Shown: in pieces, positions 1 through 64,000 of the stretch | Layout of the letters: every line of letters begins with the position of its first letter | Position numbering within the stretch: position 1 is the stretch's first letter | DNA from: Deltaproteobacteria bacterium | Lineage (GTDB): Bacteria; Desulfobacterota; Dissulfuribacteria; Dissulfuribacterales; JALVPX01 | Direction of reading: 5' to 3' | NCBI GenBank assembly: GCA_027023445.1 | Contig: JALVVK010000126.1 | Span: 4,740-68,739 of the forward strand | Length of the DNA: 64,000 bases | Translations under genes and position numbers: made by a program | The notes under the pieces: model-generated | The model's input: the letters and a program-made list of their open reading frames with translations, nothing else | Database searches by the model: none | What the model was told of the DNA's origin: nothing

Positions 1-619
1 CGTCTTGTCTGTTTCGGCTGATTTATGATGAAAAGATGCGGGAACAGAGATAACGAAGAAAAAAAAGAATCCTATTGATGCTGCCAGATAACCGTGGAAC
101 AAAGCCATAGAAGACCACCTCCCCCCATCCTCCAGGCTGAGTCTGAGGAATCCTCCTTAAGGTTAATAGCACATCGAAGAAACATGTATCAGCAACGGAT
201 TCCATACATATTCAGGTATTCCGTCACTATCAATTTATTATGATCTTAAATGTATCAGGCGGCCGAGTAAAGGCTATTCCGCGGATAAAATACGGAATGT
301 CCAAACTGACACCGAAAGAGACAGGAAACAAGTTTGCGCCATTTTTCAACTTGAAACAACATTTATGGTTAAGGATGCACTTAACTATCGCTATTTACTG
401 AGTAATAAGTCAAATAAACGATTTGTTCCATATTGAAACTTGAATTGGACACAAACAAACCGGGGCAATTCTTGCCATTACGACATAACTAACTATTTTT
501 ATTAATTTTTATCAATAACTCATACCCATAAACATCCTATGCCCCCATCCAGACACCCCTACATGGATCATTCTAAAAATAGCCTTTTATTTTAATAAGT
601 TATTTTTATAAAATACTCA

Positions 620-635
620 TGGCATCTTCATTGCT
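620..635 (+). promoter_or_regulatory. Candidate sigma-54 (-24/-12) promoter TGGCAT-N5-TTGCT
   Basis: The sequence tGGcatcttcattGCt at 620-635 has GG and GC spaced exactly as in the consensus TGGCAC-N5-TTGCW. It lies in a 1-kb non-coding stretch upstream of a co-directional gene cluster, and a sigma-54 activator gene lies at the far end of that cluster. Confidence 0.5.
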
Positions 636-1010
636 GTACCTTCGCGTGCAACGACCTGAGACCTTTGAATATTACAATCAGTACAAAGCCCAAATTGCTC
701 TTTCCAGAAAAAGGAAGGACATTGGTCTCAGGACCGGTTGCCTTTATTCAAAATTTTTTTAAGGGGGTAGAAGGATGAAATGACCAAAGAGACTTTCCTA
801 AACAAGACTGTGGAGCAACGATGGAAACCGGGAATCATTTATCAATGCGTGACACGGAACATGTCTCCGCGTCACTCACCACCCAGACAGTGGTCCTTTA
901 CGCTCAAGCACTGCCTGGCGGGACGCCTGATAACTTATGGTTTCCGGGCAGGATCAATGTAGCCAGGACACGAAAAGGTTTCAAAAAACATTCTTGGAGG
1001 TTGAAAAGTT

Positions 1011-1943
1011 ATGTGGCACATGTACCTTCCGATAGCAGGAAACAGCGTAAACATCCTGACCGTTTTGGGTCTAGGGGGATTTGTTGGCCTTTTGTCCGGA
1101 ATCTTCGGTGTCGGTGGCGGTTTTCTGATGACGCCGCTTCTTATCATGTTCGGAATTCCACCTACGGTGGCAGCGGCATCTGATTCAAATCAGATAGTGG
1201 GAGCATCCACCTCAGGAACCCTGGCACACTGGAGGCTTGGAAACGTAGATGTCAAGATGGGAATACTGCTTCTCATAGGCGGTGTTTTCGGTGGAACAGT
1301 AGGTGTCCAGATCATCAAAATTTTAAGGGCGCTGGGCAATGCCGATTTTTTGATCAATATTACCTACGTGCTCATGCTCGGCGGCGTGGGCGCATATATG
1401 TTCATGGAAAGCCTCCAGGGCCTTAAAAAGGAAAAGGCCGGAGCAGTTTCCTCACAGGAGGCTCCAAAAAGCGAATCCACATATGCCCGCATGCTGAAGG
1501 CCCTGCCCTTTCAGTCCAGGTTTGATAAGTCAGGGGTGGAAATCTCACTTATTCTTCCATTCTTTTTCGGCACCCTGGTTGGAGTACTCGCAGCCATCAT
1601 GGGCGTTGGCGGAGGTTTCATCATGGTTCCGGTCATGGTTTATCTTCTTCGCATGCCCATGCATGTGGTCGTCGGCACCAGTCTGTTCCAGATTCTTTTT
1701 ACATGCATGAATGTTACTATCATGCAGTCAGTGAGCAATCATACTGTTGATTTTGTATTAGCGGTTTTACTTCTTCTCGGTTCCACCATCGGCGCCCAGG
1801 TCGGTACAAAAATCAGCAAACGTCTTAAAGGCGATCAGCTGAAAATACTCCTTGCCTGCCTGGTATTACTTATGTGCTTCAAGATGTTAGCAGGCCTTTT
1901 GCTGACTCCCCACATCATGTTAGCCTACAAAGGAGGTCATTAA
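1011..1943 (+). CDS. TauE/SafE (DUF81) family anion-exporter-like membrane permease
   Basis: The ORF is 310 aa, with GGAGG about 10 nt upstream of the ATG. It is polytopic and hydrophobic. An internal duplication carries GVGGGFLMTPLL and GVGGGFIMVPVM motifs typical of TauE/SafE permeases. Confidence 0.85.
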   Translation: MWHMYLPIAGNSVNILTVLGLGGFVGLLSGIFGVGGGFLMTPLLIMFGIPPTVAAASDSNQIVGASTSGTLAHWRLGNVDVKMGILLLIGGVFGGTVGVQIIKILRALGNADFLINITYVLMLGGVGAYMFMESLQGLKKEKAGAVSSQEAPKSESTYARMLKALPFQSRFDKSGVEISLILPFFFGTLVGVLAAIMGVGGGFIMVPVMVYLLRMPMHVVVGTSLFQILFTCMNVTIMQSVSNHTVDFVLAVLLLLGSTIGAQVGTKISKRLKGDQLKILLACLVLLMCFKMLAGLLLTPHIMLAYKGGH

Positions 1944-1944
1944 T

Positions 1945-2697
1945 ATGATTAAAAAATCCTGGTGTTATTTAACTTTGATGCTTATATTTCTGATATACAT
2001 ACCGGCCACGGCTTTCGGCGTCTCCCTGAATCTAAAGCCGCAGGAGGTCCAAATAGGAACCTTCTATGACGGCACAACCGTGGAGGCAACCGGCACAGTC
2101 CCCGCAGACTGCCAGGCAGTGGTTCTTGTCAGAGGGGCAGGAGAAGATGTACATCTGAAAAAAAAGGGGAAAATTGGCGGCCTGCTCTGGATGAACATAG
2201 GCGATGTTACTTTTGAGCATACACCGCGCGTGTATATGATCTATGCGGACGCCGACCTCCCCCCAAGCCTTGATTCTGAGATTGGATTCTCAGCGCTGAA
2301 AAATGTAATAAAAATAAGCCCTGCCGGGGAAAACAAGGATTTTCTGTTCAAGGAATTCGTCAAATTGAAAAAACACTCAGCCCTGTACACGTTTCACGCA
2401 AATGCTATATCATATGGCCCAGCAGAGGGCGGTTCCCGTTCTTTCAAGGTGAGTCTTATCATACCGCCACACATGCATCAGGGAAGCTATACGGTTCAGG
2501 CATTCGCGGTCAGGGATGGTCATGTTGTAGGGAAAGCGGCAAAACCAATGCAACTCAAGCTGACAGGTCTTCCCGCAAAACTCTCCAAACTGGCATTCGG
2601 CCATCCCCTGCTTTATGGTATAATTGCGGCAGGTGTCGCCTTGGCGGCCGGCCTGCTCATAGGAGTGCTGTTCGGGAGCAAGGGCGGAGCCCATTAA
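1945..2697 (+). CDS. Membrane-anchored protein, TIGR02186/Alph_Pro_TM-like partner of TauE-type permeases
   Basis: The ORF is 250 aa and starts 1 nt after the previous stop. It has an N-terminal signal/TM segment and a C-terminal TM (LLYGIIAAGVALAAGLLIGVLF). The family call is from memory of the usual TauE neighbourhood and was not searched. Confidence 0.65.
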   Translation: MIKKSWCYLTLMLIFLIYIPATAFGVSLNLKPQEVQIGTFYDGTTVEATGTVPADCQAVVLVRGAGEDVHLKKKGKIGGLLWMNIGDVTFEHTPRVYMIYADADLPPSLDSEIGFSALKNVIKISPAGENKDFLFKEFVKLKKHSALYTFHANAISYGPAEGGSRSFKVSLIIPPHMHQGSYTVQAFAVRDGHVVGKAAKPMQLKLTGLPAKLSKLAFGHPLLYGIIAAGVALAAGLLIGVLFGSKGGAH

Positions 2698-2776
2698 ATC
2701 CCGAACAGGACATCTCTTTATAAATAAATGGCTTACACCGGACATTTCCGCAGGCATTCACAAATGATCTGCGGAA

Positions 2777-5389
2777 ATGTCCGGGCGAATTCATACAAAA
2801 TGCAGGAGCATCATGAATCTTCTCCGTCGCATAAGACATAAATTCAGCCGCCGGCATGTTGAAGAATATTCCTTTGTCGGAATCTTTAAAAGGTTCCAGG
2901 AAATCGTCGAAATGAACAACCGGTTGCTGGGCCTGATCGCAAGGGCCAATGATAAACTCGGCGGAGACTATATCTTTGACAAACAATATATACGGTCCCT
3001 GTGCGCTGAAATCTCTGACCTCGTACAGAAACTCATATTCAACCTGGACAGCATCGCACCCAAAAAATACAGGGCATTGTACGATGTCTTCAACCGGATT
3101 CAGGAGGACATCGATGAACTTCTGGCAGGCAGGATAGTGCCCCGTGATATCGAACTCATATTGCCCTATGAAAAGATCTCACGGGATATAGTTGAAGCCG
3201 TTGGATCAAAAAACGCTAATCTTGCTGAGATAAAATCTGTTCTGGGATTTCTGATTCCAAGGGGTTTTGCCATAACAACCGCCTCTTTTGAGGCGTTCCT
3301 GAAATACAACCAGCTTGATACCGCCATCAATGAGCTGATCAGCAAGTGGCGGGACGACAAGTTGTCCACCGGAGAAACAGCCAGGGAAATCCAGCAGATG
3401 ATCGGTGCGGGCATAATTCCGTCCGATCTTGAGAAGGCGATCCGGAACGTCCTGGACAGGCTGCCTGACATAGAATGTTTCGCAGTCCGGAGCAGCGCCC
3501 TTGGTGAAGATGGACACCGCAGTTTCGCAGGACAATACAAAAGCATTCTCAATGTTCCCGCGGACAAGATCCCGGAGGCATACAAAAGGGTTTTGGCCAG
3601 CACATACAGTGAAAAGGCCATGGAATACCGAAAAAGTATAGGATTTACCGAGTGGGAAGTGGCCATGGCAGTGGGATGCCAGGAAATGGTAGACGTAAAG
3701 GCCAGCGGGGTGCTTTATACAATGGATCCCAATGCTCCGGGACAAGATATCATGCTGATATCCGCCACCTGGGGGCTTGGCGTCCCAGTGGTGTCTGGTG
3801 AGGCGCCCACAGACCATTTTGTTGTCAGCCGAAAACCTCCCTATAAAATCAAGGAAGTGGATCTGGTTCACAAGGAGACAGAGGTGCTCGCGGAAAAAAA
3901 TGGGGGGACATCCTTGCGTTCATTGTCCAGGGAGAAGAGTGACCAGGTATGCCTGAGTAATAAAAATATAAAACAGATCGCCGAAGCGGGTATTGTTATC
4001 GAAAAATTCTTTAAACGCCCCCAGGATATAGAATTCGGTATAAACAAACAGGGACAGCTCGTTATTCTCCAGGCGCGTCCTCTTGCCATAAAATCCATTG
4101 AGTCTCCCGATGCTTCTGATCTGGCCATGATTTCTACAAAATATCCCGTGATTTTTCGTGACAAGGGGGCAATAGCGCAGAAGGGCGTGGCCTTGGGGAC
4201 CGTGTTTATAGTGAAAGATGAGACGGACCTGCAACATTTCCCTTCCGGGGCCATTCTTGTCTCCAGGTTCGCCTCCCCTATTCTGGCCAAGGTATTGGTA
4301 AGGGCGTCAGGCCTCATCACCGAAGTGGGATCGCCTACAGGACACCTCGCTACCATCGCCAGGGAATACCGGGTCCCAGCGATCATGGGGGCAGAGGGTG
4401 CCACGAAAATCCTTAAAGATGGCCAGGAAATCACCCTGGACGCAGAAGAAAACATTGTTTACCAGGGAATCGTAAAGGAACTGCAGCAGTACAGCCTGAA
4501 ACAGGAAGCCATAGAGGAAACCTATGAATACAGGCTGCTCAGACGCGTGCTCAGAAAAATTGAGCCCCTGAATCTTGTAGATCCCATGGATAAACACTTT
4601 ACCCCTGAGGCATGCAAAACAATGCACGATATCATACGTTTTGTGCATGAGAAGGCAGTAAACGAACTCATAGAATTCAAATACTACAAGCACAGGGATC
4701 AGGGAACCGCCTCCGGCAAGCTGAAATGGAACATACCACTTGACATGGTCATAATCGATATTGGAGGTGGGCTGTCAACGCCCCCTCATAACAAGGTTAT
4801 CCTTCCCGAACAGATAGTTTCAATCCCCATGCAAAGCGTGCTGGAAGGCCTGGCCCGACCCGGGGCCTGGAACAATGATCCCATGTCGGTTGATCTGGGC
4901 AGCTTCATGTCAAGCATGACCCGGACATTTTCAACGCAACTTGCCAGTCCGAGATACGTGGGCCAGAACCTGGCGGTCATTTCCAGGAACTACTCTAACA
5001 TAAGCCTCAGGCTCGGATATCATTTTACCATGGTTGACGCCTACATCTCTGAAAACATAAATGACAATTACGCGTATTTCCGGTTTTTCGGGGGGGTTAC
5101 GGACGAGATGCGGCGTTCAAGAAGGGCAAAACTCCTTGGCAAGGCGCTGGCGCATTTTGACTTTCGCACTGAAATTCATGGAGACCTGGTTGTTGCACGC
5201 ATTAAGAAATTCCCGGAACCCATGATGAGGAAACGGCTTTACATTATTGGCGTTCTTATAGGCTTTTCAAGGCAGCTCGATGTGCGGATGGCAAGCGACC
5301 ACAGCATATCAGAATACCTTGAAAAATTTAAATTGGTTATGGAGGATGATAATGAGAGGGAAAGAGAAAACCAGCATATTGTTACTTGA
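2777..5389 (+). CDS. PEP/pyruvate-binding (PPDK_N ATP-grasp) plus swivel-His domain protein with an unassigned C-terminal domain
   Basis: The ORF is 870 aa. It has an N-terminal dikinase nucleotide-binding signature (GSKNANLAEIK...IPRGFAITTASFEAFL). It has the phospho-His swivel motif GSPTGHLATIAREYRVPAIMG. The last roughly 290 aa do not resemble the PEP-utilising TIM barrel that I know. An alternative start is the ATG at 2813. Confidence 0.85.
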   Translation: MSGRIHTKCRSIMNLLRRIRHKFSRRHVEEYSFVGIFKRFQEIVEMNNRLLGLIARANDKLGGDYIFDKQYIRSLCAEISDLVQKLIFNLDSIAPKKYRALYDVFNRIQEDIDELLAGRIVPRDIELILPYEKISRDIVEAVGSKNANLAEIKSVLGFLIPRGFAITTASFEAFLKYNQLDTAINELISKWRDDKLSTGETAREIQQMIGAGIIPSDLEKAIRNVLDRLPDIECFAVRSSALGEDGHRSFAGQYKSILNVPADKIPEAYKRVLASTYSEKAMEYRKSIGFTEWEVAMAVGCQEMVDVKASGVLYTMDPNAPGQDIMLISATWGLGVPVVSGEAPTDHFVVSRKPPYKIKEVDLVHKETEVLAEKNGGTSLRSLSREKSDQVCLSNKNIKQIAEAGIVIEKFFKRPQDIEFGINKQGQLVILQARPLAIKSIESPDASDLAMISTKYPVIFRDKGAIAQKGVALGTVFIVKDETDLQHFPSGAILVSRFASPILAKVLVRASGLITEVGSPTGHLATIAREYRVPAIMGAEGATKILKDGQEITLDAEENIVYQGIVKELQQYSLKQEAIEETYEYRLLRRVLRKIEPLNLVDPMDKHFTPEACKTMHDIIRFVHEKAVNELIEFKYYKHRDQGTASGKLKWNIPLDMVIIDIGGGLSTPPHNKVILPEQIVSIPMQSVLEGLARPGAWNNDPMSVDLGSFMSSMTRTFSTQLASPRYVGQNLAVISRNYSNISLRLGYHFTMVDAYISENINDNYAYFRFFGGVTDEMRRSRRAKLLGKALAHFDFRTEIHGDLVVARIKKFPEPMMRKRLYIIGVLIGFSRQLDVRMASDHSISEYLEKFKLVMEDDNERERENQHIVT

Positions 5390-5747
5390 TGATGAACCAA
5401 TCGTAAGCAAACGCTTAAAACCATCACTTGAAAAGAGGGGATATGAGGTTGAGGCATTCACAGATGGTTTTTCCGCTCTGCAAAGGATCAAGGAACGCAA
5501 ATTCGACATTGTAGTCACGGATCTGAAGATGGAAGGCATTGATGGTATGCACTTCCTCACTGAGGTAAAGAAAAAATTTCCGGAAACAGAAGTCATCGTC
5601 ATTACGGGCTTTGCAACCATGCAAACGGCAAAGGAGTCCTTCCAGAAAGGTGTGTTCGACTTTCTGGCAAAGCCCTTCAAAATCAAGGAGATCACAGAGG
5701 TTATCAAGCGGGCGGAAAACCGGCAGAGGGAGAGAGCTTCCAAATAA
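5352..5747 (+). CDS. Stand-alone response-regulator receiver (CheY-like)
   Basis: The ATG at 5352 has GGAGG 6 nt upstream. The sequence shows LLLDDEP...VVTDLKMEGIDG...ITGFAT...KPF receiver motifs. The gene overlaps the upstream gene by 38 nt. Confidence 0.85.
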   Translation: MRGKEKTSILLLDDEPIVSKRLKPSLEKRGYEVEAFTDGFSALQRIKERKFDIVVTDLKMEGIDGMHFLTEVKKKFPETEVIVITGFATMQTAKESFQKGVFDFLAKPFKIKEITEVIKRAENRQRERASK

Positions 5748-5767
5748 GCAGCTATAAAAGGTGAAAT

Positions 5768-6562
5768 ATGAAAACAGCGTTGATTTACATAGAAGAAAAC
5801 CTGGCATCAAGTATGGCCTTGAGATACACAAGCAGGCTGGCAAACCTGATCGACTTGGCGCTTCAGGTAATTCACGTGGAAGAGCCCGAAAATAAAAACC
5901 ATTTTGGCACGGGCTGGACCAGGCGTACCTGGGAACATGGCATTGAAGAAGCTGGCCTTCAGGAAGTGGACCGGCTTCTGAAAACCGAAAGGATTGACTG
6001 CCGGTTCCTTGGGAGCCCTGTTGTGCGCGTGGGAGACAGGGACTCGGAATTGCTTTCCGAGATGAGCCATCACCCCTACAATCTCTACATCGAAGGCAGG
6101 CTGAATACGGCAAGCGTTCGCGATTTTTACTCACTTCTCGGCAGCCGCCTGTATCGCAAAATGACCTGTCCCTCCCTTATAGTCAAAAATCTGGTTCCTA
6201 TTGACAGGGTATTATTGCTTGCCGCCGAGGGAGTGGATCCTGATCAGCTTACCTCTTGTTTTTCCAGGCTGTTTGACCCGGAATCCATACCGGTTGATCT
6301 GCTTTATTTTCATTTCCAGGAAAACGATTCACCTGTCTGGGAACAGGAACATGAGATGGCAGACTACCTGAATGAGATCATAACGCCACTGGCGGACAAG
6401 GGATGGAACATCGAAAAAAAACAGGTGGTGCGAGGTACCCCGGAGAAGGTAGCGGATCTCCTGAGGGATTATGGCCTGGTAGTCAGTACATTTCCCACCC
6501 GGAAATGCCCCCATTACGAATTGCTGGCCATGCTCCCGAATCCCATATTAATATGTAAATAA
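5768..6562 (+). CDS. Tandem universal-stress-protein-like (USP) domain protein
   Basis: The ORF is 264 aa and starts 20 nt after the receiver gene. It has two halves with a USP-like layout (ALIYIEEN...VIHVEEP; CPSLIVK; VLLLAAEG...PILIC). The match is weaker than for the next gene. Confidence 0.55.
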   Translation: MKTALIYIEENLASSMALRYTSRLANLIDLALQVIHVEEPENKNHFGTGWTRRTWEHGIEEAGLQEVDRLLKTERIDCRFLGSPVVRVGDRDSELLSEMSHHPYNLYIEGRLNTASVRDFYSLLGSRLYRKMTCPSLIVKNLVPIDRVLLLAAEGVDPDQLTSCFSRLFDPESIPVDLLYFHFQENDSPVWEQEHEMADYLNEIITPLADKGWNIEKKQVVRGTPEKVADLLRDYGLVVSTFPTRKCPHYELLAMLPNPILICK

Positions 6563-6647
6563 TCACAACTGGACTTGAGAAATATTTTTATAAAATCATG
6601 TCATGTCCCCTGGCCGGAAAGACCGGACGGGGGAAAGGAGAATCGCC

Positions 6648-7514
6648 ATGAAGATGCTGGTTCCTGTAGATACCAATCCATACAGTGCGGTAGCCGCCCG
6701 CAAGGCGGCAAAACTGGCCATTAATACCTGGGCCGATGTTACCATCTTAGGGATACAGACAGCCGGAAGCGCCGCCAACAATATGCCGGACGCCGCCCTG
6801 TCTTCAGCGATGTCAGCTTATTGCAAGGCATTTCTCAGTAATGCGGGGGAGATGGAGTCTCCTTATGGAGATGGTGAGCCCGCCCCGTGGCGCGCCACGG
6901 GAAATGGAGTCTGGGAGACCTCCATTGCTTCCGAGACGGCAAAAAAATCTTTGCGCCTTATGGTCAAAAAAGGCAGTACACTTGACATGATCCTTGAACA
7001 GGCTGCGCAGGATGGATCTGATTTTATTGTTATTGGCTCGCCCGCAAAGGTAGCCGATCCTGGCTGGACAGGAGAGCTGGATCTTACCGCCAAGGTGGCA
7101 AACAAGGCCCCATGTTCCGTTCTCGTAGTTAAGGAAGAAAAATCGGTGAATACCGTTATGGGCATCCTGGACCAGGACCATGTCAGCCAGGAATCACTGG
7201 AACTGATCAATCAGATGGTGACCGTTCATCAGGCGGAATTAAAAATCGTCGGCCTGGCAACGGCCAAGGGCTTGGATGAACGCGTTGAGATGAAGATGGG
7301 AGAGGTCCTGGATTATTATGCCTCAAAGGGGGTCAAGGCCTGGATCACCATGGTAAAAGAAAATGAGATGGAGGATTTTGCCGCCCGTGCCGCGGAGACA
7401 AGTCTTGTAGGGATCTGGCTTGGCAAAAAATCTTTCCTGGCCAAGATCTTTTCCAAAGACAGGGTGAGCCAGTTGATCAACGCAACCAATTCATCTGTGC
7501 TGGTTCTTAAATAG
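6648..7514 (+). CDS. Tandem universal stress protein family protein
   Basis: The ATG at 6648 is preceded by AAGGAG. USP hallmarks are present (KMLVPVDTNPYS..., DFIVIGSP..., APCSVLVVK, SSVLVLK) in two repeats. Confidence 0.7.
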   Translation: MKMLVPVDTNPYSAVAARKAAKLAINTWADVTILGIQTAGSAANNMPDAALSSAMSAYCKAFLSNAGEMESPYGDGEPAPWRATGNGVWETSIASETAKKSLRLMVKKGSTLDMILEQAAQDGSDFIVIGSPAKVADPGWTGELDLTAKVANKAPCSVLVVKEEKSVNTVMGILDQDHVSQESLELINQMVTVHQAELKIVGLATAKGLDERVEMKMGEVLDYYASKGVKAWITMVKENEMEDFAARAAETSLVGIWLGKKSFLAKIFSKDRVSQLINATNSSVLVLK

Positions 7515-7594
7515 ACCGTTGCTGGCGCGATTCAGGATTATCCCGGATTACACTACCCTTTTGGACCGGGGGGCTCGGTAATCCTGGCGCCCCC

Positions 7595-8998
7595 TTACAG
7601 ATCTTCACCGGACTTCGCACTTTTGTGGCTGCGTATCTTTTTATCTGTTGTGTCCTTGGTAATAAGCCCGTATTTTTTCATGCGGCGCCATAGAGTGGTT
7701 CTCGGCAGATTCAGGATCCTGCTGCTCAGATTTTTATTAAAGCCTGTATGTTCCAGCACCCTGCGAATGTGATGCTTTTCAACCTCTTCAAGGCTTAACA
7801 GCTCGTTGCCTGAAAGGCATTTCAATATTCTCTGGTGCAGGTCTTCCGGCAGATCCTTTACGTACAATTCATCGTCATCCGTCAGGGCGACCGCCCTCTG
7901 GATTATGTTCTCCAGCTCACGGACATTACCGGGAAAATTGTAGGTCATCAGGATCTGGAGTGCGGCAGGGGATATGCGCCTTACCTGTTTGGAAAACGCG
8001 ACATTATACTTCTCAATAAAATGCGAGATCAACAGGGGAATGTCTTCCGCTCTGTCAGCAAGCCTGGGCAACTGAATATTTACAACATTCAGACGGAAAA
8101 AAAGGTCCTTTCTGAAGGTACCATTTTGTATATCCGCCTCCAGATCACGATTAGTGGCCGCAATAATACGTATGTCAAGGTCCATGGGACGAGTACCGCC
8201 CACACGAAGGACCTGACGCTCCTGGAGAACATGCAACAGCTTGACCTGCATGCTCTGGGGCATTTCACCGATTTCGTCCAACAAGACAGTTCCGCCGGCA
8301 GCAGTCTCAAACAATCCTTTCTTAAAGGTGGTCGCCCCTGTAAACGCCCCTTTTTCATGGCCAAAAAGCTCGCTGCATATCAATTCGTCGGTAAAACCGC
8401 CACAGTTAAAGTAAACAAAGGGCTGATCTCTCCTGGGGCTAAGGTTATGAATCGCCCTTGCGACCAGTTGTTTACCTGTACCCGTCTCCGCCTGAATCAG
8501 CACGTTACAGTTGACCAGGGCCACCTTTTTGATAAGAGCGAAGATCTCCCTTATAGCCTCGCTTTTACCAATAAAACCTGGAATAGGACTGTCCGTACCA
8601 AGCGCCAGGCGGAGTCTTCGGTTTTCCTCATTCAATTCAATTTTTTCCCTGGCCCTCCGGGCAAGTAAACGGATATCATGCCGCCTGCATGGCTTGGTAA
8701 CATAATGAAAAGCGCCATTTTTAGTGGCCTCAACAGCGGTTTCAATGGAGCCATGGCCTGTCACCATTATAGCCTCTGTATCCTCAAATGCCTGTTTTAA
8801 GAGTTTAAGTACCTCAAGGCCATCCATGTCAGGCAATTTCAGATCTATGAACGCAATATGGAACGGAAATTCCTTCATGCGAGACAGAAAAACGCGACCA
8901 GAAGGAAAGGTTTCTACCTCGAACCCATCCTGCTCAAGAATCCTTTTTATATGACGACAGGCCGTAGCCTCATCGTCAATTACTGCTATCCGTATCAT
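7595..8998 (-). CDS. Sigma-54-dependent response regulator (NtrC/AtoC family)
   Basis: It has a receiver domain (IAVIDDE...DLKLPDMDG) and an AAA+ domain with the GETGTGK Walker A and the GAFTGA sigma-54 contact loop. It ends in a C-terminal Fis-type HTH. I set the start at the ATG at 8998 ([10 protein letters not shown]), which overlaps the kinase gene by 23 nt. Confidence 0.92.
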   Translation of the reverse strand: MIRIAVIDDEATACRHIKRILEQDGFEVETFPSGRVFLSRMKEFPFHIAFIDLKLPDMDGLEVLKLLKQAFEDTEAIMVTGHGSIETAVEATKNGAFHYVTKPCRRHDIRLLARRAREKIELNEENRRLRLALGTDSPIPGFIGKSEAIREIFALIKKVALVNCNVLIQAETGTGKQLVARAIHNLSPRRDQPFVYFNCGGFTDELICSELFGHEKGAFTGATTFKKGLFETAAGGTVLLDEIGEMPQSMQVKLLHVLQERQVLRVGGTRPMDLDIRIIAATNRDLEADIQNGTFRKDLFFRLNVVNIQLPRLADRAEDIPLLISHFIEKYNVAFSKQVRRISPAALQILMTYNFPGNVRELENIIQRAVALTDDDELYVKDLPEDLHQRILKCLSGNELLSLEEVEKHHIRRVLEHTGFNKNLSSRILNLPRTTLWRRMKKYGLITKDTTDKKIRSHKSAKSGEDL

Positions 8999-10424
8999 CT
9001 TTTTTAATCCCGAGTGTCTCAGCATCATTGGCGATTGGCAGGTAAATTATGAAGGTTGTACCAATATTTTCCTTGCTCTTCACCTCTATATAACCACCAT
9101 GTTTCTTGATTATTCCATAAACAATGGACAAACCCAGTCCGGTACCCTTCCCTACCGGCTTGGTGGTAAAAAATGGTTCAAATATATGCTCAAGTTTTTC
9201 CGCAGGTATTCCCTTACCAGTGTCGGAAAAACGGATTATTACGTAACCGTTCCTTGCTTCTCCATGAACATCTATAAGGCCGCCATCAGAGATGGCATGC
9301 ATTGAATTCAAAAACAAATTCACAAACACCTGCTGAAGCTTCTGCGCATCTCCCCGAATGAGCGGAAGTGATTCAGGAATATAATCTTCAAACTCAATAT
9401 GCTGTATTTTCAATTGATTACGCACCAAGTCCGCTGACTTCCTCACAACATCCTTTATGTTCAACAACTGGCTGGACGGAGGGCTTTTGCGACAAAAATC
9501 AAGCAGGTTACGCACCACAAGGCTTGCCCTTTCATCTTCATCAATAATATCCTGAATCATTTCAAGGATCTCCTCGCGGGACAGGGTATCGTATTCTTCC
9601 AGCAAGGTGTCGGCAGTTAATGATATGTTGTTAAGCGGGTTGTTAAGCTCATGGGCTATCCCGGAAGAAAAAGTACCGATGGCCGCAAGTTTTTTGGCCT
9701 GAAGGAGTTGTTCCTGCTTATTGTCAATTTCCTCTACCATCTTATTAAATGCCTGTATAAGGCTTGAAATTTCATCTGTTCCTGACGCGTTTTCCTTAAT
9801 AGGGACGAATTGGCCAAGGGCTACGGCCCTGGTTGCCTTCTGCACCTTGGCAAGACGTCTGAGGATATTTTTGGTCTGCACGTGAAACACCAGCAGGATA
9901 AACATGAATCCACCTGCGGTTGCCATAATGAAGCCATACATGGTTAAATGCAGTTTTTTATGAATACTTTCTCTCTTGGCTTTCAGAAGTTGATCCGTAA
10001 AATCGACCAGCCTTTTGCCCAGTTTGCGTATCTCCTCTATGTTGGCATTGGAAATTCGGGGATGACCCTCAATAAGCTTTTCATATTGTTTGATTGTATA
10101 CTGAAAATTCAAAAACTCCTTTTTCCCCATGGTGGTCAGGAGTTCCCTCGAAAAATAGTTCGTATCCTTGTTGATGGCATACAGATAATGCGCTATCTGA
10201 TGCAGGGAGTGGGGGTCATGTTCATAAAGAAAATTTTTTTCAAACCGCCTCAGCTCCAGAACATTATTGGAAAGCTTGTAAATATCCTCCATCATGTAGA
10301 AATCTGACTTCAACGCCGAGATGTTCAGGGCATAGACGGTCGCAAGGCATACTGCGAAAAGAAAAACCACCGCGAAAATCAGCAGAAGCCTGTGCCTTAT
10401 GGTGCTGTTAAAAAACATTTCCAA
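8976..10424 (-). CDS. Membrane sensor histidine kinase (HAMP-HisKA-HATPase)
   Basis: The ORF is 482 aa with two TM segments. It has the H-box [13 protein letters not shown], an N-box NLFLNSMHA and G-boxes DTGKGI / GTGLGL. It is cognate to the downstream sigma-54 regulator. Confidence 0.9.
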
Positions 10425-10632
10425 CCTTTTAAACTAACCAGAAACCATATCAAAAAGTTGTCAGGCTCGGTCAACACGGCAAAAGACAACAAATCTATTT
10501 CTAACAGAATTAAAAATATAATCCAAATTAAACGAATATGCCATGAGACCTAATTGTTTTTTGATCAGCAAGGTGGAGATAAAGGATAAAAATAGTAAAT
10601 CAAGGAATCCAGCCACCTTGTCCTGAAGACGT

Positions 10633-11286
10633 TCACCGGTTTATATCTTTTTTCAGGGTGATAAACCTCTCCAGCATGTTGTGCCAGTAAGGGGCCCCCA
10701 CACTGATCATGCACGCAGTGAGAAGCCGTTCAACAACATCTATATGCTGGATGTTAGGTTCCCACATCTGGAATTCCGCCCCGGAGGCCGAAAAAAATTT
10801 GTTCATAATGGAAAAGGCATTGATTCGCAGGCACAGGCAGAGAAGAAGACTGACCGCAAACGAGGTCATCAGCATGCCTTTCTTTATCTTCCCCCCTGCC
10901 ATCTTCAGCACCTGATCTATCTTGCTGAAAATCTCGCTCTCATGTTTAATCCTGAGCCTGTATCTTTCAAGGTAGGCCAGGAATCCTTCCGGATCTTTTC
11001 GAAACAATTCAGGAAGGTCTTTCTTCGTGATCTTGGAAAAATCGGATTCAGATGAAGAAGTAATATCCCTGTCCTTCGTGATCTTGGAAGAATCGGATTC
11101 GGATGAAGAAGTAATATGGATGTCTTCAAGACTGAGTTTTGCCTGATTCATCGCATCAACCACCGGATTTAAAAAGACAGTGCGCGCGATAAACAAATTT
11201 TTAAGGCTGGTATTGATAGATTTTACTATTATACACAATACTGTCATCCAGATAAAAAAGGCTATCGATGCGTCTAACAAGGGCAT
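10633..11286 (-). CDS. Hypothetical membrane protein with an in-frame 17-aa tandem repeat
   Basis: The ORF is 217 aa with N-terminal and central hydrophobic segments. The repeat reads DI(H)ITSSSESD(S/F)SKITK. I recognise no family. Confidence 0.5.
   Translation of the reverse strand: MPLLDASIAFFIWMTVLCIIVKSINTSLKNLFIARTVFLNPVVDAMNQAKLSLEDIHITSSSESDSSKITKDRDITSSSESDFSKITKKDLPELFRKDPEGFLAYLERYRLRIKHESEIFSKIDQVLKMAGGKIKKGMLMTSFAVSLLLCLCLRINAFSIMNKFFSASGAEFQMWEPNIQHIDVVERLLTACMISVGAPYWHNMLERFITLKKDINR
11026..11127. repeat. Tandem duplication, 2 x 51 bp, inside the hypothetical membrane-protein gene
   Basis: Units 11026-11076 and 11077-11127 share cgtgatcttggaa(a/g)aatcggattc(a/g)gatgaagaagtaatat. 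There are 2 mismatches over the first 41 nt. The period of 51 nt keeps the reading frame. Confidence 0.8.
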
Positions 11287-11487
11287 TGGGCGCTGCCTCC
11301 CTGGTAAAAAATTGACAGAAGACCTATTACTTCTTTTTTAGCATAAACAGCCTTGCCAGAACAGGGGGAATATGGTTTGGCCGGCGTTTCAGGCTCACTG
11401 CCTTGAGGCCAGGATCATCCAGGCGCATGTTTCAGTGACCAGTGCGTCCCCCGCAAAAACGGTGACAGGCACGGGATTACCTCATCA

Positions 11488-11516
11488 TTGACATACCAGA
11501 GGCATGTGTATATAAG
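11488..11516 (+). promoter_or_regulatory. Candidate sigma-70 promoter (TTGACA-17-TATAAG)
   Basis: TTGACA lies at 11488-11493, followed by a 17-nt spacer and TATAAG at 11511-11516. It faces ddl and would give a leader of about 270 nt. Confidence 0.35.
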
Positions 11517-11790
11517 GCAGCGCGCCAGGATCCTGCGACATCTTGCCCGCCACCTGTAAAACCGCTGTGATAAATTCCGCTATAAACGCATTACTACGCA
11601 TGAACAAGCCCGGATTATGCAGCACGCAAGTAGGTCATAATTTAATAAAATTCCTTTCTTCAGACATTTGAAGTGCATAATCCGGCATAAAACATTTTCA
11701 TAAAACTTTAGCCATGGTAACCTAAAGGATAATATGTTTCATACTGCAAACTTCCGGTTCATACCGGGATCTTTCTACAGGGAGTATGAG

Positions 11791-12750
11791 ATGCAAACAA
11801 TACACAAAATCAGACTGGCGCTGATCTGTGGAGGGACATCAGCCGAACGGGAAATTTCTCTTAAGGGGGCGCAAGAAGTAGAAAAGGCCCTTGATCCCAC
11901 CCGATATACCGTTACCAGATATGACCCCGCCTCAGATCTTGAAAAACTCGTCAGGGATTCAGACAACCTTGATGCCGCCTTTATTCTGTTACACGGCCGC
12001 CATGGCGAGGACGGCACTATCCAGGGGCTGCTCGATCTCATCGGGATTCCATATCAGGGATCGGGTGTTCTGGGAAGCGCCCTTGCCATGGACAAGCATA
12101 TGTCAAAGATTATTTATCAGAATGCCGGAATACCTACCCCTGAATGGATATACTTGGAAAAGACCGACCCGATAGACACCAGGACGATCATCACCCGACT
12201 GGGACTTCCTCTTATGGTCAAGCCATGCGTCCAAGGTTCCAGCGTTGGCATGAGCAGGGTGGAGGAAGAATCGGAACTGGAAAAAGCGATAATCGAAGCC
12301 CTTAAATGGGACAACTGCGTCCTGGTGGAATCCTGTCTGATCGGGCGGGAACTAACAGGAGGCGTTCTTGGAGACCCCAACCCTGAGCCTTTACCCCTGG
12401 TGGAAATCATCCCTGGGGATGACTTTGATTTCTTCGACTATGTTGCCAAATACCAGCCTGGCGCCACAAGGGAAATATGTCCGGCTGAGGTCACGGAAGC
12501 CATTGCCTCCAGGGCCAGGGACCTTGCGCTTAAAGCACATAATGCACTACGTCTTAGGGCATACAGCCGTACGGACATGATACTCACAGGGGACGACAGA
12601 TTATTTGTCCTGGAAACCAACACAATCCCGGGAATGACCCCCACAAGCCTTTTTCCGCAGGCCGCCCGGGCAGCAGGCATCCCCTTTGCCCGATTACTGG
12701 ATCGCCTTATAAAAATGGCGCTCGGAGCAAAAAACTGGCAGACAGGATAA
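11791..12750 (+). CDS. ddl: D-alanine--D-alanine ligase
   Basis: The ATG at 11791 follows AGGGAG. The sequence MQTIHKIRLALICGGTSAEREISL...LHGRHGEDGTIQGLLDLIGIPYQGSG...ETNTIPGMT is classic Ddl. Confidence 0.93.
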   Translation: MQTIHKIRLALICGGTSAEREISLKGAQEVEKALDPTRYTVTRYDPASDLEKLVRDSDNLDAAFILLHGRHGEDGTIQGLLDLIGIPYQGSGVLGSALAMDKHMSKIIYQNAGIPTPEWIYLEKTDPIDTRTIITRLGLPLMVKPCVQGSSVGMSRVEEESELEKAIIEALKWDNCVLVESCLIGRELTGGVLGDPNPEPLPLVEIIPGDDFDFFDYVAKYQPGATREICPAEVTEAIASRARDLALKAHNALRLRAYSRTDMILTGDDRLFVLETNTIPGMTPTSLFPQAARAAGIPFARLLDRLIKMALGAKNWQTG

Positions 12751-12825
12751 CCGCCATGCAGGCCCCTGCCAATATCAGCCGGTTAACTGGATTTTTCCAT
12801 TCCATGGTTTTATAGTTAAGATTAC

Positions 12826-13386
12826 ATGATAAAATCACTAAAAAAATTCATACTGATATTAATCCTCGCCTGCGCAGTTTATCAGGCAGGCCAACAGGCC
12901 TTGGCCATGGAGGCAAACATGGATCTCTCTTCTCCAGCCTTTTCAGACCATGGACAAATTCCAATCAAATATACCATGCCAGGGGCAGGAGGCAGCAACA
13001 TCTCCCCGCCCCTCACCTGGACAACCCCGCCCCGGGGCACCAAATCCCTTGCCCTCGTTGTAATCGATATACACCCGGTGGCCAGGAACTGGATCCACTG
13101 GGTGGTGATTGACATTCCCCCTTCGGTAACAGGCCTGGCAGAAGGCGCCTCCGGAGTATCCATGCCTGAAGGAGCAAGGGAACTCATAAATTCCTTTGGA
13201 AAAACCGGATACGGAGGGCCACTGCCACCGCCCGGAACAGGTGACCATCCCTATGTCTTCACGCTGTACGCACTGGACGTGCAGTCCCTGAATCTTCCGG
13301 ACAGGGCTTCACTACAAAAAATTCATCAGGCAATCAAAGGCCACGTATTGACTGAAACCAGTATAACGGGATATTTTGGCCGATAA
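12826..13386 (+). CDS. YbhB/YbcL (PEBP/RKIP) family protein, secreted
   Basis: The ORF is 186 aa and has a signal peptide ending ALA-ME. PEBP motifs are present (SPPLTW, DPD-like IDIHP, HWVVIDIP, GYGGPLPPPGTGDHPYVFTLYALD). Confidence 0.87.
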   Translation: MIKSLKKFILILILACAVYQAGQQALAMEANMDLSSPAFSDHGQIPIKYTMPGAGGSNISPPLTWTTPPRGTKSLALVVIDIHPVARNWIHWVVIDIPPSVTGLAEGASGVSMPEGARELINSFGKTGYGGPLPPPGTGDHPYVFTLYALDVQSLNLPDRASLQKIHQAIKGHVLTETSITGYFGR

Positions 13387-13416
13387 AAATGAATTATCTC
13401 ACAAAAAGGTAAAATA

Positions 13417-13716
13417 ATGGCACTTACACCCAAAAGCAAAGGGCAAAAAGGACATCACACATACCGCCTCATCCCACCTTCCCCGGCGCCTCAGATCGGC
13501 AGCCGGATCGTATGTCCCAAATGCGGAAACGACTGGCACTTTTATGAAATCGCTGAAAACGTCATGCTGACCACACGGTACATCCAAAACCCGGATGGGA
13601 GTTTCACCCCTCAAAGTGACGAATCCTGCATACTCGGTGAAGTGAAACTCTACTGCGCCGAATGCCAGGAAGACCTCAGCAGGTTCCATCACCGGCTGGT
13701 AGAGATGTTGTTTTGA
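13417..13716 (+). CDS. Small zinc-ribbon-like protein (CPKC ... CAEC)
   Basis: The ORF is 99 aa with two CxxC pairs 43 residues apart. Its stop overlaps candidate starts of the downstream ATP-grasp gene. I recognise no family. Confidence 0.55.
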   Translation: MALTPKSKGQKGHHTYRLIPPSPAPQIGSRIVCPKCGNDWHFYEIAENVMLTTRYIQNPDGSFTPQSDESCILGEVKLYCAECQEDLSRFHHRLVEMLF

Positions 13717-14495
13717 ACACTAACCGCAAAAGATTGATTATCAGAGACAATCACTCCTTCAGGGCCAACATCCACCAGCTTTCCCGGGGTGACGTACTAA
13801 TAGGGCTTCTGAATATCAAACCCACAGAAGAGGTTCTGTTCCTTGATCTGGTGGAACGGGGTGTGATCATGTACCCGTCGGCCCTTGCCCAGCAGATCAG
13901 CCGGTCAAAATGCCTGCAGGCCATGGTATACGAGGAATGGATGATTCCCCTGACCTTTGTAGCCAGGGACAGACATGACATGATCAGAAACATAGACCGT
14001 TATGCCGGGCATGGGGTCGGCCGGATCATAACAAAGCAGAACCGGCATAACTGCGGCATTGGCATACATATCTGGCCATCCATTGAAGACGTATATAACC
14101 AGGCATGCTTTGGATCGCTGTCATATCCCTTTGTGGTTCAGCCCTTTGTGGAGACATCCCTTGACGTACGGGTCATAATCATGGGGGATTATACAGAGGC
14201 ATACTGGCGCAAAAATACCCACTGCTTTCGAAACAACCTGTATTTTGGGGGCGACAGCGATCAATATGAGCTTTCTGGGCAGCAAATGGAACTTTGCCAA
14301 CAAGCGATGAACAGAGGCAAATTCCCATATGCCCATCTGGATCTTATGGTTACAACCACAGGAGAGACCTATCTTGCGGAAATCAACCTGCGCGGAGGGC
14401 TGAAGGGTGCGGCCATATCAACCCCTGAATACAAAAAACGAATAAAGGACCTGGAAGATAATTTTCTCAGATCCCTTGATCACTCGAGCAGGTAA
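13662..14495 (+). CDS. RimK-type ATP-grasp ligase family protein
   Basis: The C-terminal half resembles RimK/LysX (DVRVIIMGD...FRNNLYFGGDS...YAHLDLMVTTTGETYLAEINLRGGLKG). The start is ambiguous. The ATG at 13662 gives a 55-nt overlap with the zinc-ribbon ORF. The TTG at 13713 gives a TTGA overlap. Confidence 0.8.
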   Translation: MPGRPQQVPSPAGRDVVLNTNRKRLIIRDNHSFRANIHQLSRGDVLIGLLNIKPTEEVLFLDLVERGVIMYPSALAQQISRSKCLQAMVYEEWMIPLTFVARDRHDMIRNIDRYAGHGVGRIITKQNRHNCGIGIHIWPSIEDVYNQACFGSLSYPFVVQPFVETSLDVRVIIMGDYTEAYWRKNTHCFRNNLYFGGDSDQYELSGQQMELCQQAMNRGKFPYAHLDLMVTTTGETYLAEINLRGGLKGAAISTPEYKKRIKDLEDNFLRSLDHSSR

Positions 14496-16126
14496 AGCAG
14501 GGTTTGCCGCCTTTCTTTTTCATCTTGTCTGACAACAGCGGCCAAAAGCCGTCCTTTGCCGTCAAAAGACAGGCCACAGATTGATCCCTTTACAGACAAA
14601 GAGACCGTAGACACGGAATATCTCGCACCTGACCAGAAAAGTGCCAGTATGCGGCCATGCCCTTCCGGCCCGTTGCTGCCTCCGAATATAACCTCTCGCC
14701 TCCCATCTCCATTGACATCAAAAGATATAAGACGTGTAAACTGCGAGGGCACATCCCCAGGGAGCAGCTTTAAATCTATGGTGGACAGGAGATTACCAGA
14801 TTCGTATATCCTGAGTTCGTGTTTAGAAACCAGGGTTACAAGCTCCGGTTTGCCGTTACCGTTAAGATCGCACCACAGAGAACGGGTAACATTAAAAAGA
14901 GCGGGCAGATTCAGACGTCCTCTGTAGTAAATTCCCCCTGCATCAGGCTCAGCCAGGTACACGTCATGAGCAAACCCTGTCTCCAGGCCAAAGCCCTGGG
15001 CGAGAAGGGATTCAGCTACTCCGTCCCCATCACGGTCAACAAAGGAAAGCCACAGGTTAATATCATCCTGTACCGTTACAAGCTGGCTTCCCGTATATCT
15101 CAGCAACACGGATCTCATACCGATTCCGGGCATGAGGATATTAAGAACAACCATGCCCGAACAACATGAAAATCCCTGGGGAACCCCTGGCCCCTGAAAC
15201 CTGTAAGCGGCCATGACACCATGATCCCTGAAGGGATATACGTAAAGACCGGTATTGGTAAGATAGATGGTCTGGAGGTCCCCGTCTCCGGCAAGGTCAA
15301 AAACCATTACCTGCAGGGCGCCGGCAGAAAGAAGACCAAGCGGTCTTGCCTTTTTCCAGCGCAATCCCGTAGGATTAAAAGAAACGGGCGGGATGCTCCC
15401 GGCCGGTTTCGCAATATGCCTTTTCGGTTGTTCAGGTTTCTCCGCAACAGGCATCGACAAGGGAAAGGATCTCAATAACCTTTTGCCTGGCCCATAGAGA
15501 TCGAGCCTCCGGGCCTCAAGCACGAAGGTAAGGGCATTTTTTGCCTGAGTACCTCTGCTGCCCTCCCGCGCCCAAACGATATAAGGCAGATCACGCATCA
15601 ACCGTTTCCTCAGCCTGACCGCGGCCGCATGATCGGTCCTTGAGGTAAAAAAGGCCTTTACATCTTCATACCTGATTGCGGAAAAACCGGAAAGAACAGG
15701 GGATTTTGAGGTCAGTACCCGGCACCGACAGCTGGACTTCTTCACCGAAGCAACCTGTACCAGGGCAATGGGTCGCCTCAGGAATCCAAGCTTTTGACCG
15801 GTTTCCGGGTCTGAAACCGGACGCCCCCTTTCATATACAGTAAAGAGATCTCCCTGATGTATATCACAGCCCGGCTCATAGGAAAGAGTAATAGAACCAT
15901 CTTCAGAAACGGAAACGACCGTGGCCTCCACCGGTTCCAGGGTCCTTATCAGTTGATCGTAGGTATCCTGATCAAGGAGCTGAGAAAAAACATTAGACGG
16001 CGCAAGCGCCAGGACAAAAAACAATAAAAAACAAACAGCAGTTCGGAGGAACAGGCAAAAAGGGGAAAACAGAACGGGAGAAATAGGTTTAAAAGCTGAT
16101 TTGGACATAGATCCTGATTCAGACAA
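14480..16126 (-). CDS. Secreted FG-GAP/VCBS-repeat protein
   Basis: The ORF is 548 aa with an N-terminal hydrophobic signal. It has repeated Ca-binding-like DxDxDG loops (FDLAGDGDL, DRDGDGVAE, CDLNGNGKPE, FDVNGDGRRE), as in integrin-alpha FG-GAP propellers. The ATG at 16108 is an alternative start. Confidence 0.7.
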   Translation of the reverse strand: MSESGSMSKSAFKPISPVLFSPFCLFLRTAVCFLLFFVLALAPSNVFSQLLDQDTYDQLIRTLEPVEATVVSVSEDGSITLSYEPGCDIHQGDLFTVYERGRPVSDPETGQKLGFLRRPIALVQVASVKKSSCRCRVLTSKSPVLSGFSAIRYEDVKAFFTSRTDHAAAVRLRKRLMRDLPYIVWAREGSRGTQAKNALTFVLEARRLDLYGPGKRLLRSFPLSMPVAEKPEQPKRHIAKPAGSIPPVSFNPTGLRWKKARPLGLLSAGALQVMVFDLAGDGDLQTIYLTNTGLYVYPFRDHGVMAAYRFQGPGVPQGFSCCSGMVVLNILMPGIGMRSVLLRYTGSQLVTVQDDINLWLSFVDRDGDGVAESLLAQGFGLETGFAHDVYLAEPDAGGIYYRGRLNLPALFNVTRSLWCDLNGNGKPELVTLVSKHELRIYESGNLLSTIDLKLLPGDVPSQFTRLISFDVNGDGRREVIFGGSNGPEGHGRILALFWSGARYSVSTVSLSVKGSICGLSFDGKGRLLAAVVRQDEKERRQTLLYLLE

Positions 16127-16129
16127 AAA

Positions 16130-16158
16130 AGGCCCTTACCTTTTTAAGGCAAGGGCCT
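16130..16158 (-). terminator. Rho-independent terminator downstream of dsrC
   Basis: On the minus strand the sequence aggcccttgcctt-aaa-aaggtaagggcct forms a 13-bp stem with 1 mismatch. It is followed by TTTTTTG (plus-strand A-run at about 16124-16129). Confidence 0.7.
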
Positions 16159-16196
16159 CTATCTTAAATAAAACCAAATTACAGGGCGATCAACCC

Positions 16197-16517
16197 CTAT
16201 ACGCAACCGGTAGGTTTGGGCAGACCGGCCATCTTACAAGCTCCCTTACCAGGTCCTGAGGGGAACAGCTCATAGATCTTTTTCAGGGGATAACCGGTAG
16301 TCTTGGAAAGAATACGGACCATGGGAGCGATCCCGTTCTTCTTGAAGTAGTCCTGCAGCACGTTGATGATCTTCCAGTGATCGTCATTCAGCTCAGAGAT
16401 ACCCTCCAATTCCTTGACGTATTCAACCCATTCCTTGCTCCACTCTTCCATACCTTTGGCCAGGAAGCCGTCCTCGTCTACCTCGAAAGTCTTCCCTTTG
16501 TACTCAACTGTTGCCAT
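16197..16517 (-). CDS. dsrC: DsrC (dissimilatory sulfite reductase gamma-like sulfur carrier, TusE/DsrC family)
   Basis: The ORF is 106 aa and is nearly colinear with the Desulfovibrio DsrC I remember (YKGK.FEVDEDGFL...GIAPMVRILSK.TG...ELFPSGPGKGACKMAGLPKPTGCV). Both conserved Cys residues are in the C-terminal arm. A strong RBS, AAAGGAGGAAAAT, precedes the ATG. Confidence 0.95.
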   Translation of the reverse strand: MATVEYKGKTFEVDEDGFLAKGMEEWSKEWVEYVKELEGISELNDDHWKIINVLQDYFKKNGIAPMVRILSKTTGYPLKKIYELFPSGPGKGACKMAGLPKPTGCV

Positions 16518-16569
16518 ATTTTCCTCCTTTGAGATTCGTTACAAATCATGGCGAAAATCTTAATGTTGG

Positions 16570-16598
16570 TTCATACTATAAGGTGATTTCTTTGTCAA
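16570..16598 (-). promoter_or_regulatory. Candidate sigma-70 promoter of dsrC (TTGACA-17-TATGAA)
   Basis: On the minus strand, TTGACA (16598-16593) is followed by a 17-nt spacer and TATGAA (16575-16570). This lies about 50 nt upstream of the dsrC ATG. Confidence 0.4.
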
Positions 16599-16687
16599 GC
16601 GGGCTTGTCTGCTTTTAGGCAAAAAAGATTTTATACAAAAAAAGCAATAAACTTAATAAGTTATTATTTAATCAAAGCTGAATAAAT

Positions 16688-18421
16688 TCACTCCCTGATT
16701 GAATGACTGTTCATTACCTCTTCCATTTGGTCTTTTGCCCATTTCAGACCCGGATCCAGTTCCAGGGCCATGCGGTACCAGACAACAGCCGCTTCTCCCA
16801 TACCCATCGCCCTGAGGTTACTGGCAATATTAGCGTAATCAATGGCAGAGCCGGGGTCAATATTAATTGCCTGCTCAAAGGCCTCGATTGCCTCAACATG
16901 TCTTCCGGTCTTGAATAAACAATATCCCATGAGATTAAAAATTTCCTTGAGGTTGGGGTTCATTTCCCGGGCCTTTTGAAGCTGCTCAAGCGCGGGAGCG
17001 TACTCACCGAGCTCCTTTAAACAAAGCCCCTTATGACAATAAATGCTGGCAAGCTCCCCCGAATCCGGATCAAGATCCAGCGCTTTTTCATACCACTTCA
17101 GCGCATCCGGATAACGCCCGGCCTTCTCCAGCACATGCCCCATATAAAAGGCCACATCGTATCTCTCTGGATAAACCTCACAAATTAAACCCAGCGTCCT
17201 GATTCCATGCTCAGGGGTGCCAAAGGTGGCGGCAATCCTTGCCGCATGAAATGCCAGATCCATGTTTATGGTCCTGTCACGAAAATGATTACCCGGAATT
17301 ACCACGTACACGGCAGGCACATTTAAAACAGGATGCGTGACATCAACCAGAAGGGGATTCAGGCCCGATTCTGACAAAACATGACAGGCGTTTTCCACCT
17401 CAGTCCGAAAATTGTCATGGCTGCAGTTGGGAAGATCATCCAGGCCAACCGTGGTAGAAGACTCAAGGACATAAGCAGCCTCGGCCAGGGTTCCAAACTT
17501 GGGAAGACCGCTTTCCACATAGCTGCCCTCCGTATCAAAATCTCCGGCAAGCTGAGCCACCTCTGTCAGAGCTCGTATCAATGCCCTTTCCGGATGCGTT
17601 GCGGTACCCGCCGTATATACAATCTCACTCCTGCTCGGATACGTGGCAGGATCCCATGCAATAACTCCCACAGTAGGAACTCCAAGCCCCAGGCTGAAAT
17701 CCTTCAGTACCACGTTCACCCCTGCCGCGCTGAATCTGTCAAGCAACAGCCTTGCATCCCCATCCGGTACCGAATCAGGATTAATAGTGGGAACACTGAG
17801 CCTCTCATAGGTAATCATGGAACATACATGACGTTCCACCACCTCACAAAGACCCTGAACAGCTGCCTCTTCCAGGGAATTACCGGCAGCCGCTCCGTTG
17901 TATTCATTAATTGGCCAGAACCAGGAAAAAGGCATATAGCACCACCTGGCCAATGAAGGCGAATAGGCTCTCACCCACTCCATGGGCAGTAAACGGACAA
18001 GCTCCTTCTCCTCCATCGAAGGCTCCGCCCCAAGGTGCAGGGCGGAAAGCATCTGCCCAAGCTCCAGGGCATCGGCTCCCAAATCCTTCATGGTGCAATT
18101 TCTGCGTACGCCTTCCCTGAGAAAACTGAAGATACTGAAACGCTCAACCAGCTCCATCACAGCGCTGGCCTTGGCCTGTTCAGGGGTAACCCCCTTGCCC
18201 ATCTGCCTGGCGGATCCGGTCAACCGGGTAGCTCCTGGCGAATAACGGCTCACATACACAGGAATACCAAGCCTTCCCTTATCAACCCTTCTGACTTCTT
18301 CGAGAACAGGCACATCCAGAGCGGAGAAACGGCTGTACACCCAGTCCAGGGTCTCAGCCGGACCTCTTGCCTTATCAAATCTTATTCCAGATTCCTTAAA
18401 GCTGTCTTTTAAAAACGTCAT
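16688..18421 (-). CDS. YcaO-domain protein with C-terminal TPR repeats
   Basis: The ORF is 577 aa. The N-terminal 400 aa show YcaO hallmarks (GKGVTPEQAKASAVMELVERFS...). The C-terminal roughly 170 aa are canonical 34-aa TPR units (AFYMGHVLEKAGRYPDALKWYEKALDLDP, and so on). Confidence 0.9.
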   Translation of the reverse strand: MTFLKDSFKESGIRFDKARGPAETLDWVYSRFSALDVPVLEEVRRVDKGRLGIPVYVSRYSPGATRLTGSARQMGKGVTPEQAKASAVMELVERFSIFSFLREGVRRNCTMKDLGADALELGQMLSALHLGAEPSMEEKELVRLLPMEWVRAYSPSLARWCYMPFSWFWPINEYNGAAAGNSLEEAAVQGLCEVVERHVCSMITYERLSVPTINPDSVPDGDARLLLDRFSAAGVNVVLKDFSLGLGVPTVGVIAWDPATYPSRSEIVYTAGTATHPERALIRALTEVAQLAGDFDTEGSYVESGLPKFGTLAEAAYVLESSTTVGLDDLPNCSHDNFRTEVENACHVLSESGLNPLLVDVTHPVLNVPAVYVVIPGNHFRDRTINMDLAFHAARIAATFGTPEHGIRTLGLICEVYPERYDVAFYMGHVLEKAGRYPDALKWYEKALDLDPDSGELASIYCHKGLCLKELGEYAPALEQLQKAREMNPNLKEIFNLMGYCLFKTGRHVEAIEAFEQAINIDPGSAIDYANIASNLRAMGMGEAAVVWYRMALELDPGLKWAKDQMEEVMNSHSIRE

Positions 18422-18681
18422 TTAAAAACCAAGATCAAGGTACACGGTGCCAGTGCACGGTACATGGTGTGAAAGGAGAATTGTTTCCCATTTCCGACAG
18501 ATACGCACGCTACAAGTTGCCAACCCGGCGGCGATACCGGCCCGCGCATCAGGTAAACCATGGAATCTCAAAATCCATTCCTGACAACATTTTACCGAAA
18601 ACACTGATGATTAACGAGGATATCCTGAACAAGCATCTTCCATGCCAGAGGGTAATTCCCCTGGCATGGCCTCTGCCTGGA

Positions 18682-19173
18682 TCAGACAAAGCGGCTGGCG
18701 ACCTCGTTGACAAGGGCCTCCGCCTGGAACCAGTCGGCCTGATCATCTCCAGGGGTCTTTCCCCTGGCCTCGTAGATGGAAAAGGCCACATTGGCAATCC
18801 ACTGAAACCTTGCCTCATCCGGATCGGAATCCTCCAGATAGACAAAACTCATCCTGGTCTTGGGTGCTCCCTGAATCTGCAGACCAACCACGGGATTCGG
18901 CGCATCGTCATCCTTAATAAGGTAAATAGCCCTTGGAACCTCAACCGAATGGAACGCCCGCACAGGGTCCCCGGAATCGGAAATACCGAGATAGACCTCC
19001 AGTTTCCGGTCTTCAGGATCATAGGTTACGCCTGCCAGGGGAAGGCCCGGGCTTCCCACCAGAACATCGTCTCCCAACAGTAAGGTGACGCGTCTGAACT
19101 GATTCTGACGACTAAAATCCTTGACAAAATCCGGCCACTCTTTCTTTAAAATACGTGTTTTCTTTGATGCCAT
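18682..19173 (-). CDS. Hypothetical protein, DUF5335-like N-terminus plus DUF2934-like C-terminus
   Basis: The ORF is 163 aa with a good RBS (AAGGAGG before the ATG). The C-terminal motif IANVAFSIYEARGKTPGDDQADWFQAE matches the DUF2934 pattern as I remember it. Confidence 0.6.
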   Translation of the reverse strand: MASKKTRILKKEWPDFVKDFSRQNQFRRVTLLLGDDVLVGSPGLPLAGVTYDPEDRKLEVYLGISDSGDPVRAFHSVEVPRAIYLIKDDDAPNPVVGLQIQGAPKTRMSFVYLEDSDPDEARFQWIANVAFSIYEARGKTPGDDQADWFQAEALVNEVASRFV

Positions 19174-19318
19174 GCAGACACCTCCTTAATTAAAGACCAC
19201 GGACCCTGTTAATTCCTTTCTGACTCAAACAAAATATTTTGTCAAACAAAAAACCCGGGCATTCCGGCACAGCCTCCTGATCTGCAGGCAGGCAAGCCCC
19301 TGAAGGCCGGTCAGTTTT

Positions 19319-21355
19319 CTAACTTATCGGATCATAATGCGAAAACACCATGGTAAATGTTCCCCTGCCCTGGGTAACAGATCTTAAGGCAGTGGAGTAG
19401 CCGAACATCCTTGAAAGCGGCACCACCGCCCTTATGACCTGTATCGGTCCACGCGGCTCAATCTGTTCAATTCTTCCCTGGCGGCTGTTGATATCGCCTA
19501 TAACCTCCCCCATGAAGGCCTCTGGCACAAGCACCTCAAGACTCATCATGGGTTCAAGCAACACCGGGTCCGCTTGCTCACAGGCATGCCTGAGCCCCAT
19601 GGAGGCGGCCGCCCTGAAGGCGATATCCGTAGAGGCCCCCTCCTGGAATACCGCTTCCTTCAACCTGACCTCCACATCCACCATGGGAAAACCCTGAAGC
19701 ACGCCGCTCTCCAGGCCCTGTTCCAATGCCTGCAAAATCAAATCCAGATATCCCTCCGGAAGCTGTTCCGCCATGACCTCCGGGACCACCGAGTTGCCCT
19801 GACCGCGTTCCCTTGGAGCCACCTCAAGAACCACGGTCGCCACCTGTCTGGCCCCGGCAACCTCCCTGTCAAAACGTTCGGTCCACAAGACCTTTTTCTG
19901 GATGGTTTCCCGGTAAACGACCTGTGGCCTGCCCACGGTCACAGGCGCGTTAAACTCCCGCAGCAACCTGTGAACAAGGACATCCAGGTGAAGTTCCCCC
20001 ATGCCGGATATAATGGTCTGGCCTGTCTCCTCGTCAAACTTTACCCTGAAGGTGGGATCCTCTTCGGAGAGTTTACTCAACGCCGCGTCTATCTTTTCCT
20101 GATCACCCGCGGTTTTCGGCTCAACGGCAACGGATATGACCGGCTGATAGGTCTCGATCCGCTCAAGCAGTATCGGATGGTCAGGGCCACAGATGGTATC
20201 TCCCGTAGCCGTGTTCTTCAGCCCCATGACCGCCACGATGTCCCCGGCCCCGCTCTCCTTTATCCTCTCACGCTTGTTCGCGTGCATCCTGAGTATCCTG
20301 GCTGCCTTCTCCCTGCACTTTTTCCCCGGATTCAGGACCTCATCCCCCACCCTCAGGACCCCTGAATAAATCCTGACATATGTCATCTTCCTGCCCTGAT
20401 CCATCTGCACCTTAAACGCAAGGGCCGCAAACGGGGCATTTTCCCTTGGAGGCCTCTCGACATCCTGCCCGGTTTCAGGGTTAATGCCACGGACAGGGGG
20501 TATATCCAGGGGACTGGGAAGGTAACGGGAGATGGCTTCAAGTACCGGCTGCACCCCCTTGTTTTTAAGGGCGGAACCGCACAATACCGGCACACCATTA
20601 AGACCTATGCATGCCTTTCTGATGGCATCGTGGATTTCCCTGTCAGAGATATCCTCTTCTCCGAGATACTTTTCCATAATAACATCATCCACCTCCGCCA
20701 GACTCTCAAGCAGGGACTCCCTGGCCAGCGCGACCTCATCCGCATACTCCCCGGGCACAGGGACCATTTCAAACCGGCTGCCCTGGCTCTCTTCATCCCA
20801 GACAATCAGTTTCTGCGCCAGGACATCAAAGACCCCCCTGAACCGGTCCTCGGAACCGCAGGGGAGATTCAGTATGAGCGGATGTGCGCCCAGCCGCTCC
20901 TTCATCTGTTCAACAGTGCCCTTAAAATCCGCCCCTAACCGGTCCATCTTGTTGATAAAGGCTATTTTGGGAACCCCATATCTGTCTGCCTGATGCCAGA
21001 CATTCTCTGACTGGGGCTCTACCCCGCCTACCGCGCAAAACACTCCGACCGCGCCATCCAGCACCCTCAGGGAACGCTCCACCTCAATGGTAAAATCCAC
21101 ATGCCCCGGGGTATCTATGATATGGATCTCCCGGCCCTTCCAGTAACAGGTGGTAACCGCGGATGTTATGGTGATGCCGCGCTCCTGTTCCTCAGGCATC
21201 CAGTCCATGGTGGCCTGGCCGTCATGAACCTCACCTATCTTGTGGGTCTTTCCCGTGTAATACAATATACGCTCGGTGAGCGTGGTCTTTCCCGCGTCAA
21301 TATGGGCAATGATGCCAATGTTCCGCACCTGTCTGATTCTGTTTTCACCAGCCAT
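19319..21355 (-). CDS. fusA: Elongation factor G paralog (stand-alone, not in an str operon)
   Basis: I set the start at the ATG at 21355 ([25 protein letters not shown]...DTPGHVDF...NKMD). The 678-aa protein has full five-domain EF-G colinearity. No rpsL, rpsG or tuf genes flank it. Confidence 0.93.
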
Positions 21356-21515
21356 TATTCTTTTCCCTGTTATGTGGTAATGTCCATTGACAAAACTGTT
21401 CGATCTATTTAACAAAAAGGATGTCAACCCACAATAGCACAAATGAGGTGTCGGGGCACTTATGGAAGATGGTTACGAAGGATTCCGCATCCGGCTGTAA
21501 CACACAGGAGGTTTT

Positions 21516-22058
21516 GTGGCCACAAAATCAGTAATGAGCTCAAGTGAAATAGACAGGGCGCTTACCCGTATGGCCCATGAGATCGTCGAAAAACATAAGG
21601 GTGCGAGCGGACTTGTACTGATCGGCATCAGGACGGGAGGCGCGCCACTTGCCAGCCGGCTTACGGAAAAAATCGCCCTGGCCGAAGGAAGCAAGCCGCC
21701 TACCGGGATTCTGGACATCAATCTCTACAGGGATGACTGGAGCCGCCTTGGCCAGCACCCGGTTGTAAGAAAGACCGAGATCCCGCTTTCCATAGACGAC
21801 CGGAACATCGTGCTTGTTGACGATGTAATCTATACAGGGCGAACCATCCGGGCCGCGCTTGACGCACTGATGGATTTTGGCCGTCCGAAGAGGATACAGT
21901 TAGCGGTTCTTGTGGACCGGGGAAGGAGAGAACTTCCCATCCAACCTGATTTCGTGGGCATCAGGCTGCAGACTTCCTCCAGGGAGCGGGTAAATGTCTA
22001 CCTCAAGGAAATTTCAGGCCGTGACGAGGTGGTGATTGAGCAGAGCCAATCCGCCTGA
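21516..22058 (+). CDS. pyrR: Bifunctional pyrimidine operon regulator / uracil phosphoribosyltransferase PyrR
   Basis: The ORF is 180 aa with a GTG start after AGGAGG. PyrR motifs are present (LVLIGIRTGG, the VLVDDVIYTGRTIRAA PRPP loop, LAVLVDRGRRELPIQPD). Confidence 0.93.
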   Translation: MATKSVMSSSEIDRALTRMAHEIVEKHKGASGLVLIGIRTGGAPLASRLTEKIALAEGSKPPTGILDINLYRDDWSRLGQHPVVRKTEIPLSIDDRNIVLVDDVIYTGRTIRAALDALMDFGRPKRIQLAVLVDRGRRELPIQPDFVGIRLQTSSRERVNVYLKEISGRDEVVIEQSQSA

Positions 22059-22080
22059 CCACCCAAGCGTCCGCAGGATA

Positions 22081-22435
22081 TGCTGCCTTGCAGAAACCGG
22101 TTCCACCAACGATCTTGCCATAAGGGCCGCCAAAAGCTGCTGAAACGGCCAAATGACATTTACATCCGGGACAAAAAAGTTTCAGGCATACTGTGTGAAC
22201 TTGTCCCGGAGGCAGACGCCACGGCCCTTGGAACAGGCATCAACATATCCACCAGGACGGACGCCTTTCCATCGGAACTGCGGCACACCGCATCCTCCAT
22301 GCTTGAGCAATGCGGCAATGCCCCACCGAATCCGAGCTTTTCAGCCGTCTGGCAAGACGTCTGCCAAAGACATGGCGCTCTCTTTCCGATGGGAATCTCA
22401 GAGGGCTGTGTAAAAGACTGTCAGGAGTAGAACTT
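22081..22435 (+). pseudogene. Biotin--protein ligase (birA) relic with an internal deletion and frameshifts
   Basis: Frame 2 reads LAETGSTNDLAIRAAKSC-stop, which resembles BirA IDSTNQYL. Frame 1 continues KRPNDIYIRDKKVSGILCEL...LGTGINIS, which resembles KWPNDLYL.DRKLAGILVEL...GAGINM. The GRGRxGRxW biotin loop between them is missing. A third frame carries ...ESELFSRLARRLPKTWRSL. The relic runs directly into the pdxA start. Confidence 0.6.
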
Positions 22436-23470
22436 ATGCAAGCGAAAATGCCGGAACAAAACAAGATTCTTGGGATTACCATGGGATGTCCGGCAGGAGT
22501 CGGCCCCGAGGTGATCCTTAAGGCCTTCTCACGCAGGCCGGAATGGGTTCTCAACCCGTCTGCCGTCGTCATCGGGGACATGGCCGTTCTGCGCAGGGCA
22601 TCCTCTGCCATGGGCGTTGATTTTCCCCTTGTTCCCTGGACTCCAGGCATGGAACCTGCCTCCGGATCCATCAACGTGTTCGAGGCAACCGGGCTCGACC
22701 CGGACGCAGTGCCCTGGGGCGGCCCCAACAGGGAATCAGGCATGGCGTCGTATCAGTACGTGGTAAAGGGGATAGAGCTGTGCAAAAAAGGGGTGCTTTC
22801 CGGCCTGGCAACAGCGCCTATCAGCAAAACCGGGCTCAGGATGGCGGATGTCCGTTATCCCGGCCACACAGAAATCCTGGCGGACATGACAGGCACCGTG
22901 TCCTATGCCATGATGATGGCAGGATCAAGGCTGAAGGTGATACTGGTCACCATCCACTGCGCACTTAAAGACGTGCCGGGGAAGATAAGCAGGGAACAGA
23001 TAGTGGAAAAGATAAGGCTTGCGTCCCAGGCCCTTTCCCGGGACCTTGGCCTTGAATCCGCGAAAATTGCCGTCGCGGGCCTCAATCCCCACGCGGGAGA
23101 GGGCGGCATCATGGGTGATGAGGAGGAACTCATCATCGCCCCTGCCGTGGAGCAGGCCCGCAAGCTGGGCATGGATGTCAGCGGTCCATTCCCACCGGAC
23201 ACTGTTTTTTACAACGCGGCACAGGGCGCCTTTGACGCGGTGATCTGCCAATACCACGATCAGGGTCTGATCCCCTTCAAGCTCTTACACTTCAGGGACG
23301 GAGTAAATGTCACCCTGGGGCTTCCCTTTGTGCGCACATCTGTTGACCATGGCACGGCATACGACATCGCGGGCAAGAATATCGCGCACAGCGAGAGTAT
23401 GGAGGCGGCAGTGGATCTTGCCGTGAAAATGATCAGGAACCGGTCACACCAGGCAGTTGGCAGAAAATAA
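22436..23470 (+). CDS. pdxA: 4-hydroxythreonine-4-phosphate dehydrogenase
   Basis: The ATG at 22436 follows CAGGAG. PdxA motifs are present (ILGITMGCPAGVGPEV, YPGHTE, GLNPHAGEGG, CQYHDQGLIPFK, VRTSVDHGTA). Confidence 0.92.
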   Translation: MQAKMPEQNKILGITMGCPAGVGPEVILKAFSRRPEWVLNPSAVVIGDMAVLRRASSAMGVDFPLVPWTPGMEPASGSINVFEATGLDPDAVPWGGPNRESGMASYQYVVKGIELCKKGVLSGLATAPISKTGLRMADVRYPGHTEILADMTGTVSYAMMMAGSRLKVILVTIHCALKDVPGKISREQIVEKIRLASQALSRDLGLESAKIAVAGLNPHAGEGGIMGDEEELIIAPAVEQARKLGMDVSGPFPPDTVFYNAAQGAFDAVICQYHDQGLIPFKLLHFRDGVNVTLGLPFVRTSVDHGTAYDIAGKNIAHSESMEAAVDLAVKMIRNRSHQAVGRK

Positions 23471-23474
23471 AATC

Positions 23475-24398
23475 ATGACGGCTGAACCGGTAGTGGCAAT
23501 TAATGGCCTGACAAAGGTCTTCGGGAAAAGACAGGCGGTGGCAGGCCTGAGGCTGGAAATCCTTCCTGGGGAATGCCTTGCGCTCTTAGGGCCAAACGGC
23601 GCGGGCAAGACCACCACCATCCATATCCTGCTCGGCCTTGTCAGGCCCACCAGCGGAAAACTCAAGGTATTCGGAAGGGACCTTTTCAAAAACCTGACAT
23701 GGACCAAGTCCAGAATAGGCGTTGTGCCCCAGAACGACAACCTTGACCCTGACCTGACCGTCATGGAAAACCTGCTCACATACGCCTCGTACTTCAGGAT
23801 AAAACGGCGGATCGCCCTTAAACGCTCCGGAGATCTTCTGAATTTCTTTGCGCTTAAAAACCGGAGCAACGACATCATACAGCACCTTTCCGGAGGACAA
23901 AGGCGAAGGCTTCTCCTCGCAAGGGCACTCATAAACGCCCCGGACCTTCTCATCCTTGATGAACCAACCATTGGACTTGACCCGCAGGCAAGACATCTTA
24001 TGTGGGAAAGGCTCCGCGCCCTGAGGGAACAGGGCACCACCATGCTGCTTACCACCCACTACATGGAAGAGGTCGGAAAACTGGCAAGCAGGGTGCTTAT
24101 CCTGAATCAGGGCAAACTGGTCGCCCAGGGCAGGCCCGGAGAACTGGTAACAAAAAAGGTCGGCATAGAGGTGTTTGAGGTACAGGATGGCATATCCGAC
24201 CTTAAAAAACTCCGAAACAGCCTTAAATCCTGTGATGTTGAAACCGAGCTGGTAAAGGATATACTCTATATATACGCCCACGCACACTGTGAAGAACTGG
24301 AGAGGCTGGCTGCCAGGTATCCCCGCCTGGTCCGCAGACCGGCCAATCTGGAGGATCTTTTCCTGAGACTTACCGGCAGAAAGCTGAGAGAAAATTAG
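23475..24398 (+). CDS. ABC transporter ATP-binding protein (ABC-2/NodI-like exporter)
   Basis: It has the Walker A GPNGAGKTT, the signature LSGGQRRRL and the Walker B LLILDEPT. The ORF-track start at 23457 is a TTG, so I prefer the ATG at 23475. Confidence 0.9.
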   Translation: MTAEPVVAINGLTKVFGKRQAVAGLRLEILPGECLALLGPNGAGKTTTIHILLGLVRPTSGKLKVFGRDLFKNLTWTKSRIGVVPQNDNLDPDLTVMENLLTYASYFRIKRRIALKRSGDLLNFFALKNRSNDIIQHLSGGQRRRLLLARALINAPDLLILDEPTIGLDPQARHLMWERLRALREQGTTMLLTTHYMEEVGKLASRVLILNQGKLVAQGRPGELVTKKVGIEVFEVQDGISDLKKLRNSLKSCDVETELVKDILYIYAHAHCEELERLAARYPRLVRRPANLEDLFLRLTGRKLREN

Positions 24399-24402
24399 GC
24401 CG

Positions 24403-25152
24403 ATGTTATTCCACAAGGTATGGCTGAGAAACGCCAGGGTCTGGCGAAAACATATCAGGGCAAGCCTCATAGGCAATCTAGGACAGCCCTTTTTGTTCCT
24501 GTTGGCCATGGGCTATGGACTTGGCAGGCAGATTCCGGAAATCCATGGGCTTACCTACCTGCAGTTTATCGCTCCGGGCCTTGTTACTTCAGCGGTAATG
24601 TACAGCGCGGCATTTGAGACCACCTATGGATCCTATACCCGGCTCTCAACCCAGCGCACCTTTGAGGGCATACTCATGACCCCTGTAAGTGTGGAAGGCC
24701 TGGCCATGGGAGAGGTCTTCTGGGGCGCCACCAAGGGGCTCATATCCGGCATTATCATGCTTTGCGCCCTGCCCCTTTTCAACCTTGTTCCCTCCCCATG
24801 GGCCTCGCTCCTCATACCCTTGCTTTTCATCGAGGGGGTTTTCTTCGCGGCCCTTGGCCTTGTAATGACAACGCTTGCCCATGACTATGAATTCTTTAAC
24901 TACTTCACATCCCTTATAATAACCCCGTTGTTTCTTTTCTCAGGCATATTTTTCCCCATCAATGCCATGAATCCCGCAGCGCAGAAGATTCTTTACATCC
25001 TGCCGCTGACTCACGTGGTATCTCTTTCCCGAATGCTGTGCTACGGCCGTATCGACTCCACCTGGACATTCAACTTTCTCGTAATCCTTTCGGTTGCCGT
25101 TCTTGCCGCCTACACGGCAACTGTTCTGATGAGACGCAGGCTTATACAATGA
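24403..25152 (+). CDS. ABC-2 type transporter permease (NodJ-like)
   Basis: The ORF is 249 aa with a 6-TM hydrophobic profile. It starts 4 nt after the ATPase stop. Confidence 0.85.
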   Translation: MLFHKVWLRNARVWRKHIRASLIGNLGQPFLFLLAMGYGLGRQIPEIHGLTYLQFIAPGLVTSAVMYSAAFETTYGSYTRLSTQRTFEGILMTPVSVEGLAMGEVFWGATKGLISGIIMLCALPLFNLVPSPWASLLIPLLFIEGVFFAALGLVMTTLAHDYEFFNYFTSLIITPLFLFSGIFFPINAMNPAAQKILYILPLTHVVSLSRMLCYGRIDSTWTFNFLVILSVAVLAAYTATVLMRRRLIQ

Positions 25153-25694
25153 CAGAAAGGCAAAAAGATATGGAGGTCACCATTGGCCTTTCAGATCTTT
25201 CGGATACGGAAAGGCTTGCCAGACATCTGGCACAGGCCCTTGATCCAGGCGACATAATACTGCTCTCAGGGAACCTGGGCACGGGGAAAACGGCCTTCAC
25301 AAAGGCCCTTGCTCAGGCGCTCGGGGTCCCCGCCCGCAGGATTACGAGCCCGTCCTTTGGCCTGCTTCACCATTATCCGGAGGCGGAAATTCCCCTGGTA
25401 CATGTTGATCTCTACCGCATGGGGCACGACGCGGACCCCGGCGCGATCGGCCTGGATGAATACCTGGACAACCTACATATTGTTGTTATAGAGTGGGCAA
25501 ACTACCTTATGTCGGGTCTTAAATGGACAAAGCAGGCGTTAACGCTGCATCTGGACTGGATCGACCAGGACAGAAGGCAGGCCACATTAAGGACTCAGGA
25601 GGAAAACTGGATGCAAAGGATAAAGGGGCTCATGCCCGTCATACACAAAAATCTCACAGGTAACAGGAAACATGACAAGCGTTCCGGTCCCTGA
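25149..25694 (+). CDS. tsaE: tRNA t6A37 biosynthesis ATPase TsaE
   Basis: The ATG at 25149 overlaps the permease stop as ATGA. TsaE motifs are present (LSGNLGTGKTAFTKALAQALG...SPSFGLLHHY...HVDLYR). Confidence 0.85.
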   Translation: MTERQKDMEVTIGLSDLSDTERLARHLAQALDPGDIILLSGNLGTGKTAFTKALAQALGVPARRITSPSFGLLHHYPEAEIPLVHVDLYRMGHDADPGAIGLDEYLDNLHIVVIEWANYLMSGLKWTKQALTLHLDWIDQDRRQATLRTQEENWMQRIKGLMPVIHKNLTGNRKHDKRSGP

Positions 25695-28305
25695 AAACCT
25701 CGGCACGTTTATCAACGCCCTGCCGACCCCATGCGCCCTGCTGCTCTCCGGCAGGATCACGCATGCCAACAAGGCCTTCCATGGTCTTTTTAAGGCCAGG
25801 GGGGAACCCGATCTTATCAACCGCAGCGCCGTTGATCTGCTTCCGGATTTTACCCCCCAATATGTGTTGAAATTATTAAAAGACGGTCCTGACCCCGGCC
25901 ACCAGGTATCTGAATGGAAGACAGAGGGAGGACTTCCGCGTTCAGGTATATATGCCTGCAAGATGAGCTTTCATTCCCTGGACGCCGGATCCGGATGCGG
26001 GCAATGCCTCCTGTGGCATATTCAGGACCGCACCCACGATATCATCTCTGACCGATTCTCAACGGTGATATTCTGTTACCGCCATGACGATCCTTTATCA
26101 ACGACCTATCTGTCATCCCTGATAAAAAAGTGGACAGGATATGAGCCAAAAGACTTTTACCACGATGACGGGCTCTTTTCATTTCTTATTCATCCGGAAG
26201 ACAAAAAACGTGTACTGTCCACCCTTAAAAATGCCGCGAAAAAATCATCAGGGTTTGAAATCACCTACCGCCTATCCCACAGGGATGGCTCGTACCGCTG
26301 GATATGCCACAACGCCACGTTTAAAGACGCCGGTCCAAACAGCCCGGCTCATTTTTTCTGTTCCCTCAAGGACGTAACAGAAGAAAGAGAGGGAGAGCTT
26401 GCACTTGCCGAGGCCAGGGAAAGATACAGGCTGATCTTTCAAAAGGCCCCCATGGGTATCCTCTTCATCGACAGACAAGGTTATGTGGTAGACTGTAACC
26501 GTCAGCTTTGCGATCTGTTGGGGGTATCCAGGGCCTCTTTCCTGGGTCTTAACACCCTCACCACCCATAACCCGATACTGCGCACCATCTCAAGACACAT
26601 CCTCCGCGGGGTGGAGTATGACTACGAAGGCCCGTATCCAACAGGAGAATCCACAGGGGAAATACAGGTTTCCATATTATCCACCCCCCTTCTTGACGCA
26701 GGCAGATCGGTCCTCGGGGGTCTGTGCATCTTTCAGGATATCAGGAAACACCTGGCGCTGGAACGATACCTGCGCCAGGAAAGGGACTTCAGCCAGGCGG
26801 TGGTCGATTCCACGGGAATCGTTGTCATTGTCACTGACATAAACGCAAAGGTGCTCCGTATCAACCAGGCACTTTCAGATCTGACAGGTTATGAGGAAGA
26901 AGAAATACTGGACAGGCCCGTGTGGAACATGTTGATCCCGGAACGGGATTCACCCGCCTTCAGACATGAATTCCAGCATGCTCTCCTGGCTGGAAAATCC
27001 GGCCCGTTGGAGACCTCATGTATTACAAAAGACAGGGGGTTTAAAATCATGTCCTGGTCATTTGCCGTGCTCCCAGGCGCATCCCAGGGCCAGGACACGG
27101 TGGTCCTGACCGGACTTGACATAACCGCCCGCCATCAGCTGGAAGAACACCTGAGGAGGGGACAGAAGATGGAGGCCGTGGGCAGACTTGCCGGTGGAGT
27201 GGCCCACGAATTCAACAACCAGCTAACATCCATCCTGGGATACTGCCAGATCATACTCCAGGAAATAGATGAATCCAGCCCCATCTACAGAAAACTGAAA
27301 AAGGTCGAGAAGGCCGCGAGATGTTCGGCTGAAACCACCAGGCAACTCCTGGCCTTCAGCAAAAAACAGCATCTGTTTATGGAGCATACAGATCTTAACC
27401 CTGTAATCCAGGAGGGAGTGGAACTATTCAAACAATTTCTGGACGAAAACATACGCGTACGGATCAACCTTGCAGACCGCCCGCTCATGGTCAATATAGA
27501 CCGCACCCAGATCCAGCAGATCCTGCTGAACCTGGCCCTGAATGCCAGAGACGCCATGCCGCAGGAAGGCATATTAAAGATAGAGACATCAATGGTTTTC
27601 CTGGACAAAAAAGGGAAAAACTCCTCCATGCCGCTGCCCCCAGGTCCTTACGCCGCCTTCAGTATTGAAGACACGGGCATCGGCATGCCGCCTGAAATCA
27701 GGGAAAAGGCCTTTGATCCATTCTTTACCACAAAACCCGTAGGAAAAGGGGCAGGCCTTGGACTCGCCATGGTCTATGGAACCGTCAAACAATGCCGGGG
27801 CCATGTGATCATTGAAAGTAAAGAAAAAAAGGGTACCAGGGTGACCGTATTCCTCCCTCTGGCATCATCAAAGGAAGATATGGAGAAAAAACAGGACAGT
27901 ATCTCCTCCGGCCCGGAGCAACCCTGCCAGATACTCCTGGTGGAAGATGATGCACTCGCAAGGGATACGGTATCCGCAGTGTTGCGCAAATTAGGCTATG
28001 AAACCGTCTCCGTTGCATCTGCGGAAGAGGCCCTCCACCTTCTTCACCATGCGGCAAAACCTCCCGAGCTTATGCTCACAGATATTGTTCTGCCGGGGAT
28101 TAATGGCAGAGAATTGGCCCAAAAGGCCAGAGAAATATTACCTTCGCTCAATATAATATACATGTCAGGTTATCCCCGGGACATTCTCGATGTGGAGGAA
28201 GGCCCTGATACGGCAATTCCTCTTCTGATGAAGCCGTTTACCATTGAAAAACTCGCCCGCATACTTGTGGAGGTACTTGGGAAAAAGGCATCGGAGAAAA
28301 CTTAA
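25672..28305 (+). CDS. Multi-PAS hybrid sensor histidine kinase with C-terminal receiver
   Basis: The ORF is 877 aa with several PAS/PAC blocks. It has the H-box [12 protein letters not shown], the N-box [11 protein letters not shown] and the G-boxes DTGIGM / GAGLGL. A receiver follows (ILLVEDD...[13 protein letters not shown]...KPF). Confidence 0.9.
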
Positions 28306-28465
28306 CCTGTTGAATCAACGGGTAATTTTCACAACAACGATAGAATAATATGCCCAAGGCAGTTGATAAAATAACCAGCCACTGCCATTGCGGTTGCGCA
28401 CAAGGACCAACTTGACAGGAAGATTGTTTTGACCTTAAAAACCTACACAAAAATTACTCCAAGAG

Positions 28466-30394
28466 TTGAGCCAGAAAAGGAGAAGTCTGCAAGTGAGTGA
28501 AAATTTTGATTCCAAGATCCAAGCCCTTACCAAAATCACGGAAAAGGTAACGCCTCCCCGCAGAATCACAGAGGAGGCGTTTATTAAGGATTACGACTCG
28601 GTTTATGCCTACTCCATAAGGGATCCTGAGGGTTTCTGGGGACAAATAGCCAGGGAACTGGAATGGTTCAGTCCTTGGACAAGGGTAAGGGAGATAGATT
28701 TTCCTTATCACAAATGGTTTGTGGGCGGCAAAACAAATATTACGCTGAATGCCCTGGACAGGCATGCTGAGTCGTGGCGCAGGAACAAGGTGGCGTTCAT
28801 CTGGCTCTCGGAGGAGGGAGAAGAGCTAACGGCCACCTATGGCCAACTCAGGGACAGGGTGAACCAGTTTGCCAATGCCCTCAAGGCAAAGGGCATAAAA
28901 AAGGGGGACCGGGTCATCATATACATGCCGCTTACCATTGAAGGCGCCATAGCCATGCTTGCCTGCGCCAGGATAGGAGCCATACATTCAGTGGTATACG
29001 CCGGCATGGGTGCAGGTGCCCTGCGTTCAAGGATCGAGGACTCCAGGGCCAGGGCCGTCATATGCGCTGACGTGGGGTACAGGCGCGGCAAGGTGGTACG
29101 TCTCAAGGCCACAGTGGATGACGCGCTTAAAGACATCGAGTATGTGGAAAGCGTGATAGTTCTCAGACGCCAGGCTCCAAAAATAGAACTGAGCGAATGG
29201 GAGGATGATTTCTGGGAAATTCTAAACGCCCAGAGCCATCACTGTTCCCCTGAAATAATGGATTCAGAAGATCCGCTTTTCATTCTTTATACATCGGGCA
29301 CCACGGGCAGGCCCAAGGGTGTAGTCCATGTCCATGGTGGATTTATGGTGGGCACCTACTACCTGACCAAGGCCTTTTTTGACGTAAAAGACAGGGATAT
29401 TTACTGGTCCACCTCTGACATCGGGTGGATAGTCGGCCATTCATATATAGTCTACGGGCCCCTTGTGGCTGGAGCCACGGTACTTATCCGGGAAGGAGCC
29501 CCTGATTATCCGCATCCTGGCATAATCTGGGAAAAGGTCCAGAAATACGGTGTCTCCGTAATATTCACGGCACCCACCGCGCTGCGTATGTTCATGCGCT
29601 TTGGAAAGGAACACATAGAAAAATTCGACCGCTCTTCCCTGCGTATCATTGCCTGCGCAGGCGAGCCCCTCAACCCAGAAGCATGGCATTTTGCCCAGGA
29701 AGTCATACTCGACAACAATGGCCATTGTATAGACAATTTCTGGCAGACAGAAGTGGCCTCTCCGATTCTGGGCACCATGCCAACAATGATCAACAAACCC
29801 GGACGTTGCGGCAAACCCATGCCAGGGGTAGTGGCAGACGTGGTGGATGAAAATGGATCTCCCATAGAGGCCGGACGGGGAGGCAACCTGATCCTGAGAC
29901 AGCCCCTACCCTACATGATGCGTACAATATATGGCGATCCCAAAAGATATGAGGAAGTCTGGAATATCATTCCCGGATGTTACTTTACGGGAGACGTGGC
30001 GGTGTGCGATGAGGACGGCTATTTCTCAGTGTTAGGCCGCTCTGATGACGTACTCAATGTCGCAGGCCACAGGATAGGAACCGCTGATCTGGAAAACGCC
30101 CTGGTCAGCCATCCGGCAGTGGCGGAAGCCGCGGCTATAGGCCTGCCTGACCCTGTAAAGGGGGAAAACATAAAGGTTTTCGTGGTATTAATAGCGGGGA
30201 AAAAAGCATCTGAAGGGCTCAGAAAGACCATAATCCAACATGTCCGTCACGAACTTGGCCCCATTGCCACGCCTGGTGAGGTGAAATTTGTGGATAAGCT
30301 GCCCAAAACCCGTTCTGGAAAGATTATGAGAAGACTCTTAAAGGCGCAGGAACTGGGTCAGGAACTTGGTGATACCTCCACCCTTGAGGATTAA
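28466..30394 (+). CDS. acs: Acetyl-CoA synthetase (acetate--CoA ligase family, AMP-forming)
   Basis: The ORF is 642 aa. It has the AMP-binding motif ILYTSGTTGRPKGV. It also shows YWSTSDIGWIVGHSY, FTGD...DGYFSVLGRSDDVLNVAGHRIGTAD and the C-terminal PKTRSGKIMRR. Confidence 0.9.
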   Translation: MSQKRRSLQVSENFDSKIQALTKITEKVTPPRRITEEAFIKDYDSVYAYSIRDPEGFWGQIARELEWFSPWTRVREIDFPYHKWFVGGKTNITLNALDRHAESWRRNKVAFIWLSEEGEELTATYGQLRDRVNQFANALKAKGIKKGDRVIIYMPLTIEGAIAMLACARIGAIHSVVYAGMGAGALRSRIEDSRARAVICADVGYRRGKVVRLKATVDDALKDIEYVESVIVLRRQAPKIELSEWEDDFWEILNAQSHHCSPEIMDSEDPLFILYTSGTTGRPKGVVHVHGGFMVGTYYLTKAFFDVKDRDIYWSTSDIGWIVGHSYIVYGPLVAGATVLIREGAPDYPHPGIIWEKVQKYGVSVIFTAPTALRMFMRFGKEHIEKFDRSSLRIIACAGEPLNPEAWHFAQEVILDNNGHCIDNFWQTEVASPILGTMPTMINKPGRCGKPMPGVVADVVDENGSPIEAGRGGNLILRQPLPYMMRTIYGDPKRYEEVWNIIPGCYFTGDVAVCDEDGYFSVLGRSDDVLNVAGHRIGTADLENALVSHPAVAEAAAIGLPDPVKGENIKVFVVLIAGKKASEGLRKTIIQHVRHELGPIATPGEVKFVDKLPKTRSGKIMRRLLKAQELGQELGDTSTLED

Positions 30395-30453
30395 ATCCAG
30401 GGGTTGGATGGTACCGCGCGGTTCTCTTGACCGGCACCTGATGTTTCAGAAAA

Positions 30454-30478
30454 CGGAGGCATATCGTGTATGCCTCCG
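30454..30478. terminator. Bidirectional stem-loop terminator between convergent acs and ompA-like genes
   Basis: The arms cggaggcata (30454-30463) and tatgcctccg (30469-30478) form a perfect 10-bp stem with a 5-nt loop. The flanks are U-rich to A-rich. Confidence 0.6.
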
Positions 30479-30494
30479 CAGGGTGTTTTCCTGT

Positions 30495-31142
30495 TCACAT
30501 CGGCTCTATAAAGACCTCGACCCGCCGGTTCAGCTGGCGGCCCTGGGGCGTATCGTTTCCTGCCCTGGGTCTGCTTTCACCATAGCCTATGGCCGTAATC
30601 CTCTGAGGGGAGACTCCCCTGGCAATCAGAAGTCTCTTTACCGCATCGGCCCTTTCCTGGGAAAGGCGCAGATTGTATGCCTCGCTTCCCGTGCTGTCCG
30701 TATAGCCCTCAATCCGTATCCTTGTATCTGGGAAACGGGTCAGCACTCTTGCCATTCTGTCTATTTCTGAATACGCCCCTGGATGCAAGACGCTTGAATT
30801 CACATCAAAAAGGAAATCTCCTTTAAAGGTCACCGCGAGGATATCACCTTCACGTTGTATGGATGCGGCCTGGGAGGCTGCCATCGCCTGTCTCAGGGCC
30901 TCTTCCTGCTGGTCCATGTATCTGCCCACACCGGCGCCGGTCAATCCGCCTATGGCCGCCCCTATGGCTGCGCCCTCAAGTGTGCCCTTTGTATCGTGAC
31001 CTATGGCCTGCCCCACCAAGGCACCCACAGCAGCACCGGCTGCGGTTCCATACACGGCACCCTTCTGTGTGCGCGTCTGAGGGGGGGCGCAGGCTGCCAT
31101 TACCATAAGCAGCAAACAGGCAAACAGACTCATCTTTTTCAT
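30495..31142 (-). CDS. OmpA-family lipoprotein with a glycine-zipper region
   Basis: I set the start at the ATG at 31142 (MKKMSLFACLLLMVMAAC lipobox). A Gly-zipper follows (GAAVGALVGQAIG...GAAIGAAIGGLTGAGVG). The C-terminus is an OmpA-like domain (IRIEGYTDSTGSEAYNLRLSQERADAV...NRRVEVFI). Confidence 0.88.
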   Translation of the reverse strand: MKKMSLFACLLLMVMAACAPPQTRTQKGAVYGTAAGAAVGALVGQAIGHDTKGTLEGAAIGAAIGGLTGAGVGRYMDQQEEALRQAMAASQAASIQREGDILAVTFKGDFLFDVNSSVLHPGAYSEIDRMARVLTRFPDTRIRIEGYTDSTGSEAYNLRLSQERADAVKRLLIARGVSPQRITAIGYGESRPRAGNDTPQGRQLNRRVEVFIEPM

Positions 31143-31576
31143 AATCCAAATACCTCCTGGCGGTTTGCTGGAGAATAACTGTAGCAGATTATATACCACG
31201 CGGATGCAACATCAAGTGAATACTACTCTTGGGAACGACCGCCCCCTGAACCTGCCAGCATAAGGGTCGTTAATTATGATACTTATTGGCCTTGGACTCT
31301 GAAATAGCAAAAACAGGGGTCTACACTGAACATCTTGGTCTTTGCCTGGGGTAAAACTATATAACCGGTTCAGAAACAACGGCTCTGGTAACGACAAAAA
31401 TGTCGAAGCCAGGATACCATTGTCGAAATCAAATACCAGTAATCCTGTATCCAGCAATCCACACCAGACATCACAGGCATTGAAGTTTTGCAAAGATACA
31501 AGACGGATGAGACACAACTTGAGGAAACAGCTCAAAGCTGAAAGCTCAAGGTTTAAAGTAAAAGATTAAAAATCTG

Positions 31577-31701
31577 TACCGTGAAAACAGCTCATAGCTC
31601 ATGGTTTAAAAAATTGGGTGATTTTTGTGACTGTCACCTATGAGCCATGAACCAACTTTCATGCTCCGGGGGGCGAAGCACCACCTGGCATGAAAGTTGG
31701 T
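31577..31701 (+). repeat. Structured 125-bp intergenic repeat, copy 1
   Basis: It is identical to 31847-31971 at 123 of 125 positions. It contains a perfect 14-bp inverted repeat, accaactttcatgc / gcatgaaagttggt (31651-31664 / 31688-31701), around a 23-nt G-rich loop. It also carries gctcatag / ctatgagc complementarity. Confidence 0.9.
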
Positions 31702-31846
31702 GAACGAAACACCTGGCAGAATTAAGAACAACTGTTTAATTATTCAATTAAAATCGTTTTCTCGTGCATTTGAAATACATAATCCGGGATAATATATGCG
31801 ATGATTGATGGAAAACGGAAAAAACGGCACGCATTTTGACTATTTT

Positions 31847-31971
31847 TACCGTGAAAACAGCTCATAGCTCATGGTTTAAGAAATTGGGTGATTTTTGTGA
31901 CTATCACCTATGAGCCATGAACCAACTTTCATGCTCCGGGGGGCGAAGCACCACCTGGCATGAAAGTTGGT
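31847..31971 (+). repeat. Structured 125-bp intergenic repeat, copy 2 (ends 20 nt before the start codon of the 31992 gene)
   Basis: It matches copy 1 at 123 of 125 positions, offset by exactly 270 bp. Its 3' arm reads CTGGCATGAAAGTTGGT, which resembles a -24/-12 element. Confidence 0.9.
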
Positions 31972-31991
31972 TTATACTAAAATAAGGATGG

Positions 31992-32411
31992 TTGAAAGTG
32001 GCATACCGAAAGACACAAATAACAGGAATAATCACCTGTCTTATGTTATTGATAACAGGCGTAGCTCACGCCTCAGACACCATAGTCGGCACAGTGACCT
32101 CGGTTAATCTGGACCAGAAACGGTTAGGCATTGAGGTTATCCGGACGGATTCAAAAAAATTTCCTGCGGGAACCATTATTTACCTGGAGGCGACTGACAT
32201 CGGGCAGATCAAAAAGGGCCAGGCTGTCAGGGCTACCGTATCCTGCACAAGAGGAAAAAATATCTGCAGGGTAAAGGAAATCAACCTGCTTAAAAGATGC
32301 TGGTGTAAAGACAGAACAGGTGTCAGATACCGTCTTAACAGGGCCTGGCATCACAGAAGATGGTCTGGCCGCCATATCCGCAGCTGTCCTAGGTGGCACC
32401 GTGGCCGATAG
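31992..32411 (+). CDS. Small secreted protein, first gene of the HK/sigma-54 RR operon
   Basis: The ORF is 139 aa with a TTG start after AAGGATGG. It has a signal peptide (ITCLMLLITGVAHA-SD). The last roughly 35 aa are Arg/Trp/His-rich and overlap the kinase ORF out of frame, so the true C-terminus is uncertain. Confidence 0.5.
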   Translation: MKVAYRKTQITGIITCLMLLITGVAHASDTIVGTVTSVNLDQKRLGIEVIRTDSKKFPAGTIIYLEATDIGQIKKGQAVRATVSCTRGKNICRVKEINLLKRCWCKDRTGVRYRLNRAWHHRRWSGRHIRSCPRWHRGR

Positions 32412-33990
32412 AGACACAGGGACAAAATCTTTCCCAAGGCTCGCCTCCTGGCAGGGGAACGCCCTGGTCTTCGGAATCCTTTTTCTCGTGGTAGTCGCCT
32501 ACTTCATGTTCCAGGTACAGAATGCCCACAGGATGTTTATCAAGGATGCGGAAAACCATGCCAGACTCGTTGCAGATATTATCCGGGTCCATGCAAGGGG
32601 CACTGTACTCTCGGAACAGATTATCCGGACCACACTCAAGACCTTTCTGGGTAACACCACAAGATTTGTGAAATATCTGAATGCCATTGAACCCTTTGAC
32701 TCCGATGAGCTCACCGCCTTTGCCAAGGAATCAGGACTCGCGGGCATCAGTATTTTTTACCCGGACGGCACGGCAATTCACGGGCCCAGGGGATGGCTTG
32801 ACGGTATAAAGATAAAAGATTTAAAGGGCAACCGCCTGCTTCATTTTCCTGACAGGCATCTCATAGTCCTTGCAAGCCCGCTCAACACGGGGAAAGGATA
32901 CGTGGCGGCAGGTATCAGGGCGGAAAAAACAGAACTACTGCAAAAAGAAATCGGGCTGCCACAGACATTCAGGGCCATGGAACAGATCGAGGGAATCCGG
33001 TATATCCGGCTGGACAAGAATATTAAAAATCCGGCTGCCGCACACAGATCCATGCCTGGCAGGATAAAGATCATAAAATCCGGTAAGGATCTTGTGGCAG
33101 AGATCAAAATGCCCCTTGATATCGGGTTACTCACAGTGGGGCTTGATGCCCAGCCGCTTGAAAAAATCAGGAGAGACCTGTGGAGGGACTTTATTATATT
33201 CAGCATCCTGCTGGCAATTCTGGGTTCCACGCTGTCCTGGTTCCTCTACAGACATCAGGCAAGATATGTCAACCAGGTAAAGGAATATGAAAGACAGATT
33301 TCCAGGCAGAGGGAAGAGGCATCCCTTGGCCGGGCAGCGGCATCCATCGCCCACGAGATAAGGAATCCTTTAAACGCCATGGCCATGGGGCTTCAACGCC
33401 TGAAGATAGAGGCAACATGTCTTTCCGGAGAGCAGAAAAGGCTCATTGACATCGTTCTTGACTCCCTTAAACGGACAAACGGAATCGTAACCGGACTTCT
33501 CCGGTATGCTGGCATGTCTGAACCCTCGCTCAAACTGGGACAGGTTGATCTAATGGCCATGATCTCAGACGCCGTGACGCTTTACGAAAAACAGATGGAA
33601 CAGGCTGGAATACGGCTTGAAATGGACCTGGATTCCGGCAGACCCGTCACGGCAGATCCCGACCTTCTATCCCAGGTACTGGACAACCTGCTCCGAAACG
33701 CCATGGAGGCGCAGCCCCGGGGGGGATTCATACACATCTCCCTGAAGGCACGTCCTGAAACAATGGTTCTTACCATGAGAAACGGGGGCCATGTTCCACG
33801 CCCCGACCAGGCCGGGCAGCTTCTTGAGCCGTATTTTACCACGAAAACCCGGGGAACCGGCCTTGGCCTTGCCGTGTCAAACAGAATAGTACGGGCCCAT
33901 GGAGGCAAAATCACGCTCAACCTTCGAAAGGATGTATTCGAGGTAAAGGTGGAGCTCCCCCTGAACGGCCAGCACAGCAGGAAAGGATAA
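32320..33990 (+). CDS. Membrane sensor histidine kinase
   Basis: It has two TM segments flanking a roughly 230-aa extracytoplasmic domain. It has the H-box AASIAHEIRNPLNAM, the N-box DNLLRNAMEA and the G-box GTGLGLAV. The start is either the GTG at 32320 or the GTG at 32401 (after AGGTGG). Confidence 0.88.
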   Translation: MSDTVLTGPGITEDGLAAISAAVLGGTVADRDTGTKSFPRLASWQGNALVFGILFLVVVAYFMFQVQNAHRMFIKDAENHARLVADIIRVHARGTVLSEQIIRTTLKTFLGNTTRFVKYLNAIEPFDSDELTAFAKESGLAGISIFYPDGTAIHGPRGWLDGIKIKDLKGNRLLHFPDRHLIVLASPLNTGKGYVAAGIRAEKTELLQKEIGLPQTFRAMEQIEGIRYIRLDKNIKNPAAAHRSMPGRIKIIKSGKDLVAEIKMPLDIGLLTVGLDAQPLEKIRRDLWRDFIIFSILLAILGSTLSWFLYRHQARYVNQVKEYERQISRQREEASLGRAAASIAHEIRNPLNAMAMGLQRLKIEATCLSGEQKRLIDIVLDSLKRTNGIVTGLLRYAGMSEPSLKLGQVDLMAMISDAVTLYEKQMEQAGIRLEMDLDSGRPVTADPDLLSQVLDNLLRNAMEAQPRGGFIHISLKARPETMVLTMRNGGHVPRPDQAGQLLEPYFTTKTRGTGLGLAVSNRIVRAHGGKITLNLRKDVFEVKVELPLNGQHSRKG

Positions 33991-33992
33991 AC

Positions 33993-35324
33993 ATGAAGAT
34001 ACTCATTGTGGATGACGAACCGGACCAGAGAGAACTTCTCAAGGGTTTTCTTGAAAACCAGGGATATGATGTCCTTTGCGCGGCAGACGGCCGGGAGGCC
34101 ATCTCCCTGTTCAGGAAGGAACCCATACAGGTCGTTCTGCTGGACCAGAGGATGCCAGACATGAACGGGGAAGAAGTCCTTGAAAAAATAAAGGAGATAA
34201 ACCCCCTTGTCAGGGCAATGATGATCACTGCCTATGGGGCGGTAAACACAGCGGTAAATGTTATGAAGCTCGGGGCGGACGATTTCCTGGAAAAACCTGT
34301 GGATCTTTCCGTTCTGCTTGAAAAAATCCAGACACTTGAACAGAAAATCTCGGTTGAAGAAGACGTTAACGAGGTGGAGGACTCGGTATCCCTTTCCTCT
34401 CTTCCTATAAATATCGTGGCGGAAAGTCCTGAGATGAAGGAAGTACTGTCCATGGCGCGGCGCGTGGCTGACACGCCTTGGAGCGTACTGATCAGGGGTG
34501 AGACGGGCACAGGCAAGGAACTTATGGCGAGACTTATTCACCTTTTGAGCCCGCGAAGTGACGGTCCCTTCGTGGAGGTCAACTGTGCCGCGATCCCTGA
34601 AAATCTCTTTGAAAGCGAGCTGTTCGGTCATGAAAAAGGGGCGTTCACAGGCGCTGTTTCACGAAGGAGGGGAAAATTTGAAATGGCCCGGGAGGGTACC
34701 CTTTTCCTTGATGAAATCGGGGAACTCCCACCCGCGTTACAGCCGAAACTTCTGAGGGCGCTTCAGGAGAAAAAAATCTGCCGCGTTGGCAGTGAAAAGG
34801 ACCTGGAAACAGACGTAAGGGTAATTGCCGCCACCAACAGGGACCTCAAAAAACTCGCGGAAAAAGGCTCCTTCAGGGAGGATCTGTATTACAGGCTGAA
34901 CGTGTTCGAAATAGACATCCCCCCCCTGCGCAACCGGAAACAGGATATCCCGGCCCTGGTCAAATTCTTCATGGAACGCTACAGCACCAGACCAATGGAG
35001 TTATCGCCGGAGGCCATGGACATACTCATCAAGTATCCCCTTCCAGGCAACGTAAGGGAGCTTGAACACATCGTGCAGCGGGCGGTAACCCTTTCCAGGG
35101 GACGTGTCATAAAACCCATGGACCTGCCTCCTGAAATACGGCATTACCAGGCCATATCCACCGGCACCCTTAATGAAAGGCTGGAAGCAGTGGAAAGGGA
35201 AACCATCCTTTCAGCCCTGGAGAAGGCAGGCGGAGTCCAGACCGCTGCCGCCCGTATGCTGGGAATAAGCGAACGGGTCCTGAGATACAAAATGGCAAAA
35301 CACGGCATCAGGAGAATTCGCTGA
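33993..35324 (+). CDS. Sigma-54-dependent response regulator (NtrC/AtoC family)
   Basis: It has a receiver domain (ILIVDDEP...[10 protein letters not shown]) and an AAA+ domain with GETGTGKE and GAFTGA. It ends in a C-terminal HTH ([16 protein letters not shown]). It starts 2 nt after the kinase stop. Confidence 0.93.
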
Positions 35325-36000
35325 GCCTGACCATCGCCTCTGCCAGGGCCAGATCATCCTGTGTGGTGATCTTGAAATTACGGGAATTTCCCTGGACAAC
35401 CCCGACAGGTACGCCCATCGCTTCAAGCAGGCCCGCCTCATCCGTTGCCCGGATATCTTTTTCGTCTGCCAGCTCATAGGCGGAAAGCAGATCCAATCTC
35501 TTGCAGACCTGCGGTGTCTGGGCGAGGAACAGGCGTGTCCTCTCCAATGTGCGGAGGACAAGGCCATCGTCATAAACCTCCTTGACCGTGTCCCTTACCC
35601 TGATCCCGGGTATAGCGGCCCCCACCTCCTGCGCCATGAGGCACACGGCCTCTATGAGATCAGGGCTGACCATGGGCCTTGCGGCATCATGGACAGCCAC
35701 CCACTCGTTGGCAGAGGAAACGGCATCAAGCCCCGCCCTTACGGATTCCTGCCGTGTGGCGCCTCCTTGCACAACCCTTACGGGTTTGTCCGCGACCCAG
35801 CGTTGCGCGAGCTCAGCAACCCTATCTTCATCTCCAGCTGGAGACACGGCTATTATTTCATTAACCATGGGGGAACGGGAAAATGCCCCAAGGCTCCAGG
35901 CAATAACCGGCCTGTCTGAAAGCTGCGTAAACTGTTTGGGAATGTTACCGCCAAAGCGGGTTCCACTTCCGCCGGCAGCTATAATGGCTGACACCTTCAT
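35308..36000 (-). CDS. ispD: 2-C-methyl-D-erythritol 4-phosphate cytidylyltransferase
   Basis: The ORF is 230 aa. The sequence AIIAAGGSGTRFGGNIPKQF...VHDAARP...TPQ is a classic IspD signature. Its 3' end overlaps the convergent regulator gene by 17 nt. Confidence 0.92.
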   Translation of the reverse strand: MKVSAIIAAGGSGTRFGGNIPKQFTQLSDRPVIAWSLGAFSRSPMVNEIIAVSPAGDEDRVAELAQRWVADKPVRVVQGGATRQESVRAGLDAVSSANEWVAVHDAARPMVSPDLIEAVCLMAQEVGAAIPGIRVRDTVKEVYDDGLVLRTLERTRLFLAQTPQVCKRLDLLSAYELADEKDIRATDEAGLLEAMGVPVGVVQGNSRNFKITTQDDLALAEAMVRLSEFS

Positions 36001-36069
36001 ATAATCAAATCCTGTACGCGATCTAAAAGACTTTCATGCCAGGAAGTACCTCACACACCTGATACAGGA

Positions 36070-36174
36070 AAATGGTAAATTGTGAATGGTGAATTGTAAA
36101 TGATAAATTGTGAATAATGAATTGTGAATTGTGAATGGTGAATTGTGAATTGTGAATGGTGAATTGTGAATTAT
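36070..36174. repeat. Tandem heptanucleotide array, 15 x 7 bp, consensus GAATTGT (variants GAATGGT, AAATTGT)
   Basis: I read it directly as aaatggt aaattgt gaatggt gaattgt aaatgat aaattgt gaataat gaattgt gaattgt gaatggt gaattgt gaattgt gaatggt gaattgt gaattat. It lies in the 211-bp gap between the glcD-like stop and the ispD start. Confidence 0.9.
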
Positions 36175-36211
36175 TGCGGCAGACAGCGAAAAGAACAGGG
36201 CATCTCCGGAG

Positions 36212-37582
36212 TTATAATTTTCCCGGATTCAGTATACCCCTGGGATCAAACACGCCCTTTATGCCTTTCATGAGGCCAATGGCGTCCGCCCCCAGCTCCA
36301 TGGAAAGATAAGGCCTCTTTGTAATCCCTGTACCGTGTTCGCCGGAAACAGTCCCGCCAAGGGACAGGGTCTGCTCCATGATCCAGTCAACCGCCTCATG
36401 GCAGTGCCTTTTGAGCTCCGGTTGACCGAGGTCAGTTAAAAGGTTGACGTGCAGATTGCCATCCCCTGCGTGCCCAAAGGAAAGAATGGTTATGTCAAAC
36501 CTCCGGCCCGCGTCTTCCAGCCTGCGCATCATTTCCGGCAGCGCGTCTCTTGGAACACATATGTCCTCGCTGACCTTGTCCGGATAACCCAGCCTCCTGA
36601 TGGCAGGAGAGAGTGATCTGCGGGCCTTCCAGAACCGGGCGGCCTGTTCCGGGGATTCAGCAACATGAAGCCCTGACGCACCGGCTGCCTGAAACACCGA
36701 GGCCATCTCCTGCGTCTCTTCCCTGACAGCAGGCAGACTGCCGTCCACCTCCGCAAGGAGCATGGCGCGCGTCCCCCGCGGCATGGAAACAGGAAGGCTG
36801 TCCTTCACGCATTCAAGGCTTAATCTGTCCAGCAATTCCACACACCTGGGAAGCACGCCGCGGGTAAACAGGGAAACCAGGCCCTTGCAGGCTTCACTCG
36901 GACCGGGGAAAAAGGCGAGAAGGGTTCCAACCGCCTTTGGCGCGGGAACCAGCCTGAGGAGAACCCTGGTGATTACGCCAAGCGTACCCTCTGAACCTAC
37001 CATGAGACGCGCGAGATTATATCCCACCACTCCTTTTGCCGTCCTGGTGCCGGTTTCAACCACCTTTCCGCCAGGCAGTACTATCTGGAGGGACATTACG
37101 TAATCCCTGGTCACGCCATATTTTACCGCCCTTGCACCACCCGCGCCCGTGGCAACATTACCGCCAATGGTACAGAAACCGAGACTTGCCGGGTCAGGAG
37201 GATACAGAAGGCCTGATTTTTCAACATGCGCCTGAATGCTGCCCGTTATGGCGCCGGGTTCCGCTTCCACGGTAAGGTTGGCCGTGTTTACGGAGAGGAT
37301 GCGGTTCATCCTCGAAAGACACAAAACCAGGCCGGGGATCTCCGCAAGCGCGCCACCGGTGGTTCCCGTGCCCGCGCCCCTCGGATAGACGGGAATACCC
37401 GCCGAGTTGGCAAGTTTCATGACCCGGACTACCTGCTCAAGGTCAGTGGGCAGGGCAACGGCCTCCGGCATGAAGCTCAACCCTGAGGCATCGTAGGAAT
37501 AGGTTCTCAGATCACATGGATCCAGCGAAAAATTCTCCCGGCCCAGGATCTTTGTAAACTGCCTGGCCAGAGACCTCTTCAT
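36212..37582 (-). CDS. FAD-linked oxidase, GlcD/D-lactate dehydrogenase family
   Basis: The ORF is 456 aa with an FAD-binding PCMH domain (IPVYPRGAGTGTTGG). The C-terminus has a GlcD-like motif (GGTVSGEHGTGITKRPY...DPRGILNPGK). Confidence 0.9.
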   Translation of the reverse strand: MKRSLARQFTKILGRENFSLDPCDLRTYSYDASGLSFMPEAVALPTDLEQVVRVMKLANSAGIPVYPRGAGTGTTGGALAEIPGLVLCLSRMNRILSVNTANLTVEAEPGAITGSIQAHVEKSGLLYPPDPASLGFCTIGGNVATGAGGARAVKYGVTRDYVMSLQIVLPGGKVVETGTRTAKGVVGYNLARLMVGSEGTLGVITRVLLRLVPAPKAVGTLLAFFPGPSEACKGLVSLFTRGVLPRCVELLDRLSLECVKDSLPVSMPRGTRAMLLAEVDGSLPAVREETQEMASVFQAAGASGLHVAESPEQAARFWKARRSLSPAIRRLGYPDKVSEDICVPRDALPEMMRRLEDAGRRFDITILSFGHAGDGNLHVNLLTDLGQPELKRHCHEAVDWIMEQTLSLGGTVSGEHGTGITKRPYLSMELGADAIGLMKGIKGVFDPRGILNPGKL

Positions 37583-37584
37583 GC

Positions 37585-38913
37585 CTAAGACTGCCAGCGT
37601 TTTTTCTCTACCTGGTCCATGAAAAACTCAATCTGATGTCTTGATTTGCCCGGAGTGTTGAGTTCCTTCCTGATTCTTTTAATCGAGTGGGTCACCGTGG
37701 CGTGATCCCTGTTAAACTCTCTTCCTATGGCCTCAAGGGAGGAATCCGTAAACCGTCTGGCAAGATACATGGCTATCTGCCTCGGCCAGGTGATGGCCCG
37801 TTTTCTGGACTTGGAAATTATCTCCTGCTCTGTGAGCTTGAAATGCCTGCAGATCATATCCTTTATCAGGGCTACTGTTACCTCGGGCGGCTCGCCCACC
37901 AGATCAAGGACCACCTCCCTGGCCAGGTCCATATCCAGGGGACGTTTCAAAAGGGATGACTTGGCAATAAGCCCTATTACCGCCCCTTCTATCTGACGGA
38001 TATCACCAGTGAGCCTGCTGGCCAAAAATTCGACTATGCTCTCATCAAGCAATACTCCCTGGGCCTTGGCCTTTCTCCGCAATATCCTTTTTCTGGTATC
38101 AAAATCCGGTGGATTTATGGTGGTAATAAGTCCGCTGCCAAGGCGTGAACGCAGAATATCGTTCACTTTCGGTATCTCCCTCGGAAGCCTGTTTCCCGTA
38201 AGGATTACGGTTTTCCCCTGGTCCATGAGCACGTCCAGGGCAAGGGCAAGCTCCGTCTGGGTGCGGTCCCTGCCGGACACGGACTGGACTTCTTCCAGAA
38301 GAAGCGCGTCACAGGTCCTGCTGTATCTCTTTTTAAAGTCGTCTATTTCATTGTTCCTGACGGCTCTTACCACCTGGTGCGTAAATTCGTTTGCCGTAAC
38401 ATAACATAGTCTTGCCTGCGGGCGCCTGTCCAGAATAAGCCGGCCCGCAGCCTGGGTGAGATGGCTTTTCCCAAGGCCTGAACCTGCGTGAAGGTAGATC
38501 ACCTTGCTGTGATTCGGATCCCCATTTGCCGTGGAAAGACACGCTGAGTACGCGTACTGGTTACTGCTGCCCACCACAAACTCATCAAAGGTATACCGGT
38601 CACAGAACCTGGGCCTCGGCAGTTCATTAGGAGCGAACCTGGGAAGATGAAGCTGGCCTTTCGCAGCATCCCTTACCTTTTCCACCGGGCAAAGTTTTAT
38701 CTTCCAGGTCTTATCCCCCTGGACCATAAACTCTTTTATCAGAGGAAGATAATGCTCCTGCACCCAGGAGGCGAAAAACTGGTTCGGACACCTGAGCAAA
38801 ATGGTGTCCCCCTCCACGCCTGAATATGTCAGGGGACAGATCCAGACCTTGTAGGTACTCTCCGCAAGCTTGGAACGCAGCCTTTCCTTCAGTGAATTCC
38901 ACAAGTTTTCCAT
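37585..38913 (-). CDS. dnaA: Chromosomal replication initiator protein DnaA
   Basis: I set the start at the ATG at 38913 (MENLWNSLKERL). It has the AAA+ Walker A GSGLGKSHL and the box VII / sensor region. The C-terminal DNA-binding domain is present (RPRQIAMYLARRFTDSSLEAIGREFNRDHATVTHSIKRI). Confidence 0.95.
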   Translation of the reverse strand: MENLWNSLKERLRSKLAESTYKVWICPLTYSGVEGDTILLRCPNQFFASWVQEHYLPLIKEFMVQGDKTWKIKLCPVEKVRDAAKGQLHLPRFAPNELPRPRFCDRYTFDEFVVGSSNQYAYSACLSTANGDPNHSKVIYLHAGSGLGKSHLTQAAGRLILDRRPQARLCYVTANEFTHQVVRAVRNNEIDDFKKRYSRTCDALLLEEVQSVSGRDRTQTELALALDVLMDQGKTVILTGNRLPREIPKVNDILRSRLGSGLITTINPPDFDTRKRILRRKAKAQGVLLDESIVEFLASRLTGDIRQIEGAVIGLIAKSSLLKRPLDMDLAREVVLDLVGEPPEVTVALIKDMICRHFKLTEQEIISKSRKRAITWPRQIAMYLARRFTDSSLEAIGREFNRDHATVTHSIKRIRKELNTPGKSRHQIEFFMDQVEKKRWQS

Positions 38914-39373
38914 AACTCCCCGAACTCCCAACCGCAGAAAAACGTACCGTATTCTTTTGAATACTACTGATTACTATGCACTGAAATCGTTTGCGCAATA
39001 CATACTGAAGGGCCATTCATATGTCAAAGCGAAAGAATTGGAATTCTCCGATTTTGGAGCTTGAGTTTTAAACAGGGGCATATCTACTCAACATCTAATC
39101 ATTTTCTGACTTAAAACCTATAACCCCGCTTAAAAACAGGCTTTTTAAGAACAAAAAAAATATCTGTAAAATCAAATAATTATTAACAATCAACAAAGTT
39201 TTCAACAATTATCCACAATAAAATCACCTTGCAAAATCTACAAAATTCTCCTTTTTTTGCCTTTTAACTCACCTTTCGTCTCTTTGACAGTAAGGACATG
39301 GGTTATGAACTTTGGGGATTAAACGAAACACAGGACACTTGTAAACCATGCGGGGTTTTGGCATAGTTTTCCC
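38914..39373. other. Candidate oriC / dnaA promoter region (AT-rich)
   Basis: This 460-bp gap upstream of dnaA has long A/T runs (39120-39260). It holds one perfect DnaA box and a few sites with two mismatches (for example ttattaaca at 39180 and ttttcaaca at about 39199). Confidence 0.45.
39209..39217 (+). promoter_or_regulatory. Perfect consensus DnaA box TTATCCACA
   Basis: I read it directly at 39209-39217, about 300 bp upstream of the dnaA start codon. Confidence 0.6.
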
Positions 39374-39988
39374 ATGAATTGTCCAGACAGAAAGACGTGC
39401 ATGGCAATCCTCGCGCGCCACGGGGTTCCGGCCCACATACAATCCCACTGTCTCAGGGTCGCTCAGGTCGCGGGGGTTATTGCCCTGGCGCTGAATAAAC
39501 GGGGCCTTGATCTCAACAGGGAGCTGGTGATATCCTCCTCGCTGCTGCATGATGTCACCAAGATGGACGCCATAATCAATGGCCAGGACCATGCCCTTAC
39601 AGGCTCAAGGCTTCTTGAAGGCCTCGGGTATCCTGAGGTGGCAAACCTTGTCAGGCAACACGTATATGTTGATGACCCTGAAACGGATCGTGTAACAGAG
39701 GCCCATGTCCTCAGCTATGCGGATAAACGTGTTCTCCACTCCGACGTCGTAAACCTTGATGAACGCTTTGCAGATCTTATGGTCCGATATGGACACACTG
39801 CCGAAAGACGGATCAGCATCACTCATGGGCTGGAATGGGCCAGGGGGCTTGAACAACGGATATTTTCCATTATAAACATGGCCCCGGAAATGCTGCTGCT
39901 CCTAAACCAATACGAACCTGATCACGAACAGGAGGAAATGCCATGGCGCACAGACTCACCTTTTTCGGCCATTCCGCATTCAGGATAA
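39374..39988 (+). CDS. HD-domain (HDIG-type) phosphohydrolase
   Basis: The ORF is 204 aa. The sequence HCLRVAQVA...SSLLHDVTK...YADKRV is the H...HD...D pattern of HD hydrolases. Confidence 0.8.
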   Translation: MNCPDRKTCMAILARHGVPAHIQSHCLRVAQVAGVIALALNKRGLDLNRELVISSSLLHDVTKMDAIINGQDHALTGSRLLEGLGYPEVANLVRQHVYVDDPETDRVTEAHVLSYADKRVLHSDVVNLDERFADLMVRYGHTAERRISITHGLEWARGLEQRIFSIINMAPEMLLLLNQYEPDHEQEEMPWRTDSPFSAIPHSG

Positions 39989-40644
39989 CGACCAGAAACA
40001 ATTTGAAAATATGGATAGATCCCTGGCTCGATAATCCTATGGCCCCCAAGACAATCGATTCAACGGATGCGGATATCATACTCATCACCCATGCTCACAG
40101 TGACCATCTGGGGAACACACTCAACCTTGCCAGATCCCCTGAAACAGAGGTGGTGGCCATTCACGAAATACAGCAGTATCTGCTCTTCAAGGGCCTTCCC
40201 AATGTCACCGGGATGAACATCGGCGGGACATATATAACAAAGGGCATATCAATTACAATGGTCCAGGCCCTGCACAGTTCATCCATACAGGAAGGCAACG
40301 AAATTCACTACGGCGGAGAGGCGGCGGGTTTTATCATTACCCTGGAGGACGGAATCTGCCTGTATCATGCCGGGGACACGGCTCTTTTCGGAGACATGGC
40401 CCTTATCCGCGAGCTTTACCGGCCGGATATCGCCATGCTCCCCATTGGCAGCCATTACGTAATGGGCCCCAGGGAGGCGGCGCACGCGGCAAGGCTCCTT
40501 GCGCCGAAGCAGGTGATTCCCATGCACTATGCCACCTTCACCGCCCTTACAGGGACGGTTGATGCATTCAAAAAAGAGCTTGGCGAACTTGGCCTGGACC
40601 TTGAGATTACCGCCATGCAACCCGGCGAAACTATTGAAGTCTGA
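39943..40644 (+). CDS. Metal-dependent hydrolase, MBL fold (UPF0173 family)
   Basis: The ORF is 233 aa. The sequence LTFFGHSAFRI...IDPWL...ILITHAHSDHLG...HAGDT...PIGSHY..MG is the beta-lactamase-fold metal-binding pattern. Confidence 0.88.
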   Translation: MAHRLTFFGHSAFRITTRNNLKIWIDPWLDNPMAPKTIDSTDADIILITHAHSDHLGNTLNLARSPETEVVAIHEIQQYLLFKGLPNVTGMNIGGTYITKGISITMVQALHSSSIQEGNEIHYGGEAAGFIITLEDGICLYHAGDTALFGDMALIRELYRPDIAMLPIGSHYVMGPREAAHAARLLAPKQVIPMHYATFTALTGTVDAFKKELGELGLDLEITAMQPGETIEV

Positions 40645-40713
40645 AAACTGATCCAGCGGCCCGATGGAAGAGAGATGCCTGAAAGGGCCCTTGCAGGAGC
40701 AGGATACACGGTT

Positions 40714-40953
40714 TCATCCCTTCTGCAGTAGGGCCTTTATCTCTTCCACGGGAAAGAGCCTGCCTGAGCCCTTGAGAATGCCGTCGACCACGATTCCAGG
40801 GGTGGACATAACCCCGTAGCCCACGATCCTTCCCATGTCCGTCACCTTTTCAAATTCGGCATCGGCGATTCCAAGCTCACTGGCAGCCTGTCTGGCATTG
40901 GCTTCAAGGGCCTTGCAACGGGGACACCCCGGCCCGAGTATCTCTATCTTCAT
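40714..40953 (-). CDS. Thioredoxin-fold small redox protein (MTH895/ArsE-type, CPRC motif)
   Basis: The ORF is 79 aa. The sequence MKIEILGPGCPRCKAL...GVMSTPGIVVDG is typical of the family that partners with the upstream permease. Confidence 0.88.
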   Translation of the reverse strand: MKIEILGPGCPRCKALEANARQAASELGIADAEFEKVTDMGRIVGYGVMSTPGIVVDGILKGSGRLFPVEEIKALLQKG

Positions 40954-40998
40954 GTAAAAAGACCTCCTTTTTTATCTTCAGAATCCTGGTCCAGCCCC

Positions 40999-41955
40999 CT
41001 ACATGATCGCATTGAACACATAGCCCACAGTGATAATCGACACCGTAACTGTACCCACAAACGTGGCTATGAGCCGCCTTTTCAGGACCTGGCTGAGGAT
41101 CACCATCTCAGGGAAGGAAAGGGCGGTCACCGCCATCATGAAGGCCAGGGTCGTGCCAAGCGGCAGACCCTTGGACATGAGGGCCTGGACCACGGGTATG
41201 ATGCCTGCGGCATTACTGTAAAGAGGTACACCGAGCACAACGGCTACCGGAACGGCAAACGGGTTAGACGGCCCGGCCCAGGAAAGCAGGAAACCCTGGG
41301 GCACGTAGCCGTGCACCAACGCCCCCACCGCGATGCCACCCAGAACATAGAGCCAGATCCTGCCGATGATGTCCTTGACGTAAACCCTGGCATACTCCAG
41401 CCGCTCCTGCCAGCGCATCTCCGGCATCTCAGCCTTATCCATGCGGACCTTCCACACGTAATCCGCCACAAAGCGCTCCATGTTGAGCCTGCCTATTATC
41501 AGGCCCGCCACCATGGCCACGGCAAGCCCTGTAAAGAGATAAAGGGCCGCTATCTTCCAGCCGAACAGGCCGAAAAGCAGGATGAGCGCGACCTCGTTCA
41601 CCATTGGGGAGGAGATCAGGAAGCTGAATGTAACCCCAAGGGGAATGCCCGCCTCCACGAACCCTATAAAAAGCGGGCAGGCGGAACAGGAGCAAAAAGG
41701 AGTCACGACCCCCAGGGCCGCCGCCAGCATATGGCCCGCTATAAGTCTTCTGTCGCTCAAAAAGCGCCTTGTGCGCTCAGGAGAAAAAAAGCTCCTGACT
41801 ATGGCTACAAAGAAGATGATGGTTGCAAGCAGGAAGAAAATTTTGGTGGTGTCTTCAATGAAGAAGTGGACCGCCCCGGCAAGGTGCGCTCCCGGTTCAA
41901 GGCCGAGCCACCTGTAGGTGACAAGATCGGCAAAAATGGTAAAAAGTCTCAACAC
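40999..41955 (-). CDS. Permease with a CSC/CxC motif (DUF318/ArsP-like family)
   Basis: The ORF is 318 aa and polytopic. The conserved sequence VTPFCSCSACPLFIGF is characteristic of this permease family. Confidence 0.85.
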   Translation of the reverse strand: MLRLFTIFADLVTYRWLGLEPGAHLAGAVHFFIEDTTKIFFLLATIIFFVAIVRSFFSPERTRRFLSDRRLIAGHMLAAALGVVTPFCSCSACPLFIGFVEAGIPLGVTFSFLISSPMVNEVALILLFGLFGWKIAALYLFTGLAVAMVAGLIIGRLNMERFVADYVWKVRMDKAEMPEMRWQERLEYARVYVKDIIGRIWLYVLGGIAVGALVHGYVPQGFLLSWAGPSNPFAVPVAVVLGVPLYSNAAGIIPVVQALMSKGLPLGTTLAFMMAVTALSFPEMVILSQVLKRRLIATFVGTVTVSIITVGYVFNAIM

Positions 41956-42299
41956 GTTTCTGCGCTCCCCGGCACCAGGAATCCTTTCAACACTCCCGTA
42001 CCCAATTTACTGGGATTATCTGTCATGTCACAGAATACGCATAACAACCTCATACTTATTATATAGCTATATGTAAATATATTGTCAATACCTCAACTAT
42101 TAATCCTGCGCACCGAATGACATCCTGGATTCCGTGAACCCCCTGGAAAATTCAAAAACCGCCAGGACTTGTCAGCCATGGGATATTTGTTTTAACTGGA
42201 TTCAGGCAGCCTGGCCGACGAAACAAATCGGCCGATTCGGCCAGTATGACTGGCCTGTATTTTTTATAAATCTGAAATTCCGGAAAGGACGGATCAAAA

Positions 42300-42833
42300 A
42301 TGTGCGTAATAAACAATGTAACCCTTGAAATCAAATCCGGAGACATTACCAGGGAGAAGGCCGATGCCATAGTGAATGCCGCCAACAGCGGGCTTGCCGG
42401 AGGAGGAGGCGTGGATGGAGCGATTCACAGGGCTGGAGGCCCTGCTATCATGGAGGAATGCAGGAAAATCGGCTTCTGTCCCACAGGCGAAGCGGTGGTA
42501 ACCACGGCAGGCAACCTTGATGCCAGCCATATCATTCACGCTGTCGGACCAGTATGGAGGGGAGGCGCTGAAAACGAAGGGCAGGCGCTTTCCCGGACCT
42601 ATGAAAACTGCATGAAAAGGGCCAGGGAATATGGGATAAAATCCCTGGCCTTTCCTGCGATAAGCGCGGGCACCTATGGATTCCCTGCACAGGAGGCTGC
42701 GGACATCGCCGTGTCCTCGGTAATAAGAGAGTTGAAGTCAGGCCCTGGAAAGTTAGCCGTTGTAACATTCGTGCTGTTCAACGAAACAATTTTTTCCGCC
42801 TTTGAATCGGCCATGAAAAAATACTGCCCGTGA
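42300..42833 (+). CDS. Macro-domain protein (O-acetyl-ADP-ribose deacetylase, YmdB-like)
   Basis: The ORF is 177 aa. The sequence GDITREKADAIVNAANSGLAGGGGVDGAIHRAGG...IIHAVGP...SLAFPAISAGTYGFP shows canonical macro-domain motifs. Confidence 0.92.
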   Translation: MCVINNVTLEIKSGDITREKADAIVNAANSGLAGGGGVDGAIHRAGGPAIMEECRKIGFCPTGEAVVTTAGNLDASHIIHAVGPVWRGGAENEGQALSRTYENCMKRAREYGIKSLAFPAISAGTYGFPAQEAADIAVSSVIRELKSGPGKLAVVTFVLFNETIFSAFESAMKKYCP

Positions 42834-42900
42834 AGGCATCCCCTTTAGCGCCTGAACATGCCAGACAAGAGGCAGAGACCGCAAAAACAAGCGCCATGAC

Positions 42901-42952
42901 CTGTCACCTTTAAGCTTTCAGCCAACCTTCATGCTCACGGGTGCGAAGCAGC
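42901..42952 (+). repeat. Diverged partial third copy of the 125-bp repeat
   Basis: Positions 42901-42950 align without gaps to 31631-31680, and I counted 40 of 50 identities. The shared block is ctgtcacct...ccaacYttcatgctc..gg.gcgaagca. The right-hand inverted-repeat arm is absent. Confidence 0.7.
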
Positions 42953-43092
42953 AATGCGCTGCCTTTTCGTCCAATCCGAATGTATTTTCAGGGTAAAAAA
43001 ACAAAATCCGCTTGACAACAAAAAGACCCTGGCTGATATAATGGGCGCGAGCCCATAAAATACGCCCAAAAAACCGGTTAAAAAACATTTCC

Positions 43093-43108
43093 TGGCACAA
43101 TTTTTCAT
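43093..43108 (+). promoter_or_regulatory. Weak sigma-54-like element TGGCAC-N5-TTCAT
   Basis: The sequence cTGGCACaatttTTCAt lies 32 nt upstream of the ATG at 43140. The -24 half is perfect. The -12 half lacks the conserved GC. Confidence 0.25.
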
Positions 43109-43139
43109 TTCACCAGAAAAGACAGACAGAGGTATAGAC

Positions 43140-44030
43140 ATGGACAACAAAACATCTGGTACGACCAAAGGCAGTCAAAAACCTAAGAGACCATACCTGA
43201 CCAAAAAAAACGGAAAATATGAACTGAAGGTACGCGTAAGCACCGGAAACCTCACCGCGCAACAACTCCTGGCGCTTAAAGACATATCAGGAACTTACGG
43301 CTCAGGCCAGATCCACCTGACCGCGAGACAGGAGGTCCTGATCTATGACATTGAGGAGGCACACGTCGAGGAGGCCATAAGTCGTCTCGAAGCGGCAGGG
43401 CTGAAGGGCGGCTCCGCCGGGATGAGGGTCAGAAACATCATGAGCTGCGTTGGTGACAGGTGTAAAAACTGCGCCTGGGATCCGGCTGCCCTTGCCAGGG
43501 AACTTGATGAAAAATACGGGGAAATGGACCTTCCGGGAGCGGTTAAAATGGCCGTTGCCGGTTGCCCGTTCCCGTGCATACGCCCCCAGTTGAACGATAT
43601 CGGCATTATCGGAAGGATTCTGCCACGGTTGGTTGACGAAGAAAAATGCAAGGGATGCGGCATGTGTGAAAAGGTCTGTAAAGTAGGCGCGGCATCTGTT
43701 GGGGAAGGCAAAAAATCCGTCACGGATTACAACCTTTGCGCCATGTGCGGCAGATGCGTGCTGTATTGCCCATCATCGGTCAGGATCGCGGAAAAAACAG
43801 GGGTAAGTATTACGGTAGGAGGAGGTGGCTCCTGGCCTGTAACGGAAGGCCCCATCCTTGTAACCATGATCGGGCTGGACCAGGTTATTCCCCTTGTGGG
43901 GAAAATCCTTAATTATTACAAGGAAAACGCCCTTTCTGCTGAAAAAAGACTCCGGCCATTTGTCAAAAGAATAGGCATAGAAAAATTAAAAAAGGATCTG
44001 CTGAAAGGCGTGGAAGTCATCATCCCGTAA
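43140..44030 (+). CDS. Small Dsr-like / nitrite-sulfite reductase family protein with an inserted 2x[4Fe-4S] ferredoxin domain
   Basis: The ORF is 296 aa. It has a NiR/SiR ferredoxin-like half domain (LTAQQLLALKDISGTYGSGQIHLTARQ). It has a siroheme-cluster-type Cys set (SCVGDRCKNC ... GCPFPC). It also has the ferredoxin motifs CKGCGMCEKVC and CAMCGRCVLYCP. Confidence 0.8.
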   Translation: MDNKTSGTTKGSQKPKRPYLTKKNGKYELKVRVSTGNLTAQQLLALKDISGTYGSGQIHLTARQEVLIYDIEEAHVEEAISRLEAAGLKGGSAGMRVRNIMSCVGDRCKNCAWDPAALARELDEKYGEMDLPGAVKMAVAGCPFPCIRPQLNDIGIIGRILPRLVDEEKCKGCGMCEKVCKVGAASVGEGKKSVTDYNLCAMCGRCVLYCPSSVRIAEKTGVSITVGGGGSWPVTEGPILVTMIGLDQVIPLVGKILNYYKENALSAEKRLRPFVKRIGIEKLKKDLLKGVEVIIP

Positions 44031-44092
44031 AGGTTGTCCCCCCCGGATCTTCTTTTCACCTTGGAAAAGAGGCGCCTCCGGGGGCACTCTCC

Positions 44093-45757
44093 TCACCCGG
44101 GATCGTTTTCCGAAGGGTCTTTCTCAAGCCAATCCCCGTAAAGTCTCTTCCTGCATTCAGGACATATGCTATGGCTGAAGACGACATCAGAGTGTGAGCT
44201 GATATACTCCTCAAGCTGATTCCAGTAGCCCTTGTCATCTCGAATCTTCTTACATGATGCGCAGATAGGAAGCATTCCACTCAGGACCTTCACGTCTGAA
44301 AGCGCCTCCTGTAACTCGCGGATCAATTGCTCTCTCTCCTTTTCCGCCATCTTCCGCCCTGTTATGTCCCGGCAGATTCCAACAACCATTTCAGGTTTCT
44401 GCTCAGAATCTCTTGCCGCCACGCTTGCCGTACACCATAATATCAATTCGTCGCCATTTGGCATTCTGAACTGCGTTTCGGACTCGTGCACACCATCGTC
44501 TCTCAGACACCTTGAAGCCATACAGAGCCTACAGGGTTCATTCATGCCATGAAAGGCCTCGTAACACTTTCTGCCCACGAGTTCCTGCCCAAACAGTTCC
44601 CGAGCAACATCATTTGCCCAGGAAATGACATAATTCCTGTCCACCATGAACATGGAATCCGTAATAGATGAAATAATCCCTGAAAGTTTTGCCTCGTTTT
44701 CCCTCAACCTTTCCGCTGAACGGGCCAGTTGCCTGAAATATTTTGCCTCCGCCCTTAATTCGGCCTTTTTCTTGTTACTTCTCAGGAAAAGAAGGCCTCC
44801 GGCCAGGAAAAATAACAATACCACGCCAGAGAGCATCCATGTGTAACGTGCATGTTCCATTATGGGACCCGCCACCTCAGAGTATCCCCGGCAGATACCT
44901 GCTGACCACCGCCTGTTCCCAACGCGCACCGGGGCATAGGCAACAATCCTTTTCCTGCCGTCCTCACCTGGAAGAACCGCCCATCCCTCCCTGCCGGACG
45001 CAATGTCCGCGAGAACCGCCTTCATGGCGGTAAGGCTGCCCCCGCCCTGCCCACTCGGATCAGAAGGGAAAAAAGGCCTGCCGATTCTCTGCCTATCTTT
45101 ATGGCTCAACACAACAGCCTTTGAATCAACAAGCCATGCGCAGGTTTGTCCATCTGGCTCCATTTCCATTAAAAATCTTCGGTAGATGGTATCCATCTGA
45201 ACCATAAAACGTACCAACCCCGCGAACTTTCCCCTGTAAAAAACAGGCCTTGAAAAGGATATCGCGTAATTGCCACGGTCATTAACGAACAGGCCGGACA
45301 CATAGGGCTTATGTGTACGGATAACAACGGATACTCCTGGTTTGTCTGAATGATCTTTGCCAATCTCATCCGGAATAAAAGGATGACGATGCAGCATTAC
45401 TCCGGTGGCATCCAGCAGGGTGACAGCATCGGTATCATGACAAAGAAGTCTAAAAACAGACCTTATCAGGCAATAGGATTTTTTATCCCGCACCTGTCTT
45501 TTCCTGATAAAAATATCATGCTGCACATCCGGATTATCCGACAGGATCTTCAGATAACGCTGGCGATCCTCTATATATTCCTGTATTCTTTTTGCCGTTG
45601 CCCTGGCCGCCGCGAGGAGCTGGTACTGGCTGTTGTAAACAGCGGCCCTTTCATAGGTCTTCTGATTGATATAAGCCAAGTTTAAAGTCAGCGCCACCAT
45701 GGCAACACTGCCAATAACCGCCAGCAAAAATTTCCAGCTCAACTTTTTAAAACACAT
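44093..45757 (-). CDS. Membrane sensor with an extracytoplasmic Cache-like domain, a PAS domain and a C-terminal CxxC...CxxC module
   Basis: I set the start at the ATG at 45757 (MCFKKLSWKFLLAVIG, TM1). A second TM segment is WMLSGVVLLFFLAGGLLFL. It has a PAS block and a coiled coil, and then ends LPICASCKKIRDDKGYWNQLEEYISSHSDVVFSHSICPECRKRLYG. It has no HisKA, HATPase, GGDEF, EAL or HD-GYP motifs. Confidence 0.85.
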   Translation of the reverse strand: MCFKKLSWKFLLAVIGSVAMVALTLNLAYINQKTYERAAVYNSQYQLLAAARATAKRIQEYIEDRQRYLKILSDNPDVQHDIFIRKRQVRDKKSYCLIRSVFRLLCHDTDAVTLLDATGVMLHRHPFIPDEIGKDHSDKPGVSVVIRTHKPYVSGLFVNDRGNYAISFSRPVFYRGKFAGLVRFMVQMDTIYRRFLMEMEPDGQTCAWLVDSKAVVLSHKDRQRIGRPFFPSDPSGQGGGSLTAMKAVLADIASGREGWAVLPGEDGRKRIVAYAPVRVGNRRWSAGICRGYSEVAGPIMEHARYTWMLSGVVLLFFLAGGLLFLRSNKKKAELRAEAKYFRQLARSAERLRENEAKLSGIISSITDSMFMVDRNYVISWANDVARELFGQELVGRKCYEAFHGMNEPCRLCMASRCLRDDGVHESETQFRMPNGDELILWCTASVAARDSEQKPEMVVGICRDITGRKMAEKEREQLIRELQEALSDVKVLSGMLPICASCKKIRDDKGYWNQLEEYISSHSDVVFSHSICPECRKRLYGDWLEKDPSENDPG

Positions 45758-45899
45758 GACATGACATGAAAGACCTGGATGGGGAATATGCGTGGTTGCG
45801 CTAAGGTATAATCCGTGGATTGGCTGAAAGTCAATGCCCTGGGCCACGACCCATGGCCTCTGTTAGCCATGAGCCATGACCTGCCTGTTTTTTCTTATT

Positions 45900-47048
45900 T
45901 CAATTAACCCTGAATCCCTTCAGCAGCTCCTGGAGCCTGACTGAAAGATCGGCCAGCACACCGGACGCCTCCAGATATTTGTGCGCGATGGCAACGGTTT
46001 CCTGAACAACCATCTTCGTGCCATCAGCCTTATTTTTCACATCCTCGACCTTGGTAGCCGCGTCAGACACGTTGGAGCTGATCTCCGACACTGTTGCGGT
46101 CTGTTCCTCAGCCGCGCTGGCTATGGTATTGGCCAGGTCGTTCACCTGGGCCACAATGGTTGTGATCTCCTCCACCGAGCTTACCGCCTCTCTGGTATCG
46201 GCCTGGATGGTCTGAATCATGGTGGTGATTTCCTGGGTGGCATCGGCAGTCTGCCTTGCAAGCTCCTTAACCTCATTTGCCACTACGGCGAACCCCTTCC
46301 CCGCCTCCCCTGCCCTGGCGGCCTCTATGGTCGCGTTAAGGGCAAGAAGGTTCGTCTGTTCAGCAATAGTGTTTATCACCTGGATGATATCGCCAATCTT
46401 GTCTGAACTTTCTCCAAGCCTGTTTATGACCTCATTCGTGTTCTGGGCCTTATCCTGGGCCTCGTTGGTAATCCTGGCGGTCTCGGCCACACTCTGGGCA
46501 ATCTCGTTTGCGGCCGTATCCAGATCCTGCGTGGCATTGGATACAAGCTGAATGTTTTCATTCACCACGTCAGCAGACTCAACCACCGCGTCCACTGTCA
46601 TCTCCATATTGCCTGCCTGTTCGGAAACTTCCTGCCCTGCGGCATGGACCGTGCCTGCCGCGCGTGTCACCTCCTCAGTATCGTGACTGACGTCCCGGAT
46701 CATACGGGCCAGCCTGTCCCCCATCTGGTTTACCGCCTCCACCAGCTGTCCTAACTCTCCAGACGCCTTGACCCGGATACGTGCGGAAAGGTCCCCGTCA
46801 GCCATCTGCCGGGCCGTGGCAATACATTCTTTAAAAGGATAGATAAGGCCAGAGCGCAGGGCCCACCATCCATAAACAAAAAGACAGGCAGAGACAGCCA
46901 GTATTATACCGCCCACCGCATGAAAAGTGGAAGCGCCTGCCCCATCCGCTTTCCAGTAGACAAAAATTCCGGTTAAAAAATTTAAAACAAACAAACCAGC
47001 CATCGGCAACCCCAGGCTTACCTTTACCCCACTGAAATCTGATGCCAT
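45900..47048 (-). CDS. Methyl-accepting chemotaxis protein
   Basis: The ATG at 47048 follows AGGAGG. It has two TM segments with almost no periplasmic domain, then a HAMP domain. The highly conserved MCP signalling hairpin is present ([35 protein letters not shown]). Confidence 0.92.
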
Positions 47049-47146
47049 CTTATTCCTCCTTGCAGGCACTTGTCCCTTGAGTTGGTTTTCAGTGGACTTA
47101 TCGGCAGCAGGCTGCACTCGCTTAACCGAAAATGTGACAAGGACAG

Positions 47147-47968
47147 CTAATCCATTTCCTTTTCAATCTGCGTGGTAAGATCATAGGGCCTGTCCATGGC
47201 CTTCCCGCGCCTGTCATACAACCGACCGCCGCGTATTGAGATATCTCCCGTGGCAAAAGATCTTAAGGTGTGAACTATGAGGGACAGCTCCCTTTTTACA
47301 CCCTCCTTCCTGATTGCCTTGAACAGGGGCTGTTCCTCTCCGTACTTTTCCATCACCCCGTCCATGCCCACTTTTGCGGCCTGTTCTCTGAACCCGCTCC
47401 ACAATTCATCCCATCCAGGACCTTTTATGGCAAAGGTGCAACAGGTTACAGCAGGCCCCCTGTCCAGCTCAGGCGTAACCAGGTGCATCATAACCCCTGT
47501 CTCCGAGGCGTTATTCTTCAAAAGCTGCCATATAACCTCCTGCCAGGTGCCTGCCGGACCTCCGGGAGCCGCGGGATGGAGATTAATCACCGCCAGGGTG
47601 GAACAGACCTCTGGACTCACAACCCACATGTAACCCGCGAGCACCACCACGTCCACACGCTGCCCGCTGAGCAGTCCGAGGACCCTGTGATGGTACTCAT
47701 GTCGCCAACTGAGCCGGTCGGCACTGCGGAGTTCCGGTTCAAAACGTGCGGCAGACAGGCTGAAAACAGGGATACCGCAGCTCTCAACCCTTTTTATGAG
47801 CTGATCGCTTGTATCTGATTCTCCAGGCTCCCTTGACGAAAAACAATAGGCAATACCGCCCGGAATGGTTCCGTTTTCAACAGCCCTGTAAACCTCGTTA
47901 AAAAGGTCGATAGCCGCCAGGTCTCTCCCGGTGGTCCACCATCCAAAGGTAAAATCTGTCTTTTTCAT
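47147..47968 (-). CDS. Formyltransferase-family protein (PurN-like fold)
   Basis: The ORF is 273 aa. The sequence [12 protein letters not shown]...[13 protein letters not shown]...ELDRGP resembles the PurN/Fmt N-terminal domain motifs (NxHPS/A, catalytic Asp). The substrate is unknown. Confidence 0.7.
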
Positions 47969-48015
47969 CCTTATTCACCGCTAATCATTCAAGATTCAAC
48001 ATTAGATACTCAACA

Positions 48016-50853
48016 TCACCCCTGCCCTGCCGCGCACATTCCCCCGGCATAAGGGCAGTTGGCGCAGTAAGCGGAGTCTGACACATCCTGTTCAAAGGAT
48101 AAATCCGGGTTAAGGATCTCTTCAAGCAGCCCCTTAATCACAGGCGAATAAAATCCGTCCATAAGTTCACCTGCCACCTCCGGACTGTTGAACAGGGGCC
48201 TGGCAAGATCCCTGTATCCACTCTTTCCGGAAAGCCCCTTGAGCGAATAGAGACATGCGGAAAAACTCTCCCATGGATACCGGTCCCAACCCAGGTGATT
48301 CCTTATAAGGAAAAGGTAAACCGGCAGCTGAAGGGAACGGATCTGTTCCTTCAGCTGCCGGCGGTCAATGACCGGCGACATTCCCGGGGCATGACCTGGA
48401 AGCCGGAGATGGGAACCGGTTTTATAATCTATCACGATGACCGATCCATCCGAGTCCCTGTCCACCCTGTCAAGGGTGCCTTGCAGGGTAACCCTGTGAC
48501 CGGATACCGGTCCGAAAGAAAAACGGCACGAAAGCTCCAGCGCGATGGGCCTTCGGCGCGGCTGTTCCCCCTCTATTCTCAGCATGTGCCCTAACCTTAC
48601 CCGGATCACCTCGTACAGCAGCCTGAACCCGCCCTTCAACCCGCTGTTCTGCAGGGTCTTCTCCCTTAAAACATGATCCAGTATGCCAGGCATTTTTTCC
48701 TCGAGATCATTGTAATCCATGTCTTTATTAAGATAAGGGGTGTAAAGCCTGCGCAGGGTCTCGTGGACAACATCCCCCACTAACAGTGCGTCGATCTGTT
48801 CAACAGAATTTCTGCGGGCAGGGTCCAGCCCGAGGACATACCTCAGGTAAAAACGGTACGGACAATGGACATAGGTATCAAGGGATGTCGGGGAAAAACG
48901 CAGGGTCCGCAGATGATTAACGACCTGAACAGACTTGGGTACTTCCTCAGGCCGAGCAATGCGGGGCCTGAGCGAAGATTCCACCTTATCTATGCCCACT
49001 GCCTCCACCCGGCCGGCATGCCTTTCCCTGCGCCATATTATCTCATCCACAAAACGGCTTCTTGATACCTCCTGGCCCTCCACGAATAAAATATGTGCCT
49101 CCTGCGCACCGGAAAGAAGCCTGAACAGGTGCTCGCGGCTTATATCGACGGAGAGGCGCGAATCCGGCAGGCCAAGCCTTTTCCTGAGGCCAGGCGGAAG
49201 CAGCGGCTCCGGGGCGGATTTGGGTGGAAGGATTCCTTCCGCGGCATCCAGGATAACCACTTTCCTGAACCTCAGGCACCTGGTCTCAAGGAAGCCAAGG
49301 ACCTGCGGGCCATCCAGGGGGCTGCCCTGAAACGGAATTCTGACTTGGCGGACAAGATGCCTGAACATGGCAAACAGACCGGACGGGCTTGCGGCCTCTG
49401 AAGCCATGGGCCCTGTAAAAAGACGTTCAAACAGGTCAAGGGCGGTCCCGGCAAATTCGTTTGAAAGGGGGTGCCTGCCAGCGGGTCCTTCCCTGACCAG
49501 AAGAGAAAGAAAATCCATCAGTCCCCGGGCCAGATCACCAACCGTATCCACCTGTTCAAAAGACCTGAACGCCACCCTGTGCACGAGTCTCAGAGTGGCC
49601 ATGGCCGGGGAGGCGGATTCCACAAATTCCCGGGCAATGTCTTCCACCTCTTTCAGGGTCACGAACATGTTGCGACGTTCTTTAATACTCTGGCAAAGGT
49701 AACGGACCAGACCCCGGAAGGGTGTGTTCATGTCATCAACATCATATCTCACGGCCCCCAGGCCTTTTACGTACGGGTGGGTCAAAACCGCCAGGTAATG
49801 CCTCTGGTAGTACCCTTCCTCCCTGCCCTCCTGCGCCTGGAAAACATGGTCCATCAGGTAATACACAGGGGTTCTGGAAAGCGGATAACCCATTGAGATA
49901 TTGAACGGGACAGAGAGATCCTCCAGAATCCAGTCCAGCACGGGCACAAGGGGCTCCGGCCTGGGGAGCACCAGCGCGACATCTTCCGGGGTTCCGGGAC
50001 GGCCCGGCTCATGAAGGGAAAGCAGTATATCCCTTGCCCTCCTCACCTCACTGTGAAGATCATGGGCCTGGTGGAAATAGACAGCCTTGTGAGATGACAG
50101 CCCATCAGGGCGGGACCCGGATTCCTGGCTGACCACAACGGTCCCGTGGCCTGCGCGCAGGGCCCTGATCACACTGAGTTCCGCATTGTTAGGGGCCACA
50201 AAACCACATAAATAAAGGAATCCATCAGGCCTGCACCCCTGCTCCGCAGCCTCGGCCGCGTATCTGTATATCTCGCCCCTGGACCACACACCCTTTTCGG
50301 AGAGCGCCTCTTGCCATGCACGGTACAGATCAGGGAGAGCCGACCATAAACCTCTTGCATGCTCTATGAGCCCGGCGTCCATAAGGGCGGCCTGCACCGC
50401 CTGACCTATACGCGACGCGGGGACAAGCCCCACACCCAGTTCATCCATGACGTTAAGAAGCTGCCCGCCCCAGAAATAGAACCGGTCAAAACCGCTGAAC
50501 ATCGACAGGAGATCCGCTCTGCACTCAAGCACGGATTTCGCTGTCTGATAGAGCAGGTATATGAGCTGCTCCTGTTCAAGCTCAACGCGCCTGCCAGCAG
50601 AAGGCAGCATTTCCGCCAGATACCGCATGAAACTGTCCACATCGAAGATCTCAGGCGGCAGAAAGGGTCTCTGGAGCCTTTCACCAAGTCTTTTTCTCAG
50701 GTAAAGCGCGGGCCTTCTTCCAGGAAAAACCACTTTGAATCCGGAAAAATCTCCGCCATGATCCACCCGGGCAAGCAACGTTTCCGCTATTTCATCCACC
50801 ATGGAGACGTCAGGGGGCAGGATTATGTCCGCTTTCGGGATCAAAAGGTCCAA
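48016..50853 (-). CDS. AddB-like PD-(D/E)XK nuclease subunit with a C-terminal Cys cluster
   Basis: The ORF is 945 aa and overlaps the upstream helicase gene by 13 nt. It has a RecB-type nuclease core (VIDYKTG) flanked by Cys residues (VHCPYRFY ... CANCPYAGGMC), consistent with the AddB Fe-S staple. Confidence 0.8.
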   Translation of the reverse strand: MDLLIPKADIILPPDVSMVDEIAETLLARVDHGGDFSGFKVVFPGRRPALYLRKRLGERLQRPFLPPEIFDVDSFMRYLAEMLPSAGRRVELEQEQLIYLLYQTAKSVLECRADLLSMFSGFDRFYFWGGQLLNVMDELGVGLVPASRIGQAVQAALMDAGLIEHARGLWSALPDLYRAWQEALSEKGVWSRGEIYRYAAEAAEQGCRPDGFLYLCGFVAPNNAELSVIRALRAGHGTVVVSQESGSRPDGLSSHKAVYFHQAHDLHSEVRRARDILLSLHEPGRPGTPEDVALVLPRPEPLVPVLDWILEDLSVPFNISMGYPLSRTPVYYLMDHVFQAQEGREEGYYQRHYLAVLTHPYVKGLGAVRYDVDDMNTPFRGLVRYLCQSIKERRNMFVTLKEVEDIAREFVESASPAMATLRLVHRVAFRSFEQVDTVGDLARGLMDFLSLLVREGPAGRHPLSNEFAGTALDLFERLFTGPMASEAASPSGLFAMFRHLVRQVRIPFQGSPLDGPQVLGFLETRCLRFRKVVILDAAEGILPPKSAPEPLLPPGLRKRLGLPDSRLSVDISREHLFRLLSGAQEAHILFVEGQEVSRSRFVDEIIWRRERHAGRVEAVGIDKVESSLRPRIARPEEVPKSVQVVNHLRTLRFSPTSLDTYVHCPYRFYLRYVLGLDPARRNSVEQIDALLVGDVVHETLRRLYTPYLNKDMDYNDLEEKMPGILDHVLREKTLQNSGLKGGFRLLYEVIRVRLGHMLRIEGEQPRRRPIALELSCRFSFGPVSGHRVTLQGTLDRVDRDSDGSVIVIDYKTGSHLRLPGHAPGMSPVIDRRQLKEQIRSLQLPVYLFLIRNHLGWDRYPWESFSACLYSLKGLSGKSGYRDLARPLFNSPEVAGELMDGFYSPVIKGLLEEILNPDLSFEQDVSDSAYCANCPYAGGMCAAGQG

Positions 50854-53800
50854 ACCATGCCCTCCCGCCCGATGATTTCGCCCCTTTCAAGATATACAAG
50901 AAACCCGTTTACCTTTTTCCCTGGATATATGCCACTCAGTATGTCAAGATAACCCTGCAGCTGAGGCGGATCAGATGCGCTGCGCCTCATGCCTGATTTA
51001 AACTCAAGCACGGTTATGGACGAACCGGACACTACGGCCCTGTCCAGCCTGTGGAGCCCTCCCCTGCTGTCGGCAAGATCTTTTTCCACCCAGATCTCAT
51101 CCCCGTCTTTCACCCAGAAAAAAGGACTCAGGCGCCTGTGGCAGATGGCAGCCGCAATCCTGGGGATCTCCATGTTCAGCCCACCCCGCAGTTGCTCAGG
51201 CAAAAGGCCCTCTATCAACTTCCTGACCGCATACGGATCACAAGGACACTCAAGAGGACGATCAAGCAGCGCAAGTATTCTGTGGATCCTCTCACCCACG
51301 CGCATCGCGTTCCGCCTGTCCGGAGAAAAAAGTGCTTCAATATCCCGTTCCTTTCTCACGAGATTGACCGGCCAGCGCCATCTATACCACGCCCCTCCGG
51401 AGGCTAGGCCTGAAGACGCGCGGGCCGAAAAAGCACCCTGGCGCCTGTCCTGTCCGTTGCCCGACGCCTCTGATGAAGCATCCGGCACCTCACCCAAGAC
51501 GGCAAAATCCGAGTCTCCCATAACATCTTCCAACATGTGCGGGAAAAGGTTTTTCGAATTTCCGCCCTTTTCCGGGACGAGCACGTACAATTCCTCCATC
51601 GCCCTGGTGAGAGCCACGTAAAGCACGTTCAGCTCATCCGTGATGGCCCTGAGTTTCTCCTGACGGTACAGGCTGTTCAATCCGGCGGAAATCTTGCGGC
51701 AGGGCCCGGAAAGGTCAATGATTCTCATCCCCTCTTCCTCCCGCTGAAGAACAGGCCCCAGCCTGTCTGTCACGAGCGCTGCCATGGGGACAAGAACCAC
51801 CGGGGACTCAAGGCCTTTCGCCTTGTGTATGGTCATTATCCGCACGGCATCTATTCCGCCCGAGCCGCCCGCCATGAAAAGCTCAGGCGGTTCCTCGTCC
51901 AGGCGGCCCATATCCCCCCATCCAATGCCTCCCATGGGACCTGATTCGTGAAAAAGCCCAAGCAGATGTTCAAGCGCTCCAATGCTTTCGGGAAACCTGC
52001 GTTGAAGATTCGTGTTCCGGATAAGCCCGCATAAAAGATCATAGGGAGGCAGGTAGCCCACCGCGCGCAGCGGCCCCTCGAAACAATCCCTGAAAAACCC
52101 GGGAAGCTCCTGTCTCAGGGCCTGCAGAAGTCCTGCGCAGGCGCCGTCTCCCTGACTGACCAAGTGATTCTCCACCCATTTAATGGAAGAGATGCCCGGG
52201 CTGTATTTATGCCATGACTCCTCCAGAATCTTTCCCGTGATGACAGAACAAAGACTCGCGCTGTCTCCTGGATCCTCAAGAAACCCGATAAAATTAATGA
52301 GTTCTCTCACCACCGGATCGTAACGGATGTCAAGCTGCCTGTGGCTGCTGGCAGGAATACCGGCGGAAGAAAGAGCGGCCGTGATTCTCTCCACATCCCC
52401 GTTCCTTCTGACCAGGACCGTCACATCCCCGGGACTCCTGCGATCAAGAACCCGAAGCACCTTGTCCACCGTCCAGGCGGCGGCCGCGGCCCTTATATCA
52501 GCCGCATTTTTTAATCCCTTAAGCAGCTCCACGTAAACCATGCCTTCATGCCGCCCGGATCTTTCAGGTGGGACCCTCTGAGACACGTGGGCAAAGGTCT
52601 TGAGCACATCTCCGATCTCGTCATCCGAGACATGGCTGTCATACTCACGCAGCACACGCCTCAGGCTTCTTTCATGGAAAACGGAACCCGTGAAATCAAG
52701 GATGCGGCGGCAACTTCTCCAGTTATACGGGAGCACCACGTTGATCCTTGCTTCAGGCGCCACTGAAGATAACGAACCGGGGACTGTAAAAAACAGCTGC
52801 CGGTCACTGCCCCGCCAACCGTACAGCATCTGCTTTACGTCCCCCACGTAGAACAGGGAGCCTCCCCTTGAAACCGCCTCGGTCACAAGCGGCAGAAGAT
52901 TTTTCCACTGGAGGTCGCTTGTGTCCTGGAATTCATCTATCAGAAAATGCGACAGCCTTTCTCCAAGCCTGAACATCACCTCAGGAACGCCGAAGTCCTC
53001 GAGCAGTCTCCTGGACATAAGGTTAAAATCCTGGAAAAACAGGACCATGGCACGATCTTTCAACACCTTGAGCTGTTCAGACCACAGGGAATACAGCCTG
53101 AGATAAGCCCCGGGACCCTGGTATGCCCTGGCCTCACAGTACCTGAAGGCCAATTTCCTGAGACCGATCCAGAATTTTTTCATCTCCCCGGAGGGGGAAG
53201 GTGATCCCTTCAGCAGAAGGGCAACCAGGTCTTCCTTTTTCCACCAGGACGTACCCAGGGATCTGGCAAGGTCACCCCCTGCGGCGGACTCAAGGGCGAC
53301 GATTGCCTTGGCCTTCATCTGAAGCCCTTCAGATTGCGCCGATTCCAGAAAGTCCCGCGCCCTGGCGGCAAGCTCCCCGGCCAGACGCCGCGCCCTGTTT
53401 ATGTCGTCAATGTCAAAGGATATACCGCCGTAGGTGCCTTCCGTCTCAAAAAAAGACTTGAGCCTGGCAAGCATCCCGTCCACAGGCCACCATGACAGCC
53501 TGTTTTCAAAATGGATGCTGTGATCCAGGGCGTCCTTCAACACACGAAAGATATCCCTGTCCTTTTCTGAGAGTAACAGCAACCGGTCAAATGCCTCCCT
53601 GAGAAACCTGTCACTGTTCTGATCTATGTCCTGCAGCGGGCTTATTCCAAGTTCCTGGGGGGCGGACATGACCAACCGGCGGATAAAGCTGTCAATGGTG
53701 CGGACCTGGAAAAGATCAAAATTCGCCAGAATTTCGTCAATAGCCATGAGCGCCCTGGTCTGGACAGATTCCCTGGAGGCACCGGCCAGGAGTCCGGATA

Positions 53801-54089
53801 ATTGCTCAAGAACCTTCGCATCTCCAAGGGCCACCAATTTCAACTGGTTGAGCACCCTGGAGCCCATCTCCCGGGCGGCCTCGTTGGTAAACGTAATGGC
53901 AAGAAGATTTTCCAGGCTGTTTCGGGGAATTTTTCCGGACAGGATGAATTGAATAAATCTCTGGGCAAGGCAAAAGGTTTTGCCGGAACCGGCAGATGCA
54001 TCCACCCTCAACACATGGGGAAAGGGGAGGTCTCTATCCGCCGGAAGTTTATCCAGGATCAACCCGAGGTCATTGGACGCAGAGGTCAT
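50841..54089 (-). CDS. AddA-like UvrD/Rep-family helicase with a C-terminal nuclease domain
   Basis: I set the start at the ATG at 54089 (MTSASND...). It has the Walker A ASAGSGKTF and helicase motifs (FLIDEFQDTS, VGDVKQMLYGWRGS, TIHKAKGLE, LYVALTRA). The C-terminus has a PD-(D/E)XK-like region (LEFKSG). Confidence 0.88.
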   Translation of the reverse strand: MTSASNDLGLILDKLPADRDLPFPHVLRVDASAGSGKTFCLAQRFIQFILSGKIPRNSLENLLAITFTNEAAREMGSRVLNQLKLVALGDAKVLEQLSGLLAGASRESVQTRALMAIDEILANFDLFQVRTIDSFIRRLVMSAPQELGISPLQDIDQNSDRFLREAFDRLLLLSEKDRDIFRVLKDALDHSIHFENRLSWWPVDGMLARLKSFFETEGTYGGISFDIDDINRARRLAGELAARARDFLESAQSEGLQMKAKAIVALESAAGGDLARSLGTSWWKKEDLVALLLKGSPSPSGEMKKFWIGLRKLAFRYCEARAYQGPGAYLRLYSLWSEQLKVLKDRAMVLFFQDFNLMSRRLLEDFGVPEVMFRLGERLSHFLIDEFQDTSDLQWKNLLPLVTEAVSRGGSLFYVGDVKQMLYGWRGSDRQLFFTVPGSLSSVAPEARINVVLPYNWRSCRRILDFTGSVFHERSLRRVLREYDSHVSDDEIGDVLKTFAHVSQRVPPERSGRHEGMVYVELLKGLKNAADIRAAAAAWTVDKVLRVLDRRSPGDVTVLVRRNGDVERITAALSSAGIPASSHRQLDIRYDPVVRELINFIGFLEDPGDSASLCSVITGKILEESWHKYSPGISSIKWVENHLVSQGDGACAGLLQALRQELPGFFRDCFEGPLRAVGYLPPYDLLCGLIRNTNLQRRFPESIGALEHLLGLFHESGPMGGIGWGDMGRLDEEPPELFMAGGSGGIDAVRIMTIHKAKGLESPVVLVPMAALVTDRLGPVLQREEEGMRIIDLSGPCRKISAGLNSLYRQEKLRAITDELNVLYVALTRAMEELYVLVPEKGGNSKNLFPHMLEDVMGDSDFAVLGEVPDASSEASGNGQDRRQGAFSARASSGLASGGAWYRWRWPVNLVRKERDIEALFSPDRRNAMRVGERIHRILALLDRPLECPCDPYAVRKLIEGLLPEQLRGGLNMEIPRIAAAICHRRLSPFFWVKDGDEIWVEKDLADSRGGLHRLDRAVVSGSSITVLEFKSGMRRSASDPPQLQGYLDILSGIYPGKKVNGFLVYLERGEIIGREGMVWTF

Positions 54090-54441
54090 GAACGGCTCTG
54101 AACAACTGGCCCGCACGGGAAAAAAGGGCCTCGGCCTCGGCCCTTGAGCGCACAGTGGAACCGGATTTGGCTTCAAGAAGGGCCGCAGGAAGCTCCCGGA
54201 CATCCACCGGGTTATCGGCCAGATCTTCAATTATTCTTTTAAGGTCGTTATGGTCCGGGGATTCCGAAAGAGGGGCACGCAAAGGCACCGCTGCAACCAG
54301 CGCCTTAATGAGGGCTGATACCGCGTCTGAACAACGGCCTGCCGCCAACTCAGGATGATCTTCCTGCAGAGCGGCCTCGGCCTCCTGGAGATTGATTCTC
54401 GCATACTTTAAAAAGGTATGGGTTCGGATCATTGTGGCCAT
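54070..54441 (-). CDS. HEPN-domain-like small protein
   Basis: The ORF is 123 aa and all-helical. The pattern LQEAEAAL...AAGRCSDAVSALIKALVAA...DHNDLKRIIEDL...SRAEAEALFSRAGQLFRAV resembles the HEPN four-helix layout. The assignment is from memory only. Confidence 0.55.
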   Translation of the reverse strand: MATMIRTHTFLKYARINLQEAEAALQEDHPELAAGRCSDAVSALIKALVAAVPLRAPLSESPDHNDLKRIIEDLADNPVDVRELPAALLEAKSGSTVRSRAEAEALFSRAGQLFRAVHDLCVQ

Positions 54442-54456
54442 AGCAGCAAACGAAAA

Positions 54457-54687
54457 TTACTCACCCTTTAAGGAAACAGAGACGGGGTCCCTGTCCATAG
54501 TGCCGCTCATCTGTTTGTACAATCTGCGCGTAAGCACCTCATCCGCTATTTCACAGAGCTCAAAGAGGGATTCCACCAGGTCCAGCATCTCTGCCTGACC
54601 GTCAGGGGTACGGAAACCAAAGTCATCATCCCACCTGCCGCTCTGCAAATATTCCTTGAATTCCGATATATCCTTTGCGGTAAGCAT
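54457..54687 (-). CDS. Hypothetical 76-aa acidic protein
   Basis: The ORF sits 8 nt after ftsB and 15 nt before the HEPN-like gene on the same strand. I recognise no family. Confidence 0.45.
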   Translation of the reverse strand: MLTAKDISEFKEYLQSGRWDDDFGFRTPDGQAEMLDLVESLFELCEIADEVLTRRLYKQMSGTMDRDPVSVSLKGE

Positions 54688-54695
54688 CTGAAAGA

Positions 54696-55028
54696 CTATT
54701 TTCCCTCATCCACGAACCTGTATAGAAGCTCGCCGTCTTTTACCCATCCCAGTTTTTTCCTGACGACCTGCTCCTGACAGGATGGATCGGTCATAAGCGC
54801 CTTTATCTCTTTTCGGAGACGGGCATTTTCCTCGTCAAAACGCATATTGGCCATGTAAAGCGCCTTCCTGTCCATTTTTAACATATGCAGCTTCCAGAGG
54901 CCAAACGGGCCGGCCACCCATATTATCAGTAAAAAAAACAGGGTCAGGGAAAGGGCAATGGTTATGGCCCGTCCAGACCTGTCTCCCGGCTTCTGCATTG
55001 ATGATGGCCCCTTGATCCTCATCCTCAA
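54696..55028 (-). CDS. ftsB: Cell division protein FtsB/DivIC (septum formation initiator)
   Basis: The ORF is 110 aa with a single TM segment (ITIALSLTLFFLLIIWVAG). A coiled coil follows (NARLRKEIKAL), and the protein ends with the conserved tail EQVVRKKLGWVKDGELLYRF. Confidence 0.85.
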   Translation of the reverse strand: MRMRIKGPSSMQKPGDRSGRAITIALSLTLFFLLIIWVAGPFGLWKLHMLKMDRKALYMANMRFDEENARLRKEIKALMTDPSCQEQVVRKKLGWVKDGELLYRFVDEGK

Positions 55029-55346
55029 GATTATTCTCCCATAATTGTTACAGAGTAAACATATACTTATAATATGGCACAGGTCAAGCCAGATTTTTAA
55101 AAGAATGGCGTAAAAGGTTACCGCATATTTCCGTTCTTCTTCGGCAGATCACTGAACATCCATGACAAAGCCCTTACCATTGAAACTGCACCTGCACATG
55201 GGAGTACGGCAGTAACAGTATCCGTTACAGGTTCTGTCCACGCCCTTCTCGCATATACAGACTGGCCATAGGCATTTAAAAGCAACATAATCCGGGATAA
55301 AATGCCGGTCAGCATTTTTTCAAAGAAGACTGGTTGCTTGCACTGA

Positions 55347-55904
55347 TTAAGACGGGAAAAGCCATTTTTCCAGATTCCCTGATTCTTCCTGCCACGCGTC
55401 AGGATCCAGGCGTATCTCCATAAAGGCCTTAAAGAGCAGATCCAGGCTTTCACAGGCCCTGAAAAGCATATGCGCCTTTTCTATGGCCCTGGCCTCAAGG
55501 GCGAGGTCGTCATCGGCCTCATCATCATTCGAGCTGATTCCCCGCTTGATTTTTAACGAGGTAATGTCCAGGGTCTTTCCGTCTATTGTAAAGAGCCACT
55601 GGTCATCGTCCCTGCCCATGCGGATACGGGCCCTTGCCACCTTTTTACCGGTTCTCAACCCTGTTTTCGCCTCCAGCAGCTCCGCGGACGGTCCCTGGCA
55701 GGTAACCGATTCCCTGGCGGTTCCCTCCCCGGTATCCAGCACGATGAAGCGTTCAAAGCTGACCGCAAGGTCGCCTTCACCCGGCACATCCACTACTCCT
55801 CCCCGAAGCTCGGTCCTGTACCAGAGCCAGGTGAGAAATTCCCTGCCAATAAAGGCCTTTTCCTGAATCAGTGTAAGCCTGTCCTGTTTTATTTCCATGT
55901 CCAT
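55347..55904 (-). CDS. Hypothetical protein translationally coupled to the RdgC-like gene
   Basis: The ORF is 185 aa and overlaps the upstream gene by 16 nt. It has a notable GREFLTWLWYRTE motif and an acidic stretch (SSNDDEADDDLALE). I could not assign a family. Confidence 0.6.
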   Translation of the reverse strand: MDMEIKQDRLTLIQEKAFIGREFLTWLWYRTELRGGVVDVPGEGDLAVSFERFIVLDTGEGTARESVTCQGPSAELLEAKTGLRTGKKVARARIRMGRDDDQWLFTIDGKTLDITSLKIKRGISSNDDEADDDLALEARAIEKAHMLFRACESLDLLFKAFMEIRLDPDAWQEESGNLEKWLFPS

Positions 55905-56503
55905 GGTCCGATCTTGTTTAAATACATCAGGGATGCGGAATCCTTGAGCAGGCTTGATGCCAGCGTGAATGGTATCACCGGATCAAGCCTTGTGGAAAAG
56001 GTATTGTAAAAAAGCTTCTCAAGCGTCTCCCTTGCCTTGTTCTGACAGGACATGAAGAGAACCGTCCCGTCTGATATATCCATGCACAGGTCGTACGTGT
56101 GCGGGACCGGCAGAACCTTGGCCAGGAGCTGTTGCCTTACCCTTTCCTTGATTTCCAGCCTGACCTTCCTTGAAAGGCGTTTCAGATCTTTTTCCGCCAT
56201 GATCCTGCGCTCTTCAAGCAATACATGTTTTTTCAGCACCGGTTGGGGTATTTTCCTCTCATCGATCCTCATGGACACGACCAGGTAATTCCCAAAAGAT
56301 ATGTCAGGCAGGGCCACCTCACTCTTGAATGGATCTGTGGGAGATACCCAGCCCGTGTTTATTTCCCGGAGGGAGTATTCCATCTCGGAAAAATGGTGCC
56401 TGTTTATGGCCTCTACCGCATGGTTCCAGAAGTTGTCAGGAAGGGGATCAGATACCACGTATCTGCTTATACTTACTGTTGAAGAAAAGAATCCCATAGT
56501 CAC
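55889..56503 (-). CDS. RdgC-like recombination-associated protein (short form)
   Basis: The ORF is 204 aa. It is colinear with the first two thirds of E. coli RdgC as I recall it (GWV.P..., ERKIPQPVLKK...LEERR..., K.LSRK...IKE.V...LL, D...G.V.F.S...KA.E.LE.LF..TF). Confidence 0.6.
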   Translation of the reverse strand: MTMGFFSSTVSISRYVVSDPLPDNFWNHAVEAINRHHFSEMEYSLREINTGWVSPTDPFKSEVALPDISFGNYLVVSMRIDERKIPQPVLKKHVLLEERRIMAEKDLKRLSRKVRLEIKERVRQQLLAKVLPVPHTYDLCMDISDGTVLFMSCQNKARETLEKLFYNTFSTRLDPVIPFTLASSLLKDSASLMYLNKIGPWTWK

Positions 56504-56821
56504 CCGATCAGTGGATATCAGTAGTCATTGATACCCGCCCGCCAGTCATCCATGCTCACGCAGGTCGTCCCGGACAGCAAAAGGATCAATGCCGGGGATT
56601 ATATTAATGTAATCGGCTGATGGATTCTACCGTTTCTTTTCACCGTTCGTAATTTAACCTTCACCATTTTCATGGACGTTTGTTTTAAATATGGTAAAAA
56701 TTCTGCCATGAAATACGTGACGCCCGGGCCGGTTTGCGTGGCTGCGGTGCGCGGGAAATAATCCCAGCCTCTTAATCAGGAAGGCCAAAAAAACAGTTGC
56801 TGGGATAATTCTGGAGATCAT

Positions 56822-57685
56822 ATGGAACTTTGGTACACAGAACATCATACGCCGAACACAGGCCTCACCTTGAAGGTCAGGCAGACCCTGTACGTGGGAA
56901 AATCCGGGTATCAGTCCATCGAGGTCCTGGATACCGTGGATTACGGAAGGGTTCTGCTTCTGGACGGTCTGGTCATGACCACGGACAGGGATGAATATAT
57001 CTACCACGAGATGATAACCCATCCGGCTCTGTTCGTGCATCAGAAGCCTGAAAACGTCCTTGTGATCGGTGGGGGAGACGGCGGCGCCATTCGGGAGACT
57101 GTAAAACACCCTGAGGTCAGCAAGGCGGTTCTCTGCGAGATCGACCCCATGGTGGTGGATGTATCCCGCAGATTTTTCCCCGGCCTGTCAGCAGAACTTG
57201 AAGGTAATCCAAGGGTGGAAGTAAACATTCAGGACGGCATACGCTTCCTTGAGAGTTGTTCCGGCCGCTGGGACGTGATCATGGTGGATTCCACCGATCC
57301 GGTCGGCCCTGCCACAGGACTTTTTGAGGAGGACTTTTTCAGGAAGTGCGCCAACGCCCTGAGGCCAGAAGGAATACTCGTGGCCCAGAGCGAATCACCC
57401 TTTTATCACCTTGAACTGCAGGTAAAAATGAAAAGGGCGCTTTGTGCCGCCGGTTTTTCCTCTGTTTATTTTTACACGGCGCCTGTCCCCACCTATCCAG
57501 GCGGATTCTGGAGCTGGGTAATGGCCGGCAGGGATTACCATCCTTTGAAGGATTTTCATGAGGACAGATTAGAGGGCCTTGCCTCCGGGCTTCGTTACTA
57601 CACACCAGATATACACCGTGCGGCCTTCTGTCTGCCCGCATTTATGAAAAAGGCACTGGAAAGGGATGAGGACAATCAGGTTTAG
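56822..57685 (+). CDS. speE: Polyamine aminopropyltransferase (spermidine synthase)
   Basis: The ORF is 287 aa. The sequence WYTE...YQSIEVLDT..YGRVLLLDG..MTTDRDEYIYHEM..HP...VLVIGGGDGG..RE...DIDP..V...DSTDPVGPA shows canonical SpeE motifs. Confidence 0.93.
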   Translation: MELWYTEHHTPNTGLTLKVRQTLYVGKSGYQSIEVLDTVDYGRVLLLDGLVMTTDRDEYIYHEMITHPALFVHQKPENVLVIGGGDGGAIRETVKHPEVSKAVLCEIDPMVVDVSRRFFPGLSAELEGNPRVEVNIQDGIRFLESCSGRWDVIMVDSTDPVGPATGLFEEDFFRKCANALRPEGILVAQSESPFYHLELQVKMKRALCAAGFSSVYFYTAPVPTYPGGFWSWVMAGRDYHPLKDFHEDRLEGLASGLRYYTPDIHRAAFCLPAFMKKALERDEDNQV

Positions 57686-59510
57686 CGCAAAGGTATCACC
57701 CGGACCAGGCGCTGTGCCGGGCTCGCCAGGGGTCTACCTGTTCAGGGACGGGGACGGAAAGATCCTGTATGTGGGAAAGGCAAAGGATCTTTCAAAAAGG
57801 GTGAGGTCCTATTTTTTACCGGCACATGCCCTTTCTGCCAAGACGGCGCTGATGATGAGCAAGGCGAAGACCTTTGAGTACATCCTCACGGACACGGAAA
57901 AAGAGGCCCTCATACTGGAGGCCACTCTCATAAAGGAACATCGCCCCAAATACAATATCTGTCTTCGGGATGACAAGGCCTATCCCTTTCTGTGCATACA
58001 CACCGGGCATGCCTTCCCGCGGATAAGCATACAGAGAAAAAGGTCCGGCAAGGGGCTTTACATGGGGCCATATCCCTCGGCAAGAGCGGTAAGGGAGACC
58101 CTGCGGTTCGTGTCTGCCGCCTTTGGTCTGAGGACATGCACGGACACCGCCATGAAAAGACGGGGCCGGCCATGCCTGCGCTTCCAGATCAATCTCTGTT
58201 CAGGCCCGTGCGTGGGCGCCATCTCCAGACAGGAATACCAGAGACGGGTGACAGAGGCGGAGATGTTCCTTAGAGGCCGCACCGGATCTTTATTAAGATC
58301 ATTGAAGGTCTCCATGAAAAAGGCGGCGGATCATCTGGAATTCGAAAAGGCGGCCATGCTCCGGGACAGGATCAGGGCGGTGGAAAACGTGCTTGAACGC
58401 CAGAGGGTCTCATCAGGTGTCTCAGGACTCTGGGAGGTGGTTGCCATGGCCGCTGAGGGAGACAGGGCCGCGGTCTCCGTGCTGGGGATAAGGGACGGCG
58501 CCGTGATTTCCCAGGAAGTGCATGTACTTGACGTCCCGGGTGAGGAATCCCATGCCTCGGTGCTGTCCCTGTTCATGCGCCAGCATTATCTCTCCGCCCC
58601 CATACCCGAACTCGTGCTGGTATCCACCGAACCCGATGAACAGGATCTTATTGCCCGCTGGCTCAGCGGACAGGCCGGAAGAAGGGTCAGGATTCACAGG
58701 CCAAGGCGCGGCGCCAGGTTCCAGCTTCTTTCCCTTGGCATGAACAACGCCTGGCACGCCCTCAGGCTGCATGGTGACAGGGAAGATGAATGGGGGCCAG
58801 TCGAGGCTGCACTGAGAAACCTTGTGAACTGGCACGGCAAAGGCAGGCTTGAGCACGTGGAATGCGTGGACATATCAACCACCCAGGGCCGGCATCCCGT
58901 GGGCAGCCTTGTGGCCTTCCGGCGCGGCCGTCCCCTGAAGAAGGCATACAGGCACTACAATATACGGGGAGTGACAGGGATAGATGACTACGCCATGATA
59001 GAGGAGGTCGTCCGGCGCAGGCTTGCCGGCGCGTGCGAAAAGGGTAATCTGCCGGACATGATGGTCATGGACGGAGGGGCGGGCCAGTTGAACAGGGCCA
59101 TAGGCGTGGTAAGGGAGCTCGGCCTTGATGAAAAGGTGGCCCTTGCCTCCCTTGCCAAGGAATCATGTGAAGAGGGGGAGAAGATATATCTGCCAGACAG
59201 AACCGAGCCCCTGCATCTTCCAAGGCACGATCCGGTTCTGCTGTTCATGCAGAGGATAAGGGATGAGGCGCACAGGTTCGGAATCACCTTTCACCGGAAA
59301 AAAAGGACAAGGCAGGGGCTTCAGACCGGGCTTGTCAATGTGAGGGGAGTCGGGCCCGCGCGGCAGCGGGTCCTGCTCAGGCATTTTGGCAGCCTTGCCC
59401 GGCTGAAGAAGGCCTCTGTGGAGGACCTGTCCCGGGTAAAAGGGGTTTCCTCCGTCCTGGCGCGGGCCATCTATCAGCATTTTCACAAAGAGGAACCGGA
59501 CGGATTATGA
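57666..59510 (+). CDS. uvrC: Excinuclease ABC subunit C
   Basis: The ORF is 614 aa. It has a GIY-YIG domain (PGVYLFRDGDGKILYVGKAKDLSKRV), a UVR domain (EFEKAAMLRDRI), an endonuclease V-like domain and a C-terminal (HhH)2. Confidence 0.95.
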   Translation: MRTIRFSAKVSPGPGAVPGSPGVYLFRDGDGKILYVGKAKDLSKRVRSYFLPAHALSAKTALMMSKAKTFEYILTDTEKEALILEATLIKEHRPKYNICLRDDKAYPFLCIHTGHAFPRISIQRKRSGKGLYMGPYPSARAVRETLRFVSAAFGLRTCTDTAMKRRGRPCLRFQINLCSGPCVGAISRQEYQRRVTEAEMFLRGRTGSLLRSLKVSMKKAADHLEFEKAAMLRDRIRAVENVLERQRVSSGVSGLWEVVAMAAEGDRAAVSVLGIRDGAVISQEVHVLDVPGEESHASVLSLFMRQHYLSAPIPELVLVSTEPDEQDLIARWLSGQAGRRVRIHRPRRGARFQLLSLGMNNAWHALRLHGDREDEWGPVEAALRNLVNWHGKGRLEHVECVDISTTQGRHPVGSLVAFRRGRPLKKAYRHYNIRGVTGIDDYAMIEEVVRRRLAGACEKGNLPDMMVMDGGAGQLNRAIGVVRELGLDEKVALASLAKESCEEGEKIYLPDRTEPLHLPRHDPVLLFMQRIRDEAHRFGITFHRKKRTRQGLQTGLVNVRGVGPARQRVLLRHFGSLARLKKASVEDLSRVKGVSSVLARAIYQHFHKEEPDGL

Positions 59511-61291
59511 ACCAGGATCACAACCCTGTAAGGATACTGCCCCAGCACATTGCCAACCAGATCGCTGCAGGAGAGGTGGTGGAACGCCCTGCCTCGGTGG
59601 TAAAGGAACTCCTGGAAAACGCCCTGGATGCCGGGGCGGACAGGATAAGGGTGGATCTTGAGCAGGGCGGCAAGAGGCTTATCCGCGTCTCTGACAATGG
59701 CTGTGGAATGACACGTGGCGATCTTGACCTGTGCGTGGAGCGTCATGCCACGAGCAAGATCGCCTCGGAACAGGATCTATACGCCATCCGTACCCACGGT
59801 TTCCGGGGGGAGGCCATACCCAGCATTGCCGCCGTCTCAAGGCTTACCATTACCTCCCGCACGCGCGAAAGTGATGAGGGGTGGCAGGTACAGGTCTGTT
59901 TCGGCAGGGACAAAAAACTGCGGGCGGTCGGGTGCCCTGTGGGCACCGTGGTCCTGGCAGAGGATCTTTTTCTTGAAATCCCGGCAAGAAGGCGTTTTCT
60001 AAAACAGGACCGCACCGAACTGTCCAGGGCCTCCCAGGTGGTCAAGGTTATGGCCGTGGCCTATCCGGATGTGCTTTTTGAGCTTTATTCCGGGGACAGA
60101 TGCCTGTTTCGTTCAAATCCGGGCGCTGCCATGCCGGGCGCCCTATGGCCCCTTGTGGGCAGGCAGACGGCGGAAAGGCTCTCACCTGTAAGGGCCCGCA
60201 CTCCCGGGCTGAACATGGAAGGCTATATCTCAGGGCCGGAAGACGCGGCCACCAGGTTCAGCAGCTTTTACCTGTTTCTGAACAAAAGATTCATTCAGAG
60301 CAGGCTGGTTTACAAGGCAATATCCCTTGCCCTGAAGGGAACTTACATGAAGGGCAATTACCCGGTGGGAGCGCTGTTTATCGAGATGGATCCGTCCCGA
60401 GTGGATGTCAATGTCCATCCCTCCAAGCAGGAAGTAAGGTTTCATGACGAGGACCAGGTCTTCAGGATGGTGCATTTCGCGATAAAAAGGTCGCTTGAAG
60501 GACAGCCATCTGCCACTGATCCCGCAAACGAGGCGGAAGGGGAAACGGAAGGAAAAATGGGTGGCTTCCGAACACCGCCTGCTCCGGAATCCCGGATCTT
60601 CCGCCCCGGCGCGGTCAGCGTTCCCCTGCCATGGGAGTCGGCAGATTCTGTTGATTCCGCGCCCGAGGCAGCAGAGGCCCCTCAGGCGGCAGAGCCTGAA
60701 CCGGACTACGGCACTTCCACGCTTGAGGGCTTCAGGATAATCGGACAGCTTTCCGGCACATATATCCTGGTGGAAAGTCCGGACGGGCTTTTACTTATAG
60801 ACCAGCACGCGGCTCACGAGGCCATAAATTTCAAAAAATTAATGGAAGCCCGCAAGGCAAAAAAAACCGCACGATTCCAGCTTCTGGCGGTCCCCATGGT
60901 TTTTGAAAGATCCCCCCGCGAGATGGAACGGTTTGCCGCTGCGAAGAAGGTGCTCCTTGAGGTGGGAATTCAGGCAGAAGAATTCGGGCCGGGCGAGATT
61001 GCGATCCGCGCCCTGCCCCCGGATATAGCGGGCAACAAAAAGGCAATTGAAGAAATCCTGTGCAGGGTGATGGAGACCCCTGATTCATGCGCGGTTGAAA
61101 ACGTGGTACACGATCTTCTCGCCACCATCGCCTGCCACAGTTCCGTACGGGCCAGCCAGGCCCTGTCAACACGGGAGATGGAATCCCTTCTCAGAGATCT
61201 TCTCCATGAAGGGGTGACACACTGCCCCCATGGCAGGCCGGTGGCGGTCAATGTATGCTGGAACGAGATCAGGCGGAGATTCGGAAGATGA
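59507..61291 (+). CDS. mutL: DNA mismatch repair protein MutL
   Basis: The start overlaps uvrC as ATGA. It has a GHKL ATPase domain (IAAGEVVERPASVVKELLENALDAG...DNGCGM...RGEAIPSIAAVSR). The C-terminus has an endonuclease-type motif (CPHGRP). Confidence 0.95.
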   Translation: MNQDHNPVRILPQHIANQIAAGEVVERPASVVKELLENALDAGADRIRVDLEQGGKRLIRVSDNGCGMTRGDLDLCVERHATSKIASEQDLYAIRTHGFRGEAIPSIAAVSRLTITSRTRESDEGWQVQVCFGRDKKLRAVGCPVGTVVLAEDLFLEIPARRRFLKQDRTELSRASQVVKVMAVAYPDVLFELYSGDRCLFRSNPGAAMPGALWPLVGRQTAERLSPVRARTPGLNMEGYISGPEDAATRFSSFYLFLNKRFIQSRLVYKAISLALKGTYMKGNYPVGALFIEMDPSRVDVNVHPSKQEVRFHDEDQVFRMVHFAIKRSLEGQPSATDPANEAEGETEGKMGGFRTPPAPESRIFRPGAVSVPLPWESADSVDSAPEAAEAPQAAEPEPDYGTSTLEGFRIIGQLSGTYILVESPDGLLLIDQHAAHEAINFKKLMEARKAKKTARFQLLAVPMVFERSPREMERFAAAKKVLLEVGIQAEEFGPGEIAIRALPPDIAGNKKAIEEILCRVMETPDSCAVENVVHDLLATIACHSSVRASQALSTREMESLLRDLLHEGVTHCPHGRPVAVNVCWNEIRRRFGR

Positions 61292-62229
61292 GCAATCTCC
61301 CGGTCCGCTTTCCATGGGTGGCAATTGCGGGGCCTACCGCCGTGGGCAAAACCGATCTTTCTCTAAGGCTTGCCAGGGAAATAAACGCCGAGATCGTGAA
61401 CTTTGATTCGGTCCAGGTATACAGGGGCCTTGATATCGGCAGCGCCAAACCAACCGCAGAGGAAAGGTCCGAGGTGCCGCATCACCTGATCGATATACTG
61501 GACCCTGATGAACCCTTTGACGCGGCCATGTACGCAAGAAAGGCCAGGGGCGTCATCCGCGGCATCACCAGCCGTGGCAGGACGGTTCTGCTTGTCGGGG
61601 GCACCGGGCTGTACCTGAGGGCATTACTCTCGGGTCTTGCGGCAGGCCCCGGGGCGGATCCAATGGTCAGGGCGTACCTTCGCAGGCTTCTTGAATCCAT
61701 GGGGGCTGCGGCGCTTCACGGCATCCTCATGGAAAGGGACCCTGATGCCGCCCGCTCCATACATCCCAATGATGTCTTCAGGGTGATCAGGGCGCTGGAG
61801 GTATGTGAGCTTACCGGCAGGAGCATGACACAGTGGCGCAGGATGCAAAAAAAAATGGAGACACACACCGCCTTTTGTATAAAGATAGGGCTTGCGCGTC
61901 CAAGGCACGAGCTTTACCAGCGTATCAATTCAAGGGTGGACCAGATGCTTAAGGAAGGCCTTATTGAGGAGGTTGAAAATCTTTTATCCAGGGGATATTC
62001 TCCCAGACTCAAATCACTCCAGGCACTGGGTTACAGGCATATGACCGATTATCTGAAAGGAACATGCCCGCTGGCAGACGCGGCAAGGCTGCTTAAAAGA
62101 GACACCAGACGCTACGCGAAACGACAGATGACGTGGTTTCGCGCCGACAGCGGGTTCAGGTGGTTCCATCCGGACGAACTGCTGCAGGCAGATTCAATCT
62201 GGAGAAGGCTCGCAGGGAAAGGAGCCTGA
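61288..62229 (+). CDS. miaA: tRNA dimethylallyltransferase
   Basis: The ATG at 61288 overlaps the mutL stop as ATGA. MiaA motifs are present (IAGPTAVGKTDLSLRLA...EIVNFDSVQVYRGLDIGSAKPT..E...PHHLID). Confidence 0.93.
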   Translation: MSNLPVRFPWVAIAGPTAVGKTDLSLRLAREINAEIVNFDSVQVYRGLDIGSAKPTAEERSEVPHHLIDILDPDEPFDAAMYARKARGVIRGITSRGRTVLLVGGTGLYLRALLSGLAAGPGADPMVRAYLRRLLESMGAAALHGILMERDPDAARSIHPNDVFRVIRALEVCELTGRSMTQWRRMQKKMETHTAFCIKIGLARPRHELYQRINSRVDQMLKEGLIEEVENLLSRGYSPRLKSLQALGYRHMTDYLKGTCPLADAARLLKRDTRRYAKRQMTWFRADSGFRWFHPDELLQADSIWRRLAGKGA

Positions 62230-62232
62230 ACC

Positions 62233-62778
62233 TTGAACTTTCCCAATCTTCTCACCCTCCTACGGATACTCCTTACCCCGCTTATGGTAATCCTGCTTAT
62301 AGACGGTAAAATTCTTGAGGCGTTCGGGATATTTATCCTGGCAGGCCTTACCGATGCCCTGGACGGTTTCCTGGCAAGACTGCTCAGACAGAAAACCAGG
62401 GTTGGCGCTATCCTCGATCCAATAGCGGACAAACTTCTCCTGAACTCGTCTTACGTGGCACTTTCCATCATGGGCCTTGTCCCGGGATGGCTGGCGGTAG
62501 TGGTCATAAGCAGGGACGTAATCATCGTTTTCGGCGTGTTGCTGCTATTCCTGATTCACGGCGGGGTTGAGATAAAACCCACGCTGCTGGGTAAACTAAC
62601 TACCTTTACCCAGCTTCTTACCATATTCTGCGCGTTCTGGCGCTACGAATACGACCTGATCGCCCCCTTCATGTCTCTGCTGTTCCTGGCAGTAGCCCTC
62701 AGCACCGTTGCCTCGGGCATGCACTACATGGCCCTTGGAATAAGGTATCTGGGGGAGGAGGAACACGGACAGGAATAA
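62233..62778 (+). CDS. pgsA: CDP-diacylglycerol--glycerol-3-phosphate 3-phosphatidyltransferase (CDP-alcohol phosphatidyltransferase family)
   Basis: The ORF is 181 aa with a TTG start. The sequence PNLLTLLRI...DALDGFLAR......G..LDPIADKLL is the signature D-G-x2-A-R...D-x3-D. Confidence 0.85.
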   Translation: MNFPNLLTLLRILLTPLMVILLIDGKILEAFGIFILAGLTDALDGFLARLLRQKTRVGAILDPIADKLLLNSSYVALSIMGLVPGWLAVVVISRDVIIVFGVLLLFLIHGGVEIKPTLLGKLTTFTQLLTIFCAFWRYEYDLIAPFMSLLFLAVALSTVASGMHYMALGIRYLGEEEHGQE

Positions 62779-62803
62779 TAAGCGGAATGGGAGCTCTGTT
62801 TTC

Positions 62804-62874
62804 GGACACAGATAAACACAGACTGCGTACACAGATAAAGAAAAAATCTGCGTGATCCGTGTTCATCTGTGTCC
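62804..62874. repeat. Inverted repeat ggacacagat / atctgtgtcc enclosing three direct ACACAGA units
   Basis: The 10-bp perfect arms lie at 62804-62813 and 62865-62874. ACACAGA occurs at about 62807, 62816 and 62830, and ctgcgt occurs twice. It lies in the gap between convergent genes. Confidence 0.6.
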
Positions 62875-62886
62875 TATCATCCCGGA

Positions 62887-63627
62887 TTATGCCTTTTCTG
62901 TCACCATCTTTATGGCCGCCATGAGTACGTCACGCCTTGTGGGAGCCTTCACGTTTTCCCAGGTTTTCTCATGCGGTGTACATTTCTCAGCCAGCAGATG
63001 CAGATCCTTCTTAGATCCCATGTAATACACGTTGGGCCCGATGTTCACCTCGCTTGAGGTCAGGCGCTTTGCCCCCTTTTCATGCACAAGCTTGTAGACA
63101 TCTGAAGACTTGTCAGACAGATCTCCAAATATGCGGGCGTCCGTGATGCAGGTCTTCACGCACGCTGGCACCTCTCCGTGTTCCACCCTTTCCATGCAAA
63201 AAGTGCATTTGTCCGCCTTGGGGTTATCCAGGTTTTCATTAAGGTATCTGGCACCATAAGGACAAGCCTCCACGCAGGAGCCACATCCGAGGCACCTTTC
63301 CTTGTCAATCAGAACCGCCCCGGTAAAGGGATCCTTGTAGGTGGCCGCGATTTCCATAGTGATCTTTTTCCCTGTCTTGGAATCCGTAAACTCCCTCTTC
63401 ACAGGATCTGCCGGGCAAACCTCCACGCAGACAGGATGATCACAGTGATTGCAAAGCCCGGGATAAAAGGTATATGACATTCCATAGGGCGTTTTGGCAG
63501 GCCCCAGTCTCTTTACCCAGTTTCTTCTATATGGCACAGGAATGTTCCATTCCGCCCTGCAGGCAAGGGCGCATGCATGACATCCCACACAACGGTCAAG
63601 ATCTATTACCATGGCATATTGGCTCAT
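62887..63627 (-). CDS. 4Fe-4S ferredoxin-type subunit of a molybdopterin oxidoreductase (DmsB/PsrB/TtrB-like)
   Basis: The ORF is 246 aa with four Cys clusters (CVGCHACALAC, CNHCDHPVCVEVCP, CLGCGSCVEACP, CTFC...ACVKTC). Confidence 0.9.
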   Translation of the reverse strand: MSQYAMVIDLDRCVGCHACALACRAEWNIPVPYRRNWVKRLGPAKTPYGMSYTFYPGLCNHCDHPVCVEVCPADPVKREFTDSKTGKKITMEIAATYKDPFTGAVLIDKERCLGCGSCVEACPYGARYLNENLDNPKADKCTFCMERVEHGEVPACVKTCITDARIFGDLSDKSSDVYKLVHEKGAKRLTSSEVNIGPNVYYMGSKKDLHLLAEKCTPHEKTWENVKAPTRRDVLMAAIKMVTEKA

Positions 63628-63637
63628 TTGAATCCTC

Positions 63638-64000
63638 CTATGACGCCTTTCTCATCTTAAAACGGGGAATTTCAGGCGGCAGCGGCCTGAGTTCGGGAAT
63701 GCTGAGTTTCTTCCCATCCTTGATAAGACATACAAAATTTGACCTGTGGCCTGATGCGCCCATGAACGGATCCTGTCTATAATTCGTTATCATGAATTGG
63801 TCGCTTGCCCCTTTCCCGTAGGTTTTTGTGAGGAGAGGGGATCTGCTTCCAAAGCCGTGGGGCAGGTACACAGTATCAGGCCTGATTCCGGCGGTTACAA
63901 ATAAAGTGACCGGGTTGGACCTGTAGCCAGCCTGGTTTTCCATGATCACGGTTTCTCCGTCTTTGACGCCGATTCTGGTCGCTATCTCGTCGTTGATCCA
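63638..64000 (-). CDS. Molybdopterin oxidoreductase catalytic subunit, C-terminal part (5' end outside the window)
   Basis: The reading frame is open to the window edge (WINDEIATRIGVKDGETVIMENQAGY...). This matches the molybdopterin dinucleotide-binding beta-barrel domain. It stops 10 nt before the Fe-S subunit gene. Confidence 0.85.
   Translation of the reverse strand, partial: WINDEIATRIGVKDGETVIMENQAGYRSNPVTLFVTAGIRPDTVYLPHGFGSRSPLLTKTYGKGASDQFMITNYRQDPFMGASGHRSNFVCLIKDGKKLSIPELRPLPPEIPRFKMRKAS

Follow-up and report, generated by a model that had tools for sequence, protein, structure and literature searches.

The region at 620-10424 of the window, by which we mean the whole analysed stretch of 64,000 nucleotides, is a real, self-contained gene block in which a histidine kinase (HK) and an NtrC-type activator (bEBP) control a permease/enzyme operon. 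In total the module has eight genes, six in the operon plus the HK and bEBP genes. These genes and the associated sites are as follows.

343-357, no strand: upstream activator site 1, TTTTCAACTTGAAAC, one mismatch to GTTTCA-N3-TGAAAC; putative bEBP site
425-439, no strand: upstream activator site 2, GTTCCATATTGAAAC, exactly 82 bp from site 1; putative bEBP site
620-635, plus strand: sigma-54 (-24/-12) promoter, TGGCATCTTCATTGCT, TGGCAT-N5-TTGCT
636-1010, plus strand: long leader of 375 nt between promoter and TauE, with no conserved ORF
1011-1943, plus strand: TauE/SafE (TSUP) family permease (PF01925, 171 bits)
1945-2697, plus strand: Alph_Pro_TM bitopic membrane partner (PF09608, 135.6 bits)
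2777-5389, plus strand: PPDK/PpsA-like His-swivel phosphotransferase of 870 aa (PPDK_N 271 bits, PEP-utilizers 69 bits; alternative start 2813)
5352-5747, plus strand: single-domain CheY-like receiver (PF00072, 104.9 bits; alternative start 5346)
5768-6562, plus strand: divergent tandem USP-like protein A (USP-A; hhalign to the USP-B family)
6648-7514, plus strand: tandem USP-like protein B (USP-B; PF00582, 1e-9; ORF open from 6603)
7595-9028, minus strand: NtrC-type sigma-54 activator (bEBP) with REC, AAA+ and HTH_8 (Sigma54_activat 227.8 bits, HTH_8, Response_reg)
8976-10424, minus strand: membrane sensor HK with TM, ~125-aa extracytoplasmic domain, TM, HAMP, HisKA and HATPase_c (domain search)

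Re-reading the window gave the same genes, strands and gaps as the initial annotation: 1 nt between TauE and Alph_Pro_TM, 79 nt between Alph_Pro_TM and the PPDK-like gene, an overlap of 38 nt between the latter and the receiver, 20 nt between receiver and USP-A, and 85 nt between USP-A and USP-B. The start of USP-B was placed at 6648 because of this 85-nt gap, and is backed by an ortholog alignment in which M16 is invariant. The cluster had been described as having seven genes, but six co-directional genes lie at 1011-7514, and that description itself gave five gaps and six names. In 33 of 80 relatives a seventh gene, USP0, encoding a Usp of 146-158 aa, separates the promoter from TauE; the window lacks this gene and has no detectable remnant of it. 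The small leader ORFs (619/631-762 and 780-935) had no homologue in any of the 80 related loci.

Synteny was counted over these 80 loci, with the loci evaluable for each gene as denominators. The claim that the genes form one module, which lost synteny would have spoken against, was decisively borne out: the enzyme gene was accompanied by the receiver in 78/78 loci, Alph_Pro_TM in 76/76, TauE in 71/71, USP-A in 64/73 and USP-B in 58/64. Spacing was also tight in the relatives, with median gaps of -4 nt for HK-bEBP, 1 nt for TauE and its partner and -4 nt for enzyme and receiver. The whole block is flanked by unrelated DNA in the window, in the closest relative (L084) and in L086, and no other conserved neighbours beyond the block were found in related loci. 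The module is kept in hundreds of sulfur-cycling bacteria, the carriers being Desulfobacterota and Nitrospirota. In the literature we found no paper describing its gene combination or function and no experiment on any of its members, in line with the earlier remark that the combination was not recognised as a described pathway.

The operon lies behind a sigma-54 promoter, as previously proposed. TGGCAY-N5-TTGCW had a single match over both strands of the 64-kb window (chance expectation 0.23 per window), in the correct intergenic region and on the correct strand for the operon. The strict motif was present 5' of TauE in 46/68 loci and missing in 22, and L084 also has it; a relaxed motif was missing in 13/68. 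Of 68 related loci, 62 carried the palindrome 5' of the promoter, usually as two copies ~82 bp apart, and with up to one mismatch it had only 14 matches elsewhere in 1.33 Mb of loci. It occurred in 54 of the 59 loci that have a bEBP orthologue and in two of the nine that lack one. The paired GTTTCA-N3-TGAAAC palindromes thus look like a conserved enhancer that tracks the presence of the bEBP and is probably bound by it. Beyond the activator sites, no nucleotide conservation was seen upstream of the operon.

The leader had no Rfam match, and its small ORF gave no tblastn match in related loci. It contains a terminator-like hairpin (~648-741) followed by a T-run. A leader of 375 nt with such a hairpin is unexplained by our model of the module, and we count it against the model.

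The HK/bEBP pair converges on the operon in the window and belongs to the module as initially suggested, since an orthologous pair was linked to it in 50/60 loci. The bEBP, with its GAFTGA motif intact in the translation, is 55-71% identical to its orthologues; those of the HK are 40-53% identical and lie directly 5' of the bEBP. The pair was upstream on the same strand in 46 loci, downstream on the same strand in three and inverted in one, in addition to the window and L084, so that its position varies while its linkage persists. The sensor domain of the HK gave a weak match to 4HB_MCP_1 (E 0.0027). The initial annotation was right that the activator converges on the cluster, but the window encodes another activator as well, in a second HK/bEBP pair at 32320-35324 whose bEBP is 39.5% identical to that of the module.

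TauE is the most conserved component (69-85% identical in relatives) and ends in ...GGH-COOH in 75/76 orthologues. Its partner, which consists of an N-terminal signal/anchor, a ~190-aa extracytoplasmic domain and a C-terminal TM, ends in ...G(A/G/S)H-COOH in 76/77 orthologues; a sequence comparison with the PDB gave no relative. It had been called TIGR02186-like, which holds at the Pfam level but not at that of the equivalog (53 bits, cut-off 255). A small molecule as acceptor of the enzyme's phosphoryl group fails to explain the invariant C-terminal His tails of these two membrane proteins.

The 870-aa enzyme is composed of an N-terminal helical region (1-125), an ATP-grasp domain (140-441), a mobile His domain (488-558, with His523) and a C-terminal domain (~566-870). 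Across 21 homologues, neither H523 nor the ATP-grasp motifs vary. Its RAST call is PEP synthase (EC 2.7.9.2) and it was so treated in two studies (PMC7117923 Table S1; PMC13490349), which would make it a gluconeogenic enzyme with unrelated neighbours. Its best NCBIfam matches are indeed PEP synthase models. However, it scored below every NCBIfam cut-off; TIGR01418 gave 322.5 bits (cut-off 739.75) and aligned over model positions 1-467 of 784 only. Pfam gave no match for PEP-utilizers_C, the PEP/pyruvate-binding TIM-barrel. The C-terminal 300 aa instead form a distinct, confidently modelled fold (pLDDT 85) for which no relative was found by Pfam, by PDB sequence or by Foldseek against a PDB library of 350,542 chains. 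The 50 best Foldseek matches listed likewise included no chain of a rifampin phosphotransferase or of PPDK. Together with the invariant linkage to TauE, partner and receiver, this effectively refutes the gluconeogenic role. The PEP synthase annotation was rejected on the absent TIM-barrel, the scores and the different C-terminal fold; the enzyme is not a PEP synthase, and its acceptor domain is new. This domain matches the catalytic domains in conservation, and its core keeps invariant charged residues even at 33-55% identity. The invariant positions of the domain are D618, H749, G772, G773, R780, R783 and D835. It was present in 1,333 representative clusters, whose full-length members carry it at the C terminus of proteins of ~850-870 aa.

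The constant partner of the enzyme family is a single-domain receiver, which is nearly always adjacent and in some members fused. In the module loci the two genes overlapped by a median of 4 nt, and by 38 nt in the window. Fusion of the receiver to the enzyme C-terminus occurred in three separate representative clusters (P0149, P0166, P0167), and one fusion lies in a TauE/Alph_Pro_TM context. Among distant family members, L091, L092, L093 and L094 had a receiver and an HK as constant neighbours and no bEBP. The new acceptor domain and the constant receiver are the main points about the enzyme that the initial annotation overlooked. The receiver could be a regulator of the enzyme or its phospho-acceptor, as adjacency and fusion fit both.

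The second possibility would make the module an ATP-driven phosphorelay, with the PPDK-like protein, in the manner of PTS enzyme I or VadK, as a signalling kinase that gates the permease. Phospho-His523 would pass its phosphoryl group to the receiver aspartate or to the C-terminal histidines of TauE (..GGH) or its partner (..GAH). The translational coupling to an always adjacent receiver, the fusions, the DD, D, T and K residues typical of receivers and readable in the translation, and the Gly-Gly/Ala-His-COOH ends of both membrane proteins all agree with this, and a terminal carboxylate could be bound in the invariant, Arg-rich pocket of the C-domain. A precedent is VadK (Rv1127c) of Mycobacterium tuberculosis, a regulatory kinase derived from PPDK, which autophosphorylates on His (PMC13400623). 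However, almost all contexts contain a canonical HK, even the minimal HK-receiver-enzyme triads, so that a second phosphodonor is unneeded. The enzyme family also pairs with DASS and YedE permeases. Of its distant members, L088, L089, L091 and L092 adjoin TauE, L090 adjoins a Na/sulfate-type symporter of the DASS family together with CBS proteins and a bEBP, and L093 adjoins a YedE-TusA-DsrE-like cluster. We consider such a phosphorelay possible but unlikely.

Anion or sulfur permeases (TauE, DASS, YedE) thus recur near the enzyme family; L087 and L094 had no permease nearby on the available DNA. In Dissulfuribacter thermophilus, DITHS69_1988/1989/1990, annotated as 'PEP synthase', 'TM protein co-occuring with TauE' and TauE, changed by log2 +3.40/+1.79/+1.56 in thiosulfate disproportionation as compared to H2 plus sulfite, although the locus tag by which the text of that paper refers to the enzyme conflicts with this (PMC13490349). 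Gene order and identical annotation strings, not sequence, make these genes probable orthologues of the module genes. In Ca. Desulfobulbus rimicarensis the same RAST names are on the L072 genes, which were transcribed in situ with FPKM of 98 and 47 (PMC7117923 Table S1). The proposed sulfite/sulfonate exporter is still conjectural; a simple sulfite-detoxifying exporter is a poor fit, since thiosulfate gave higher levels of the probable orthologues than H2 plus sulfite did. The tie to inorganic sulfur metabolism is circumstantial: the induction in D. thermophilus could reflect energy limitation rather than sulfur species, and the distribution in sulfur lineages may be phylogenetic inertia.

USP-A had no Pfam match, and appears USP-like by profile comparison only, matching the USP-B family by hhalign over its full length (93.6% probability, E 2e-7). 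The best PDB match of the USP-B family profile was the USP TeaD (3hgm; 9.5e-8), which modulates the TeaABC transporter. Neither family consensus contains the canonical G-x2-G-x9-G(S/T) ATP motif, making it doubtful that these are nucleotide-binding USPs, as had been stated. USP-like proteins of three kinds occur with the module, and in distant contexts CBS or cytidylate-kinase-like proteins take their place. This, and the resemblance of USP-B to a transporter regulator, would suit a general stress or energy-starvation module that is switched on when energy is limiting, with the USP-like proteins and the enzyme tuning nucleotide or energy status and a generic anion channel with no specific sulfur tie. 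Such a module would explain the proteomic induction equally well, because thiosulfate disproportionation is a low-energy condition (PMC13490349). On the other hand, a dedicated sensor kinase with an extracytoplasmic domain speaks for a specific cue from outside, the USP genes are kept less constantly than any other part of the module (64/73 and 58/64 loci, and missing in L088), and the ATP-binding motif is not kept. We therefore regard a general stress role as improbable.

The reading we prefer, with a probability of roughly one-half, is a branched two-component output, in which one branch is sigma-54 transcription and the other a receiver acting on an enzyme with a permease-linked acceptor. 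The membrane HK would sense an extracytoplasmic cue and phosphorylate the NtrC-type activator, which would then bind both palindromes and open the sigma-54 promoter to give one transcript of six genes. The same HK would phosphorylate the CheY-like receiver, and this would control the enzyme encoded by the overlapping gene. In a first half-reaction of the PpsA/PPDK type, the enzyme is predicted to use ATP at the ATP-grasp domain to form phospho-His523 on the swivel domain, from where the phosphoryl group would pass to an acceptor held by the new C-terminal domain. The enzyme would act in concert with the permease and the bitopic protein, with the USP-like proteins as accessory regulators. As acceptor, a small anion carried by the permease is the most likely candidate, and an inorganic sulfur oxyanion such as thiosulfate or sulfite would be plausible. 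In this reading the gene content, operon layout, promoter, palindromes and synteny are observed, whereas activator binding, transfer from HK to receiver, control of the enzyme by the receiver and, most of all, the acceptor and the sulfur link are inferred.

The module can be compared with several known systems. As in NtrBC, AtoSC and ZraSR, the HK has HAMP, HisKA and HATPase domains, the activator has REC, AAA+ (GAFTGA) and HTH_8, and paired upstream palindromes precede a -24/-12 promoter. However, no equivalog score reaches its cut-off (AtoC 412.6 vs 714), the palindrome motif and the regulated genes are module-specific, and the target operon holds a second, single-domain receiver. Like known TauE/SafE and TIGR02186/Alph_Pro_TM pairs, the permease and its partner fall into the two Pfam families and are encoded in close succession, but they differ in the partner's sub-cut-off TIGR02186 score, the invariant His tails, and a sigma-54/two-component operon with a dikinase-like enzyme. 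TeaD/TeaABC is a functional analogy, being a USP encoded with a transporter, except that the USP-like proteins of the module are without the canonical ATP motif. PTS enzyme I and EII are likewise a functional analogy, with a swivel-His enzyme upstream of a permease, but the module enzyme has an ATP-grasp domain rather than PEP use, and HPr or EIIA-like proteins are absent.

The enzyme itself has the same order of ATP-grasp and mobile phosphohistidine domains as PpsA/PPDK and keeps their motifs (GxKxANL, VRSSAxxED, FAGQ, LQxRP and the T-G-H catalytic histidine). Unlike them, it lacks the PEP/pyruvate TIM-barrel, scores far below the family cut-offs, and has a conserved extra N-terminal helical region of ~125 aa and the new C-terminal domain of ~300 aa. 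VadK is, like the enzyme, a PPDK relative outside central metabolism, a likeness drawn from its description; its reported partners are methylcitrate-cycle enzymes rather than a receiver or permease, and its lineage and context differ (PMC13400623). Re-use of the dikinase chassis with a new acceptor module has been described (PMC4844700, PMC12167813). The enzyme's NCBIfam matches to such families were below cut-off. Rifampin phosphotransferase (RPH), PigC/RedH, phenylphosphate synthase and HpeHI share the principle of an ATP-grasp domain and a swivel His serving a non-pyruvate acceptor. In RPH and PigC the acceptor domain lies between the ATP-grasp and swivel domains, whereas in the module enzyme it is C-terminal.

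The module consists of a six-gene operon and a converging pair of regulatory genes, listed below with their profile matches.

Genes of the module in the window
1011-1943, + strand, TauE/SafE-family permease (PF01925, 171.4 versus 32.6 bits, profile positions 2-237 of 237)
1945-2697, + strand, Alph_Pro_TM bitopic membrane protein, the partner (PF09608, 135.6 versus 24.5 bits)
2777-5389, + strand, 870-aa PPDK-like enzyme (PPDK_N at residues 140-441, 271 bits; PEP-utilizers at 488-558, 69 bits)
5352-5747, + strand, single-domain receiver (ORF listing and Pfam/NCBIfam scans)
5768-6562, + strand, USP-like protein A (USP-A), 264 aa, Pfam without match
6603-7514 as ORF, start at 6648, + strand, USP-like protein B (USP-B) of the Usp family (PF00582, 39.5 versus 24 bits)
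7595-9028, - strand, sigma-54 activator (bEBP) of REC/AAA+/HTH_8 build (PF00072 91.3, PF00158 227.8 and PF02954 50.2 bits)
8976-10424, - strand, sensor kinase (HK) of TM-sensor-TM-HAMP-HisKA-HATPase build, converging on the operon

The start of USP-B was set at 6648 because M16 is invariant in the ortholog alignment, and with this start the gene gaps reported in the initial annotation (1, 79, -38, 20 and 85 nt) are exact. The same annotation had counted seven genes where the window has six. Small ORFs in the 375-nt leader were considered as the seventh and rejected, having no homologue in 80 related loci. The bEBP combines a receiver, an AAA+ domain with GAFTGA (read in translation) and an HTH domain, as is found in the NtrC family. 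Just past the kinase gene lies a 217-aa ORF (10633-11286, -) that had no match in Pfam or NCBIfam; it has hydrophobic segments and a stretch of 17 residues repeated in tandem, ITSSSESD[S/F]SKITK.... A YcaO-domain protein fused to TPR repeats is encoded at 16688-18421 (-; PF02624, 232 bits), and the remaining genes of the window are housekeeping (Ddl, EF-G, acetyl-CoA synthetase, an AddAB-like helicase/nuclease, PAS kinases). Within the 64 kb, genes of the dsr, apr and sat kinds were not seen, so the label of sulfate reducer is not verifiable from the window alone. Membership of a defence system was rejected, as the PADLOC anti-phage models gave just generic receiver matches and one weak 19-bit match.

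The 870-aa enzyme has thousands of full-length relatives. A scan covering a single genome for each GTDB species found a relative in 224 genomes, and the 80 best loci, with enzymes 47-56% identical, were used for synteny analysis. They come from Desulfobacterales, Desulfobulbales, Desulfatiglandales, Desulfarculales, Syntrophobacterales and Nitrospirota. Each window protein was searched with tblastn against these loci and counted as present among the evaluable ones. The partner was found in 76/76, TauE in 71/71, the receiver in 78/78, USP-A in 64/73 and USP-B in 58/64 loci, all five with constant strand and order and with median gaps of 1, 33, -4, 52 and 45 nt. The proposal that genes around the 870-aa anchor would prove syntenic in relatives was thus borne out, from 71/71 for TauE to 58/64 for USP-B. 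A bEBP orthologue (55-71% identical) was linked in 50 of the 60 evaluable loci, with a kinase immediately 5' of it at a median overlap of 4 nt. In 49 of these the orthologue shares the strand of the operon, 46 times upstream of it and 3 times downstream, and in the remaining 1 it is inverted and downstream. The closest relative of the window (L084, GCA_011682485.1) likewise has a convergent HK/bEBP pair and entirely different flanking genes; the related locus L086 (61% identity) has the common arrangement. Beyond the module no conserved neighbours were found among the related loci, the occasional ones being an SLC13/TrkA-C permease (7 of 80) and a cytidylate-kinase-like protein (8). Because the flanks differ and no other neighbour is conserved, the eight genes travel as a unit; the module is conserved, moves as a block and is real and non-random.

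In 33 of the 80 loci the sigma-54 promoter and TauE are separated by an extra Usp gene, here called USP0 (146-158 aa, Pfam Usp 1e-13), for example at L038:7041-7508 and L009:7753-8226, and in these loci the promoter is set at about -480 from TauE. No USP0 remnant was found with tblastn in the window leader (636-1010). The window either lost USP0 or never had it.

The sequence TGGCATCTTCATTGCT at 620-635 is the sole match to TGGCAY-N5-TTGCW on both strands of the 64 kb, where 0.23 would be expected. The strict motif was present upstream of TauE in 46, and the relaxed GG-N10-GC form in 55, of the 68 related loci with enough upstream DNA. With its -24 GG/-12 GC spacing, upstream activator sites and conservation, the site is a predicted sigma-54 promoter, and it is not a chance match.

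Enhancers were sought as gapped palindromes shared in the DNA upstream of the promoters. A GTTTCA-N3-TGAAAC palindrome (up to 2 mismatches) was found in 62 of the 68 loci. It typically comes as a pair with a spacing of about 82 bp, located 75-390 bp before the promoter; at up to 1 mismatch only 14 matches fell outside the upstream region in 1.33 Mb of loci. In the window the copies at 343-357 and 425-439 are exactly 82 bp apart and are two of only three matches in 64 kb, and L084 and L086 also carry such sites. The window has a second HK/bEBP pair at 32320-35324 (+), with a 443-aa bEBP 39.5% identical to the module activator, and neither a strict sigma-54 promoter nor a GTTTCA-N3-TGAAAC site was seen near it. 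The palindromes occur in 54/59 loci with a bEBP orthologue versus 2/9 without. The bEBP would bind the two palindromes, in a layout that is the expected anatomy of an NtrC-type regulon and that identifies the adjacent HK/bEBP, rather than the 32320-35324 pair, as the cognate regulators. The sigma-54/enhancer control region of the module is well defined. We put the probability that the architecture and regulation of the module are as described here at roughly 0.85.

The leader, about 375 nt from promoter to TauE, opens with a long hairpin, CCUGAGACC...GGUCUCAGG within UGCAAC...GUUGC, followed by a U-rich run (648-760, +), which resembles a terminator or attenuator. No nucleotide conservation of the leader was seen across the related loci, Rfam gave only a chance miRNA match (E 0.22) over 1-11500, and the overall fold z-score of the leader was -1.07; on these grounds the idea that the leader, or the rest of 1-11500, contains a riboswitch or other known RNA was rejected. 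So was a terminator in the stretch where USP-B and the bEBP gene converge, which showed no convincing structure (z-score 0.62).

In the enzyme the ATP-grasp signature residues and the phosphohistidine T-G-H523 are invariant. Relatives of this enzyme have been read as PEP synthase. Of the models for PEP synthase/pyruvate, water dikinase, TIGR01418 gave 322.5 versus a cut-off of 739.75 with an alignment ending at model position 467 of 784, and NF005057 gave 333.7 versus 598; NF041857 (rifampin phosphotransferase) gave 247 versus 999 bits in the N-terminal domain only; every NCBIfam model was missed by a wide margin. The PEP/pyruvate-binding TIM barrel (PF02896, PEP-utilizers_C) had no match in the enzyme. 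With scores below both cut-offs, no PF02896 and a different C-domain, the assignment as PEP synthase was rejected.

The C-domain (about 566-870) is as conserved as the catalytic domains and matched nothing in Pfam or in a profile search of PDB sequences. A first AlphaFold model had a pLDDT of 67, and a second, on 36 diverse sequences, reached pLDDT 85 and pTM 0.74. Foldseek gave no match to the C-domain model below E 0.01, and rifampin phosphotransferase chains were absent among the 50 matches listed. At 33-55% identity D618, H749, F770, G772, G773, R780, R783 and D835 are invariant and H617, H624, E625, R782 and R832 nearly so. This set of residues has the look of a site that binds an anionic ligand or acts on it. 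The domain was found in 1,333 clusters of a library of 1.84 billion representative proteins, in C-terminal position in the full-length members of about 850-870 aa.

TauE is by far the most conserved component (69-85% identity). It starts with a conserved M-x-H-(L/M)-YLPIAGNS and ends in ...KGGH-COOH (1932-1943), the GGH end being kept in 75/76 orthologues. The partner similarly ends in ...G(A/G/S)H-COOH (2686-2697) in 76/77 orthologues. Conceivable roles of these histidine tails are metal binding, docking of the enzyme and acceptance of a phosphoryl group, none of which is established. The partner had been called TIGR02186-like; the family-level likeness holds (PF09608), and the equivalog does not (53 versus a cut-off of 255.25 bits). 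A sequence profile search of PDB gave no match for it.

USP-A aligned over its full length with the USP-B family in hhalign (93.6% probability, E 2e-7). The PDB profile match of USP-A to 3fg9 had E 0.1, and the N-terminal half of USP-B matched USP structures such as TeaD (9.5e-8). The ATP motif G-x2-G-x9-G(S/T) is absent from the family consensus of both, and for this reason the initial description of nucleotide-binding USPs is not supported.

The enzyme and receiver genes share 38 nt in the window, and in relatives the median overlap is 4 nt. In three separate representative clusters of the enzyme family (P0149, P0166, P0167) a receiver is fused to the enzyme C-terminus. The P0149 fusion (L088:3119-6082) and the window enzyme share 41% identity across 818 residues, and their receivers share 42%. 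The gene orders at distant members are as follows.

Gene order around distant enzyme members
L087, short contig, uninformative
L088, TauE, Alph_Pro_TM, enzyme-receiver fusion P0149, second free receiver; no USP genes
L089, USP0-TauE-partner-enzyme-receiver, then two further paralogous enzymes
L090 (1601-7588), divergent bEBP beside CBS-DASS(Na_sulph_symp)-CBS-enzyme
L091, TauE-enzyme-cytidylate-kinase-like-HK-receiver
L092, TauE-partner-Usp-...-HK-receiver, divergent from enzyme-receiver
L093 (4173-11557), HK-receiver-enzyme, convergent with a YedE(Sulf_transp)-TusA-DsrE-like cluster
L094, receiver-enzyme-enzyme-HK-receiver

A single-domain receiver adjoins or is fused to the enzyme in 7/8 distant members, a histidine kinase is close by in 5/8, and anion or sulfur permeases are frequent partners. 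The YedE-TusA-DsrE-like cluster at L093 resembles the 'YTD' cluster, which has been discussed as a marker of sulfur disproportionation. Paralogous enzyme copies with the same C-domain often adjoin the module, sometimes in tandem (L002, L012, L013, L070, L089, L094). The paralogue at L002:100-4563 has its own TauE-like gene and its own receiver, along with a bitopic membrane protein of 229 aa that is unrelated and has ...LEH as its end. A general paralogous TauE core was rejected, being clear in L002 alone with the other paralogues in varied contexts.

On the simplest reading, the enzyme would be the output of a two-component system through the CheY-like receiver, and the window kinase would feed the bEBP as well as this receiver. 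The minimal HK-receiver-enzyme triads contain no other response regulator. The same gene overlap and fusions can also be read in the opposite direction, with the enzyme phosphorylating the receiver rather than being controlled by it. Control of the enzyme by the receiver is the reading that we somewhat favour, and the recurrent triad suggests a type of two-component output not noticed before.

Two published data sets include genes of the module or their probable orthologues, without recognising the module. In Ca. Desulfobulbus rimicarensis, the coordinates listed in PMC7117923 (Table S1) correspond to the partner and enzyme genes of our locus L072 on the same contig, and the authors count this enzyme as the gluconeogenic PpsA. 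For Dissulfuribacter thermophilus, PMC13490349 (Table 2) lists the consecutive DITHS69_1988 ('PEP synthase'), _1989 and _1990 (TauE), with annotation strings as in L072, and it also reads DITHS69_1988 as gluconeogenesis; two locus tags, DITHS69_1988 and _1161, are given there for accession A0A1B9F8F1. On the basis of gene order and naming, not sequence, DITHS69_1988-1990 are probable orthologues. An SLC13/TrkA-C permease (DITHS69_1984) apparently flanks these genes too. Their proteins rose by log2 3.40, 1.79 and 1.56 in thiosulfate disproportionation versus H2 plus sulfite (PMC13490349), which shows that the probable orthologues are co-regulated and linked to the sulfur-disproportionating, energy-poor state. 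These values do not agree with the picture of a simple exporter that external sulfite induces. For sulfite or sulfonate export by TauE, the idea of the initial annotation, the proteomics of PMC13490349 is the evidence, and it is circumstantial. Because the enzyme is without the PEP/pyruvate domain, the gluconeogenesis inferences in both papers need revisiting, and the corrected annotation alters their interpretations of carbon flux.

A further cluster, GF1_10720-10800 of Desulfolithobacter dissulfuricans, was detected only or mostly in thiosulfate disproportionation (PMC9751629) and encodes an SLC13 permease, USP-like proteins, a 119-aa receiver and a 408-aa response regulator. We rejected GF1_10730, 10760 and 10800 as the module, since GF1_10780 is an SLC13 permease and the cluster a different one. 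It is possibly akin in theme (anion permease, USPs, receiver) but distinct from the TauE module, and it was left out of the evidence.

Inorganic sulfur disproportionation is still unsettled in its biochemistry, as is much of the sulfur-anion traffic in sulfate reducers. Our view of the acceptor of the enzyme and of its link to sulfur anions is tentative, and we would sooner doubt than accept it. Bolder still, and in our estimate improbable, is the idea that with the 870-aa protein a new class of His-swivel phosphotransferases begins, ATP-driven and coupled to a receiver, whose acceptor is not a carbon metabolite. One option for such an acceptor is an inorganic sulfur oxyanion, in which case sulfur would pass through a phosphorylated intermediate and thiosulfate/sulfur disproportionation would include a step, so far unrecognised, that consumes ATP or yields PPi/ATP. 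Alternatively the invariant C-terminal histidines of TauE and its partner would be the acceptor, and the module a PTS-like phosphorelay gating an anion channel. The module is conserved widely, and its on-switch is clear: a sensor kinase with its activator, and a promoter with a defined motif for binding. The defined regulon makes the system directly testable in vitro and by reporter fusions.

We found no paper describing the module, and the combination of enzyme, receiver and permease is undescribed. Compared with known systems, we rate the module as a two-component/sigma-54 regulon and its effector as a new branch of the His-swivel dikinases. The enzyme has the ATP-grasp domain and the mobile domain with a catalytic His that characterise that superfamily; the parts of the module belong to known superfamilies, and the acceptor domain of the enzyme is new to the dikinase superfamily.

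Follow-up and report, generated by a model that had tools for sequence, protein, structure and literature searches.

The presence of two near-identical units of 125 nt immediately upstream of a sigma-54 two-component operon raises the question whether these units belong to the machinery that controls the operon or have another origin. In a sequence-only reading of the locus the leading idea was that the right arm of each unit is a sigma-54 promoter, or that its inverted repeat is an enhancer, duplicated for autoregulation; a small RNA or attenuator hairpin and a miniature mobile or REP-like element were also named. The stretch of DNA analyzed here (64 kb in total, referred to as the window) was compared with the corresponding loci of conspecific genomes and related species. 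The features discussed are collected in Table 1.

Table 1 Positions in the window of genes, control sites and repeat elements
Feature	Position	Strand	Remarks
OmpA-family gene with glycine zipper	30495-31142	-	divergent
Sigma-54 promoter of the OmpA-like gene	31183-31198 (31198->31183)	-	TGGTATATAATCTGCT, GG-N10-GC
Likely activator binding sites (UAS)	31392-31428	.	palindrome CGACAAAAATGTCG(AA) plus TTGTCGAAA
Truncated 5' family fragment (partial unit)	31524-31558	+	AGCTCAA AGCTGAA AGCTCAA GGTTTAA
Copy 1 of the 125-nt element	31577-31701	+	between the conserved activator site and the likely sigma-54 promoter
Hairpin 1	copy 1: 31590-31645; copy 2: 31860-31915	+	outer stem GCTCATAG/CTATGAGC
Hairpin 2	copy 1: 31651-31701; copy 2: 31917-31975	+	inverted repeat ACCAACTTTCATGC/GCATGAAAGTTGGT
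Likely sigma-54 promoter of the operon	31826-31839	+	GGCACGCATTTTGA; -24 GG at 31826/7; -12 reads GA
Copy 2 of the 125-nt element	31847-31971	+	predicted 5' leader of the operon mRNA
Small secreted protein gene	31998-32411	+	first gene of the operon; GTG start
Histidine kinase gene	32320 or 32401 to 33990	+	second in the operon
Sigma-54 activator response regulator gene	33993-35324	+	follows the kinase gene
Decayed element fragment	42897-42953	+	second locus, 11 kb off; nhmmer E 3.6e-8

Both units were found as the sequence-only reading had described them, with 2 differences in 125 positions, a spacer of 145 nt and unrelated flanks. A repeat search over the region returned 130 nt with 97 % identity and a spacing of 270 bp between the copies. 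On either side the flanks of copy 1 and copy 2 are no more alike than shuffled sequences, which rules out a larger segmental duplication. The earlier rejection of a CRISPR array also holds, since such an array needs many repeats of 24-48 nt with unique spacers of similar length, while here there are two 125-nt units. These units are copies of a non-coding repeat with two hairpins, and the near-identical pair occurs only in this species and at this locus. Both copies are found in each of the four genomes of the species. Across these four genomes copy 1 has 2 polymorphic sites in 125 nt and copy 2 has none, which are small numbers; one of the changes in copy 1 lies in hairpin 2 (TTGG>TTTG in L004 and L006). 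The window also holds a heptamer array, (AATTGTG)x13.6.

The element has relatives elsewhere. Full-length family members were found on two metagenomic contigs, L011 (74 % identical, located 42 nt upstream of a gene for a 167-amino acid protein of unknown function) and L012 (minus strand, 64 % identical, ~33 nt upstream of an HSDR_N_2 gene); these contigs stem from one metagenome and possibly from one organism. A homologue of the L011 gene (59 %) lacks the element. In the window two loci harbour family members, one at 31.5-32.0 kb with two intact copies and a fragment and one at 42.9 kb with a single fragment. The latter matches positions 52-107 of copy 2 with 79 % identity, retaining the 3' half of hairpin 1 and the left arm and loop of hairpin 2 while the right arm is lost, and is flanked by a Macro-domain gene and a NIR_SIR/Fer4 gene. 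The partial unit preceding copy 1, already pointed out in the sequence-only reading, is real: it is a heptamer array, called as (AGCTCAA)x3, and 16 nt of it, AGCTCAAAGCTGAAAG, recur identically in the 5' part of the L012 element; its nhmmer match is weak (E 0.5). These decayed copies indicate that members of the family arise and decay. At all four independent loci the element is sense to the downstream gene, and at the three intact ones (copy 2, L011 and L012) it ends 26, 42 and ~33 nt from the start codon, respectively. No further copies were found in ~465 kb of DNA of relatives.

More distant look-alikes are harder to place. A scan of a genome collection with the hairpin pattern returned only two unrelated MAGs, one of Burkholderiales and one of Chitinophagaceae; the match in the latter is a chance-like hairpin at a gene start. 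The sole match in a plasmid BLAST search was a hairpin of the Polaromonas JS666 plasmid. In a viral collection no match was found with arms of 11 nt or with the 5' tract, whereas arms of 10 nt gave 12 matches in about 6 families with unrelated loops. Permuted-arm controls in this collection gave 0 and 8 matches, so that arm sequence alone is weak evidence of homology. The Betaproteobacterial look-alikes (L013, L014, L016, L017 and L002) consist of the hairpin only and have the loop motif GGnnTGC-GAA/AAA-GCAyC in common. It is possible that they are related to the element.

Each copy folds into two hairpins with a z-score of about -5.6. On the plus strand z is -5.6 for copy 1 and -6.1 for copy 2, and the minus strand folds about as strongly (-5.4 and -6.2). 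A 51-nt hairpin was regenerated in none of 100 shuffles. Throughout the family the element is built of a conserved 5' tract, TACCGTGAAAAYAGCTC, a variable hairpin made of heptamers and an invariant hairpin of 13-14 bp. The arms of hairpin 1 are phased heptamers that allow several pairing registers. Its outer stem joins 31590-31597 to 31638-31645 in copy 1 and 31860-31867 to 31908-31915 in copy 2; this second complementarity (gctcatag/ctatgagc), which had been noticed earlier, occurs in both copies, and the minimum-energy fold of copy 2 makes use of it. The equivalent stem in L012 reads GCTCAAAG/CTTTGAGC, with a compensatory change from U-A to A-U. Hairpin 2 contains the perfect 14-bp inverted repeat with a 23-nt loop that the earlier reading had reported for both copies, extended to 18 bp in copy 2. 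Its lower stem of 13-14 bp is invariant among all full-length family members, while the upper stem varies, with compensatory changes as in hairpin 1, and is capped by a GCGAAGC triloop (GNA triloop). Outside the 5' tract and this lower stem the element is 62-74 % identical across the family. Wobble pairs do not favour either strand (9 G-U and 9 A-C), and in L011 and L012 it is the minus strand that gives the better fold. A leader peptide starting from ATGAAAGTT in the right arm was rejected, as the open reading frames count 6 to ~12 codons, lack a Shine-Dalgarno sequence and are not conserved.

The control sites of the operon were located by comparison with two related species, L007 and L018, whose kinases are 73 % and 60 % identical to that encoded here. 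Gene order is the same in the three species, with an OmpA-like gene divergent from the genes for the small secreted protein, the histidine kinase and the sigma-54 activator. More distant kinase orthologues (L020, L047 and L049) were uninformative, as their gene order differs. The intergenic region measures 278 bp in L007, 303 bp in L018 and 855 bp here, and neither orthologous region in L007 or L018 holds a copy of the element. All three species have in common the motif CGACA-N4-TGTCGAA together with TTGTCGAAA, which occurs once in the window and once in each relative. Alignments of this region score 42 (L007) and 38 (L018) against a shuffled mean of 18, a level reached in 0 of 300 shuffles. 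On this conservation it likely represents the binding sites of the activator. The start of the operon was corrected from the TTG at 31992, proposed in the sequence-only reading, to the GTG at 31998, since the TTG reads CTG in three conspecific genomes. Upstream of this start lies a site of the form GGCAY-N5-TTGA, which recurs at the corresponding position, a single time in each locus, in L007 (9948-9961) and L018 (3507-3520). In all three species its -12 element reads GA and not GC, and the pattern has one match in the 64-kb window where 1.4 are expected by chance. Judged from its conserved place, this site is the likely candidate for the sigma-54 promoter of the operon. The minus-strand promoter of the OmpA-like gene is also found in L007 (TGGCATATAATATGCT) and L018 (TGGCATAATACCTGCT), and this gene is probably the main target of the activator. 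Sigma-54 promoters combined with a UAS have been described as an architecture of divergent operons in Desulfobacterota (PMC4641369). The locus fits this architecture, having a shared activator site and an activator encoded in one of the two operons; the repeat interrupts it and is not one of its components.

These findings bear directly on the idea of a duplicated promoter or enhancer cassette. The right arm of both copies indeed carries the near-miss motif that had been noted, TGGCATGAAAGTTGGT (31686-31701 and 31956-31971). Written as TGGCAT-N5-TTGG, it matches the sigma-54 consensus tGGcacg-N4-tTGCt (PMC4641369) except at two positions, and in copy 2 it would place the transcription start at ~31982, 2 nt before the Shine-Dalgarno sequence. 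However, one mismatch replaces the C of the -12 GC by G, copy 1 of L004 and L006 even reads TTTG there, and the -24 GG is missing in the L011 (TTAGCATG) and L012 (TGAGCATG) elements. The lack of a CGACA/TGTCG activator-site motif in the element speaks against an enhancer role, the conserved motif being found outside it. Relatives without the element keep a different promoter-like site and the real activator site. Because the activator sites and both promoters are found outside the element and have been retained in these element-free relatives, the element does not belong to the sigma-54 machinery, and a cassette duplicated for autoregulation is considered very unlikely. A sigma-70 promoter in or at the edge of the element was also rejected: the only candidate, CTGGCA-17-TAAAAT, would start transcription within the Shine-Dalgarno sequence, and no -10 element is conserved across family members.

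Relative to the conserved sites, copy 2 begins 7 nt past the -12 element of the likely promoter and its 3' end lies 26 nt ahead of the GTG start; it falls exactly between the GGCAY-N5-TTGA site and the Shine-Dalgarno sequence. Removal of copy 2 in silico brings the distance from promoter to start to 33 nt, compared to 39 nt in L007 and 53 nt in L018, and the L007 alignment continues straight through the junction of copy 2. By these comparisons copy 2 looks like a clean insertion. Transcription from the candidate promoter is predicted to start at about 31851, within copy 2, and copy 2, as it follows the -12 element and precedes the Shine-Dalgarno sequence, probably makes up the first ~120 nt of the operon mRNA. 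The arrangement also places the candidate promoter between two direct repeats of 98 % identity, and RecA-mediated deletion between these could remove a 270-bp segment with the promoter, so that part of the population would have a silent operon. A Logan assembly contig indeed breaks within copy 2, though any repeat would cause this. All four assembled genomes are of the two-copy type, a single-copy variant was not seen and nothing suggests selection for the arrangement; such a recombination switch is the least probable of the explanations considered.

The position of copy 2 raises the possibility that selection maintains the element as a cis-acting 5' leader RNA. It would then be a portable riboregulator that answers to a shared factor by adjusting stability, termination or translation, with copy 1 as a spare or dead copy. 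The sense orientation and similar distances to start codons of copy 2, L011 and L012, the conserved promoter-like site upstream of copy 2, the invariance of the 5' tract and the lower stem of hairpin 2 amid more variable sequence, the compensatory changes in both hairpins and the lack of polymorphism in copy 2 are all in line with such a function. On the other hand, the downstream genes are unrelated to each other, copy 1 and the 42.9-kb fragment lie outside any leader, neither strand is preferred, and a stem of such length and perfect conservation would not be expected of a ligand-binding RNA. Moreover, the element is absent from the orthologous loci of related species and from the homologue of the L011 gene, and it has no Rfam match. 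A selected leader is thus regarded as possible but doubtful. Slightly less likely is the wider proposal of an undescribed portable 5'-leader module, present in at least two lineages at 26-42 nt before the starts of unrelated genes and placing these under a common post-transcriptional control. Such a module might for instance be the docking site for one RNA-binding protein or RNase, and would couple the sigma-54 operon to that control.

Alternatively, the copies could be genes for small RNAs of ~125 nt, paralogues as in Qrr or Pxr, the sigma-54 promoter driving copy 2 and part of the transcripts ending after hairpin 2. The predicted start at ~31851 coincides with the 5' end of copy 2, the conserved 5' tract is single-stranded and seed-like, and downstream of hairpin 2 of copy 2 stands UUUAU. 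This UUUAU, however, is a part of the flank seen only at copy 2, and some of it pairs within the 18-bp stem; a proper U-tract after hairpin 2 is missing in every family member. A terminator scan found no intrinsic terminator at the element, hairpin 2 included. In addition, no promoter was recognised on the upstream side of copy 1, and a mere 12 nt separate the end of hairpin 2 from the Shine-Dalgarno sequence of the operon. Small RNA genes therefore are an unlikely explanation.

Searches for known classes of elements gave few points of contact. As the sequence-only reading had supposed, no Rfam family was recognised: nothing better than E = 2 was obtained for the region of the window at E up to 10, and nothing at the elements of five related loci (L011-L014 and L017) at E up to 1; matches to Hsp90_CRE and mir-498 are due to chance. 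The element has no terminal inverted repeats, its 5' end (TACCGTGAAAAC) and the reverse complement of its 3' end (ACCAACTTTCAT) having only ACC in common. No target-site duplication is present, as the flanks ATCTG/GAACG and ATTTT/TTATA share at most 1 nt, and no transposase was found. An integron attC site was rejected, since the ends GTTGGTT and GTTGGTG depart from the GTTRRRY core site and a cassette context is missing.

On balance it is judged probable, by a modest degree, that the element represents a hitherto undescribed family of short, structured and dispersed repeats, similar to ERIC, Correia and REP elements, and that copy 2 is co-transcribed as a 5' leader. Among the roles offered by the sequence-only reading, the miniature mobile or REP-like element is the one best supported, related copies being found before unrelated genes together with decayed fragments. 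A small RNA or attenuator hairpin may still apply to copy 2, given its place downstream of the likely promoter. According to this explanation the element would have come into the divergent sigma-54 control region after the split from the nearest sampled relatives, and it is now there twice. With its two stable hairpins copy 2 could make the mRNA more or less stable, terminate part of the transcripts or influence the access of ribosomes. Copy 1, upstream of the promoter, would lengthen the distance between activator site and promoter and is probably inert. Several points argue against a dispersed repeat. Only 2 intact copies occur in 64 kb, in one intergenic region, so the element is not high-copy, and terminal inverted repeats, a target-site duplication or a transposase are lacking as a mechanism of mobility. 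The sense orientation at 4 of 4 loci and the distances of 26-42 nt from starts at the three intact ones fit a selected leader equally well, and the -12 element of the candidate promoter reads GA, not GC. Furthermore, copies that are 98 % identical in unrelated surroundings require recent insertion or gene conversion, both hypothetical.

ERIC (IRU) and Correia (CREE/NEMIS) elements are small intergenic repeats of enterobacteria and Neisseria. Such repeats are non-coding and strongly structured, measure ~100-160 nt and lie in intergenic regions, often transcribed, beside unrelated genes; their presence differs among related genomes, and they may land between a promoter and the gene start and so change the mRNA. 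In all this the element resembles them. Both ERIC and Correia repeats form long, imperfect palindromes bounded by terminal inverted repeats and run to tens or hundreds of copies; Correia elements in addition duplicate a TA target. The element, in contrast, has two different hairpins, no terminal inverted repeats or duplication and a low sampled copy number. Other systems for comparison are the IS200/IS605-derived palindrome-associated elements (PATEs) and the cyanobacterial heptamer repeats (STRR) that occur with small dispersed repeats. Likenesses are the absence of a target duplication, subterminal hairpins without terminal inverted repeats and the association with tandem heptamers. However, the left-end and right-end hairpins of PATEs are alike whereas the two hairpins of the element are not, a conserved target of 4-5 nt was not seen at the element (GTAC/TTAC at best) and TnpA was not found. 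REP/BIME and REPIN elements are mobilised by RAYT transposases (PMC3116915). In common with these, the element has a short hairpin of conserved sequence as constant module, an intergenic location, a within-genome family with decayed members and possibly a step in which a hairpin in single-stranded DNA is recognised. REPs measure 20-40 nt and REPINs consist of two inverted REPs, occurring in hundreds of copies and linked to RAYT (PMC3116915), whereas the element is 125 nt long and has an extra hairpin built of heptamers plus the 5' tract.

For annotation, the analysis locates the likely control elements of a sigma-54 two-component locus, namely a shared activator site and two divergent promoters, and it calls for caution with the conspicuous repeat, which despite its near-consensus TGGCA...TTGG is a passenger and not the promoter. 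For the biology of repeats it points to an undescribed family of small structured elements from Desulfobacterota-like genomes with an unusual build, combining hairpin arms derived from heptamers with an invariant hairpin that carries a GCGAAGC triloop. If copy 2 affects the mRNA, the locus would show how the output of a sigma-54 promoter can be rewired in nature by the insertion of a repeat.

Of the roles that the sequence-only reading proposed for the 125-nt repeat, a miniature mobile or REP-like element is the one best supported by sequence comparison. The repeat is located in a divergent intergenic region of 855 bp. Copies 1 and 2 differ at 2 of 125 positions, and a repeat search of the window returned them as 130 nt of 97% identity spaced 270 bp apart. 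Within the 64-kb window there are exactly two occurrences of the 51-nt hairpin core; 100 shuffles gave none. The flanks to the left and right of the copies are no more similar to each other than shuffled sequence, so the duplication is limited to the 125-nt unit, as had been described. The perfect 14-bp inverted repeat, the second complementarity GCTCATAG/CTATGAGC, the sigma-54-like motif TGGCATGAAAGTTGGT (as a sequence, its promoter role being a separate matter) and the partial unit upstream of copy 1 were likewise found where they had been placed. Each copy folds into two neighbouring hairpins (-52.6 kcal/mol, z -5.6 for copy 1; -54.2 kcal/mol, z -6.1 for copy 2), and the minus strand folds about equally strongly. 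The arms of hairpin 1 are built of phased heptamers (GCTCATA GCTCATG GTTTAAG). The element has no coding capacity and its boundaries are sharp.

Features of the repeat locus and related sites in the window
Feature	Position	Strand	Remarks
OmpA-family gene with glycine zipper	30495-31142	-	left of repeat
Predicted sigma-54 promoter (GG-N10-GC) before OmpA-like gene, TGGTATATAATCTGCT	31198-31183	-	conserved in 3 species
Candidate activator sites, palindrome CGACA-N4-TGTCGAA then TTGTCGAAA	31392-31428		L007 from 9863, L018 from 3423
Copy 1	31577-31701		
GGCAY-N5-TTGA site	31826-31839	+	sole match in 64 kb, kept in 3 species
Copy 2	31847-31971		
Small secreted protein gene	start GTG 31998	+	right of repeat
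Histidine kinase gene	end 33990	+	right of repeat
Response regulator with sigma-54 activator domain	33993-35324	+	right of repeat
Tandem heptamer array (AATTGTG)x13.6	36078-36172		intergenic
Decayed element fragment	42897-42953		profile match, E 3.6e-8

Both copies are present in three conspecific MAGs from NCBI (L004-L006), over an intergenic region with 97% mean column identity. The TTG at 31992, formerly taken as the operon start, reads CTG in the conspecific genomes and the GTG at 31998 was therefore used. In its longest form the kinase ORF begins at GTG 32320 and shares 92 nt (32320-32411) with the end of the small-protein gene, while the NCBI kinase call begins at ~32401; Arg, Trp and His are abundant in the final ~35 small-protein residues, a stretch that appears to be out of frame. 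In the conspecific MAG L005 the kinase (10359-11949) is broken into ORFs of 452 and 75 aa, either by a frameshift or by an assembly error. Named kinase homologues belong to the Desulfobacterota, e.g. Desulfonema, Desulfococcaceae and Dissulfurimicrobium.

Two MAGs of related species share the gene order, with a small protein of 46% and a kinase of 73% identity in L007 and a kinase of 60% identity in L018. Their intergenic regions measure 278 and 303 bp, respectively, versus 855 bp in the window, and no copy of the element was found in either. An activator site, a minus-strand promoter and a plus-strand site are found in all three species, one of each per locus. The activator-site alignments score 42 and 38 (shuffled mean 18; reached by 0 of 300 shuffles), and these are likely activator sites. 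The minus-strand promoter agrees with the Desulfovibrionales sigma-54 consensus tGGcacg/tTGCt (PMC4641369). The palindrome would be shared between the OmpA-like gene and the divergent operon, and the two-component system probably has the OmpA-like lipoprotein as its main target. The plus-strand site has GA as its -12 dinucleotide in all three species; its position and conservation suggest a sigma-54 promoter, with a predicted operon transcription start at ~31851. The pattern TGGYAY-N5-HTGCW has four matches in the window versus 0.9 expected; the further ones, at 620-635 (+), 18632-18647 (-) and 55947-55962 (-), may be other sigma-54 promoters.

These shared sites bear on the idea that the repeat is itself a promoter or enhancer cassette, which is not supported: the -12 GC reads GG in the motif, the GG at -24 is missing in the two metagenomic relatives L011 and L012, the element has no activator motif, and related species do without it. 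Copy 2 starts 7 nt past the -12 element, and 12 nt separate its end from the Shine-Dalgarno sequence. Cutting it out would leave 33 nt between the candidate promoter and the start codon, compared with 39 in L007 and 53 in L018; over the copy-2 junction the L007 alignment is uninterrupted. Given this restored spacing and unbroken alignment, copy 2 has the appearance of a clean insertion in a short 5' leader, and it probably makes up the first ~120 nt of the operon mRNA. Copy 1 is situated between the candidate activator site and the candidate promoter, and no promoter was recognised in the window sequence upstream of it. In L007 the box TTTAAAGTAAAA lies 4 nt upstream of GGCAC; in the window it is found at 31552-31563, ~260 nt ahead of GGCAC, and both copy 1 and the 145-bp spacer come in between.

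A pattern search for the hairpin arms in JGI metagenomes identified L011, in which positions 1474-1608 align across the whole unit at 74% identity. Almost no change is seen in the 5' tract TACCGTGAAAAYAGCTC or in the loop and lower stem of hairpin 2; hairpin 1 has diverged with the hairpin retained. This locus was found in five assemblies, and a 59% homologue of its downstream gene lacks the element. The same metagenome yielded a third full-length member, L012 (minus strand, 821-956; 64% identity). Its hairpin-1 stem, GCTCAAAG/CTTTGAGC versus GCTCATAG/CTATGAGC in the window, represents a compensatory change, and its 5' part AGCTCAAAGCTGAAAG is identical to 31529-31544, which indicates that the partial unit is an L012-like variant in truncated form. 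The decayed fragment in the window was detected with a profile of the four full-length sequences; it matches positions 52-107 of copy 2 at 79% identity, and its hairpin 2 is missing the right arm. This fragment is 11 kb from the main locus, with a Macro-domain gene on one side and a NIR_SIR/Fer4 gene on the other; downstream of it, at 43013-43041, is a consensus sigma-70 promoter, TTGACA-17-TATAAT. No further copies were found in the rest of the window or in ~465 kb of fetched loci. A neutral local duplication, also considered in the sequence-only reading, agrees with the absence of the element from relatives at this locus but not with the existence of a family elsewhere.

It could be argued that the element is a portable 5'-leader riboregulator, which we consider unlikely. 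The element is sense to the downstream gene at all four independent loci, at the three intact ones it ends 26, 42 and ~33 nt before the start codon, and among four genomes copy 2 has no polymorphisms where copy 1 has two, one of them stem-breaking (small numbers). However, the orientation bias could also arise because hairpin 1, followed in the antisense orientation by GUUUUCAC, might serve as a terminator. The hairpin-2 alignment contains equal numbers of G-U and A-C (9 and 9), and the stronger fold is on the plus strand in the window and on the minus strand in L011 and L012, so that the sequence favours neither strand. The earlier proposal of a small RNA or attenuator is possible for copy 2 only, and a proper U-tract after hairpin 2 is lacking in every member.

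Hairpin-only look-alikes (L013, L014, L016, L017 and L002), identical in the arms and similar in the loop, GGnnTGC-GAA/AAA-GCAyC, occur on Betaproteobacteria-like contigs and on Polaromonas JS666 plasmid 2. They are possible distant relatives, of uncertain homology since their arms were fixed beforehand by the search pattern and control scans of viral contigs returned hairpins with the same arms and unrelated loops in six families (permuted arms: 0 and ~1). Among them, a metagenomic contig (L013, 2724-2790) and the plasmid (L017, 2993-3060; NC_007950, 325447-325509) share, in different gene contexts and at 94% identity, a 63-nt stretch of hairpin and flank, TAACTTTCATGCTTCGGAATGCGAAGCA.CCCGA.GCATGAAAGTTCGTTCTTTCRCGTTAA, which may be a small Comamonadaceae repeat in its own right.

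The heptamer array in the window is flanked by ispD (35308-36000, -) and a FAD-linked oxidase gene (36212-37582, -), ~1.4 kb from dnaA, and resembles cyanobacterial STRR repeats. Together with the hairpin-1 heptamers it points to a genome prone to heptamer repeats. The reverse complement of its unit, CACAATT, is loosely similar to DnaA-box cores. At 11023-11124 there is a tandem duplication of 51 bp (90% identical), with weaker third and fourth matches to its core at 12264 and 45372.

The element's absence from orthologous loci of related species, its position before unrelated genes in another organism, its occurrence more than once per genome, the truncated and decayed copies, its sharp boundaries and its lack of coding capacity all argue for a dispersed repeat element. 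The 13-bp arms of the constant hairpin, at one end of the element, are invariant among members otherwise 62-74% identical. Its cap, GCGAAGC or GCAAAGC, is a very stable DNA mini-hairpin. Such an invariant hairpin would fit single-stranded DNA hairpin recognition by an HUH or Y1 enzyme, as at REP or IS200/IS605 ends, an analogy offered as a lead only. The Logan contig L001 (SRR18691003, 4206 nt) ends within hairpin 2 of copy 2, in a repeat, where an assembly break is expected; frequent loss of the region of copies 1 and 2 from short-read assemblies is thus to be expected. The element matched no Rfam model, and it does not qualify as a MITE, having neither terminal inverted repeats nor a target duplication. 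Repeat families of this sort are known as ERIC, Correia, REP/REPIN, RUP or MITEs, and the family to which the element belongs is undescribed, though of a known general kind.

Follow-up and report, generated by a model that had tools for sequence, protein, structure and literature searches.

What does a bacterial sensor protein signal with if a small four-cysteine tail stands in the place of its transmitter? This question is raised by the gene at 44093..45847 on the minus strand of the window, i.e. the whole 64,000-nucleotide stretch of Deltaproteobacteria DNA analysed here. According to the ORF list the protein has 584 aa with a GTG start at 45847, while an alternative ATG start at 45757 gives 554 aa; the stop codon is at 44093-44095. 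A public collection contains the exact protein; the cluster to which it belongs has 8 members, with lengths of 584 or 554 aa. The ORF is called as a 584-aa gene on a Logan contig. The initial annotation concerned the interval 44093-44310, which corresponds to residues 513-584 plus the stop codon, and the tail peptide quoted there, LPICASCKKIRDDKGYWNQLEEYISSHSDVVFSHSICPECRKRLYG, is exactly present as residues 526-571.

The proposed domain order, i.e. a Cache-like domain, a transmembrane segment, a PAS domain, a coiled coil and the tail, was recovered by the Pfam matches and the heptad-patterned linker (all coordinates in this protein are on the minus strand). Residues 38-60 (WKFLLAVIGSVAMVALTLNLAYI, 45668..45736) form a putative first transmembrane segment, which was read as a hydrophobic stretch in the translation rather than called by a TM predictor. 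The periplasmic dCache_1 sensor domain covers residues 74-315 (44903..45628; Pfam PF02743, E 6.2e-17, 62.4 bits against a cutoff of 45), and a second probable transmembrane segment, recognised by eye in the translation, lies at residues 335-355 (YTWMLSGVVLLFFLAGGLLFL, 44783..44845). The cytoplasmic PAS domain (residues 388-500, 44348..44686) is matched by PAS_9 (E 1.6e-10) and PAS_4 (E 2.9e-8) of Pfam and by TIGR00229 (E 1.7e-13), and the DIT motif at 494-496 marks its end. The signalling-helix or coiled-coil linker DITGRKMAEKEREQLIRELQEALSDVKVLSG (residues 494-524, 44276..44368) is conserved together with the module that it precedes.

This unnamed C-terminal module has its core, supported by conservation, AF2 and hhalign, at residues 525-571 (MLPICASCKKIRDDKGYWNQLEEYISSHSDVVFSHSICPECRKRLYG, 44135..44275), and a charged extension that differs in length and sequence between homologues (DWLEKDPSENDPG, 44096..44134) completes the protein. 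The core contains a first CxxC motif, C529-A-S-C532 (44252..44263), which is invariant in all alignments, then a polar and aromatic patch K533 K534 I R536 D537 D538 x G540 Y541 W542 (44222..44251), and finally H559-S-I-C562-P-E-C565 (44153..44173), i.e. an invariant histidine followed by the second CxxC with its cysteines C562 and C565 (44153-44164).

The earlier claim that the protein has no kinase, cyclase, phosphodiesterase or HTH motifs holds in the model searches: HisKA/HATPase, GGDEF, EAL, HD, cyclase and HTH models do not match it even at E≤1, the NCBIfam kinase models match the PAS region only and far under their cutoffs, and no MCPsignal domain is found by Pfam. The picture is the same in two sets of 72 and 115 full-length homologues, in which the other Pfam families, among those listed, are input or receiver modules only. 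The modules upstream of the tail are PAS, GAF, HAMP, MASE1/3/6, dCache, SBP_bac_3, HisKA_7TM, PocR, MEDS and Reg_prop/Y_Y_Y, and REC occurs in 14 and 10 members of the two sets, respectively. HATPase, GGDEF, EAL, HD and HTH are absent from the 25 most frequent families listed for each set, and the ten largest homologues, scanned one by one, contain no kinase, cyclase, phosphodiesterase or HTH families. The tail is C-terminal throughout, mostly with 45-60 residues from the first cysteine (Cys1) to the end of the protein; only proteins in which two complete sensor-tail units are fused head to tail deviate from this. With only input or receiver modules preceding it, the tail is located where a transmitter should be, as had been suggested. 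It shares with HisKA/DHp and GGDEF transmitters the position after PAS, HAMP, GAF or REC, a heptad-patterned linker of discrete length and the set of upstream sensor modules, some of which bear kinase or cyclase names (HisKA_7TM, Diguanyl_cycl_sensor, MASE); however, it has only about 45 residues, neither an ATP- or GTP-binding fold nor a phospho-acceptor context, and no Pfam match.

The length of the linker is nearly constant. In 184 of 193 homologues DIT and Cys1 are 35 residues, i.e. five heptads, apart, and in two they are 42 apart; the count for 35 residues is biased upward by the inclusion of the linker in the queries that selected the homologues. The hydrophobic positions of the linker, at -20, -16, -13, -9, -6 and -2 from Cys1, follow a 4-3-4-3-4 heptad pattern.

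Similar tails had been mentioned for Deltaproteobacteria and spirochaetes, and their absence outside this protein had been named as a finding that would speak against an output module. The tail was found in both groups and, more broadly, in at least 15 phyla. Its conservation goes far past what chance would give: a query of 83 aa gave 1,467 matches (best E 1e-30, identity 60-77%), and the tail profile found 24,324 clusters (50% identity) at E≤1e-3, 7,011 of them at E≤1e-30. The phyla that carry it are rich in anaerobes, and it is common in anaerobes of environmental importance, among them sulfate reducers, syntrophs, Nitrospirota and Acidobacteriota. The identity of the tail across homologues is about 65-75%, and the cysteine spacing is C-x2-C-x29-C-x2-C in 457 of 460 cases. 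Four cysteines and one histidine are invariant, and the stand-alone relatives that diverge most keep them too; the residues P, K, K, R, D, D, G, Y, W, E and Y are each at least 89% conserved, with values of 89-100% for each position of the KKxRDDxGYW patch (358 unique domain windows). Invariant basic residues stand next to both zinc knuckles (CKKIR and C-x-KK-L-Y). The short "stand-alone" tail ORFs that were inspected resemble truncated or split sensor genes and yielded no informative operons.

The statement that the tail has no assigned function agrees with our searches of Pfam (models to 2025), NCBIfam (2026) and PADLOC, in which no family was found for the whole protein, the tail or 63 tails at E≤1, nor for 187 full-length homologues and 9 divergent relatives. 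DUF3039 (in 57 of the 63 tails), zf-C4pol, Zn_ribbon_HMPTM and Fin recur as sub-threshold matches that span one knuckle only (10-40 residues). The sequence profile finds nothing under E 0.1 for the tail in the PDB, where PerR is among the weak matches, and we found no publication that describes the tail or contains its motif strings.

A number of known cysteine-containing modules were rejected. The four cysteines of the "zinc-ribbon-like" spacing are there, but a classical zinc ribbon is probably not, as the second CxxC is at a helix N-terminus in both AF2 models and the zinc-ribbon models of Pfam reach E 0.004-0.5, all below thresholds; a Fur-type Zn(Cys)4 domain is the best relative (see below). 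An HNH nuclease has the wrong motif order and no Pfam match, the module is too small for a deaminase-type PCxxC and carries four cysteines, and the motif does not suit a c-di-GMP RxxD-type site. A thioredoxin-like redox CxxC, the ZAS anti-sigma motif and the DksA/TraR finger were considered from sequence and dropped, as was the Rad50 zinc hook, whose weak PDB profile matches are driven by the coiled coil. DksA/TraR, ClpX ZBD, NrdR, the Ada N-terminal domain, HypA, rubredoxin and ribosomal L31 gave hhalign scores of 12-14 (probability ≤3%), a comparison with seven Cys4 control modules that is indicative only.

The closest relative was found among the metalloregulators of the Fur/PerR/Zur family. 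Compared by hhalign with 58 Fur-family dimerisation domains, the tail scores 42 (Prob 96%, E 4e-9), about 9 SD above column shuffles in which the cysteines were kept fixed (12.3 ± 3.3, maximum 24.9), and a 4-sequence profile gives Prob 93%. The alignment pairs both CxxC motifs, which in Fur proteins enclose a strand-helix-strand unit (structural site 1), together with the intervening segment. The profile similarity is highest for PerR and uneven across the family, i.e. a Desulfobacteraceae Fur-like protein reaches only 17.5 against the tail. At the first CxxC, PIC-x2-CKKIRD of the tail corresponds to AIC-x2-CGKIVD of PerR, with C529 and C532 aligned to C96-x2-C99. At the second, HGICPEC-x-KK corresponds to YGVCQEC-x-KK at the N-terminus of the last helix, H559-S-I-C562-P-E-C565 of our protein standing against G-V-C136-Q-E-C139 of PerR; a helix and a strand probably lie between the two CxxC pairs of the tail, as they do in PerR. 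D537 aligns with D104 in the "GKIVDF" segment of PerR, and D104 is a metal ligand of the PerR regulatory site.

The AF2 pLDDT is 81-87 over the tail core. In model 1, residues 2-16 of the tail are helix and residues 28-50 are helical, whereas model 2 has strands and a short helix in the middle of the module and disagrees with model 1 there; in both models CPEC is at the start of the last helix. In model 2 a beta-hairpin contains the first CxxC and the N-terminus of a helix the second, the very arrangement given for the structural Zn(Cys)4 site of Zur (PMC8216289). The Fur fold is B3-B4-helix-B5-H6, with the B3-B4 loop as the place of the first CxxC and H6 as that of the second (PMC8216289). 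With a trimmed AF2 model as query, the nine best Foldseek matches all come from PerR, Zur or Fur, and they are weak (best E 0.24, TM 0.45); the first AF2 model, with the linker helix included, gave no Foldseek matches.

Nevertheless, the tail is not a member of the Fur family. A winged-helix DNA-binding domain, a hinge and a His-rich regulatory site are all absent from it, and no HTH model matches the dCache_1, TM and PAS part N-terminal to it, the same being true of the 187 homologues among the families listed for them. Pfam FUR (PF01475) matches neither the sensor protein nor the tail at E≤1, nor does it figure in the top 25 families listed for the 63 tails at E≤1. The two CxxC pairs are 29 residues apart instead of about 36 because of a shortened strand; the strand that forms the dimer interface in Fur is 6-7 residues shorter in the tail. 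The tail invariants KK-x-RDD-x-GYW, E, Y and HS are missing from Fur; before Cys1 the tail has (S)G-L-L-P-I with no histidine at least 90% conserved, whereas the Fur sequences have HHH or HYH. Moreover, the tail is joined to sensor modules by a coiled coil, and the Fur domain to a DNA-binding domain. The tail is probably built like the Fur/PerR/Zur dimerisation domain and distantly related to it, a similarity that is new in this analysis. A match to a characterised domain had been regarded as evidence against an uncharacterised output; the Fur domain approaches such a match weakly, the similarity being remote. We note that the similarity tells how the tail is built and not what it signals to.

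A metal- or redox-dependent output had also been proposed. Since the best relative is a Zn(Cys)4 dimerisation domain, a metal in the tail would most likely have a structural role, as zinc, and not one in sensing redox state or metals.

The genes around the sensor are arranged as had been described. A chemoreceptor gene with HAMP and MCPsignal (45900..47117, minus strand; Pfam families on the called gene) is directly upstream, and the next downstream gene (43140-44030, plus strand) is convergent, with a spacer of 62 bp from the sensor stop. A terminator-like hairpin just past the stop (inverted repeat CCCCCGGA / TCCGGGGG, 44072..44087, minus strand) comes from a consensus scan whose count is not above shuffle expectation, so the evidence for it is weak. 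The link to chemotaxis that the chemoreceptor gene had hinted at is not borne out: of 80 related loci, only 2 have an MCP homologue less than 6 kb away, and all-against-all clustering of the 827 ORFs from these 80 loci gave no conserved neighbour family. Only other sensor proteins recur, plus an ABC ATPase in 8 loci. A Fur-family gene is near only one of about 98 loci and none is inside the window. The flanks of 68-69 homologous genes, 250 bp on either side, share A-rich words only, with no other common k-mer and no palindrome. One locus, L073, has three tail genes inside 12 kb, and the single match in a plasmid collection is an unannotated fragment next to an IS21 insertion.

Our preferred explanation, which we put forward tentatively, is that the tail is a zinc-clamped, dimeric end module that is driven by a rigid coiled coil and presents the KKxRDDxGYW surface to a common partner encoded elsewhere. 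A single structural zinc, bound by the two CxxC pairs, would organise the fold of beta-hairpin, helix, strand and last helix, and the module would sit at the end of a parallel coiled coil whose constant length places it five heptads past the DIT motif of PAS. Because the module would end such a coiled coil, a ligand at the periplasmic Cache or the cytoplasmic PAS domain may be relayed as a change in helix register or rotation, by which the two zinc modules would come to sit differently against each other. The altered arrangement would expose or hide the invariant KKxRDDxGYW surface (plus E546, H552 and H559), and through this surface all paralogues would engage one common cellular partner, the module being the shared output end of many different sensors. 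Zinc binding, dimerisation, transmission through the coiled coil and the common partner are the steps that we infer. The conservation of the tail leaves little room for target specificity among paralogues, and the lack of a conserved neighbour in the 80 loci fits a common partner that is not linked to the sensor gene. A domain that merely dimerises is, on the other hand, not an output in itself, which is an observation against this explanation. Variable sensors joined to a near-invariant C-terminal module, with many paralogues per genome, are also seen in the MCP tip with CheA/CheW and in the RsbR-type STAS proteins of the stressosome; the likeness is one of logic only, as the tail has no sequence or fold relation to these and no linked partner genes.

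A different kind of output, i.e. a dimeric zinc module that binds DNA or RNA, seems unlikely to us, and so does its corollary that these proteins are one-component or response regulators of a new DNA/RNA-binding class with a logic like that of ANTAR or LytTR. Most bacterial output domains bind DNA, which was counted in favour of this reading together with the invariant basic residues beside both knuckles. A precedent would be HalOD2, an uncharacterised output domain in response regulators of a few halobacteria for which a Zn finger is predicted (Galperin et al. 2018, PMC5847659), such archaeal C-terminal Cys4 modules after REC being predicted to bind DNA or RNA (PMC5847659). In HalOD2, too, two conserved CxxC motifs come after a helical segment at the C-terminal end of REC proteins (PMC5847659), but by its published description it has 20-25 residues between the motifs and is reported only from a few halobacteria, whereas the tail has 29, is bacterial and follows many input types. 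Against nucleic acids stand the near-identity of the module across paralogues and phyla, with no obvious specificity-determining positions, and the flanks without a common k-mer or palindrome. Moreover, many members, including the sensor at 44093..45847, are integral membrane proteins, and the dimerisation domain, the closest relative, is the part of Fur that makes no DNA contact (PMC8216289).

That the tail is an additional input is quite improbable. In such a case a thiol or metal switch, either the Zn(Cys)4 site or a site formed by H552, H559, E546 and D537, would report oxidants or metal availability, as happens in Hsp33, in RsrA and at the regulatory sites of Fur proteins. The four invariant cysteines with the invariant histidine and the conserved His, Glu and Asp residues would suit a switch of this kind, as would the alignment of D537 with a regulatory-metal ligand of PerR and the many anaerobes among the tail-carrying phyla. 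However, the proteins would then be left without any output, the response regulators made of REC and tail included. The histidine cluster before the first CxxC of Fur is missing, with G-L-L-P in its place, and in Fur proteins not even EDTA affects the structural Zn(Cys)4 site (PMC8216289).

We give similarly little weight to the suggestion that the tail is a mere structural cap that holds the coiled coil dimeric and has no target of its own, in which case signalling would occur through partner binding at PAS or REC, or the protein would be a decoy or scaffold. Dimerisation is indeed the job of the domain in its closest relative (PMC8216289), and neither a partner nor a conserved neighbour was found (80 loci, and about 98 for Fur genes). 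But a simple dimerisation cap would not need some 15 invariant polar or aromatic residues of surface type at 65-75% identity in at least 15 phyla, nor would it require a fixed register of 35 residues to PAS, and small stand-alone versions occur without any sensor.

Least probable is one concrete form of the common-partner idea, namely subunit exchange in which the tail heterodimerises with a resident Fur/PerR-type repressor and the sensor titrates or poisons it like an Id protein: the profile similarity is specific to Fur-family dimerisation domains, with PerR on top, and the near-universal Fur-family regulators would suit an unlinked hub, but Fur-family genes lie near only one of the about 98 loci and are missing from the window, the tail is far more conserved than the Fur dimerisation domains are among themselves, the interface strand is 6-7 residues shorter, and the Desulfobacteraceae Fur-like protein is a poor match.

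For the family as a whole, the finding concerns the way in which signalling proteins are counted. Censuses of bacterial signal transduction sort proteins by output domain, and the proteins with this tail are annotated merely as "PAS domain protein", "response regulator" or "hypothetical", which hides their outputs, even though the tail replaces kinases and cyclases behind the same sensor modules. The sequence model, the likely fold, the linker register and the candidate surface open this "sensor without output" to direct experiments. It is possible, though we consider it doubtful, that the sensors and response regulators with this tail, which number in the tens of thousands and span at least 15 phyla, make up an unnamed output class that converges on one single unlinked hub. 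If this were true, the pathway would have a logic like that of the chemoreceptor arrays or the c-di-GMP network, and if a common partner exists, its discovery would reveal a new branch of bacterial signalling.

The sensor gene lies at 44093..45847 on the minus strand and encodes 584 amino acids from a GTG start, with the tail, i.e. the C-terminal four-Cys module, at the 3' end of the ORF. The start codon is ambiguous between GTG 45847 (584 aa) and ATG 45757, which is found just ahead of the first transmembrane segment. Among near-identical copies in the databases some begin at this ATG and have 554 aa, the length of the first 30 residues is not conserved across the cluster (554-aa members are present), and neither codon was seen to be preceded by a clear Shine-Dalgarno sequence. 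The sensor is a membrane protein with periplasmic sensing and a cytoplasmic PAS domain: Pfam assigns dCache_1 to residues 74-315 and PAS to residues 388-500, and hydrophobic segments (residues 38-60 and 335-355) flank the Cache domain on both sides. The DIT motif that closes the PAS domain (residues 494-496) is followed by a heptad-patterned helix and then by the peptide quoted in the initial annotation (residues 526-571), whose cysteines are C529, C532, C562 and C565. None of the kinase, cyclase, phosphodiesterase or HTH models matches the sensor even at E<=1, and the last 60 residues are uncovered in Pfam, NCBIfam and PADLOC. The description of a sensor with a Cys tail and no known output was thus correct in every detail, as judged by ORF translation and these three libraries. 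We note that the PAS domain has a Cys cluster of its own, C428-x10-C439-x2-C442-x4-C447 (CYEAFHGMNEPCRLCMASRC; residues 428-447, window 44507-44566, minus strand), a candidate metal-binding or Fe-S site in the sensor domain.

The sensor itself is of a known kind: bacterial sensors and response regulators of modular build. The tail belongs to a real, very large and unnamed family. An 83-residue query comprising linker and tail matched 1,467 proteins (best 60-77% identity, E ~1e-30), and a tail profile run against 1.84 billion cluster representatives matched 24,324 proteins with E<=1e-3, of which 20,122 reached E<=1e-10 and 7,011 reached E<=1e-30, which bears out the earlier remark that similar tails occur in other proteins. 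Scanning a single genome for each species gave at least 600 matching stretches. The majority of the 80 loci kept are from Desulfobacterota; the others include Nitrospirota, Acidobacteriota, Bacteroidota, Ignavibacteriae, Calditrichota, Spirochaetota, Myxococcota, Verrucomicrobiota (Victivallales, Chthoniobacteraceae), Chloroflexota, Elusimicrobiota, Hydrogenedentota, Latescibacterota, Sumerlaeota, one Clostridia MAG and Chromatiaceae. No protein name alluding to the tail was found among the tail-bearing database proteins, nor were its motif strings found by a motif-string search of the literature; the tail is abundant and, judging by the libraries and literature available, undescribed.

In 358 unique tail windows the four Cys, the His of 'SHG', the W and the G are (nearly) invariant, and the P, K, K, I, R, D, D, Y, E, Y and F positions are 89-100% conserved. 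The spacing C-x2-C-x29-C-x2-C is kept in 457 of 460 tails, and the consensus reads L-x-G-L-L-P-I-C-A-S-C-K-K-I-R-D-D-K-G-Y-W-N-Q-I-E-x-Y-I-x-x-H-S-E-A-E-F-S-H-G-I-C-P-E-C-x-K-K-L-Y-P. IMG/VR contigs contain a few canonical tails and also divergent, small stand-alone proteins of 60-150 aa (loci L090-L098, on contigs classified as viral, some of 159-467 kb), which retain only C-x2-C-[KR]-x-[IV]...G-x-W...[ST]-H-[GS]-I-C-P-[ED]-C. A profile of these relatives collects 3,687 proteins, for which no names or Pfam families were found, and invariance across this wider set is confined to the four Cys and the His.

In Pfam scans of 72 full-length tail proteins encoded at genome loci and of 115 representatives of clusters, all families listed ahead of the tail are input or receiver modules, in agreement with the initial annotation, which had placed the tail in the transmitter position. 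PAS is present in about half to three quarters of the proteins and REC in 14 (of 72) and 10 (of 115), next to GAF, HAMP, MASE1/3/6, dCache_1, SBP_bac_3, HisKA_7TM, Tll0287-like, Diguanyl_cycl_sensor, PocR, MEDS, TPR and Reg_prop/Y_Y_Y. The tail is always terminal, usually with 45-60 residues from its first Cys to the C terminus. Apparent non-terminal tails (proteins P0121-P0127 and P0140) are natural fusions of two complete units, for example REC-tail-REC-tail or a repeated membrane sensor-tail, and one REC-tail-tail protein, P0140, whose second tail is degenerate.

DIT and the first Cys are exactly 35 residues apart in 184 of the 193 tails that bear the motif and 42 apart in two, in a sample that favours the canonical length because the homologues were retrieved with linker-containing queries. 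Conserved hydrophobic positions at -20, -16, -13, -9, -6 and -2 from this Cys form a 4-3-4-3-4 heptad pattern, which is a hallmark of the parallel coiled-coil 'signalling helix' that precedes histidine-kinase and GGDEF domains. The sequence pattern argues that sensor and tail are rigidly coupled.

Tail genes occur in tandem in an Ignavibacteriae MAG (L073; three within 12 kb, at 2250-4445, 4603-6234 and 9528-9689) and in a Deltaproteobacteria MAG (L007; two, at 1211-2233 and 3471-3668). Several short 'tail-only' ORFs resemble split or truncated sensor genes, not genuine single-domain proteins: in L086 (5426-6303) a PAS ORF and a tail ORF overlap by 4 nt, and in L083/L084 a 97-aa tail ORF follows an inserted ATPase gene (AAA_14/DUF4143). 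The sole plasmid match, an unannotated tail fragment on the Dongshaea marina plasmid NZ_CP028898.1 (L099, 5001-5138), has an IS21 insertion between it and a GAF-domain gene and is apparently a disrupted GAF-tail sensor.

The fold was modelled with AF2. In the model that contains the linker (pLDDT 86.7), the linker forms a helix and 'LSGMLPI' a strand, the second CxxC opens the last helix and the middle consists of two helices. A model trimmed to 54 residues and built on a more diverse alignment (pLDDT 81.3) has the order strand (LPIC), knuckle, strand, short strand, helix, strand (FSHS) and a helix opened by CPEC; the two models disagree in the middle of the tail. Foldseek gave no matches for the linker-containing model. 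For the trimmed model the nine best matches were all Fur-family, including PerR (2fe3, 2rgv, 3f8n), Zur (4mtd) and Fur (6d57, 9ire, 4ets), all of them weak (best E 0.24, probability 0.51). A PerR chain is also among the weak PDB sequence-profile matches. By hhalign the tail matched the dimerisation domains of four Fur-family PDB sequences with Prob 93% and E 3e-7, and a 58-sequence Fur-domain profile with Prob 96%, E 4e-9 and a score of 42. One hundred column shuffles with the four Cys columns fixed scored far lower (12.3 +/- 3.3, maximum 24.9), therefore the cysteines by themselves do not account for the similarity. The scores of 12-14 for seven unrelated Cys4 modules are an indicative control only, and a Desulfobacteraceae Fur-like protein scored only 17.5. 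The alignment pairs P-I-C-x-x-C-K-K-I-R-D of the tail with A-I-C96-x-x-C99-G-K-I-V-D104 of PerR, then the following helices, and H-G-I-C-P-E-C-x-K-K with Y-G-V-C136-Q-E-C139-x-K-K; the strand before the second CxxC is 6-7 residues shorter in the tail.

The structural site of the Fur family has four Cys in two CxxC motifs, the first in the B3-B4 loop and the second at helix H6, and its zinc organises nearly the whole dimerisation domain and withstands EDTA (PMC8216289). Since the profile alignments, the shuffles, the Foldseek matches and this published site point the same way, we interpret the tail as a Zn(Cys)4 module of the Fur/PerR type. Sequence comparison and models suggest that it most likely binds a structural zinc and is dimeric; we consider it probable that the tail is dimeric and resembles the Fur domain, with a structural Zn(Cys)4 site. 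Membership in the Fur family was rejected, as the tail is without the DNA-binding domain, the hinge and the His-rich regulatory site; Pfam FUR does not match it. In concept, the nearest published analogue is HalOD2, an output domain of halobacterial response regulators that is itself uncharacterised (Galperin et al. 2018, PMC5847659).

A HAMP-MCP gene (45900-47117, minus strand) is directly upstream of the sensor. The chemotaxis link suspected from it was not supported, as an MCP lies within 6 kb at only 2 of 80 related loci. The sensor gene is the end of its transcription unit: as had been noted, nothing follows on the same strand, and the next gene, a convergent NIR_SIR/4Fe-4S gene, lies 62 bp beyond, across a spacer with a weak terminator-like hairpin. 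Clustering of 827 neighbouring ORFs from the 80 loci revealed no recurrent neighbour family except other sensor proteins. The window also holds a complete dnaA (DnaA_N, Bac_DnaA, Bac_DnaA_C) at 37585-38931 on the minus strand, 5 kb from the sensor, and may for this reason contain a replication origin region; the place after dnaA on that strand is taken by a FAD-linked oxidase gene (36212-37582) instead of dnaN.

Most simply, the tail would be the output end, because it is near-identical across paralogues and phyla, no other output domain is found among the families listed and no partner gene is linked. In a dimeric sensor, a conformational change would travel down a five-heptad coiled coil terminating in a pair of zinc-clamped modules, which would offer an invariant polar and aromatic surface (K533, K534, R536, D537, D538, G540, Y541 and W542, with E546, H552 and H559) to one common, separately encoded target. 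As a whole this proposal is tentative. D537 aligns with D104 of PerR, an Asp that we take to belong to the site of the regulatory metal, on the side that faces the other domain; this correspondence suggests that the conserved hairpin face may be the business side. The tail could also be a nucleic-acid-binding output, which seems unlikely to us; no common k-mer was found upstream or downstream of tail genes. That it is an additional redox or metal input appears improbable, and no other output domain was found in ten of the largest tail proteins, each Pfam-scanned individually. A mere dimerisation cap, in keeping with the role of this domain in Fur, is judged equally improbable beside the near-invariant surface. 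Heterodimerisation with a Fur/PerR repressor is very doubtful, a Fur-family gene being near tail genes at 1 of ~98 loci and absent from the window. The likeness to the Fur dimerisation domain is a new result of this analysis and opens the family to concrete experiments.
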